A stretch of DNA of 64,000 nt, from assembly GCA_964016885.1 (NCBI GenBank), contig OZ024742.1, positions 156,116,001 to 156,180,000 on the forward strand. The letters are read 5' to 3'. This DNA is from Eledone cirrhosa. Lineage: Eukaryota. This document shows positions 1-64,000 of this stretch, one piece after another. The position numbers were made by a program, and so were the translations under genes. The notes below the pieces were generated by a model. It was not told the origin of the DNA. It was given only the letters and a program-made list of their open reading frames with translations, and did no database searches. Numbering within the stretch: the first letter of the stretch is position 1; every line of letters starts with the position of its first letter.

Positions 1-370
1 GTAATTCAGTGAAACTACACACTGATTGGTCGAAATACAGTTTACAGGGCTTTGCATTCTGGAGCCACTTTTCTCTGTATAAAATGTATAAAAGGTAGTA
101 AATTTACCCATCTCATTACAGTTGAAAATTGCAAACTCGACTGTCACCACATATCATGAACCTGAAGATTGCGAAAGCATGAAAGTACTTGTTCAATTAA
201 CACTTAGAAATTAATATTCTATCATACTATTTCATTATAATACCATATTATATATATTTTAAAGGATTGTAAATAAAACGAGTAAATCAGACAAAGTTGT
301 AATTCCTCTTATTAATATAATCTTCTATACACAATCATACACACCCGTGTATATTTACCTATCTATATCT
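1..370 (+). mobile_element. 3' non-coding end (pLTR) of PLE family A, cut by window start
   Basis: Near-identical to 9405-9780, which follows the GIY-YIG ORF ending at 9185; carries a hammerhead motif; runs into (TA)n. Confidence 0.8.
157..195 (+). ncRNA. Minimal type I hammerhead ribozyme, family A
   Basis: TGAAC-CTGAAGA-tTGC gaaa GCAt-GAAA-GTAC-TT-GTTCA: stem I TGAAC/GTTCA, palindromic stem III. Confidence 0.75.
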
Positions 371-402
371 ATACATATATATATATATACATATACACAC
401 AC

Positions 403-443
<41 letters not shown>

Positions 444-498
444 AACATATATATACATACATATACATACATACATACATTCATATACATACACACAT

Positions 499-569
<71 letters not shown>

Positions 570-646
570 CCTATATATATATATACATACTTACACATAA
601 ACATATATATATACATAGATACGTACATATATATATATATATATAT

Positions 647-677
<31 letters not shown>

Positions 678-710
678 CATACATACATACATATATACAT
701 TTATATATAT

Positions 711-750
<40 letters not shown>

Positions 751-963
751 TCACATATATATATATATATACATACATACATACTTATATATGTACACAT
801 GTACATATATATATATACATAATATACATACATATACATATACATATACATACATATATATACACATATATATACATACATATATATATACGTACATATA
901 CACATATATATATACATATACATACATATACATATACGTATACATAGAAACATATATATATAT

Positions 964-994
<31 letters not shown>

Positions 995-1010
995 CATATA
1001 TATGTATAAA
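360..1010. repeat. Degenerate (TA)n/(TACA)n microsatellite
   Basis: Direct reading. Confidence 0.95.
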
Positions 1011-1027
1011 CACACCTGTAAGTGAAC

Positions 1028-4000
1028 AGTATAAGCTCGTGCACCCACGCACCCATGTCCATACACACACCCCACCCACCCACGCATATATATATATATA
1101 TATACACATACATACGTATCTACACGCACACACACGCACATATACCCACACGTATGTCCACATTTAAACAAAACTCGTGAACCTAAACACAATATGATAA
1201 TAAAATAAAACACGTAAATAAATTTACAATATTTTAGGGTACATTAAATCTGTATGTAACTGTATAAATAGGTACAGGAAACGAAGGGGTAAAATAAAGG
1301 AACGGGTAAAATAAAATAAAAAAAATAAAAAATAATAATTTTAGATAGTATTAATTTAGATAGTATTAACGCCACGGCAAACAATATAGTGACGGGGCTA
1401 GAACTAGAAGATAGGACCGAGGTATATGTACCTAGAGGTTCACGTATATCTATTAAGGACCACAAATTATACTTTAAAACTAAACTACCGGTTAGGTTAA
1501 TAGCACCCTTCAAATCCGACCTAGGAAAGACCAGTAAGAATATTATAGATAGGATAATACCGATACTTAGAAACAAAACTAAGCTTAGTCTCTGGACCTC
1601 CACCAAGGAGCTAATTGACTGGTTCTCAGCAATAGATGACAAACACCAAGTAAACTTTATCCAGCTAGACATAGATGGCTATTACGCGACGGTATCTCCG
1701 ATACTAGTCAATGAGGCTCTGATAAGCGCCATGGCCAGATCTAGCCTCACTGGGGTCGAGACCAATCTCATAGTAGCAGCCAGAAAGAGGCTAATTAGTT
1801 TCGAAGACAAGTTATGGGAGAGGAGGGACAGACCCGACAGTTTCGATATCACCATGGGGTCAAGTGACTCGGCACAGGTGACCGACCTGGTGGGGATATA
1901 TCTCATACATAGGCTGACGGAGGAGATCCCGGGGATCGGAGGTGGAATATACAGAGACGACGCACTTTTCACCTTCCGTTCCCTTAAGCCCAGTCAGATG
2001 TAGCGCATGAGGAACCGCATATCGTATTTCTTTAAACAATACGGCTTATCCGTGACAATCGACACTAGCACTAAGACGGTCAATTTCCTGGATGTTACCT
2101 TAGAAATGAATACGGACATCCACAGACCGTACTATAAGCCCAACGTAAACCTGCAATATGTGAACAGGCAATCGAATCACCCTAAGTCAGTCATAGAAGC
2201 AATAGTTAAAGGGGTGTCTAAACGCGTATCCACCCTGTCGTCGAACGCAGAATTGTTTAAACAGCACGCCGAATATTATAATGAGGCACTGCACAGGGCC
2301 GCTTACAAAGACGCCATAAAGTAGAGCCTAATGATATGGCGTGCGGAAATGCCAATAGTGAGGGCGCCTCCCTAGGTAGAAGAATTGACCCGGTAGCAGT
2401 AGCCAGGAACACAAATAACAACACTACTAACTTTAATGACACAGGACCTACCAGAGATAGGACTAAGGCCCCCCATGGGAGCCATACCACCCAGTGTGCG
2501 GAGGCATAGGCCTGGCACGCACACTGCATACTCCGTGTCAACTGGGACCTTGGACAGGACTTCGACAAATAAAAACGGGGCACACACCACGGAGCACGAA
2601 CAGCCTAGTTCTAGTGCCACAGCACCGACGATAGCATCACATAGACCAAGGGGAATAGACGAATAGATGACCACATAGAACGACGTAACTCTATAACTGT
2701 AGAACATAACCACGACGAACTTAGCAGGCAAATAGACAAGGACAACAATGGAGGTGGGGCAGAGCACTGGACCGACACCGAGCCCTAGACACAACAACAT
2801 AAATCCACGCACACGAAGGAACAGATCTAAAGCCGTTACCTGGTTCAATGCGCCTTACTCTAAACATGTACGCACCAACGTGCCAGGAATTTTCTTCCGA
2901 GCGCTGGATGAGTGCTTTCCGACGACAAATAAGTACCACAAAATCTTCAACCGCCACAGGGTGAAATCTTCCTTCTCCAAGGCGCCGAATATGGCCGACT
3001 ACATGGCTAGAACTAACGCGGTGAAGATGGCGCACACTGGCCGTCAACCGCGGCGACAGAGTAACCGGGTTTCGGAGCGCGGAGAACCAACTAGGGACCC
3101 GCCTTCAAATGACAACCCGACCACCGAAGCGACTGGTGCGCCCGCCGAGGGCGATATGGTCCAACACCGGGAGGGAAATGGTGGCACGGGGGTGGGACAC
3201 AAATGTGTCGGCGGTGCAACACACCGAGAACCCCGAGAGGGCCATAACAGATCGGGGCCGGGACATCGGACGCACAATAAATGACAACAGAACTTGCAAC
3301 TGTAGAGCGGGTACCCAGTGCCCCCTACAGGGAAAATGCTTAATAAAAGACTTAGTATACAAGTGTGTGGTTACAACCCAGAATGCACATCGAACCTACA
3401 TCGGAGCAACATCCACGACCTTTAAATCGCGGATGTATTATAACACGAATTCCTTCAGGGATCGTAGCAAAAGGCACTCCACAAGATTAGCGGACCTCGT
3501 GTGGGACATGAAAGACCACGGCGTCTCATACGCCCTGGAATGGAGTATCGTTCTCTGCGCGCGTGCATTTTCGGCCGGAAATAGTGCCGACTGTGCTTAC
3601 ACGAGGCCACGGAGATAGTCAGACTGAAGGATGACGCCGTCAACCTGAAGTCTGAAATTATTATGACATGCAGACACCAGAGAAGATGCACTTTTGCAGC
3701 AATGGAATCCGCCGGGTGACGCAGCCAGGGTGCAAGAGCATGAGAACGTACAGACCCGATTGGCCTAGCGGGATTAGGGGACCTGACGCCATACCATGAT
3801 GACGACGTCCGACCCGCGGGGCAATCATATGTAGACCGGGTGCGCACGTGACCGGGCACGCAACATTGGAAGATGCACCGCATGGGCTGGGCCTGGCTGA
3901 CACAAGGCCCACTGCCGCCTGGACCTGAGCACTAAACGTTTAGAACAGCACCCAAGACAAGGTGCCATGCCACATGGCGACCGTGGCGGGCGTCACCTTG

Positions 4001-4623
4001 AATGTGTACACCGTCAATCGCGACTATATACTCTACACCTGTTCCACTTTGGAAAAATGATTGTTAATATTGTTGTATAATTGTTTTGTTACTGTTACCT
4101 GTTCTATACACGGACACGAGCTTGCATCTCATAATGCCTGCGTAATATGTCACATGGACGCACGCACCTTCTCCCATACCTCCATCCCGTTTTTTTTTCG
4201 ATTTTTCTTTTTTTTCTTTTTTTTTCTTTTTTTTTCTTTTTTTTCTTTTTTCTCTTTTTTTTCTTTTTTTTCTTTTTTTTCTTTTTTTTCTTTTTTTTTC
4301 TTTTTTTCTTTTTTTTTCTTTTTTCTTTTTTTCTTTTTTTTCTTTTTTTTTCTATTTTGTTTCTTTTTTTTCTGTTTTACTTTTTTCTTTTTAACTTTTT
4401 TCTTTTTTCTTTTTTTCTTTTTATATATTACCCGTTCCTTTATTTTACCCCTTCGTTTCCTGTACCTATTTATACAGTTACATACAGATTTAATGTACCC
4501 TAAAATATTGTAAATTTATTTACGTATTTTATTTTATTATCATATTGTGTTTAGGTTCACGAGTTTTTTTTTAAGTGTGGGGTGTGTGTATGGGCATGGG
4601 TGCGTGGGTGCACGAGCTTATAC
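1028..4623 (+). mobile_element. 5'-truncated Penelope-like retroelement (Naiad-like) with inverted terminal arms
   Basis: 1165-1315 is the reverse complement of ~4425-4572, and 1028-1075 of 4575-4623; encloses RT and GIY-YIG remnants; T-rich tract at 4190-4425. Confidence 0.8.
1389..3719 (+). pseudogene. Disrupted PLE reverse transcriptase plus C-terminal GIY-YIG endonuclease
   Basis: QLDIDGYY, ITMGSSDSAQVTDLVG, IYRDD, VNFLDVTL, SNHP, WFNAPYS; CNCxxxxxCPLQGKC, VY..YIG; after a frameshift CRLCLHE..NLKSE..CRH ending in TGA at 3717-3719; TAG at 2001 and several frameshifts. Confidence 0.88.
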
Positions 4624-4729
4624 GCGCCTGTGTGTGCAGACATGTGTATATATATATGTGTGGCCGATTGTGGGTGTATGTGTGTGTGGGGGGATGTATA
4701 CGTGTGTCTATATATGACCTTATGTATGT

Positions 4730-4800
<71 letters not shown>

Positions 4801-5226
4801 TATATGTGTATGAGTGAGTAAGTACGTATAGCCACATATGTGTAGGTGTGTGTGCGGGCGATTAAGTGTGCGTATATATATCTGGATGTGCATGGGTGTA
4901 TATATGTGGATGCGTGTGTGGGTGGAGGTGCCTACATTCACGAGCCTCTATATGTGTGCATATGTATTTGTGCATACATGTATGCGTTTATGTGCATCTC
5001 TTGGGAATGTGTGCGGATGTTGATATATGGACTATATATGTTTTTTTCATTATTATTATTATTATTATTGTTGTATTATTTTATCACATATGCTCTATAC
5101 ATACCCGTATATATGCGTATATGTACGTATGAGTCTGTGTACGTGTGCGTCTGTGTATGTGTGTGTGTGTATATATATACGTAGGTGCGTATATGTATGT
5201 GTGTGTGTGTATATATGTATAATAGG

Positions 5227-5286
<60 letters not shown>

Positions 5287-5290
5287 TATA

Positions 5291-5331
<41 letters not shown>

Positions 5332-5821
5332 ACATGTATACCAAATTGTATATTATATTTCATTGTATGTTTTTCTTATGTTATTATATTATGGTATTTG
5401 TATGTATATGTGTGGATGTGCGTATTCATGCTAAGTTGTTCCTTTTTCTTTTGTGTGTATATATGTGTATATATATATATACTTATATAAAATATCTATA
5501 TATCTATATATGGGTGTGTGTATGAACGTGTGTAGGCAATGTTTATGTACGTATGTGTTCGTATGTGTGTGTGGACATGTGTGAGTTTACGTTTGTGTAT
5601 ATATTTGTGTGTATGTATATCTATACATATAGTTATGTAATGAACAACATAAGATAATTATTTCAATTACCAGCGGTTTCTTGAAAGCAAACGATATTTA
5701 CTTACATTCATTAGAATGAAAAAATCCTAGGTGTGTATATATATGTGTGTATGCCCATTTACGTATATGTGTATGTAACTGAATGTATGTGTGTATGTAT
5801 ATATGCGTGTGTATGAGCGTG

Positions 5822-5872
<51 letters not shown>

Positions 5873-6087
5873 GAGTTGAACAAAAATGAAAACGAAATTT
5901 CATTTCTCATTCTTAGTATGGCACTTACTTAAATGTAAGTGTTGAACAAAAAAGTGACGTGGTTGCCTTAACACCGTATGGCATAAATTCAGGCTGTTCG
6001 ATTTGTTGACAAACAAGCGAACAAAGCTGCGTTATAATAAACGTCGGCTAAACTGATGCGTGCATATATGTATGTGTACCTGTATGC

Positions 6088-6157
<70 letters not shown>

Positions 6158-6403
6158 ATATATGCATGCTACTGTACGTCTGTATACATATATGTATGTA
6201 CGTATACATACATACTTACATTTAAGTAAGTGCCATACTAAGAGTGAGAAATGAAATTTCGTTTTCATTTTTTTTTTCAACTTGTCGTTTTCGGTATGCC
6301 TGACCGATTTAACTCACTCAATATGCAAATTAGGCTGCTCAGCCGTTAATTTTCATGAGGAAAGTATATACTTTCGAACGTTCAACTATCTGGCAGATGG
6401 GTA

Positions 6404-6448
6404 AACGGTGCTGATGATAGCTAACAAGCTTGAAACTAGTACATCGTT
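6404..6448 (+). ncRNA. Hammerhead ribozyme family B copy 1
   Basis: AACGGTG-CTGATGA-tAGC taacaa GCTt-GAAA-CTAG-TA-CATCGTT; 7-bp stem I, GUA site. Confidence 0.85.
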
Positions 6449-6606
6449 CCTGTGTCAGTGTTGAACAAAAAGGTGACGTGGTTGCCTTAACACCGTATGG
6501 CATAAATTCAGGCTGTTCGATTTGTTGACAAACAAGCGAACAAAGCTGCGTTATAATAAACGTCGGCTAAACTGATGCGTGCATATATGTATGTGTACCT
6601 GTATGC

Positions 6607-6691
<85 letters not shown>

Positions 6692-6929
6692 TGCTACTGT
6701 ACATCTGTATACATATATGTATGTACGTATACATACATACTTACATTTAAGTAAGTGCCATACTAAGAGTGAGAAATGAAGTTTCGTTTTCACATCTTTT
6801 TTTCAACTTGTCGTTTTCGGTTAGCCTGACCGATTTACCTCACTCAATATGCAAATTAGGCTGCTCAGCCGTTAATTTTCATAAGGAAAGTATATACTTT
6901 CGAACGTTCAACTATCTGGCAGATGGGTA

Positions 6930-6974
6930 AACGGTGCTGATGATAGCTAACAAGCTTGAAACTAGTACACCGTT
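6930..6974 (+). ncRNA. Hammerhead ribozyme family B copy 2
   Basis: As copy 1; 3' stem I reads CACCGTT, converting a G-U pair to G-C. Confidence 0.85.
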
Positions 6975-7158
6975 CCTGTGTCAGTGTTGAACAAAAAGGT
7001 GACGTGGTTGCCTTAACACCGTATGGCATACATTCAGGCTGTTCGATTTGTTGACAAACAAGCGAACACAGTTGCGTTATAATAAACGTCGGCTAAACTG
7101 ATGCGTGCATATATGTATGTGTACCTGTATGCATATGTGTGTATATATATATATATAT

Positions 7159-7228
<70 letters not shown>

Positions 7229-7464
7229 TGCTACTGTACGTCTGTATACATATATGTATGTACGTATACATACATACTTACATTTAAGTAAGTGCCATAC
7301 TAAGAGTGAGAAATGAAATTTCGTTTTCATTTTTTTTTCAACTTGTCGTTTTCGGTATGCCTGACCGATTTAACTCACTCAATATGCAAATTAGGCTGCT
7401 CAGCCGTTAATTTTCATAAGGAAAGTATATACTTTCGAACGTTCAACTATCTGGCAGATGGGTA

Positions 7465-7508
7465 AACGGTGCTGATGATAGCTAACAAATTGAAACTAGT
7501 ACATCGTT
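7465..7508 (+). ncRNA. Hammerhead ribozyme family B copy 3 (stem II damaged)
   Basis: Core intact; stem II region reads TAGCTAACAAATT. Confidence 0.65.
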
Positions 7509-7666
7509 CCTGTGTCAGTGTTGAACAAAAAGATGACGTGGTTGCCTTAACACCGTATAGCATAAATTCAGGCTGTTCGATTTGTTGACAAACAAGCGAA
7601 CAAAGATGCGTTATAATAAACGTCGGCTAAACTGATGCGTGCATATATGTATGTGTACCTGTATGC

Positions 7667-7729
<63 letters not shown>

Positions 7730-7965
7730 TGCTACTGTACGTCTGTATACATATATGTATGTACGTATACATACATACTTACATTTAAGTAAGTGCCATA
7801 TTAAGAGTGAGAAATGAAATTTCGTTTTCATTTTTTTTTTAACTTGTCGTTTTCGGTATGCCTGACCGATTTAACTCACTCAATATGCAAATTAGGCTGC
7901 TCAGCCATTAATTTTCATAAGGAAAGTATATACTTTCGAACGTTCAACTATCTGGCAGATGGGTA

Positions 7966-8010
7966 AACGGTGCTGAAGATAGCTAACAAGCTTGAAACTA
8001 GTACATCGTT
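7966..8010 (+). ncRNA. Hammerhead ribozyme family B copy 4
   Basis: Core CTGAAGA (change at the tolerant N7 position); stems intact. Confidence 0.85.
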
Positions 8011-8179
8011 CCTGTGTCAGTGTTGAACAAAAAGGTGACGTGGTTGCCTTAACACAGTATGGCATAAATTCAGGCTGTTCGATTTGTTGACAAACAAGCG
8101 AACAAAGCTGCGTTATAATAAACGTCGGCTAAACTGATGCGTGCATATATGTATGTGTACCTGTATGCATATGTGTGTA

Positions 8180-8271
<92 letters not shown>

Positions 8272-8509
8272 TGCTACTGTACATCTGTATACATATATGT
8301 ATGTACGTATACATACATACTTACATTTAAGTAAGTGCCATACTAAGAGTGAGAAATGAAATTTCGTTTTCACATTTTTTTTTCAACTTGTCGTTTTCGG
8401 TATGCCTGACCGATTTAACTCACTCAATATGCAAATTAGGCTGCTCAGCCGTTAATTTTCATAAGGAAAGTATATACTTTCGAACGTTCAACTATCTGGC
8501 AGATGGGTA

Positions 8510-8554
8510 AACGGTGCTGATGATAGCTAACAAGCTTGAAACTAGTACATCGTT
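8510..8554 (+). ncRNA. Hammerhead ribozyme family B copy 5
   Basis: Identical to copy 1. Confidence 0.85.
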
Positions 8555-8728
8555 CCTGTGTCAGTGTTGAACAAAAAGGTGACGTGGTTGCCTTAACACC
8601 GTATGGCATACATTCAGGCTGTTCGATTTGTTGACAAACAAGCGAACAAAGCTGCGTTATAATAAACGTCGGCTAAACTGATGCGTGCATATATGTATGT
8701 GTACCTGTATGCATATGTGTGTATATAT

Positions 8729-9185
8729 AAAACATTTGAAGCAATTGCTAACAAAAGCAAAGTTTGACCTTAACAACAAAGACCAATCATTCACTGTATC
8801 TAAATGCAATGATAATCGATGCGGCACATGTCAATCCATACACGCCGGTCAATATATGAAAACAAAAACTGGAAAAATATTCACAAATGCAAATATGAAC
8901 TGCAAAAGCAGAAATCTAATTTACTGCATTAAATGCCCGAATTGTGAAGAACTATATGTCGGTCAAACTGGAAATGCACTATCGGAACGTGCACGGGTAC
9001 ACCGTCAACAAATCAGAGACCCAAATGTCCGTCAGATACCCCTAAGCGGCCACCTGGCAACATGTGGTCAGGGAATATTTATAATATTCCCATTCTACAA
9101 ATTACACAGCCCAAGTGAAATCAAGAGAAAAATCAAAGAAAAGAATTTTATTGATAAATTCAAACCCAAGCTAAATGAACAATAA
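8729..9185 (+). pseudogene. PLE GIY-YIG endonuclease C-terminal fragment (Nematis/Neptune-like)
   Basis: KC..RCGTC, NCKSRNLIYCIKCPNC..LYVGQTG..L.ER..VH, H, E..FI.KFKPKLN. Confidence 0.85.
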
Positions 9186-9560
9186 TAACGCCTAGGGGTA
9201 TTACTTCTACTACCACTATGACCACGACCACTAACAACAACAACAACAACAATAATAATAATAATAAAAGTGATGTTGATGGTGATGATTAATAGAAAAT
9301 GCTATTTTCATCATTTCAAAAAAGCAAAACAATTAATACGTTGGATATGACTATTGGTCGTTAGCATGCTCAACCAGCCGTGACGCTTAAACCAATCAGC
9401 TGTAGTAATTCAGTGAAACTACACACTGATTGGTCGAAATACAGTTTACAGTGCTTTGTATTCTGGAGCCACTTTTCTCTGTATAAAATGTATAAAAGGT
9501 AGGAAATTTACCCATCTCATTACAGTTGAAAATTGCAAACTCGACTGTCACCACATATCA

Positions 9561-9599
9561 TGAACCTGAAGATTGCGAAAGCATGAAAGTACTTGTTCA
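9561..9599 (+). ncRNA. Hammerhead ribozyme family A copy 2
   Basis: Identical to 157-195; lies in the pLTR downstream of the GIY-YIG ORF. Confidence 0.78.
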
Positions 9600-10040
9600 A
9601 TTAACACTTAGAATTTAATATTCTATAAATACTATTTCATTATAATACCATTATATATATTTTAAAGGATTGTAAATAAAACGAGTGAATCAGACAAAGT
9701 TGGAATTCCTCTTATTAATATAATCTTCTATACACAATCATACACACCCGTGTATATTTACCTATCTATATCTATCTATCTATATATATATATATATATA
9801 TGCATGCTACTGTACGTCTGTATACATATATGTATGTACGTATACATACATACTTACATTTAAGTAAGTGCCATACTAAGAGTGAGAAATGAAATTTCGT
9901 TTTCATTTTTTTTTCAACTTGTCGTTTTCGGTATGCCTGACCGATTTAGCTCACTCAATATGCAAATTAGGCTGCTCAGCCGTTAATTTTCATAAGGAAA
10001 GTATATACTTTCGAACGTTCAACTATCTGGCAGATGGGTA

Positions 10041-10085
10041 AACGGTGGTGATGATAGCTAACAAGCTTGAAACTAGTACATCGTT
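10041..10085 (+). ncRNA. Hammerhead family B copy 6 (core mutated, likely inactive)
   Basis: GTGATGA instead of CTGATGA. Confidence 0.6.
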
Positions 10086-10246
10086 CCTGTGTCAGTGTTG
10101 AACAAAAAGGTGACGTGTTTGCCTTAACACCGTATGGCATAAATTCAGGCTGTTCGATTTGTTGACAAACAAGCGAACAAAGCTGCGTTATAATAACCGT
10201 CGGCTAAACTGATGCGTGCATATATGTATGTGTACCTGTATGCATA

Positions 10247-10369
<123 letters not shown>

Positions 10370-10607
10370 TGCTACTGTACGTCTGTATACATATATGTAT
10401 GTACGTATACATACATACTTACATTTAAGTAAGTGCCATACTAAGAGTGAGAAATGAAATTTCGTTTTCATTTTTTTTTTTCAACTTGTCGTTTTCGGTA
10501 TGCCTGACCGATTTAACTCACTCAATATGCAAATTAGGCTGCTCAGCCGTTAATTTTCATAAGGAAAGTATATACTTTCGAACGTTCAACTATCTGGCAG
10601 ATTGGTA

Positions 10608-10652
10608 AACGGTGCTGATGATAGCTAACAAGCTTGAAACTAGTACATCGTT
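10608..10652 (+). ncRNA. Hammerhead ribozyme family B copy 7
   Basis: Identical to copy 1. Confidence 0.85.
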
Positions 10653-11046
10653 CCTGTGTCAGTGTTGAACAAAAAGTTGACGTGGTTGCCTTAACACCGT
10701 ATGGCATACATTCAGGCTGTTCGATTTGTTGACAAACAAGCGAACAGAGCTGCGTTATAATAAACGTCGGCTAAACTGATGCGTGCATATATGTATGTGT
10801 ACCTGTATGCATATGTGTGTGTATATATATATATATATATGCATGCTACTGTACGTCTGTATACATATATGTACGTATACATACATACTTACATATATAT
10901 ATATATATATATTAATAAGGAACGCTCGCCTTCACACATATATATATATATATACATTATAATACCATTATAATACCATTATATATTTTAAAGATTTGTA
11001 AATAAAACGAGTAAGTCAGACAAAATTGGAATTCCTCTTATTAATA

Positions 11047-11204
<158 letters not shown>

Positions 11205-11430
11205 CAGAAGGGAACGGATGAAAAACACAAAAGCACGAACTTCATCCGTTCCCATGTCGATTCAATTTGGATTGCCTCGGAAACAACCTTATTATGTAAC
11301 AACCTGTCTGATGATGTCACGACACTCGCACACAGAACAGTGTGGCCAGTGTCGTCATTGAAATATATATCACACCATTATTATTAGAGGACTTGAACAT
11401 CTGAAACTACTTCGCTTTTACTTATTCGAT
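11205..11430 (+). mobile_element. Short non-coding dispersed repeat family C (second copy at 20585-20810, minus strand)
   Basis: High similarity to the reverse complement of 20585-20810; 5' hairpin GGGAACGGATGAA..TTCATCCGTTCCC. Confidence 0.75.
11303..11376 (+). ncRNA. Hammerhead family C with extended stem II
   Basis: TGT-CTGATGA-[ACGACACT..CACAC..GTGTG..AGTGTCGT]-GAAA-TATATA-TC-ACA. Confidence 0.7.
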
Positions 11431-11501
11431 ATTTACTCCGTCACGCTTATATGGAAAAATTACGTTGAGTGCTTGATATGAATTGCATCTATATTTACCC
11501 T

Positions 11502-11579
<78 letters not shown>

Positions 11580-11801
11580 ATTTCGTTTCTGAATTTGTTT
11601 AGCAAGATTCTTTATCTGAAATCGTGTGTTGAAACCGATATTGTTATACTTTGGGAGGGTCATGTTGCCAATAAGAAACACACGCACCAGTGCTTCACTT
11701 CAATTTATTATATATTTATAAATTTATAAATTTACAAATTTACAAACTTATAAATTTCTGGTTGGTTGGTTGGTTCCACAACCAGATAGTTGTTTATATA
11801 T

Positions 11802-11846
11802 AGTTATAGTCCTTTCGTTACACACTCTGTGACCTCTTCAGTGACT
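11802..11846 (-). ncRNA. Hammerhead family D
   Basis: Reverse complement of the motif at 12316-12360, with two stem substitutions. Confidence 0.65.
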
Positions 11847-12315
11847 GGTGATTCCTTTCTTCGTTTCTGTGCCTTTCCTTTCTTCTATCCTACGCCATTT
11901 TGTTTCTGTGTGTGTGTTGTGTGCTCAGTTTGCACATGCGCTACATCCGGGTGTCTGTGTGTGTTTGTGTTCATTTATCTATTTGTTTATTTATTTATTT
12001 ATTTATTGTTGGTTGGTTGTTTGTTCTATGTGTGTGTGTGTTTTCATTTTATTTTGTTATTAAGGACAAAATGAAAACAGACACAAAATGAAAACACACA
12101 CAGGACAAAATAAAATGAAAACACACACACACATAGAACAAACAACCAACCAACAATAAATAAATAAATAAATAAACAAATAGATAAATGTACACAAACA
12201 CACACAGACACCCGGATGTGGCGCATGCGCAAACTGAGCACACAACACACACACAGAAACAAAATGGCGTAGGATAGAAGAAAGGAAAGGCACAGAAACG
12301 AAGAAAGTAATCCCC

Positions 12316-12360
12316 AGTCACTGAAGAGGTCACAGAGTGTGTGACGAAAGGACTATGACT
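12316..12360 (+). ncRNA. Hammerhead family D
   Basis: AGTCA-CTGAAGA-gGTCACA gagtg TGTGAC-GAAA-GGAC-TA-TGACT. Confidence 0.8.
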
Positions 12361-13087
12361 ATATATAAACAACTATCTGGTTGTGGAACCAACCAACCAA
12401 CCAGAAATTTATAAGTTTGTAAATTTGTAAATTTATAAATTTATAAATATATAATAAATTGAAGTGAAAGCAACTGGTGCGTGTGTTTCTTATTGGCAAC
12501 ATGACCCTCCCAAAGTATAACAATATATATATATATATATTTTTTTTAATGTATAGAAGGTTGGCCGTATGTGTGTGTGCGCGCATAAGTATGTATATAT
12601 GTTTACGTTTGAATAAGACATGCTAACCCAACTGATATAAAACAGTCAGAAGGCACGTGGCGGCATGTATCAACAAGTGTGTGTGACTGGGTACATGGTA
12701 GTGAGGGAGAGAGGGTGGGTGAGTATATATACAGCGATGTATGTATGTGGCGGTGTGGGTGTCTGCGCTTGTAGACGTACGTGTGTGTATGCGTAGATAG
12801 GTATGTGTCTGAATATGTGTGTGTTATTATGTGTTTATTCTAGTATATGTGGGGGCTTACTCTGAAGTGTGAGTAGACGTGTGAAGTATTGAACCCAGCA
12901 TGACTCCATTGAAATGTGTCGGACGGAAAATGGTCGATGAACCGTGTGGCAGCAGATACTGACCAGAACATGTGATGACGTGGAGTAAAAACAGCCAATG
13001 GCATGAAAGGAGTGGAAAGAGGGTTTTTTGAGGGTGTTGTTTTGATGATAACACCCCAGTGATCAAATTTGCCTCGGACGTAACACC

Positions 13088-13178
13088 CGTGTCTGAGTAA
13101 ACCCGCATAAGTAGAATCAGCCAGATCCATACAAGGACCATCACTCGAGCTACATGGCGGCGAAACATTTGTAACACG
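13088..13178 (+). ncRNA. Hammerhead-like motif E with long stem II and variant core
   Basis: CGTGT-CTGAGTA-..CCGC..GCGGc-GAAA-CATTTG-TA-ACACG; perfect 5-bp stem I, G8 replaced by U. Confidence 0.55.
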
Positions 13179-13596
13179 AAATAAACTACGTCCAGATACA
13201 TCACTAATTTTTCGTTTTCTTTATAATATATATACATATACAAATATATATATATATAATTTTATATATTTTTTATTTCCTTCTATTATCTTTTATTGTC
13301 TTCTACTCTTATTCGATTTACCTATTCTATAACCCCGCTCCTCCACTTCATACACTATCCTTAGAATCTGCTGTATACATATCACTTTCAACGCTTATCC
13401 GCTCCACTCACTTACCTATTGTTCTACAGGCAAGCTCAGCCACCCCTACCTCACACCAAATGCCATGATAGACTTATTTGCGTTTACCAAACATTTTAAG
13501 CAATCCTCTTGACAACTACAATCTTCCCATATAAGGAAGTACTCCCTTGACAAGTTCGGCTATTTATTCACCAGGCTAAACATTCTAATTTAGTCC

Positions 13597-14047
13597 AGAA
13601 ATAGCCGTCGAAACGGCTTGAGCTCTGCCGTCGGGGTCATACTTGTTACTATTTCCCACTCTACTACCCTAAGTATTGAGTACTCTGGTGCGTTATGGTC
13701 CATCTGGTTCCTTACCACAATTCCTTTGTATATATATATATACAGATATGTATTTCTTGGAAAATATAATTGTTTCTACTTTTGGCACAAGGCCAGCAGT
13801 TAACCAGTACATTACTGGTACTATATTTTATCGACCCCGTAAGGATGAAAGGCAAAGTCAACCTCGGCGGGATTTGAACTCAGATCATAAAGGGACGTAA
13901 CTATGCTCGAAAACATGGCGTCCAACCCTCTACCGATACTGCCAATAAAATATAATGGGAACTGAAAGTGTTCAGTAAAATATTCAGTATTAATATACTC
14001 AACCTTCAAATGAGAATGCGTGGGTGTTTGCTTGTTTGTATTTATTC

Positions 14048-14095
<48 letters not shown>

Positions 14096-14100
14096 GCGCG

Positions 14101-14131
<31 letters not shown>

Positions 14132-14352
14132 ATATTTATATATATATATTATATATAACGAAGGAATTGTGGTAAGGAACCAGTGGACAATATCGCACCG
14201 AAGTACTCAATACTTAGGGTAGTAGAATGGGTAATAGGAACAAGTATGACCCCGACGGCAGAGCTGAAGCCGTTTCGACGGCTATTTTTGGGCCCCAGCA
14301 AGAGCCGTCGAAACGGTTTCAGCTCTGCCGTCGGGGTCATACATGTTCCTAT
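13597..14352. repeat. Inverted repeat pair (13597-13728 / 14161-14288) plus local fold-back 14240-14352
   Basis: AGCCGTCGAAACGGCTTGAGCTCTGCCGTCGGGGTCATAC.. occurs in both orientations; related fragment at ~30625-30668. Confidence 0.8.
13768..13945 (-). mobile_element. tRNA-type SINE
   Basis: Reverse complement of the SINE at 29015-29193 (A box, B box, GCCTTTCATCCTTACGGGGTCGATAAAA core). Confidence 0.8.
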
Positions 14353-14432
14353 ATTATATATATATATACATATATATATATCCATACGTATATATCCATA
14401 TAAGATATATATTTATACGTATATATATACTG

Positions 14433-14533
<101 letters not shown>

Positions 14534-14859
14534 CATTCTTTCTAACACCGGATTCACTAGCGAAAGGTCTGTTTTCCGACTCGCTCATATATATCACACA
14601 GCTTATGCTGAAAGAATAACTATGTTGCTTGTGTTTATTTTCATCTTCGGTTAGCTTCCCCCTGTGTTGTTTACTTGTCTCACTCGCTTTACGCGTTTCT
14701 ATTGTCCTAATAACTTATTTTAGTTATTATCGCTCCAACGTGAGGTATATGATTTTTAATGCGATGAAATACCCATGATCGTTTGGTAAATCACTGATGA
14801 GGTACTCATTTTATAGCATGTTATTCACGTGCAACCAGCAGTATTCTTCTCACCCATAT

Positions 14860-14906
<47 letters not shown>

Positions 14907-14942
14907 ATTAACAAATGGAAATTATATTTATAAAACCATATC

Positions 14943-15007
14943 TATTTTATTATACATATTTCAAGGTCACCATGTTAAATTATGGTATGCTTTCATCAGA
15001 CAAAATA
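14943..15007 (-). ncRNA. Hammerhead family J
   Basis: TATTTTGT-CTGATGA-AAG caTACCAT..ATGGTG acCTT-GAAA-TATGTA-TA-ATAAAATA. Confidence 0.75.
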
Positions 15008-15179
15008 CAAAACATACCAGTTTTATAAATAAATATTGACATACCCTTTCAAAATGCAACCGTTATTTTGGAAGACATCATTTATAACAGTTATAAAAAT
15101 ATTTGCTTGTTGTATCCCAACAATTTAAATGGAACTTTTGTATATATATATTCTTCTACCCGTCATATAACAATATTAT

Positions 15180-15249
<70 letters not shown>

Positions 15250-15469
15250 CGTTTCTGAATTTGTTTAGCAAGACTCTTTATCTGAAATCGTGTGTTGAAA
15301 CCGATATTGTTATACTTTGGGAGGGTCATGTTGCCAATAAGAAACAAACGCACCAGTTGCTTTCACTTCAATTTATTATATATTTATAAATTTATAAATT
15401 TACAAATCTACAAACTTATAAATTTCTGGTTAGTTGGTTTGTTCCACAACCAGATAGTTGTTTATATAT

Positions 15470-15514
15470 AGTCATAGTCCTTTCGTCACACACTATGTGA
15501 CCTCTTCAGTGACT
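15470..15514 (-). ncRNA. Hammerhead family D
   Basis: Intact AGTCA-CTGAAGA..GAAA-GGAC-TA-TGACT on the minus strand. Confidence 0.8.
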
Positions 15515-15728
15515 GGGGATTCCTTTCTTTGTTTCTGTGCCTTTCCTTTCTTCTATCCTACGCCATTTTGTTTATGTGTGTGTGTTGTGTGCTCAGTTTG
15601 CGCATGCGCCACATCCGGGTGTCTGTGTGTGTTTGTGTTCATTTATCTATTTGTTTATTTATTTATTTATTTATTTACATGTTGTTGGTTGGTTGTTTGT
15701 TCTATGTGTGTGTGTTTTCATTTTGTCC

Positions 15729-16183
15729 TTAATTGTAAGTTGTGATGTTGCTGTTCCACTCATATTTTCTATTTAATTTTGGTTGTAATTCTTTTATGCT
15801 TACTGCCTCTGTAATTTGCCTAAACATTGCATCTTTTCTGTGTGTGGATTCTATTTTTATTTCTATGTTCTCTAATTTACCCTTGTGTTCTATCTTAGCA
15901 TGTTGGTAGAGCACAGATGATTCTTTATTATCTTGAAGGTCTCGCCAGTGTTCATTTATTCGTTCCCCTATACTACGAGCTGTCTCACCTATGTACACTA
16001 TATTTTTGTTTCTACATTGTCCTTCAGTACATCTTATGCTATACACTACATTTCTAGTTTTACAGTTAATATGGGAGCTTATTTTACAGGTTATACATTT
16101 CTTATCTATACATGAGTGTCTTTGGAACGGATATGTCTTGCTAATAAGTGTAAGTGTAAGTGTTTTTACGGAGGTACCTGGTC
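15729..16183 (-). pseudogene. PLE GIY-YIG endonuclease C-terminal fragment (Hydra-clade-like)
   Basis: C..KKCITC, NCKTRNVVYSIRC..C..VYIGETARSIGERINEH, H..EH, RQITEAVSI, LNRKYEW. Confidence 0.85.
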
Positions 16184-16524
16184 TTAACTGTAAAACTAGA
16201 AATGTAGTGTATAGCATAAGATGTACTGAAGAAAAATGTAGAAACAAAAATATAGTGTACATAGGTGAGACAGCTCGTAGTATAGGGGAACGAATAAATG
16301 AACACTGGCGAGACCTTCAAGATAATAAAGAATCATCTGTGCTCTACCAACATGCTAAGATAGAACACAAGGGTAAATTAGAGAACATAGAAATAAAAAT
16401 AGAATCCACACACAGAAAAGATGCAATGTTTAGGCAAATTACAGAGGCAGTAAGCATAAAAGAATTACAACCAAAATTAAATAGAAAATATGAGTGGAAC
16501 AGCAACATCACAACTTACAATTAA
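16184..16524 (+). pseudogene. Inverted duplicate of the GIY-YIG fragment
   Basis: Near-identical peptide on the plus strand from NCKTRNVVY to the stop. Confidence 0.85.
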
Positions 16525-16735
16525 GGACAAAATGAAAACACACACACACATAGAACAAACAACCAACCAACAACATGTAAATAAATAAATAAATAAACAA
16601 ATAGATAAATGAACACAAACACACACATACACCCGGATGTGGCGCATGCGCAAACTGAGCACACAACATACACGCAGAAACAAAATGGCGTAGGACAGAA
16701 GAAAGGAAAGCACAGAAACAAAGAAAGGAATCCCC

Positions 16736-16780
16736 AGTCACTGAAGAGGTCACAGAGTGTGTGACGAAAGGACAATGACT
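16736..16780 (+). ncRNA. Hammerhead family D (cleavage-site U mutated)
   Basis: GAAA-GGAC-AA-TGACT. Confidence 0.6.
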
Positions 16781-16990
16781 ATATATAAACAACTATCTGG
16801 TTGTGGAACTAACCAACCAACCAGAAATTTATAAGTTTGTAGATTTGTAAATTTATAAATTTATAAATATATAATAAATTGAAGTGAAAGCAACTGGTGC
16901 GTGTGTTTCTTATTGGCAACATGACCCTCCAAAGTATAACAATATATATATATATTAATATATATATATATTAATATATATATATATATA

Positions 16991-17322
16991 GTAATAATAA
17001 TAAATTTGAAGACTAAAATCCAAAGAGGGCTCGATAAGGATAAATATATATCAAATATATAAGAACCGTAGAACACATATTTATTAAAATAACAGATTAA
17101 AGTTTAAGCAAAGAATCGCTGCTTTCACCCTTAACGGTATCTTCTGAAACTAACAAAGTCAATCTGTAAACGCAGAACTGGATATTTCAAAAAACGTTGC
17201 AACAGGAGGAAGACAGGAAGACGATACTTTGGTTCGTATTTGCTCTACGGTTCTTATATATTTGATATATATCTATCCTTATCGAGCACTCTTTGGATTT
17301 TAGTCTTCAAATTTATTATTAT

Positions 17323-17327
<5 letters not shown>
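16991..17327. repeat. Inverted repeat (~85-bp arms, ~165-bp spacer) flanked by (TA)n
   Basis: 16991-17074 mirrors 17241-17327. Confidence 0.8.
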
Positions 17328-17391
<64 letters not shown>

Positions 17392-17820
17392 TTGGTATGT
17401 GTGTTTACAGAAAATATTCATCGTTTTTGACCTGATGAATATTTAAATTAAATTTACCTTGTACTATGGTGTACAGCTTTATATGTTTAGTTTTTAGTTG
17501 CTGGCTGAAACTACGAAGCATATATGTTAAAAATGTAATGTTGATGAGAATATATACATTTAAATGTTTGCATTGTAAACACGTTTTTCTTACTAAAATC
17601 AAATAATGTGGTAGACTCAAATTTCATTTAGAATAATTTCGTTGCATTTTAATTCAGATATTGTTATATGACGGGTAGAAGAATATTTGTAATCAATATA
17701 TACGCTAGCAAAGTGTACCTAGCCTAAATTATTCGATTTACTTTCAATGCAGTGAATATTCATGTTCTTCATTTTATTATCTTATATTTCCCTTAGCTGA
17801 ATTGATTTAAATTCAAAAAC

Positions 17821-17890
<70 letters not shown>

Positions 17891-17917
17891 CTCTGTGTGT
17901 GTCTATTTATTAAAGCT

Positions 17918-18845
17918 AATTATTACAACGGCACCATACAATATACATATTTTCGTTTGCCCTGAAGATCAACGTGTGCAACCTCTGCCGATGAAAATGA
18001 ACCGGAAAATGTTTACACAAAAAGAAAAAATAAAGAAAAACAGGGAAAGTAGACGGGAAGAGCTCAAATTAAGGGTAGATAATTTGAATATTGTATGGGA
18101 CAGAATATGCCCGCTAAAGAGGGCTTGAAAAATCGGTAGATTAAGAAGGACTTTTGGGAGAAACACACAAAACAATATTAAGGATGCCATTTCATTGAAA
18201 GATACTTAGAAACATTCGAATATCGCGAGAACAACTCTGTACGTGTATTAAGTGGATTGTTATTTTGTGGAGATTATTCTATCGTCATTGTAAAATCCGC
18301 AGGCATTTAACACATTAATATATTGTCGAGATTTGTCTATTCTCTTCCATTTGGTGGAGAAGTTCCTGATCTTGCCTTTGAGTTGCCATATTTTATTCGC
18401 CAAATTAGTGTTGCATCTTTTATCTGGGTTTAAAGGAAGCGATATTGAGACCGGCTTTCTGAGATACTGACATACTTCCAGTATTCTTTTCGGTAGTGTT
18501 GATTCAATGGCGAGATCTCAGCCTCGTATAGCGTCGCGCTATTGATCCAGCTTGCATGATACGTGTATGCTTTTACAAGAACATCCATATAATTTGGTTC
18601 TCTATTGTTTACGCAGTAGGTGTGACTTCATGTTCCTTTCACTAATATTGATCGCGTGACGATTAAAAATCTAATGGTATTTGCTAGTTGTGTTCTGTAT
18701 TTTCAGGTTTGAGTAAACATTTTCCGGTTGATTTTCATAGGTACAGATTGAACAAGTTGTTCCACAAGGCTAACGGACGGAATGTACCTTGTATGTTACC
18801 GTTGTAATAAATGGCCTTAACAATTATATTTAAACTCACCATATG
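17918..18845 (-). pseudogene. Heavily decayed Naiad-like PLE fragment with inverted arm
   Basis: Minus-strand peptides KYH*IFNRHAI, NPDKRCNTNLANKIWQLK and PLNTRTELFSR parallel the element at 1389-3719; 17918-18017 is a diverged inverted copy of ~18713-18812. Confidence 0.6.
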
Positions 18846-18950
18846 GACCTGAGTTGTACTATACCTTGGATATTTTTATATTCTTACCTTTGCATTACCT
18901 CTATATACACATACATTTATATACATACATACACGCACATATATATAAAC

Positions 18951-19001
18951 ACTCTTTTACCTGTTCTAGCCATCCAGCTGAGGCCATGCTATGGCACCGC
19001 T
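18951..19001 (-). mobile_element. Isolated 3' tail of the CR1-group LINE family
   Basis: Matches 34568-34615 in reverse orientation. Confidence 0.65.
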
Positions 19002-19269
19002 CTATATATATATATATATAAAATTATTTTTTCCTATCAATAATATCACAAACCCTTTTTTTAAAAATTCCCTGACAAAAACATGAAATATCATTACCGA
19101 TACGATAAAGTAGCCCCGGGTCGTCCAAGCATGGCAAACGCCACAAACATCTGCTTCCTGTTTATACCAAATCAAGTCTTTGACTGACCAATACACATTC
19201 AAAAACGCGCCAACTCGCGCGCGCGCACACACACACACATACCCTACTTCCTGTTTACACCAAATCAAT

Positions 19270-19480
19270 TCATTCACATCGTTCTCCGACAGGTTCGTGG
19301 TTGTGCCCTCGGCAGTGGACACTTCTGGTGTCCTTGGCCCCAGGGCTACCTCCCCACTCACCACCATAGGCGCTGAGCTGACCATCAGCAGCCGTGAGCC
19401 TCGCAAGCTGGAATGGCTCTTCCAGCGCATCTCCCTTCCAACCTCAGGGGAAGCGCCTTCTCCATTCTGTCCACCGAGTT
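19270..19480 (+). pseudogene. 3' fragment of an RLE-type (CRE-like) non-LTR retrotransposon
   Basis: FVVVPSAVDTSGVLGP..IG..EPRKLEWLFQRISL, then frameshifted LRGSAFSIL; resembles the P.AVET.GV.GP..QR.S.A.QRGNA motif. Confidence 0.62.
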
Positions 19481-19997
19481 TGTGGGGAGGCCAGCGCGTG
19501 GGACCCCATTTGCTCACCATACAGAGAGGTGGGGATGACAGTGGGACGTCGGCTCTTCCACCTTCGGCCCATATCCTTGTTTTTGACTTCATCAGCCCTA
19601 GTGCAGTAATGATATAAGGAAACAATGCATCCATTGTCAGTAGTGTAAAGAGACACAGTAACATGGCATTTAAACAATTTAAAACATCAAATTAAAAATA
19701 ATAAATGGGTAAAGGAATAACAGCTTAAAATTAAGAGGTTGCTTCATTCCTTCCCACTGATTTATACACATTACAAAAGGCGTCCACACGCGCTCGCGCA
19801 CATACACACTCGAATCCTTAATTGCTCACGCGCTAACGTAAATATGCATATGAATACCGGTGAATACACACTCGCATTGCCGCTCAAATAATTACACCAA
19901 AATACACACACACATAAAAAAAATAGTGCCGTGCCAATGCCTATATATATATATATATATATATACGTAGGTCCCGGGTTGAGTCGGGGATAACCAC

Positions 19998-20287
19998 AGT
20001 AAGTAAGGTACTCAATACATGGCAGAGTAAACATTTTTATTTTATAGAAGAATCTTCTACAGGACTAGTACAGTAAGTAAGGTACTCAATACATGGCAGA
20101 GTAAACATTTTTATTTCATAGAAGGAGCTTCTACAGGACAGTAATTAAGGTACTCAATACATGGCAGAGTAAACATTATTATTCATAGAAGGAGCTTCTA
20201 CAGGACAAGTAATTAAGGTACTCAATACTGTAGGACAAGTAAGTAAGGTACTCAATACTGTAGAAGCTCCTTCTATGAAATAAAAAA
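19998..20287. repeat. ~70-bp minisatellite (3 units), two ~28-bp partial units and a terminal inversion
   Basis: TAAGGTACTCAATACATGGCAGAGTAAACATT..ATAGAAGGAGCTTCTACAGGAC repeated; 20259-20287 is inverted. Confidence 0.85.
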
Positions 20288-20299
20288 AAATAAAAATAA

Positions 20300-20373
<74 letters not shown>

Positions 20374-20636
20374 CATTCTCGGTCCACGCACCGCAAGTAA
20401 AATATATCTTTTGTCGCATCACCAGTCTGAGGAACAGATCGATACTATAATCGGGTTCATATCTCCTTTGGGTCACCTTAAGACAATATTCTACGAAATA
20501 CATCTAACAGTTCGACACCCAATAAATATTTTTCATATGTAAAGGATACTTCCTTTATTATATATATATATATATATATAATAGCGAATAAGTAAAAACG
20601 AAGTAGTTTCAGATGTTCAAGGTCTTTAATAATAAT

Positions 20637-20710
20637 GCTGTGATATATATTTCAATAACGACACTGGCCACACTGTTCTGTGTGCGAGTGTCGTGACATC
20701 ATCAAACAGC
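20637..20710 (-). ncRNA. Hammerhead family C copy 2 (C3U core change)
   Basis: GCTGT-TTGATGA-long stem II-GAAA-TATATA-TC-ACAGC; perfect 5-bp stem I. Confidence 0.62.
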
Positions 20711-21242
20711 TTGTTACATAATAAATTTATGTTTCCGAGGCAATCCAAGTTGAATCAACATGGGAACGGACGAAGTGTGTGCTTTTGGGTCCTTCATCCG
20801 TTCCCCTGTGAGTACCAATTCACCTCCACCGGTCTGCGCAGGCGCATGTCCGAACAAATTTGACCATTAGCTACCACATATATACATATATGTATATATA
20901 TATAATATATATATTATATATACATATATATATATAATATATATACATATATATATATATAATATATATACTTATATATATATATATATATAATATATAT
21001 ACATATATATAATATATATACATATATATAAAATATATATACATATATAATATATATATACATATATATAATATATATAATATATATATATATAATATAC
21101 GTATATAATATATATACATGTATATAATATATATACATGTATATAATATATATACATGTATATAACATATATACATGTATATAACATATATACATGAATG
21201 TGTGTACGTATGTATGTACATATAAATCTGGGAGTGTGTGTA

Positions 21243-21278
<36 letters not shown>

Positions 21279-21649
21279 GATTTATACGTATATACATATG
21301 CACACACATTCATGTGTGGGGCTGATGCTATGTTTGTCAGTGTATGAGTGCATGTGTGTTATGCCTATGTGTGTATGTGTATATGTATAAATGCGATAAC
21401 CTGAAAGGGAAAAAATGTAACGAAAAATGCCATAGTAAAATAGAAACGAAAGGCAATTGCGTAAACAAATAAACACAAATCCCACCCACCCCCAAAATAT
21501 TAGAAATAACTGAGATAAATCATTATGCTTTATTGTTTACCTGCTTGAGTAAAGATATTGCATGTGTGTACAAAATACTTGCTTTTGTTTGAGTCTAAAA
21601 TGTGTGAAGTATTCCATGAAATCGAAATTGACCATATGATGTTATGGAT

Positions 21650-24380
21650 ATATGTTTACTTCACATTTGGATATGCAAAGAAAGCTTAGTATTGATTTCT
21701 TAATGCAGCTCAATACTATTGGAATTGGTTGTTGAGGACTGATGATATGAATGCGACTTTATAAATATTTCTTTATTGTTTTTTGGTGAATGTTTAAATC
21801 TTTGGTACCAGTACTTTCTATTTTTATAAATTAAGAAAGATTTTAAAGGGATTTGATAAATTATTACATTTTATTACAATTGGAGTTGTTCTTTAACTTT
21901 CAATCTTGAATTTTGTTCATGCTATTGACATGCTCTGCGGTGGATAAACAGATTTATCTGAATATTCAGAAAATTGCAGCAGACACTTCATAGGAAATAG
22001 CAACTCTGTAATAATAGGGAACTTAGTTGCATTCTATCTAGTCTTTATTTGTCTTATTGAAACTGATGTAATTACGTGTAATAAATATATCCGGTTTGTT
22101 ATGATCACTATTTACTGTAGTTCTCTAGGGTTAATTGAAATAAAATATATATCTTATATATAAATTATTTTTACGTTTTCCATTGGTAAAATTAGTTTTA
22201 ACTATGAATAACGAAAGTTTTGTCTATTACCTTTAGTACTATATTAGGAAAGTTTCTATATATATTTCTCTTTGCTAACAAATATTCAGATTTAATCAAT
22301 ATCTAAAAAAATAACCATAATTACAGAAATAAAAACAAGGCACACATGTAGGTGGACATTATTTTTTCACATACACACACACATCTGGACAGCTTCACAC
22401 TCATAAACGAGCAAATGAATATATTCAGTCTGTTGTGTATTATATTTTCAATTATTATTATTGGAATGCCACTCACGTTCTATGCCAATTTGAAGTTTAT
22501 CTGCTCCACTAAATTGTTGAACGCGTAAGCACGACTTTATAAAATTTAATTCAATCAACAATGATCATTATTCTTCAATGTTTGTTATGTAAACATATTG
22601 ACGTTGAAACACACTGAAAAAACAGTTTACAAGAAAAATGTCTCTATACCACTGTAGGCTGAGTCGCCTTTGGAAGACGTGATCGACGTCAGTTGGTTGC
22701 TGCTTCAATGGTTTCATCTTTTGGAAGAGTTGATTCAATTTACCTTGGCATCAAAGTGTTTGTTATATTTTAGTTCTTCAAATATCTTAGATATTCTGAA
22801 GTTTTCGGTTTTAGATTAAATTAAATGAAATTCATCACTCTTTTAGAAAGCGGGTACTTTTGCTAAATTATGAACTAAATTTACTGCGTCTCTTTATATA
22901 AAATATCTTATCAATGTTATATTTATGTAATATTCTAGTAGATATTCACTCCTTCACTGTTTCTAAAAAAATATTATCTCTGTCCTTGCGTCACTACTGG
23001 TGTATTTTAATATATTTAATTTATGGTGTATTCATTTAGAAACTCTGTCACAATATCAAAACATGGCTACTTCCAGTTTTGGCAATGTGTGAATATATAT
23101 GAAAAATATTCTGTTAAAATTTAATAATATCTCATATTCAGAAAGTCTGAAAGTGTTTGCTGTATGTATTTTCATGTGGAAGGAAAGAGCAGTGGACAAC
23201 AATTTATTTAATATGAATTGGGTGTGTGTACGTGTAGCGGTTGGCCGGGTTTTAAGGTCCACTTTTGCATATATGTTCGATATTTCTATTCCAAATTTGA
23301 CGCCATTATCCAATGAAGTTTGAGGTGAAGGATAAGAAGCGTAATTCTCCGTGGCTAAAATTGGACTGTGTAAATCTACTATTTCTGTTGTTTATTCAAT
23401 ATCTTAGAATATAATATGCTTGATTGTAGTAAAATCTTTCTTTTCATATTAAGAGGCACACTTTTGTTTATTGTTGTTATGGTAACTCTAGATATCAAAA
23501 CTCTTATATCCCAATAAATTGTGACGTTTTCAACGTTGTTTTGGGGATTTTGAGGATAATTTCTGAACTCTTGTCTTGTTCCATTAGAATGTTCTTATGC
23601 CATGCATAAATTATGCAGAAGCCTCATAGTTGCACTATATTTCACAAATATAATATAATGGCATTTTCAAGGGTTCAAATCATAATTTAAGTAGCTCTCG
23701 AATAGTTCAAATCATAATTTGAGTAGCTCTCAGTTTCCAGTTGCTACTCACTGAAACTAGATTCAATACATCTTTGGCTACATCACAGTCCATATTTTTG
23801 AATGAGAGAATGGCAATGGAGAGTTTCTCTTCCTGGTTTGGATTACCGAATATGCAATCAATTACTATTACTTTAACAAACATTATATCAATTATATCCA
23901 CATCATCATCAGTAAATAATTAACTTTTTTAGTGGAGCAGTTTCTTTTGTAATTTGAAGTATAAGATTTGTAAAATCTCTTGGCTTTTCAATGCTATACA
24001 AATTGTGGGTTAGCTGATATTGTTTGAAATGCAATCACAAATAATGTATTAATTGTATTAATTAACAGTAATTGTGGACTGCAAAATTATAGATAAATCT
24101 CCATAAAATAGGATTATCCTTCTTACAAAAGACCAGTTTACACCAGTAATAATTTGTATGAATTTGTCTATCACATTTTGTGCATGTTGAAATTACCTGT
24201 GTCGCTATCATACTGATATCTAGATTGTAATTTTAAATTCTGTTCAAGTGAACATTGTGAGAAACCAAGGAGTAATTGTGTTTAAAGTAATATCACTGTC
24301 TTTTGAGTAAGATAGCTACAGTATCTATTCACTTTGAACATAATTCTTGGTGATTATTGCTTCTATGAAGAGATATATTC
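21650..24380 (-). pseudogene. Very old hAT-type (Tip100/ZMYM1-like) transposase fossil
   Basis: Collinear weak motifs RDFTNLILQITKETAPLK (~GNF.ELL), IVIDCIFGNPNQEEKLSIAIL (~DET.D.S..EQLSI), remnants of QxYD and FMHG (~IHC), TFRLSEY; many stops; no TIRs found. Confidence 0.4.
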
Positions 24381-24492
24381 CTATTTTAAAATGTGCTTTA
24401 CGGTCAGTTAGTGCAGACACAAAGGGTTTGGAAAAGAAATGAACCTACACCTATTCTCTTCTGTTTCTCGACTATTAATCTGTTATATTGCA

Positions 24493-24675
24493 GTGGATTG
24501 GCAGTACCGTTAGCGTGTCAGACAGTATATTTGCAGCATAGAGTTATAGCCCTTTACGTTCAGAGCTCAAACCCACCGACGTTAGCTTTGCCTTTCATCC
24601 ATATGAGGTCGATAAAATATAGCATCAGTATGCTGGGGTAATTGCTGGCCTTGTGCCAAAAGTAGAAACAATTAT
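24493..24675 (+). mobile_element. tRNA-type SINE, diverged
   Basis: TTGGCAGTACCGTTAG, GAGCTCAAACCC, GCCTTTCATCC..GTCGATAAAA, CCTTGTGCCAAAAGTAGAAACAATT. Confidence 0.75.
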
Positions 24676-25815
24676 TTTATTACTTTGCTGGTTTCAGCCA
24701 CTGCACAGACACCATGGTGAAACAAGTTTTACCAGTTTATAGTCTAAAACAAGGAACCCACTGCTTATGATGTTTTATGTTTTGACTCGCTTCTACGTCT
24801 ACATAAACAAAACTCATACATAGCCATCACTTTTTCGCTTGCCAGATATGTTTAAACTGAATTTCACTATTCGATTAATTTCTAAAACCATTCCGTTACG
24901 ATATCTCAAATATAATACATATCCATGTTTTTCAAATAATTTTCATAAACAAGAATTTTAAGGATAAAATATAATATATTCCTCCTAAATTATCTGTGTT
25001 TAGAACACACCAAATTGCATACAAATCTATGATGGAAGGTTTTTAGATGAATAGAAACACTTCAAAACAAATAGTGTTTACTAATGGTACAAACAAGCGC
25101 AGTTTCCAGTGGTGTGGTGTCAGAAAGGTTGAGACAGTAGAGTGAGATAAAGTGAAATAAGACGTGTTTTCCAGTGTGTCAAATGAATAGATACATGCCC
25201 CTTCGTACGATCATCACAAAATCCTTCTTTTTTTTTGGTTTATATATATTTAAAATGTTATCACCATTAAACTAAATAAAGGCAATGTAATGTTCCACGC
25301 GTGTTGACCCCAGTACTTAAAGGGATATGACAACATACTCATGATATACATCAGTCATCTGCACTCGTTACATTTCCACATTATATTTAATGTATTAATG
25401 TCTTCTTTCTTTTCCCACTTTCTCAAGATGATTTTCTACGCACCAATATTATTTTGCTTCTGTATTTCCTGATCTATGCCATTTAACCTTTTGCTCTTTA
25501 CATATTTCTCGGTTTTCCTCATAGCCATTTACCCTAACAGTAAAAAATAATGAAAAAAAATAATGATAATAATAATAATAGTGAAGATGATGATGATTAT
25601 ACTAAAATTATGAATTAACCAAATATCCTTTCAAACGCACACAAGAAAAAACTGTTAAAACATTGATATAAAGATTGCACAAGTGCTTTATGGCCATCTC
25701 TTAGTGCTTGTTATTTTACTCCGCCTTTCCACTTAAACACAGTGTGAATTCTCTGCTTTTCCCTATTTACTCCCTATCTCATTGTAACTTTATACTTACC
25801 AATTAGCTTCCATAT

Positions 25816-26696
<881 letters not shown>

Positions 26697-26776
26697 TTCA
26701 TAGATATACATATTTATATATATATATAATATTAAATTCAAATATTAATAAAATAGATGTTCGTGTGATCAATTAA

Positions 26777-26842
26777 ATTTTATTATACATATTTCAGAGT
26801 TACGTGAATCAGGTTCAACAATACGTCCTCATCAGATAAAAT
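26777..26842 (-). ncRNA. Hammerhead family J-related
   Basis: ATTTTAT-CTGATGA-ggACGT..TGAA cctga TTCACGT..ct-GAAA-TATGTA-TA-ATAAAAT. Confidence 0.72.
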
Positions 26843-27547
26843 CAAATCATACATGACATACCCTGACATGTTAGATGGTTAAGATTTAATCAATGTAGTG
26901 ATTAACGTATGAGAAAGCTCAACATTTATACCCTAATAAAGAGAACATGCGAAAACGTAATAGAATCAATAGACAAGGTGTGAGTAAGAAAAACATTGCT
27001 TTAATGTAACAGTTATAGAGTTTTTAAAATCTTGGATACTACAATTAGGATTATAGATGAAGTCGTCTCTGGAGTTATAATTTTTTAACTTTTTGGCTTG
27101 AGAAAGCAACTGATAGATAATTAAAGAGAAGGAGATATAAAGGGGAGTAATTTATGCAAACATTTTCATCGGACACATATAGACCTAGCGGTTAAATTTC
27201 AAAATATTTAATTTATCTTATTTTAGGGTGAAGAATCAAAATTTTAGGTTTTAAAAGTTGATGGTTATTTGTATTGATTTTATGAATTTTATAAATTTTA
27301 TAAATGTGTTACATTTCTAAAATTCAAAGTTTTATGAAAACAAATTGAAAGGATTTACTAAGCCCGCGAAAGAAAGATATATATACTGTTCAATATTCAC
27401 ATAAAGGTAGTCTTTAACAAAATTACTTGTAACACTGTCAACATTTTCGGTATGTATAATTTATGAAGTACTGTTATAAATATCGAGGAATGTATTGTTA
27501 AATGGATATATTGTCTAAAGTATAATAATTAACGCAGAGTTTTTAGC

Positions 27548-27649
<102 letters not shown>

Positions 27650-28110
27650 TGTGTGTGTATGTGTGCATTTATCACAATAAGAGGACTATAAATTATTATT
27701 TATTATATATATATTATATTGAATCATTATATTAGTTCTACCTTCAAGGGAAGAACGAACTCTAAATAATGATTATGTTATTGTACAATATACATATATT
27801 TGCACAAATTATATATAGCGTTATACCGAACAATAATTATGATTATGTTATTATACATTATAAACATAAATGCACAGAACTATATACAGAGATGTACCTA
27901 ACTATAATTATGATTGTGTTATTATACGATATAAATATATTTGCAAAAACTAGATATAGAGAGATATACTAAGTATTAATGAGACAGTATACATTTGGTA
28001 AAGGATAACGATTATAATCTTAGATAATAGATTCATACATGCATAACTATAAAATAAAATAGATACATATATATATATATATAACAAAAGAATGTAAACG
28101 CCTGAATGAT

Positions 28111-28400
28111 CAACAGTTCAAAATAAGGTCCGTAAAAATTTACACCTTAGATATTTAAACTATATTTAAAACAGAGATAGAAAAAATGAAGATAGAGAAA
28201 TAAAGGTCTGGATCACAGTTAATAATATCCCAAAAGCCATATGTTATGTATATCAACATTTCAAAATAAGGTCCGTAAAAATGTACAGGTTCGATATTTA
28301 AACTATATTTAAAACAGAGACAGAAAAAACAAAGATAGCGAAATAAAGGTCTGGATGAAAGCCAATAACATCCAAAAAGCCATATGTTATGCATATCAAC
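28111..28400. repeat. Tandem duplication of ~143 bp
   Basis: TTCAAAATAAGGTCCGTAAAAAT..AAAGCCATATGTTATG occurs twice. Confidence 0.85.
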
Positions 28401-29014
28401 GTGCCAGCATGTTATTAAACAAATGTCATTCACTCAAACGTTACTTCCTTCATAGATCGTTAGAAGATAAAGCAATATTAAAGTTCCACAAGCCATTAAG
28501 ATTTATATTTTTAACAGCCGATGATGTACGTCTAAAAACCAGGCTTGGCTGCCCACTGTTTTCTCCTGGTCTTACGCGAAGCCTGGAATACAGACAAGGG
28601 TCCATGAAGGCAGTCTGAGAACAACTCACTCCTTCTGTCAACTAAGTTCTCATAAATATTAATAATCAAACAGGTCTCCATTGTACAAAGCGCGCAGTCA
28701 CTTGATATACGTCAGTTGCGTAAACTTCACTATCACAATGTTTCGTCCAAAAGATGGAGTATTTTAAATCCTTGTCTTTCAATGACCATATAAGCTGTGA
28801 TAAAGGAGTCGATGATTTCCCGTTAGAATTCGAAAATGAGCATCCATGATTCGCAAATCAAGCCTTAAATGTAGAAGAAGTCGATCCTATGTAGCCGTAT
28901 GTATTGTAATCAGTTTTTACGGTGCACCTATACACCAAACCACCATCCAAATAATTACCCTGCAGAGGATAATCATGTTTATTTCTACAATTACATTTAC
29001 AATATCATTAATAT

Positions 29015-29193
29015 TTGGCAGTATCGGTAGAGGGACGACGCCATGCTTTGACGTATAGAGTTACGGCCCTTGCCATTCTGAGTTCAAATCCCGCCGAGGT
29101 TAACTTTTCCTTTCATCCTTACGGGGTCGATAAAATAAAGTACCACTAATGCACTGGGTAATTGCTGCCCTTGTGCCAAAAGTAGAAACAATT
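29015..29193 (+). mobile_element. tRNA-type SINE
   Basis: A box TGGCAGTATCGG, B box GAGTTCAAATCCC (29080-29092), central CCTTTCATCCTTACGGGGTCGATAAAATAAAGTACC; five copies in the window. Confidence 0.82.
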
Positions 29194-29292
29194 AATATTA
29201 TATTAATAACTCTGGAAAATATTTTCGGTAGAGTGCTTCCAATCTACTCTAAAACTAATTATTTGATGTACTCATTGAATCTTGTTTAACTC

Positions 29293-29358
<66 letters not shown>

Positions 29359-29406
29359 TATGAAAATAAAACAAAGAAGCCTTCAATAAATCAAAAGTCT
29401 TTATTA

Positions 29407-29444
29407 GCCAACAATGTTTCGTCCTATTAAGGACTCATCAGGGC
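29407..29444 (-). ncRNA. Hammerhead family F
   Basis: GCC-CTGATGA-GTCCT taat AGGAC-GAAA-CATTG-TT-GGC; canonical stem II. Confidence 0.8.
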
Positions 29445-30686
29445 AATTAAAACTACAAGAAGCACTATCGGCCAATACAAGCCGAAAACTCAGAAGAATA
29501 TGGAGTGTACATACACTAAAGTATTGGAAGATTATGGGTAAAAATATATAATAAAAATCACTAAGGAGGTGGATAACATTTTGAACCATATTACAAATAT
29601 AGTCCAAAGCAAAAAACTAGAGCTAAACAAAAGTGGTTATATAGAGCGGGAATTATAGTACTATATGTAATACAATATAATATAATATACTTGTAACAAT
29701 ATTAAAATTAAAATTAAAATTAAAAGGCACAATATACATATGTATATATATACACACACGTACGCACATATACATATACATCAATACACATTTCCATCAT
29801 TAACAGCACAAATTAAACCTTATTAAACCTTATTAAGAGTTATAATATAAATAAGCATAATAGGAATAAAAATAAAAATAATACGTATATATAATATACA
29901 GTATAACATGAAGTAATGAAATGATTAAAAGTAAAATATATAATATGTATTAAACTATATAATTATATAATATATAATATAATATAATAGATAATCACCG
30001 GTTAATTTACACAAACAATATAGATGTCACAATAACACTATAATAATAATATAATAATATATAATAGCATGTAAGTTAACAAATCAATTCATATAGAGTT
30101 ACAGAGCAGGTGAGAAAAAAATATATATTGTACAATACCAAAATTATGATGGTACAAAAATATAAACATCTTACAGAATATATAAAATTTAACATATCAT
30201 AATGGTACATAAAATCATCGGTAAGTAATAAAGATCAATAGTACATTTACAAAGAGTTGAATAACAACTTCAATATAAAATAATGAACATACTATAATAT
30301 ATAATTACCTATAATTAAAAGGTTGGTAAACAGACACATATGGGAATGAGTGAATAAGGGCCAGACAGAAAATAATATGCACAGTACTATTAATAAATAA
30401 ATAAATAAAATCGACCGGAAATCAAAAAATAAAAACAAAAGTATTTACTTAGGTCTCACATGCAGTTAAGTAAAAACTTAGGAAACAACCCGGATAAATG
30501 ACTAGAAAACCCTATTTGATAAATTAATATTGAAAATATTTAAAATACTTAATAAGGCAATACAATATTAACTATGGTTTAAGTAATCAAAATCCCTATA
30601 TTTATATATATATATATATATATAGGAACCAGTAAGACCCCGACAGCTGAGCTCAAGCCGTTTCGACATATTTATATATATATACA

Positions 30687-30761
<75 letters not shown>

Positions 30762-30765
<4 letters not shown>

Positions 30766-31378
30766 AATTAGCGTATCTACCAACATATATATACAGATGA
30801 ATACCTATGCTAGCAAATATATAGGTTTTGTCTTAGTAACTGTGTGGTTCAATGCAAGGGGATGCAAGACAATTATATGAAAGACGTAAAATAGGAAAAT
30901 TATAAAAATGAACTTACTAAAATTTCACTCAAACTAATTAGTTTCTGGAAGGGAATAAACATGGTTTCCGAATGGACACATGGAGAATGCCTTTCTTCAT
31001 CAGGAAGTCAATTCTCAGCTAAGTTCCCAGGCGATGCGTGGACACAGGGAACTTATACAAAAATAATTCAGTGGATGGAAAAAAGCGTGCGTGGACTAAA
31101 TTCCAAGACATTGAAAAAATCACTGCCTACTTGGTCGGTGGCAAATTCAAAAGAATCAATCACGTGACATCGAGGGTAATCAGTGAGGAGTGGAGTGTTA
31201 AGGAGCCAGTAGCCGAACTATTCCTATGAACTATAGAAGCAGTTTTGGCAAATTTTTGCTCAACAAAATAATTTGATGATAATTATAAAGAATTAGTATA
31301 TCTACAAACATATATATACAGATGCATACCTATGCTAACAAATATATAGGTTTTGTCTTAGTAACTTTGAGGTTCAAG
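30762..31378 (-). repeat. Partial tandem (~526-bp period, ~1.2 units); diverged relative of family G
   Basis: 30762-30850 is repeated at 31288-31378; collinear with the unit at 37948-39729. Confidence 0.8.
30928..31007 (-). ncRNA. Hammerhead family G, diverged variant
   Basis: CTTC-CTGATGA-aGAAAGG..CCTTCCa-GAAA-CTAATTAG-TT-TGAG. Confidence 0.68.
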
Positions 31379-31779
31379 GTTTGGTGGAAAAATATGATAG
31401 GAATATCGACAACGACTTTAGCTTGTTTTTACATTCTTTATTAACCAAGGTTAAGAAGTGAATTAGGCTGGCATGCCAAGAGAAATGAAACAAATCAATT
31501 AAGATTACAAGAGAAAATACGGGCGACTGGCTGAAGGCGTTTGGCCAGGCTCGTAGGTAATGTTTTGTCGTTACATATTGTTTGTGCTTACGGAGAAAAA
31601 GAACAAGCGTGTTTTGCCTTAGCATGGTCCAGCTGCGAGTCATAGCGTCCTCAAATCTTTGCGGGCTATTTTTCCCTCAGAACGCGTCGGGATACATCCT
31701 CTTCTACTGGCGCTGATTGGCTGAGCTGAGCCAAATCACGCACAGAGAATGTATATGAGCCCGCGGAATGTAGGTCATT

Positions 31780-33368
<1,589 letters not shown>

Positions 33369-34625
33369 TATCTTGACTTTGCGAAGGCCTTTGACAAGGT
33401 CGACCACGGAATGATATGTCACATACTACACGGACTCGGCATAACTGGAAAAGTAGGTGTGTGGCTGCATGGCTTCCTAAGGGACAGAAGCCAGGCAGTC
33501 GCAGCATATGGGGCCCTCTCGAGGAAGACACCGATAACAAGTGGGGTGCCCCAGGGGACAGTCCTGGGACCACTACTGTTTTTGGTGGCTCTCTCGGACA
33601 TGCCCTCTCTGGTGCATGCAACAACAACCCTCACTAGCTATGCTGATGACACTAAGGTAGCACAGGCAATCAAAAACCCGGCTGACGCTGCCCTTTTACA
33701 GCAGGATCTGGATGCCATATACAGATGGGCGGAAGAAAACAACATGCAGTTTACTGCTGGCAAATTCCAAGCCCTACAATACAAACCTGCAAACACACAT
33801 ATAGTGGAACACAGCTACACAGGACCAGGAGGGACCGATATCCCCGTGTCAAAATCGATACGAGACCTGGGCATAGACATGAGCGATGATGCATCTTTTT
33901 CTTCACACATCATGAAAGTGGCGACAACATGCAGACGAATCGCTGGCTGGATCTTGAGGACGTTCCGGACAAGAGATCGAGACACCATGTTGACACTGTG
34001 GAGGACTTTTGTCCTAAGCCGCCTGGACTACTGCTCCCAATTGTGGTCACCCCATAGTGTCAAACTAACCACGGAGCTTGAGGCAATCCAGCTAAGCTAC
34101 ACCAAGAGGATTGCCAAGATGAGGGAGACAAGCTACTGGGAGAGGCTAAAGGAACTGAACATCTACTCCTTGGAGCGAAGACGGGAGAGATACGCAGTCA
34201 TCTACATGTGGAAAATCCTGGAGGGACTAGCGCCAAACTTTGGCATTGGAAACTGGACCAACCGTCGAACAGGACGTCACTGTGTGGTGCCAAAGGTCCC
34301 GTCTTCCACATCTAGAATAAGGAGCAGGTATTGCAATAGCCTGGGATTCAAGGGCCCTCAACTCTTCAACAGGCTGCCGAGGCATCTGCGAGACTTGCAT
34401 GACGTGGAGGTGGATGTCTTTAAGAAACATCTCGACACCTTGTTATCCAGGATCCCGGATGAGCCCACAGCAAGACACGAGGGAAACCTAAGGGCAGCAG
34501 CAACAAACTCCTTCCTGCACCAGTGGCCAACCTATACAGGCTGGATATATAATGTGTAGCAACAAGGGCGGTGCCCCAGCATGGCCTCAGCAGGATGGCT
34601 GAAACAGGTAAAAGAGTAAAAGAGT
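33369..34625 (+). mobile_element. 5'-truncated CR1-group LINE (RT frame open 33369-34559) with (GTAAAAGA)n tail
   Basis: [53 protein letters not shown]; embedded in (TA)n. Confidence 0.9.
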
Positions 34626-34674
34626 ATATATATATACATATATATATATATACATATATATACATATATATACA

Positions 34675-34734
<60 letters not shown>

Positions 34735-35189
34735 AATATATATACATATATATACATAAATATATATACATATATATATACATATATATACATAAATATA
34801 TATACATATATATATATATACATATACATATATATATATATACATATATATATATACATATACACATATATATATATACATATATACATATATATATATA
34901 TACATATACATATATATATATATACATATATACATATATATATATATATACATATATACATATATATATATACATATACATATATATATATATACATATA
35001 CATATATATATATACATATATATATATACATATACATATATACATATACATATATATATATACATATACATATATACATATATATATATACATATACATA
35101 TATATACATATATACATATACATACATACATATATATATATACATATATATATACATACATATATATATATACATATATATATACATAC

Positions 35190-35221
<32 letters not shown>

Positions 35222-35281
35222 ATACATATATATATACATATATATATATACATATATACATATATATATATACATATATAC

Positions 35282-35328
<47 letters not shown>

Positions 35329-35592
35329 CATATATATATATAATATATACAAACATATATACATATACACATATATATATACATATACACATATATATAT
35401 ACATATACACATATATATATACATATACACATATATATATACATATACACATATATATATACATATACACATATATATATACATATATATATACATATAA
35501 ATATATATATACATATACACATATATATACATATATATATATACATATATATATACATATATATATACACATATATATATACATATATATAC

Positions 35593-35623
<31 letters not shown>

Positions 35624-35638
35624 CATATTTATATATAC

Positions 35639-35715
<77 letters not shown>

Positions 35716-35790
35716 CACATATATATATATACATATATATATATACATATATATATATACATATATATATACATATATATATATACATAC

Positions 35791-35821
<31 letters not shown>

Positions 35822-35826
35822 CATAC
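34626..35826. repeat. Degenerate (TA)n microsatellite
   Basis: Direct reading. Confidence 0.95.
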
Positions 35827-35827
35827 A

Positions 35828-36779
35828 ATTAAAGTATATGATAAACACGAAATGTGTTTACATTGCAACAGACAAAGTTAGCCATTAATGAAATAAACTA
35901 ATAAAAGTGAATACAATTTGTCTGTCTCGATACAAGTCAATAAAGACAAGCTTATATTGGCAACTGCCATGAATCCTGGACATATTTAAATTTCAAAATT
36001 CAAACGTGTTCTGTAGACGAATTTGAACCTCGAAACCCAAATAAGTTTCGCAATGGTGGAATGTGAATTGAAAATTAAAGAGAATCGAAATGGAATAGAA
36101 ATAAAAGAGTGAATTATCCAAATCATCTGTGCATATCAACAGGAATCCAGTAAGATTAGACTATCTCACATCAAAAATTTTGCAGGACTGACTACACGTG
36201 CGTAGGTAGGCCAAAACTAGCTATCCCACGTTCACGGTGCTAGAAATAACAGCCGCTTATGCAGGATTAAGGATCAGTTCTTACAATAAAGGAGCTATAC
36301 ATTATATTATATTTTGAGAATAAACTCTCAGTCGTTTACAATAATTAAGCTCCAGGAAGGGGCTCTTCCGAGCAGTTAAATACATTTAAAGTATATGATA
36401 AACACGAAATGCGTTTTCATTGCAACAGACAAAGTTAGCCATTAATGAAATAAACTAATAAAAGTGAATACAATTTGTCTGTCTCGATACAAGTCAATAA
36501 AGACAAGCTTATATTGGCAACTGCCATGATTCGTGGACATATTTAAATTTCAAAATTCAAACGTGTTCTCTAGACGAATTTGAACCTCGAAACTCAAATA
36601 AGTTTCGCAATGGTGGAATGTGAATTGAAAAATAAAGAGAATCGAAATGGAATAGAAATAAAAGAGTGAAATATTCAAATCATCTGTGCATATCAACAGG
36701 AATCCAGTAAGATTAGTCTATCTCACATCAAAAATTTTGCAGGACTGACTACACGTGGGTAGGCAGGCCAAAACTAGAT
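35828..36779. repeat. Partial tandem non-coding repeat (~557-bp period, ~1.7 units) between TA tracts
   Basis: TTAAAGTATATGATAAACACGAAATG at ~35829 and ~36386; both copies run to GGCCAAAACTAG. Confidence 0.88.
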
Positions 36780-36953
36780 ATATATATATATATACATATA
36801 CATACACATATATATATAAATATATATATATACACATATATATATATACAGATACAAACACATATATATATACATATACATACACATATATATATACATA
36901 TACGTACACATATATATATACATATACATACAGATACATATATACATATACAT

Positions 36954-37002
<49 letters not shown>

Positions 37003-37263
37003 CATACACATACATATATACATACACATACATATATATATATATATAAATACACATACATATATATATATACATACACATACATATATATATAAATACA
37101 CATACATATATATATATATATACATACACATACATATATATACATATACATACACATATATATACATATACATACACATATATATACATACATATATATA
37201 TACATATATATATATACATACATATACATATATATATATACATATACATATATATATATATAC

Positions 37264-37296
<33 letters not shown>

Positions 37297-37421
37297 CATA
37301 TATATATATACATATATATACATACATATACATATATATATATACATATATATACATACATATACCTATATATATATACATATATATACATACATATACA
37401 TATACATATATATATATGTAC

Positions 37422-37453
<32 letters not shown>

Positions 37454-38009
37454 ATATACATATATATATACATATATAAAAATACATATACATATACATA
37501 TATATATACATATATATATATATATACATATACACATATATATATATATATACATATACATATACATATATATATATATACATATATATACATGCATATA
37601 CATATACATATATATACATGCATATACATATACATATACATATATATATATATATACATATACATATACATATATATATACATATACATACACATATATA
37701 TATACATATATATATATATACATATATATATACACATACATATATACATATATATATATATACATATACATATACATATATACATATATATATATATATA
37801 CATATATATATACATATACATATATATACATATATAGATATACATATATATACATACATATACATATACATATATATGTATATACATATACATATACATA
37901 TATATACATATATATATATACATATATATATATACATACATATATATAAAAGATGTAAAACAAGAAAATTAAAAAAAAATTTTTTAAAATTAACTTACTA
38001 AAATTTTCA

Positions 38010-38088
38010 CTCCAACTAATTAGTTTCTGCAATGGGATAAAGACAGTTACGTAATAAACTGTTGAGAACTCATTGCGTCATCAGGGAG
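38010..38088 (-). ncRNA. Hammerhead family G
   Basis: CTCC-CTGATGA-cGCAATG..ACAGTT..AACTGT..CATTGCa-GAAA-CTAATTAG-TT-GGAG. Confidence 0.82.
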
Positions 38089-38554
38089 GTCTATTCTCAG
38101 CTAAGTCTCCAGGCAATGCGCGGACACTGGGGACTCATATAAAAATAATAATAATTCGGTAAATGGAACAGCTAGCGGGGACTGGATTCCGTGTACTGAA
38201 AATCTCGCTGTCACTGGTCAAATGGCAGATTCTAAAGAATCAATCTCGTGACACTGAGGCTAGTCGGTAGGAGTGGGATGGTAAGATGACAGAAGCCTAC
38301 TAACACACCAAAAAATTAGTAGTGGTTTTGGCAGGTTTGCTCGACAAATAAGTGATTTGGAGATAAATATAGAGAATTTAGTATATCTACTAACATATGC
38401 GTACAGATGTACGCTAATGCCAGCAAATACACAGGTTATGTCATAGTACCTAGGTGGTTCAATGCAGGAGGATGCAGAACAATAATATAAAAGACGTAAA
38501 ATAAGAAAATTTAAAAAAAAATTTAAAAAATTAACTTACTTACTAAAATTTTCA

Positions 38555-38633
38555 CTCCAACTAATTAGTTTCTGCAATGGGATAAAGACAGTTACGTAAT
38601 AAACTGTTGATAACTCATTGCGTCATCAGGGAG
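38555..38633 (-). ncRNA. Hammerhead family G
   Basis: As 38010-38088. Confidence 0.82.
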
Positions 38634-38921
38634 GTCTATTCTCAGCTAAGTCTCCAGGCAATGCGCGGACTCGGGACTCATATAAACATAATAATAATTC
38701 GGTAAATGGAACAGCTAGCGGGGGACTGGATTCCATGTACTGAAAAGCTCGCTGTCACTGGTCAAATGGCAGATTCTAAAGAATCAATCTCGTGACACTG
38801 ATGCTAGTCGATAGGAGTGGTATGGTAAGATGACAGAAGGTTTCCATTTACCGAATTATTATTATTTTTATATGAGTCCCCAGTGTCCGCGCATTGCCTG
38901 GAGACTTAGCTGAGAATAGAC

Positions 38922-39000
38922 CTCCCTGATGACGCAATGAATTCTCAACAGTTTATTACGTAACTGTCTTTATCCCATTGCAGAAACTAATTAGTTTGAG
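38922..39000 (+). ncRNA. Hammerhead family G (one stem I mismatch)
   Basis: Ends TT-TGAG. Confidence 0.72.
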
Positions 39001-39464
39001 TGAACATTTTAGTAAGTAAGTTAATTTTTTTAAATTTTTTAAAAATTTTCTTATTTTACGTCTTTTATATTATTGTTCTGCATCCTCCTGCATTGAACCA
39101 CCTAGGTAGTATGACATAACCTGTGTATTTGCTGGCATTAGCGTACATCTGTACGCATATGTTAGTAGATATACTAAATTCTCTATATTTATCTCCAAAT
39201 CACTTATTTGTCGAGCAAACCTGCCAAAACCACTACTAATTTGTTGGTGTGTTAGTAGGCTTCAGTCATCTTACCATCCCACTCCTACCGACTAGCCTCA
39301 GTGTCACGTCATTGATTCTTCAGAATCTGCCATTTGACCAGTGACAGCGAGATTTTCAGTACATGGAATCCAGTCCCCGCTAGCTGTTCCATTTACCGAA
39401 TTATTATTATTTTTATATGAGTCCCGTGTCCGCGCATTGCCTGGAGACTTAGCTGAGAATAGAC

Positions 39465-39543
39465 CTCCCTGATGACGCAATGAGTTATCAACAGTTTATT
39501 ACGTAACTGTCTTTATCCCATTGCAGAAACTAATTAGTTGGAG
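39465..39543 (+). ncRNA. Hammerhead family G
   Basis: Intact motif on the plus strand. Confidence 0.82.
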
Positions 39544-39728
39544 TGAAAATTTTAGTAAGTAAGTTAATTTTTTAAAATATTTTTTAAAATGTTCTTATTT
39601 TACGTCTTTTATATTATTGTTCTGCATCCTCCTGCATTGAACCACCTAGGTACTATGACATAACCTGTGTATTTGCTGGCATTAGCGTACATCTGTACGC
39701 ATATGTTAGTAGATATACTAAATTCTCT

Positions 39729-39785
<57 letters not shown>

Positions 39786-40004
39786 CATATATATATATAC
39801 ATACATATATATATATACATATATATACATATATACATATATATATATACATATATACATATATACATATATACATATATACATATACATATACATATAT
39901 ACATATACATATATATATATATACATATACATATATATACGTATACTTATATATACATTTATATATATATATATATACATATACATATACATATATATAT
40001 ATAC

Positions 40005-40035
<31 letters not shown>

Positions 40036-40244
40036 CATATACATATACATATATACATATACATATATATATATACATATACATATATATATATACATAT
40101 ACATATATATATATACATATATATATACATATACATATATATATATGTACATATATATATACATACATATATATATATACATATACATATATATATATAT
40201 ACATATACATATATATATATATACATATACATATATATATATAC

Positions 40245-40276
<32 letters not shown>

Positions 40277-40304
40277 ATACACATATATATATATATACAT
40301 ATAC

Positions 40305-40368
<64 letters not shown>

Positions 40369-40466
40369 GCATATACATATATATATATATATATACATAT
40401 ATACATATATACATATATATATACATATATACATATATACATATATATATACATATATATATATAC

Positions 40467-40497
<31 letters not shown>

Positions 40498-40673
40498 CAT
40501 ATATGCATACATACATATATACATACATATATATATATACATATATACATACATATATATATATATACATATACACATATATATATACATATACATGTAT
40601 ATATATACATATACACATATATATATACATATATATATATATACATATACACATATATATATACATATACACA

Positions 40674-40705
<32 letters not shown>

Positions 40706-41256
40706 GATATATCTACCAACAATTTATGGTAGTGTCCAATCCGTATGAAGAAGTCAATGTAATCCGGATATCACGAAAAGAGAAGATGCATTCAAAATCT
40801 ATTTTCGGTGAAAATTAACGGAAAACAGAGTCAATATAAATTAATAAAGTAATCAATAAACGAAGAAACAGTTCCTTATATTAAAAAAAATTCATCATTC
40901 TACGATCGTTTCTAGGACAAATATGTGTTAGTGTTGGTATGCATATTCTATAGATCTATGTAAAAAATGTATACAAACTATAAGAGGGAATATACATACC
41001 TACACATATATATGCTGTCTTCAGAAATAATGATATTTGTTTATTGAAAAAAACAAAGATTTAATACAATAGGTCTGTTTGGGAACAGGTTTTGAATTGA
41101 CCAATAGGAAGATAGTGAAGGACAAGATAGTAATATATTAGTAAAATAACCTTACTTTATGGGTAGAGGAAGGTAGATTTCAGTTTTGTATGGAAAAGAA
41201 TATTATGAATGAAAGATTATTTTAGGGATGGAAATAGGTCGTATGCTGACCTACAG

Positions 41257-41902
41257 GCAGGCTTTAATATTATAATTAGTATATTTCATTCTAGGTAACT
41301 AAATTTATTTTGCAATATAAATGCAGATATGTTGGTATTTGTGTTTCATCATATATATTAATTAATATTTAAATGTTTTACACGGCTCAGAAATATTTCT
41401 TTCTTTGAGCTATTTTCATTGTAAAAGAACTCATTACACTTAATAAAATTGCTCCTTAGGTTGAGCTGATAGTAGCCGCATATATACGGCTGTTATTTCT
41501 GGTAGTACGGGTATGAGGCTGGCTAGAAACTGTAAACCATGTGCGTTAAACAGTCTTTTAAAATATTAAGAAGTGAAGCATATCAATTTGTTCGGGATGT
41601 TTACTGAAGAGTGCTGGACAAGATATTCTTACACTTATTTATCTCGAAACATATTTGGATTTTAAAGTTTAAACTTATCTACAGAACAGGTTTGATTTTG
41701 AAATTTAAAGGTGTCTAAACATCACGGCCATTTGGCAATACTGTTTGTCTTTGTTGATTTATTATTTTAATTCGATAAAGGCAGGCTGTAATATTATAAT
41801 TAGTATATTTCATTCTAGCTAACTAAATTTCTTTTGCAATATAAATGCAGATATGTTGGTATTTATGTTTCATCATATATATTAATTTATATTTAAATGC
41901 TT

Positions 41903-41905
<3 letters not shown>
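41257..41905. repeat. Partial tandem (~524-bp period, ~1.2 units)
   Basis: 41257-41382 is repeated at 41781-41905. Confidence 0.8.
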
Positions 41906-41958
<53 letters not shown>

Positions 41959-41965
41959 CATATAT

Positions 41966-42020
<55 letters not shown>

Positions 42021-42021
42021 C

Positions 42022-42122
<101 letters not shown>

Positions 42123-42207
42123 CATACATATATATATATGCATACATATATATATATGCATACATATATATACATATACATACATATATATATACATATA
42201 TATATAC

Positions 42208-42240
<33 letters not shown>

Positions 42241-42269
42241 CATACATATATATATACATATATATATAC

Positions 42270-42302
<33 letters not shown>

Positions 42303-42307
42303 CATAC

Positions 42308-42383
<76 letters not shown>

Positions 42384-42423
42384 ACATATATATATATATA
42401 CATACATATATATATATATATAC

Positions 42424-42457
<34 letters not shown>

Positions 42458-42754
42458 ACATACATATATATATACATACATATATATATATACATACATA
42501 CATATATATACATATATATATATATACATACATACATATATATATATATTTCGTTTCTGAATTTGTTTAGCAAGATTCTTTATCTGAAATCGTGTGTTGA
42601 AACCGATATTGTTATACTTTGGGAGGGTCATGTTGCTAATAAGAAACACACGCACCAGCTGCACTCACTTCAATTTATTATATATTATAAATTTACAAAT
42701 TTATAAATTTCTGGTTGGTTGGTTGGTTCCACAACCAGATAGTTGTTTATATAT

Positions 42755-42799
42755 AGTCGTAGTTCTTTCGTTACACACTATGTGACCTCTTCAGTGACT
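42755..42799 (-). ncRNA. Hammerhead family D (stem mismatches)
   Basis: Core CTGAAGA..GAAA-GAAC-TA intact. Confidence 0.6.
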
Positions 42800-42937
42800 G
42801 GGGATTCCTTTCTTTGTTTCTGTGCCACTCCTTTGTTCTGTCCTAGGGCCATTTTGTTTCTGTGTGTGTGTTCAACAGAAACAAAATGGCGTAGGACAGA
42901 ACAAAGGAGAGGCACAGAAACAAAGAAAGGTATCCTC

Positions 42938-42982
42938 AGTCACTGAAGAGGTCACAGAGTGTGTGACGAAAGAACTATGACT
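42938..42982 (+). ncRNA. Hammerhead family D
   Basis: AGTCA-CTGAAGA-gGTCAC..GTGAC-GAAA-GAAC-TA-TGACT. Confidence 0.78.
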
Positions 42983-43169
42983 ATATATAAACCACTATCT
43001 GGTTGTGGAACCAACCAACCAGAAATTTATAAATTTGTAAATTTATAATATATAATAAATTGAAGTGAGAGCAACTGGTGCGTGTGTTTCTTATTAGCAA
43101 CATGACCCTCCCAAAGTATAACAATATATATATATACATATATATATATACATACATATGTACATACAT

Positions 43170-43225
43170 GATGATGGCTGCGCCCTCGTTATCGAGTATA
43201 GCCATTGCACGAGAAGAAAAAAAAA

Positions 43226-43258
<33 letters not shown>

Positions 43259-43342
43259 AAAAAAAAAAAGAAATATATATATATATATATATGCAAAAGT
43301 TTTATTTAAAATGTTGGGTTACAACGAGTAAATATTTTATAA

Positions 43343-43379
<37 letters not shown>

Positions 43380-46300
43380 CATACATATATACATACACAC
43401 ACACATACATACACATACAAACACACATACACACACACAAACGTTAATAACAATAATAATAATAATAATAGCAATAATAATAATAACGACAACAACAATA
43501 ATAATATACATGTTCATATATATATACACACACACACGCACGCACATAAGCATATCTACACACACACACACACACACACGATAGCAACTAACAGTGCTGC
43601 GATCGAATGTGGCTTTTTAGCCCAGCCAATGATCTAAAGTGTCTTGCACAGAATCGGCAACCAAAACATTCACTGGGAATAGTCGGCTGTGGTGGGGGTT
43701 CGTGTTCTTTTGCATGTCGCTTGAGCCCTCCTGCTGATTTACATTCTCTACCACATGTTTGGCAAGCATGATGAGTAGCATCTCCAACAGCAGCCTGGTA
43801 GTCAACCACTGGTCTTACTTTATGACTGCGAAGATGACTTTCGTGTCCAGCTTTGCTTAGGCAGAGTCTCGCACAGACACTGCATGTCAGCACCATAGGA
43901 GGACCTTCGCCGTCTGGAAGTGCAACAGCAATGCCCTTCCTCACATCCCGCTTTACTTTCTCGTGTGCGATTCGAGATGCCTCAAAGGCAAGTTTTCCCT
44001 CATATACAGTCTTTCTCCATTTATTACGATCAGCAGCAACATTTTCCCATGTATCAGCAGAGATGTTAGCGTCTTTCAGAGAGGCTTTCAAGGAATCCTT
44101 ATACCTCCTTTTTGGTTTATGTGGCGGTCGTTTTCCTTTAACCAACTCTCCATAGAAGAGTTGTTTTGGTATTCTAGAATCCTTCATCCTGGCAAGGTGA
44201 CCACTCCAACGGAGTCGTTGCTTAAACACAAGAGCTTCTATACTGTCACACATAGATCTTTCCAAAATTTCGACATCACTGATGTGGTCCCTCCAGTGAA
44301 CGCCATGGATCCGTCTGAGACAAATCTGATGGAAACGCTCCAATTGCTTAAGGTGGTGTCGATATGTGACCCAGGTCTCGCAGGCATAAAGAAGACAAGA
44401 GAGTACACATGCCCTGTACACCTTTACCTTTGTCCTCCTGCATATGTCTCACCGACCCCAGAGTCGCCTTTCTAGCTTTCCGAAAGCATCACTTGCTTTC
44501 CTAATCCTAAATGATATTTCACTGTCAAGGTTGCCGTATCGATTGACAGTGCTTCCCAGGTAGACAAACTGATCAACCACTCCAAGTCGTTTGCTATACA
44601 CATAGATGTTTGGTTCAGTGTAGTGCTTACTAGGGGCAGGTTGGTACATGACGACGGTTTTCTTGACACTGACAGTCAAACCCAGGGCAGTGCAAGCGTC
44701 AGAAAATGCATTCAAAATGTGCTGCATATCACTCTCTGTGTGCGCTACAAGATCGCAATCATCTGCATACAAGAGGTCTCTTATGATTGATGTAAATACT
44801 TTTGTCTTCGCAGCAAAGCGCCTGATGTTAAATATGCTGCCTGAGGTTCGATATCGGATGTAAACACCATGCTCGCAATTCCTGAATGCAATACAGAAAA
44901 CCATTTGCAAAGTATATGGCAAACAGGGTCGGTGCTGGAATATCCCCCTGTTTCACTCCATTTTTTACTTAGATAGGCTCCGACATGTTACCACCGACAT
45001 TAACACAAGCCTTCACGTCGTCATGGAAAGACCTAACTAAAGCAAGGAACTTATCAGGGCAACCAAGTTTCTGGAGAACCTTCCATAATGCATCTCTGTT
45101 GACAGTATCGAAAGCCTTTGTCAGATCGACAAAAACCTGATACAGATCCAAGCCTTGTTCAATACACTTCTCCTGGAGCTTTCTAGCTGAGAAGATCATA
45201 TCAGTAGTGCCGCGTCCAGCACGAAAACCAGATTGACTTTCAGGAAGAACACAATCTGCAATGTGTGTTAGCAGACGGTCCAGAAGCACCCTACATAAAA
45301 CTTTCCCTACGACAGAAAGCAATGATGTACCTCTGTAGTTCCCACAATCATTCATGTTACCCTTTCCCTTGTACAAGACCACCATTACTGCATCTCTCCA
45401 GTCCTCAGGCACGGATTCATTAGCCCATATCCTTCCAAACAAAGAGTGCAGATGTTGCAGGAGTCTCTCACCACCATATTGTAGGAGCTCAGCATGTATG
45501 CCATCCATACCTGGATATCTTCCACTGTTCAGCTTTGAAATAGCCACTGCAACCTCCACAAGCGTCGGAGGTTCTGCGAGAGCTACTTTCACAGGACTTT
45601 CTGGAATGAGATTGAGGAAATCTTCACTGACGACAGACGGCTGATTCAAAAGATCATCAAAGTGCTCTCGCCACCTTCGTAGAATTCCCTGTGAGTCACG
45701 AAGAAGTGCTTTGCCATCCCTGCTGCGAAGCGGTGTCACCAGAGAAGAAGACGGTCCATAAACCTCACGCAAGAGACTGTACAACAGCTTTGTGTTATTG
45801 GAATCAGACGCAGTTTGTATCTCACCAGCCTTCTCACTCCACCACTGATCCTTCATCTGAGAAAGACTCCGCCTAACACGTGATTTTACATCCCTGAGCT
45901 CCTCATGCAACGTATTACTCTCCTGTGGTTTTGCCGTCAAGTAGCGTGACAGAGCACGCCTCTTATCAGCCAACAAGTCTTCTATATGTACATCATTCTC
46001 ATTAAACCAGTCCTGATGTTTTCTCTGCACCAATCCCAGAACACGCCTGCCCACATCATAAACCGACTTTTTAAGGGTCGGCCAATCCTCACCAAGATCT
46101 GCAGCCTGCATCTCTTCTTCCAATGTCCTCTTCACATTTTTATCCTTAAGACGAGCAGCATTCAATCTTTTGAGCAGGGTAACACCAGGAGCCCGGATTT
46201 TAAGTTTGGTGATTAGTTTCACTTTTGCGCGTACCAGGCGGTGGTCCGTCCAGCACTCAGCTCCACGAAGAACACGAACACACTGCACATCCTGTCTGTC

Positions 46301-47435
46301 ACCTGACTAGGACGTAGTCCAAAAGATGCCATTACTTAGATGCAGGATGCATCCATGTGGTCTTGAATTTGTTCTTTTGTTGGAACATGGTGTTGGTAAC
46401 ACACAGATCCAGCTCCTCACACATCTGCAGCAGGAGCATACCATTGCTGTTACACTTTCCCACCCCATGCCTTCCGATTACATTCCATGTGTTAAAATCC
46501 CTACCCACTCTAGCATTAAAGTCACCAAGCACGATGACTTTGTCTGCCTGAGGGATATTTCTTAGAACACCTTTCAAGGCATGGTAAAAGGACAGTTTTT
46601 CTTCATCGACAGAATTCATAGTTGGAGCATACACACTCACCAGGGTAGCATATCTTCCTTTGTCCAGCAGAACTCTCATGGACATAAGACGCTCACTAAT
46701 CCCTACTGGGAATTCTTCTATTTTATTCACAAGTACAGTCTTAACAGCAAATCCTACCCCAGCCTCTCTTCTGGTTCCTTCATCTCTTCCTTTGCAGAAG
46801 AATGTATATTCTCCACAAAATTCCGTAAGATGACCATCTCCAGCTAACCTCGTCTCAGATAAAGCCACGATATCAAGATCGTAACGTCGAAGCTCTTTGC
46901 AAGAAGAGCGGTCCTTCGTTCAGGACGCTCCACGGAATCCCTGTCAAGCAGCGTCCGTACGTTCCAGCAGCCAAGACTAAATGCCTTGTTTGGCTCTATT
47001 ACAATGGCACGATGACGAGCGGGCCCAGGCTGTGATAACTTGGGGCCCCTGCCCTTATTGCCATTGATCTTTTTTGTTCGAGAACCTAAATTGCCAATTA
47101 TCTCTTTTACATTGTTCTGGAACATCATTGAATAATAATTAATAATTATTAATGCACTCGTGCAATGCCTGTGCGTGACGAATATTTTTAAAGTGAGGAA
47201 AGACTGTGCACTGAGCCAATCCCACTCTCTGAGCGACAGTAGCTATAACCCGAAAAGAAGAAAAGATCAACATCATCGGTAACTACTGAGCCGCAGGTTT
47301 TATATCGGAGTTAACCCAGTTTCCTGAGATGCCTTCTCCTAGAAGAATACCCTGACAAGGGCTAGTGGTCCTTCACTCCCAGTGGTTTAACTGCGCGATC
47401 GGGCATCCAGCCCGATTATTTCTATGTCCCCGCGC
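43170..47435 (-). mobile_element. Full-length but frameshifted RTE-clade LINE
   Basis: Collinear with 51021-55203; 3' stem-loop at ~43170-43210. Confidence 0.9.
43588..47128 (-). pseudogene. Frameshifted RTE APE-RT-C2H2 ORF
   Basis: Track ORFs 46844-47128, 46332-46868, 44969-46288 and 44449-44922/43588-44421 tile the intact 1181-aa protein, with frameshifts near 46880, 46310 and 44900-44970. Confidence 0.92.
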
Positions 47436-47654
47436 AAAAAAAGATCACTTATTGACACTTATACGTACAACATACACACACACGCATACATATGCGCGCA
47501 CACAGCAACACATACATACAAACAAACATACACATGCTACTCTACTAACTTACACACACACACACATTTATATATATATATATATATATATTACCGTCAT
47601 TACTGATACAAGATTACAAGATTATGTCAACTGTTGACTTTCAAGAGTTTGTAT

Positions 47655-47845
47655 AGTTGAAGCCGATCGTACTACAGTCCAGTATTATTATAATTGCTTT
47701 ACATCATAGAGTTATGGCTCTCCACGCTCTGAGCTCAAATCCCGCCGAGATCAACCTTGCCCTTCATCCCCACGGAGTCATCAAAAGAGAGTACTAGTGA
47801 TGCGCTGGCAGTCGCTGGATCCGTGCTAAAAGCAGAAAAATTATT
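47655..47845 (+). mobile_element. tRNA-type SINE, diverged (internally deleted counterpart at ~55440-55585)
   Basis: GAGCTCAAATCCCGCCGAG, GCCCTTCATCCCCACGGAGTC. Confidence 0.7.
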
Positions 47846-48750
47846 ATTAAAGTTGTTTTCTTAAGGCCCGGTCGCTGGTGATGGTGATGGCGGCGGCGGT
47901 GACGGTGGTGGTGGTGGTGGCAGTTGATGTTGTTGTGTGGTGTGCGTGTGTGTGTGTTTTGTTATTTTGAGTTTTTTTTTTTTTTCCTTTTCTTTTCTTT
48001 TCTTTTCCCCTCCTTTTATTATGTTTTGATGCCGCTGTTGTTGTTGTTGTAAATGTACATTTCAGTTCATTCTGAAGCTGTTGTTGCTGTAAACATTAGT
48101 GCCGGTGTTGTTGTTGTTGTAGATGTTGGGGTTGAAATCTGGTCGTTTGACTGAGTGATGTATATACACACATATACATATACACACATATATATATATA
48201 CACATTCAACAGAGAGTAGAGAGTTTGACAAGTCCATGACTTTAGTCTAGATAGGGTAATAGGGTATGGTAATGACATGTGATGGTGGGGAGAGAGTGTC
48301 GACGTTATTGTGGTGGTGGGGAGAGTGAGATGTATCTAGTTCATTTGACCGTTTTCTTCTCTTTGGAAAATTTGAATTCTAGCCATGTTATATTGAGATG
48401 TAAGTAAATGTAAAGTGTAAAATATAAATAAGGATTGCTCTGCTAAAATATACTAAAATATTTGTGTAACTTCCACAAACTTCTGTCGTGATATTCCAAA
48501 AAATTGTTGTATTTTGATGTTTCAGAATACAAAAATTAATTAAAAACTTACCCCGCGAAAAGACAGCGTGTGTTGTCCTATCTATAAGCACAGTCATACA
48601 TATACATATACATATATATATACATATATATACATATATATATACATATACATATATATATACATACATACACATATATATAGACATATACATATATATA
48701 TACATACATACACATATATATAGACATATACATATATATATACATACATA

Positions 48751-48781
<31 letters not shown>

Positions 48782-48813
48782 ACACATATATATATATATA
48801 TATACATACACAC

Positions 48814-48844
<31 letters not shown>

Positions 48845-48851
48845 CATACAT

Positions 48852-48886
<35 letters not shown>

Positions 48887-48889
48887 CAT

Positions 48890-48934
<45 letters not shown>

Positions 48935-48937
48935 CAT

Positions 48938-48974
<37 letters not shown>

Positions 48975-49019
48975 TATACATACATACACATATATATATA
49001 TATATATATATACATACAT

Positions 49020-49058
<39 letters not shown>

Positions 49059-49081
49059 CATACACATATATATATATATAT

Positions 49082-49112
<31 letters not shown>

Positions 49113-49131
49113 CATACATATATATATACAT

Positions 49132-49172
<41 letters not shown>

Positions 49173-49200
49173 CATATATATATATATATATATACATACA

Positions 49201-49242
<42 letters not shown>

Positions 49243-49265
49243 CATACATATATATATATATATAT

Positions 49266-49316
<51 letters not shown>

Positions 49317-49342
49317 CATATATATATATATATACATACATA

Positions 49343-49384
<42 letters not shown>

Positions 49385-49415
49385 CATACATATATATATA
49401 TATATATATACATAC

Positions 49416-49466
<51 letters not shown>

Positions 49467-49467
<1 letters not shown>

Positions 49468-50715
49468 GGTGGCTACCAACTCGTTTTCGAGTACGGCCAC
49501 TACTTTATAACCATGTAGGAGAATGCCTACCGATGCGCTGAACGAGTGTGACTTTTTAGTCCAGCCAGCGACTTGAAAACTCTGGTACAAATGCTACACC
49601 TGTGACAATTATTGACACATAGTGCTGGGCCCATGGTACCATGTGACGACAAGTGCAGAGAGATCTCCAGATATAAAGCAATGCCTGTGCCGTGAAGCTT
49701 TTATAGTGGGCAAAGGCACTGCACAAAGCCAGTCCCACTCTCTTAACCAAGATGATATTTACCAAAAAGAAGAACAAGTCAACATCATTGGATACCATCA
49801 GGGTTGCAGGTGTTATATCAGAGTTTTCCTTCTCCTAGAATTCTGCCTTGACAAAGGCTAAGGGGTCATCTCTCCCAGTGATTTTGGATGGCCATTGACT
49901 CTTAAGAGCTCCTTTGCCCTTTGACAGGTTTTGTTTTTAGTCCTGCAGGATGTCCAAAGTCACCTTCCTCACCAAGAAACCTTGGTGGGGTTGCCAGTTT
50001 AGTCGCCAACGACCCGACCATGGGACAGGTTGTACTGGAATACATGTTAGCAGTAGCACCAAGTGGTGACCTGACATACATATACATACATATATACATA
50101 CATATATATATATATATATGGTGGCTGCCAACTCGCTTTCGAGTACGGCCACTACTTTATATCCATGTAGGAGAACCCCTACCGATGCGCTGAACGAGTG
50201 TGACTTTTTAGTCCAGTCAGCGACTTGAAAACTCTGGTACAAACACTACACTTGTGACAATTATTGACACATAGTGCTGGGCCCATGGTACCATGTGACG
50301 GCAAGTGCAGAGAGATCTCCAGATATAAAGCAATGCCTGTGCCGTGAAGCTTTTATAGTGAGCAAAGGCACTGCACAAAGCCAGTCCCACTCTCTTAACC
50401 AAGATGATATTTACCAAAAAGAAGAACAAGTCAACATCATTGGATACCATCAGGGTTGCAGGTGTTATATCAGAGTTTTCCTTCTCCTAGAATTCTGCCT
50501 TGACAAAGGCTAAGGGGTCATCTCTCCCAGTGATTTTGGATGGCCATTGACTCTTAAGAGCTCCTTTGCCCTTTGACAGGTTTTGTTTTTAGTCCTGCAG
50601 GATGTCCAAAGTCACCCTCCTCACCAAGAAACCTTAGTGGGGTTGCCAGTTTAGTCGCCAACGACCCGACCATGAGACAGGTTGTACTGGGATACATGTT
50701 ACTGGGATACATGTT
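49467..50715 (-). mobile_element. Tandem dimer (~652-bp period) of a bipartite non-autonomous RTE-derived element
   Basis: Middle is homologous to the RTE 5' UTR (47160-47385); 3' part encodes [22 protein letters not shown] and ends in the CTCG-nnnn-CGAG..GCAGCCA terminus like the RTE 3' end. Confidence 0.82.
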
Positions 50716-50739
50716 ATATATATATACATACATACATAC

Positions 50740-50772
<33 letters not shown>

Positions 50773-50803
50773 CATACATACATATATACATACATATATA
50801 TAC

Positions 50804-50840
<37 letters not shown>

Positions 50841-50905
50841 CATATATATACATACATATATATATACATATATATACATACATATATATATATACATATA
50901 TATAC

Positions 50906-50952
<47 letters not shown>

Positions 50953-51020
50953 CATATATATATATATATACATATATATACATATATATATACATATATA
51001 TAAATATATATACATACTTA

Positions 51021-51062
51021 TATGATGGCTGCCCCCTCGTTATCGAGTATGGCCATTGCACA

Positions 51063-51130
<68 letters not shown>

Positions 51131-51206
51131 GCAATAATAATAATAACGACAACAACAATAATATACATATTCATATATATATACACACACACGCACGCAC
51201 ATAAGC

Positions 51207-51246
<40 letters not shown>

Positions 51247-54200
51247 GATAGCAACTAACAGTGCTGCGATCGAATGTGGCTTTTTAGCCCAGCCAATGAT
51301 CCAAAATGTCTTGCACAGAGTCGGCAACCAAAACATTTACTGGGAATAGTCGGCTGTGGTTGGAGTTCGTGTACTTTTGCATGTCGCTTGAGTCCTCCTG
51401 CTGATTTACATTCTCTACCACATGTTTGGCAAGCATGATGAGTAGCATCTCCAACAGCAGCCTGGTAGTCAACCACTGGTCTTACTTTATGACTGCGAAG
51501 ATGACTTTCGAGTCCAGCTTTGCTTAGGCAGAGTCTCGCACAGACGCTGCATGTCAGAAACATAGGAGGACCCTCGCCGTCTGGAAGTGCAACAGCAATA
51601 CCCTTCCTCACGTCCCGCTTTACTTTCTCGTGTGCGATTCGAGATGCCTCAAAGGCAACTTTTCCCTCATATACAGTCTTTCTCCATTTATTACGATCAG
51701 CAGCAATATTTTCCCATGTATCAGCAGAGATGTTAGCGTCTTTCAGAGAGGCCTTCAAGGAATCCTTATACCTCTTTTTTGGTTTATGTGGCGGTCGTTT
51801 TCCTTTAACCAACTCTCCATAGAAGAGTTGTTTTGGTATTCTAGAATCCTTCATCCTGGCAAGGTGACCACTCCAACGGAGTCGCTGCTTAAGCACAAGA
51901 GCTTCTATACTGTCACACATAGAGCTTTCCAAAATCTCGACATCACTGATGTGGTCCCTCCAGCGAACGCCATGTATCCGTCTGAGACACATCTGATGGA
52001 AACGCTCCAATTGCTTAAGGTGGCGTCGATATGTGACCCAGGTCTCGCAGGCATAAAGAAGACAAGAGAGTACACATGCCCTGTACACCTTTACCTTTGT
52101 CCTCCTGCATATGTCTCGCCGACCCCAGAGTCGCCTTTCTAGCTTTCCGAAAGCATCACTTGCTTTCCTAATCCTAAGTGAGATTTCACTGTCAAGGTTG
52201 CCGTATCGATTGACAGTGCTTCCCAGGTAGACAAACTGATCAACCACTCCAAGTCGTTTGCCATACACATAGATGTTTGGTTCAGTGTACTGCCTACCAG
52301 GTGCAGGTTGGTACATGACGACGGTTTTCTTGAGACTGACAGTCAAACCCAGGGCAGTGCAAGCGTCAGAAAATACATTCAAAATGTGCTGCATATCACT
52401 CTCTGTGTGCGCTACAAGATCGCAATCATCTGCATACAAGAGGTCTCTTATGACTGATGTAAATACTTTTGTCTTCGCAGCAAAGCGCCTGATGTTAAAT
52501 ATGCTGCCTGAGGTTCGATATCGGATGTAAACACCATGCTCGCAATTCCTGAATGCAACACAGAAAACCATTGCAAAGTATATGGCAAACAGGGTCGGTG
52601 CTGGAATATCCCCCTGTTTCACTCCATTTTTTACTGAGATAGGCTCCGACATGTTACCTCCGACATTAACCCAAGCCTTCATGTCGTCATGGAAAGACCT
52701 AACTAAAGCAAGGAACTTATCAGGGCAACCAAGTTTCTGGAGAACCTTCCATAATGCATCTCTGTTGACAGTATCGAAAGCCTTTGTCAGATCGACAAAA
52801 ACCTGATACAGATCCAAGCCCTGTTCAATGCACTTCTCCTGGAGCTGTCTAGCTGAGAAGATCATATCAGTAGTGCCGCGTCCAACACGAAAACCAGATT
52901 GACTTTCAGGAAGGACACAATCTGCAATGTGTGTCAGCAGACGGTCCAGAAGCACCCTACATAAAACTTTCCCCACGACAGAAAGCAATGATATACCTCT
53001 GTAGTTCCCACAATCATTCCTGTTACCCTTTCCCTTGTACAAGACCACCATTACTGCATCTCTCCAGTCCTCAGGCACGGATTCATTAGCCCATATCCTT
53101 CCAAACAGAGAGTGAAGATGTTGCAGGAGTCTCTCACCACCATATTGTAGGAGCTCAGCATGTATGCCATCCATACCTGGAGATCTTCCACTGTTCAGCT
53201 TCGAAATAGCCACTGCAACCTCCACAAGTGTCGGAGGCTCTGCGAGAGCTACTTTCACAGGACTTTCCGGAATGAGATTGAGGAAATCTTCACTGACGAC
53301 AGACGGCTGATTCAAAAGATCATCAAAGTGCTCCCGCCACCTTCGTAGAATTCCCTGTGAGTCACGAAGAAGTTCTTTGCCATCCTTGCTGCGAATCGGT
53401 GTCACCAGAGAAGAAGACGGTCCATAAACCTCACGCAAGAGACTGTACAACAGCTTTGTGTTATTGCAATCAGACGCAGTTTGTATCTCACCAGCCTTCT
53501 CACTCCACCACTGATCCTTCATCTGAGAAAGACTCCGCCTAACACGTGATTTTACATCCCTGAGCTCCTCATGCAACGTATTCCTCTCCTGTGGTCTTGC
53601 CGTCAAGTAGCGTGACAGAGCGCGCCTCTTATCAGCCAACAAGTCATCTATATGCACATCTTTCTCATTAAACCAGTCCTGATGTTTTCTCTGCACCAAT
53701 CCCAGAACACGTCTGCCTACATCATAAACCGACTTTTTAAGGGTCGGCCAATCCTCACCAAGATCTGCAGCCTGCATCTCTTCTTCCAATGTCCTCTTCA
53801 CATTTTTATCCTTAAGACGAGCAGCATTCAATCTTTTGGGCAGGGTAACACCAGGAGCCCGGATTTTACGTTTGGTGATTAGATTCACTTTTGCGCGTAC
53901 CAGGCGGTGGTCCGTCCAGCACTCAGCTCCACGAAGAACACGAACACACCGCACATCCTGTCTGTCACGCATCCTGACTAGGACGTAGTCCAAAAGATGC
54001 CATTCCTTAGATGCAGGATGCATCCATGTGGTCTTGAATTTGTTCTTTTGTTGGAACATGGTGTTGGTAACACACAGATCCAGCTCCTCACACATCTGCA
54101 GCAAGAGCATACCATTGCTGTTACACTTTCCCACCCCATGCCTTCCGATTACATTCCATGTGTTAAAATCCCTACCCACTCTAGCATTAAAGTCACCAAG

Positions 54201-54808
54201 CACGATGACTTTGTCTGCCTGAGGGATATTTCTTAAAACACCTTTCAAGGCATGGTAAAAGGACAGTTTTTCTTCATCGACAGAATTCATAGTTGGAGCA
54301 TACACACTCACCAGGGTAGCATATCTTCCCTTGTCCAGCGGAACTCTCATGGACATAAGACGCTCACTAATCCCCACTGGGAATTCTTCCAATTTATTCA
54401 CCAGTACAGTCTTAACAGCAAATCCTACCCCAGCCTCTCTTCTGGTTCCTTCATCTCTTCCTTTCCAGAAGAATGTATATTCTCCACAAAATTCCGTAAG
54501 ATGACCATCTCCAGCTAACCTCGTCTCAGACAAAGCCACGATGTCAAGATCGTAACGTCGAAGCTCCTTCGCAACAAGAGCGGTCCTTCGTTCAGGACGC
54601 TCCAAAGAATCCCTGTCAAGCAGCGTCCGTACGTTCCAGCAGCCAAGACTAAATGCCCTGTTTGGCTCTATTACAATGGCACGATGACGGGCGGGCCCAG
54701 GTTGTGATAACTTGGGGCCCCTGCCCTTATTGCCAATGATCTTTTTTGTTCCAGAACCCAAATTGGCAATTATCTCGTTTACATTGTTCTGGAACATCAT
54801 TGAATTGG

Positions 54809-54842
<34 letters not shown>

Positions 54843-55203
54843 AGAAAAAAAAAAAAAAAAAAGTAATAATAATAGTAATAATAATAATAATAATAATACT
54901 ACACTATTAATAATTATTAATGCACTCGTGCAATGCCTGTGCGTGACGAATATTTTTAAAGTGAGGAAAGACTGTGCACTGAACCAATCCCACTCTCTGA
55001 GCGACAGTAGCTATAACCCGAAAAGAAGAAAAGATCAACATCATCGGTAACTACTGAGCCGCAGGTTTTATATCGGAGTTAACCCAGTTTCCTGAGATGC
55101 CTTCTCCTAGAAGAATACCCTGACATGGGCTAGGGGTTCTTCACTCCCAGTGGTTTAACTGCGCGATCGGGCATCCAGCCCGATTATTTCTATGTCCCCG
55201 CGC
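51021..55203 (-). mobile_element. Full-length RTE-clade LINE with intact ORF
   Basis: 5' UTR, single ORF, microsatellite-containing 3' UTR, terminal stem-loop. Confidence 0.93.
51255..54800 (-). CDS. RTE ORF: apurinic-like endonuclease, reverse transcriptase and three C2H2 zinc fingers (1181 aa)
   Basis: WNVRTL, ALSETR, SVYAPT, GDFNAR, LDYV, TDHRLV; [32 protein letters not shown]; three CxxC-x12-H motifs. Confidence 0.95.
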
Positions 55204-55863
55204 AAAAAAAAAAAAAAAAAAAAAAAAAATTACTTATTGACACTTATACGTACGACATACACACACACGCATACATATGCGTGCACACAGCAACACTCAC
55301 ACACACAACAAACACACACACACGCTACTCTACTCACTTACACGCACACACACACATATATATATATATATATTACCGTCATTACTGATACAAGATTACC
55401 AGATTATGTCAACTGTTGACTTTCAAGAGTTTGTATAGTTGAAGCCGATCGTATTACAGTCCAGTATTACTATAATTGCTTTACAGCATAGAGTTATGGC
55501 TCTCCACGGAGTCAACAAAAGAGAGTACCAGTGATGCGCTGGCCAGTCGCTGGATCCGTGCCAAAAGCAGAAAAAATTATTATTAAAGTTGTTCTTAAGG
55601 CCAGGTCGCTGGTGATGGTGATGGCGACGGCGGTGGCGGTGGTGGTGGTGGTGGCAGTTGATGTTGTTGTTCTGTTGTGTGTGTGTGTGTGTGTTTTGTT
55701 ATTTTGAGTTTTTTTTTTTTTTTTTTTTTTTTTTTCCTTATTTATATATACATATATATACATACATATATATAATGAAACATTTGAACAGGGACAGAAC
55801 AGAGAGGCAGTACAATAAATGTTTATTAAATTCACGCTCAGGAGAGTGGGGGGTAGGTGGGGG

Positions 55864-55895
55864 ACGACGTTTCGGGCATAAGCCCTTCCTCAGGT
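55864..55895 (-). ncRNA. Very minimal hammerhead family H
   Basis: AC-CTGAGGA-aGGGC ttat GCCC-GAAA-CG-TC-GT; stem I only 2 bp. Confidence 0.65.
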
Positions 55896-56207
55896 GAGAA
55901 GTGTGTGGGAACAGAGTTCAAAAGGTGTGTAGGGGAGTGGTGGAGAGACATATAGCGAAAGGAAACGGTGCGAATGAAGAATTAACAAATAAAGACAAAA
56001 AATATAAAAAATAAAAATAAAGCATGATCAAAATACAAGGAATGAGAATATTTAAAAATAAAGGCATGATCAAACTAAACTGAAATTAAAAGGGGGGAAA
56101 AAAGGTGGTGGAAGGGTGTGGGCTGAGTAGGGGTGGTGGCGGGTGGAGTGGGGAGAGGGAGACGGGGTGTCCAAGCGGGGAGGGCTGGAGGTGTTGTGTG
56201 TGTGTAG

Positions 56208-56262
<55 letters not shown>

Positions 56263-57296
56263 AAAGTGAGGGTTGGGGGAAGAACGGGGTTGCATGTTCA
56301 GGAAGAGGTGTGTGTGGGGGTGTTTATGTGGGTCGGAGTGTCTGTGCGTGTGTGTATAGGGGGCGGGAGGAGAGGAATCAGGAGGCTGAGGGTGTAAATA
56401 TGTGGTGGGAAGCACGTGTGTGTGGGGTTTAAGCGTGATGTGGGTGTGGGTGGCGTGTGGAGAAAAAAATTGTTTTGGGGTGTGTGTGTGGGTGAGTTAT
56501 ATAGGTGATGATGTAAGAGGATGGTTGAAAAGTTGGTAAGTTCCAAGGATGTTTGGAGATTTGGTTATAAGTCAATTTCTGCGTGTGGGTAATCCATGAA
56601 GCGGTGGTCGGAAGAGGAGAGATGTGGGGTGCTCGCGCAACAGGAAGTGATCAGTAGTGGGAGTGCTGTGGTCAGTTGGTGCTGGGAGGTGCTCAGGAGG
56701 GCATAGCAGCAGTCGGTGGAATGGTAGGGAGGCGAGGATGGGTAGGTGTGAGAGTTGGAGTGAGGAGGGTGTGTGTGTGTGTGTGTGTATTAGTAGGGGC
56801 GTTAGTGGGATGAGTGAGTGTGGAGCGGGGGTGTGGTTGGAGCGGGGAGAGAAGGGTGTGTGTGGTTCTATGGAGGGAGTGTGGTGTACTGGTGCGTGTG
56901 TAGTTTGGTGAAGAGGTGTTAGTGGGTGTTAGTTTACGGGAGGTGGGGAGGGGTGGAATGCAGGTGTGAGTAGGGGTTAGTGGTGGTAGGGTGTGAAGAG
57001 TTGGTGGTGTACGAGGGTGTGTGGGTACGCGTGCGTGGGGTTGGGGGGTGTTAGTGATGTTAGTTACGTGTGGGGTGGGTGGTGTGAGTGGGTGCGTGTG
57101 TGCGTGTGATAAGGGTGGGGGGAGGTGGAGAAGAGGGGAGGGAAGGGATGTTAGTATGTTAGTTGGGGAAGGGTGGTCAGATGAGGGGTGGAGTGGAGGT
57201 GTTAGTATTGTTAGTGTGGGGTGGGCGGTGAAAAGGAGGGGTGTGTTAGTGGTGTTAGTGGGGGATAAGTGTGGGAGGGAGGAGGGCGGTCGAACG

Positions 57297-57528
57297 CTAA
57301 AGGAATAAGGGTGGGGAGTTCAGGCTGGGGGGAGTGTGGGTCTGTAAGATGAAGATAGTTCGTTGTTCGACCGTAAAGCGATGGGCGGGTGTTCCGTGGC
57401 ACTGGAGTAGGCCACAGACTGTGAGATGGCGTGGGGAGTGTCCAGGGCCACCAAAGTGGCGGGCGATGGGGAAACTGCCCCCGAGACGAATATCCCGGAG
57501 GTGTTCCGTGACTCGGTCCGCCAGAGTT
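57297..57528 (-). pseudogene. Neptune-type GIY-YIG C-terminus (not in the ORF track)
   Basis: TLADRVTEHLRDIR..PIARHF..GHS..LTVCGLLQC..RFTVEQRTIFILQTHTPPSLN. Confidence 0.8.
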
Positions 57529-57533
57529 CCATG

Positions 57534-57604
57534 TATTTTATTATGCGCATTTCAAAAACAAATATCATCATGTAATAACATTTGTGTTTTCATCAGATAA
57601 AATA
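57534..57604 (-). ncRNA. Hammerhead family I
   Basis: Reverse complement of 57739-57809. Confidence 0.85.
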
Positions 57605-57738
57605 GGAAGATATGATATGAAGTTTAAAAAACACTTGTGGATAGTGCAGTTTTAAATAAACAGAGAGTGCAGTTTTAAATCAAGATATTAAAAATGCAGT
57701 ATCCACAAGTGTTTTTTAGCCTTCATATCATATCTTCC

Positions 57739-57809
57739 TATTTTATCTGATGAAAACACAAATGTTATTACATGATTATATTTGTTTTTGAAATGCGCAT
57801 AATAAAATA
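57739..57809 (+). ncRNA. Hammerhead family I
   Basis: TATTTTAT-CTGATGA-AAAcACAAAT..ATTTGTTTTt-GAAA-TGCGCA-TA-ATAAAATA; 8-bp stem I, palindromic stem III. Confidence 0.87.
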
Positions 57810-57935
57810 CATGGAACTCTTTTAACCATCTTTGGATCTTATATATTATGTATACTCCAGTCCCACAAACTGTAGAGTGCTTCTTATCCGATATCTGCAT
57901 TGCTTTATTGTACTACAATAACACTTACCTCCTCC

Positions 57936-63235
<5,300 letters not shown>

Positions 63236-63945
63236 AGCAGCAAAGTTGACATGGCCCGCAGAATGTGTTCCTGGATCCTCAGAACCTTCCAGTCGAGAGA
63301 TTCCCGCACCATTATCCTTCTCTTCTCTACTTTCGCCCGACCACACCTTGAATACTGTTGTCCACTGTGGTCTCCCCACACGAAACAAAGTATCATGAAA
63401 CTTGAAGCTCCTCAAAGGGCAATCACGAAAAAGATAGATGGCATGTCAGACCTTGACTACTGGGGTCGATTGGAAAACCTGAAACTTTACTCACTCCAAC
63501 GTCGCCGTGAGCGTTATATTATCTGCATGATGTGGAAAATGTTCCATCATCACTGCCCAAATGATGTTGGCATCGCCTTCAAGATACACCCAAGGCTTGG
63601 GCCCCGTGCTATCCGTCCCATTCAAAAATCTAAATCGCAACTCATAACAACAATACGGCACAATTATTTCACCTCAATCGGCCCTGCTCTCTTCAACATC
63701 ACACCAGGACACGTCAAAACAGAAACTGACCACACAAAATTCAAGAAGTCTTTGGACAAATTCCTCCAAGTAATCCCGGACAAACCACCCACACCCGGAT
63801 ATGTCTCCGCAAACAGTAATTCTGTTCTCGAATGGGCCATGGTGCCCAAATTCTGAATTGAAAGACTTCGCCAGGTGGTGCTATTAAGTTAGACATGGCC
63901 TGGGCCAATACTGGCCAAAACATTTCAAAGTTATTCAAAGTTATA
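63236..63945 (+). mobile_element. 3' fragment of a second CR1-group LINE (ORF remnant 63251-63856)
   Basis: [40 protein letters not shown]; tail TTCAAAGTTA twice. Confidence 0.85.
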
Positions 63946-64000
63946 TATACATACATATATATATATATATATACATACATATATATATATATATATACAT

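Follow-up and report, generated by a model that had tools for sequence, protein, structure and literature searches.

Hammerhead-bearing retroelements related to the studied locus

The closest described relatives of the locus studied here are Penelope-like elements (PLEs) and animal non-LTR retrozymes. Hammerhead ribozymes of PLEs are characterized, in the available part of PMC4209133, by a base between positions 9 and 10.1, a G10.1-C11.1 pair, a large helix II and a palindromic helix III. They are expected to work as dimers and show poor cleavage in vitro; pairs of them stand on opposite strands at a distance of 100–700 bp. 5' truncation is common to most PLE copies, which are arranged in partial tandems next to an inverted partner, itself 5'-truncated; a 30–40-bp tail at one end, a bias towards (TA)n and the existence of non-autonomous forms have also been reported (10.1101/2021.04.23.441226, as far as available). 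According to the accessible part of PMC3846280, the commonest arrangement among PLE insertions is head-to-head, duplications are 8–10 bp long, pLTRs are sufficient in trans, and rotifer PLEs showed no cross-mobilisation between families. According to PMC11167929, as far as available, both strands are cut and extended by a PLE protein, whose synthesis begins internally on the RNA, at two stem-loop sites that delimit the tail and lack homology to the target. Animal non-LTR retrozymes are 150–450 bp long and expressed as circles (PMC7229834, available part). They have been proposed as non-autonomous PLE derivatives with units of 51–972 bp in bioRxiv 10.64898/2026.07.22.740005, where one of nine predicted Xenopus retrozyme dimers was cleaved; tails and inverted insertions are absent from the available text of this source. 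The movement of animal retrozymes has so far been deduced from co-occurrence and sequence trees.

We analyzed a window of 64 kb (the whole stretch of DNA under study, to which all positions refer), in which a hammerhead-bearing sequence family, here family G, occupies positions 37949–39727. It is probably a non-coding, non-autonomous PLE-type retroelement, that is, an animal non-LTR retrozyme, with a unit of ~545 nt. Like the retrozymes in the available parts of PMC7229834 and bioRxiv 10.64898/2026.07.22.740005, it is a non-coding tandem with a type I hammerhead in each unit and a GC content under 50%; it is likewise devoid of LTR, PBS and PPT, has a (candidate) long target duplication and co-occurs with PLEs. 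Its unit lies within the 51–972 bp range of the latter source and above the 150–450 bp of the former. In contrast to the canonical hammerhead of retrozymes, that of family G is of the atypical PLE type (50-nt helix II domain, extra base, U17), and its insertion is head-to-head and double-armed, for which no counterpart was found in the descriptions of retrozymes available in the literature searched. With endonuclease-bearing PLEs, as described in the parts of the literature available, it shares partial tandems, an inverted 5'-truncated head-to-head partner, an extension at one end only and a (TA)n target, and with the hammerheads of PLE pLTRs the extra base, the palindromic helix III and a G-C pair as the basal pair of helix II. 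Unlike these PLEs, it contains neither an RT nor a GIY-YIG ORF. Its tail is ~118 nt long, compared with 30–40 nt in the PLE descriptions available and 58 nt in a coding PLE of the window, and its candidate duplication is ~18 bp rather than 8–10 bp; TATA-type microhomology at both 3' ends also separates it from PLEs as described in these sources. Non-autonomous Chlamys elements such as MRC1 (10.1101/2021.04.23.441226, available part) differ from family G in being green algal and mostly without hammerheads, and they resemble their own autonomous partner at the 3' end, whereas family G has no known partner.

The initial annotation described the locus as a second independent retrozyme-like lineage. 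The term retrozyme-like fits tandem non-coding units with a type I hammerhead in each; independence holds in the sense of a separate sequence family only, one that matches none of the other families of the window, since motif type and layout are those of PLEs. Most likely, family G is a new family of a known kind. The motif or family may already be contained in Repbase or among the shrimp, rotifer and mosquito motifs drawn in the supplementary figures of PMC4209133; no description of it was found in the titles or abstracts searched. In itself it is one further family among the thousands of such motifs in animal genomes. However, a retrozyme with the full Penelope insertion signature, beside coding PLEs of like layout, would provide direct anatomical support for a movement that has been deduced indirectly. 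Besides, family G supplies two candidate start sites and a hairpin as targets for the existing in vitro PLE system. Pattern matches in metagenome (27 loci) and viral (1 locus) contigs were rejected as chance occurrences: 0 of 28 had hammerhead helices, and none matched the family G unit beyond the motif or AT-rich stretches.

Position and fold of the hammerheads

The pattern of core plus palindrome occurred five times in the window and not once in any of 100 shuffled sequences. Four of these cores belong to family G, at 38084->38015 and 38629->38560 on the minus strand and 38926->38995 and 39469->39538 on the plus strand; the fifth (31003->30933, minus strand) lies in a diverged relative, here D. 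Cleavage-to-cleavage lengths in family G were 545 and 543 nt, and thus four hammerheads, two per strand, at a spacing of ~545 bp, as first noted, were recovered. With the outer helix I included, the type I hammerheads extend over 37993..38106 (outer left copy, minus strand; predicted cut 3' of U17 at 38014), 38538..38651 (inner left, minus strand; U17 at 38559), 38904..39017 (inner right, plus strand; U17 at 38996) and 39447..39560 (outer right, plus strand; U17 at 39539). The outer right copy folded with a z of -2.57 relative to shuffled sequences.

In all these motifs the core CUGANGA...GAAA...UH is present with helices I, II and III around it and helix I open, which places them in type I. 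Helix I consists of 4 inner bp, an internal loop and 11 outer bp. After A9 there is one extra base and before G12 an unpaired A, and helix III terminates in GUU. The long stem II of the initial annotation was found as a 50-nt helix II domain containing two 6-bp helices. Together, the extra base between 9 and 10.1, G10.1-C11.1, the large helix II, the short inner helix I and the palindromic helix III correspond to the atypical PLE hammerhead. The inner helix I is complete in 3 of the 4 family G copies; in the inner right copy and in relative D (2 of 5 motifs), a C.U mismatch occupies the base of this helix. GUU is among the active NUH sites (PMC3138052, available part), U at position 17 also occurs in another PLE-linked family of the window (motifs at 162 and 9566), and no quantitative cleavage rates for U17 were found in the literature searched.

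CTAATTAG and the core A-U pair form a 10-nt palindrome. An 8-nt palindromic stem III had been proposed, but a single motif can form only 3 bp with a 4-nt loop (+1.5 kcal/mol); between two motifs, the palindrome gives a 10-bp duplex (-9.0 kcal/mol). In single-strand folding, the core mispairs. A search of the block alone against Rfam gave no hammerhead, its two matches up to E 10 being both to one microRNA model (E 3.3). With the whole window and E up to 1, the best 150 of 472 matches were dominated by microRNA models on TA repeats. Because no Rfam hammerhead match was obtained, the hammerhead call relies on descriptor and fold; probably, the 50-nt helix II domain defeats the Rfam hammerhead models. 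Absence of cleavage, which the initial annotation named as a refutation, would be a weak argument against a ribozyme, because PLE hammerheads cleave poorly in vitro and few of the Xenopus dimers were cleaved. At window position 38921, hundreds of reads and several contigs of public runs X1 and X14 represent a subfamily in which the 5' arm of helix II differs and a 1-nt deletion would lengthen the inner helix I.

Anatomy of the insertion

The block is one insertion, in which two 5'-truncated partial tandems are joined head-to-head. The left arm (37949..38839, minus strand, 891 nt, ~1.6 units) reads leftwards and ends, at what we call the short point, 65 nt past the cleavage site (69 nt in the register of the inner copy). 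The right arm (38842..39727, plus strand, 886 nt) reads rightwards to the long point, 187–188 nt past the cleavage site. These two 3' end points are ~118 nt apart, each within (TA)n. At the 5' ends, the arms are truncated differently, 210 nt (left) and 84 nt (right) upstream of the core, and at the junction (38840..38841) 1–2 bases match neither arm. The arms, 95–97% identical to each other, begin and end at different points of the unit and do not mirror each other. Among the records listed from 4 of 16 public runs, none was seen to span the junction. In both arms, two type I hammerheads stand in consecutive tandem units, in line with the minimum of two such units expected of retrozymes. The longest stop-free stretch of the right arm is 63 aa, there is no ORF in family G, and the absence of RT and GIY-YIG ORFs sets it apart from autonomous PLEs. 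Also, 0 of 9 gaps relative to D are multiples of three.

At each 3' end point, the unit continues with TATA or TATAT, which gives a microhomology of 4–5 nt with the target; such 4-mers begin at 10 of 544 unit positions. The same points are used by other copies. Among the contigs listed for public run X4, one crosses from unit to (TA)n at the long point; at the short point, two others exit through a short TA run. Between the two points, the ~118-nt tail of the right arm contains a 22-bp hairpin (39667..39718, plus strand), which ends ~10 nt before the long end and was highly stable (z -5.92; none of 200 shuffles was equally stable). Further copies of this hairpin are located at 38381..38432 in the left arm (minus strand) and at 39123..39174, the first copy of the right arm (plus strand).

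The insertion is flanked by (TA)n-type microsatellites, and an 18-bp sequence at the end of the left one (36778–37948) recurs at the start of the right one (39728–40712). These 18-mers (37931..37948 and 39728..39745, both plus strand) are identical, including two C's. The probability of such a match by chance is ~0.02–0.05 in these microsatellites and 0.07 for any 18-bp match, and the first 4 nt of the right copy also fit the continuation of the unit itself. An 18-bp target-site duplication is likely, although the evidence for it is suggestive only.

The dispersal of family G is evident from the relative in the window and from many contigs of public runs: it is a multi-copy family. On the stretch, 2253 contigs of run X1 and 69 of run X4, with many variants, were obtained, numbers which do not represent a copy number. 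The nearly equal lengths of the arms (891 and 886 nt) reflect 5' ends that are offset about as far as the 3' ends. Equal arm length was considered as a rule of the mechanism and rejected, as 2 of 3 control pairs were clearly unequal by eye. Two characters noted for 38538–39560, a 2-nt indel and a substitution, place the inner-left copy with the outer-right one and the outer-left copy with the inner-right one, as though two types of unit had been read out of phase with each other. An alternating two-unit template was considered for this pattern and found weak, with two informative characters only and upstream distances that disagree. The 11-bp outer helix I, the 22-bp 3' hairpin and the insertion anatomy had escaped the initial annotation.

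Diverged relative and selection on the ribozyme

Relative D (30762..31377, minus strand) is a partial tandem of 1.15 units with a unit of ~525 nt; its 3' end lies in (TA)n at the long end point, and its single hammerhead covers 30912–31024 (minus strand, U17 at 30932). The family G arms are 72–76% identical to it, and 144 of 520 aligned sites (27.7%) differ between G and D. Both have the same head-to-tail joint; on this basis, the unit itself would be the replicating entity across 28% divergence. A 400-bp piece unrelated to G (31378–31780) is fused to the 5' end of D and ends in (TA)n; it has no Pfam match in three frames, no hammerhead and no second copy in the window.

Selection on RNA structure had been suggested for the locus, and this is supported for the hammerhead, more by the invariance of core and outer helix I than by the stem II swap, and not for the whole unit. 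Between G and D, all 21 sites of core plus helix III are identical, as are all 22 of outer helix I (P ~0.001 for each at a uniform unit-wide rate, with the caveat that the real rate is not uniform and that outer helix I was picked after folding). Purifying selection on the ribozyme is thus well supported by this comparison.

Evidence from compensatory changes was less firm. The exchange at the base of stem II is as described in the initial annotation, which regarded pairing as largely retained: of the six pairs of the swapped helix, four are unchanged, one is compensatory (U-A to G-C) and one, altered on both sides, has become an A.C mismatch. One compensatory pair in six has a probability of ~0.18 by chance. 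The outer helix of domain II contributes two more, so that 3 of 12 helix II pairs are compensatory (P 0.007–0.03), a level reached by 5 of 500 shuffles; however, two of these three depend on the placement of a 1-nt gap, being kept in one alignment and broken in a global one. We regard covariation in helix II, observed between two independent sequences (G and D), as suggestive. Over the whole unit, these two sequences revealed no excess, with 6 compensatory pairs vs. 5.0 expected among 148 (P=0.39). A retrozyme monomer would be highly self-paired; G folds better than shuffled sequences and D barely so, with a z of -5.96 for the G unit, -4.62 for its reverse strand and -1.9 for the circular fold of D; the D hammerhead region had a z of -0.50 relative to shuffles. 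As for the 22-bp hairpin, D retains 19–20 of 22 pairs (P 0.005–0.016 at 50% transitions and 0.07–0.14 at 80%). Its two compensatory pairs (2 of 22) are both at CpG positions and were rejected as covariation, as CpG methylation decay explains them equally well.

Proposed mechanism and alternative explanations

The reading of family G as a non-autonomous PLE-type retroelement was preferred because its layout and end points match both the published PLE marks and the GIY-YIG-linked PLE family of the window, in all three copies. In such a mechanism, the tandem locus would be transcribed as a multimer, in which neighbouring hammerheads may pair their 10-nt palindromes to form an active double hammerhead that cuts after GUU. 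Cleavage would free monomers or oligomers, which may circularise. A PLE RT/GIY-YIG endonuclease supplied from elsewhere would then cut both strands of (TA)n with a stagger of ~18 nt, and from each free 3' end reverse transcription would start at an internal TATA-type microhomology of the RNA, the two sites flanking the 22-bp hairpin. The two cDNAs would each pass more than once through the unit, on a multimer or a circle, and stop short. Joining of the two cDNA 5' ends would give one insertion with four hammerheads, two per strand. Several observations speak against this reading. The search for a partner proposed earlier yielded no match of G to any coding PLE in the 64-kb window, the tail exceeds the length in print, and the 4–5-nt TATA-type homology at the G ends contrasts with published in vitro start sites that have no target homology. 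The lack of covariation over the whole unit, the weak fold of D, the helix I mismatch in 2 of 5 motifs, the mispairing of the core in single-strand folds and the gap-dependence of two compensatory pairs count against it as well.

An explanation that stays within PLEs is that an autonomous PLE, whose ORF lies elsewhere, contributed the unit as its pseudo-LTR (3' end), the block being a pile of 5'-truncated copies. Truncated partial tandems with an inverted partner are what most PLE copies look like (10.1101/2021.04.23.441226, available part), and the coding PLEs of the window form an equal layout. Nevertheless, both arms and the 28%-diverged D share one joint at which the unit is closed head-to-tail, and no ORF remnant precedes the hammerhead at the place of the GIY-YIG end of the control family, so that we consider this explanation improbable.

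Movement by an enzyme of another kind, such as a LINE reverse transcriptase, or RNA-to-RNA amplification would make family G an independent retrozyme lineage. The lack of a sequence match between G and any PLE of the window agrees with this, as do the RT ORFs of the window, which we take to be of LINE type and some of which are located in TA tracts. On the other hand, G lacks its own poly(A) or simple-repeat tail, and the inverted partner, the one-sided tail and the position of the 3' end points inside the unit fit PLE rules and the local control; such a helper is thus very unlikely. Also very unlikely are a decayed satellite that underwent both duplication and inversion as DNA, and a long-read assembly artefact of the fold-back type. 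The region is rich in microsatellites and no public record was seen across the junction, but an origin of this kind is difficult to reconcile with arms that differ by 3–5%, have unlike start and end points and are not mirror images, with block ends that coincide with the end points of other copies, with the candidate target duplication, and with a ribozyme conserved far above the rate of the unit.

A possible insertion from two templates

One contig from public run X4 (record 13; 144 nt, depth 133.9) contains a 5'-truncated G joined to the opposite strand of another hammerhead family. Its first 32 letters are not G, and 27 of 28 compared by eye match window positions 15109–15136, which belong to the hammerhead family at 14907–15180; the orientation gives a head-to-head join. 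The cross-family join is known from this one contig, of a run whose library type is not on record. A possible parallel in the window is D, whose 5' end is fused to the unrelated piece described above. It is conceivable, though rather doubtful, that at one (TA)n cut each end primes on its own RNA, such that a PLE-type enzyme, probably as a dimer, co-inserts two different hammerhead parasites head-to-head. The pairing of inner-left with outer-right copies by two characters also touches on a reading with two templates, while the lack of cross-mobilisation in a rotifer (PMC3846280, available part) runs counter to co-insertion across families. If true, family G would be a genomic footprint of retrozymes moved by PLE machinery across families, and the conserved 22-bp hairpin between two TATA-primed start sites would be a recognition signal. 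If the join is real and common, one cut could take two different templates.

Other mobile elements in the window

The window has the character of eukaryotic, almost surely animal DNA: GC content is ~20–35% across most of it, and long (TA)n-type microsatellites alternate with mobile-element islands. A descriptor scan of the whole window detected 17 hammerhead-like motifs of several families, and among seven proteins from window ORFs scanned against Pfam, two had GIY-YIG (PF01541) above the cut-off. The GIY-YIG-linked PLE family that served as control combines an ORF end, a CxxC-type linker and a hammerhead, and is present at 11582–12526, 15248–16944 and 42551–43124. In all three copies the arms are head-to-head, the hammerheads face outwards, both ends lie in (TA)n and one end is 58 nt longer; the short end is at an ATAT microhomology. 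A tandem array at 5879–10802 consists of ~430-bp hammerhead-bearing units with (TA)n in each repeat and a 62-bp inverted head; it is interrupted by a GIY-YIG fragment (8682–9185) with its own hammerhead (9566). At 1016–4623, a frameshifted ORF shows RT-like and GIY-YIG-like motifs by eye and inverted repeats on either side; a Pfam search with this ORF gave no match, and it may represent a PLE of nearly full length from a divergent clade. Additional hammerheads, in which helix II is long and helix III has 6 nt, were observed at 57523–57803, 26784–26835 and 14951–14999, and the pair at 57.5–57.8 kb is likewise head-to-head. The long RT ORFs of the window are presumably of LINE type. Two copies of one such element, 97% identical, occupy 43582–47133 and 51249–55010; the element is presumably RTE-like, and in its second copy an open frame of 1251 aa contains endonuclease and RT motifs as well as zinc fingers at the C-terminus.
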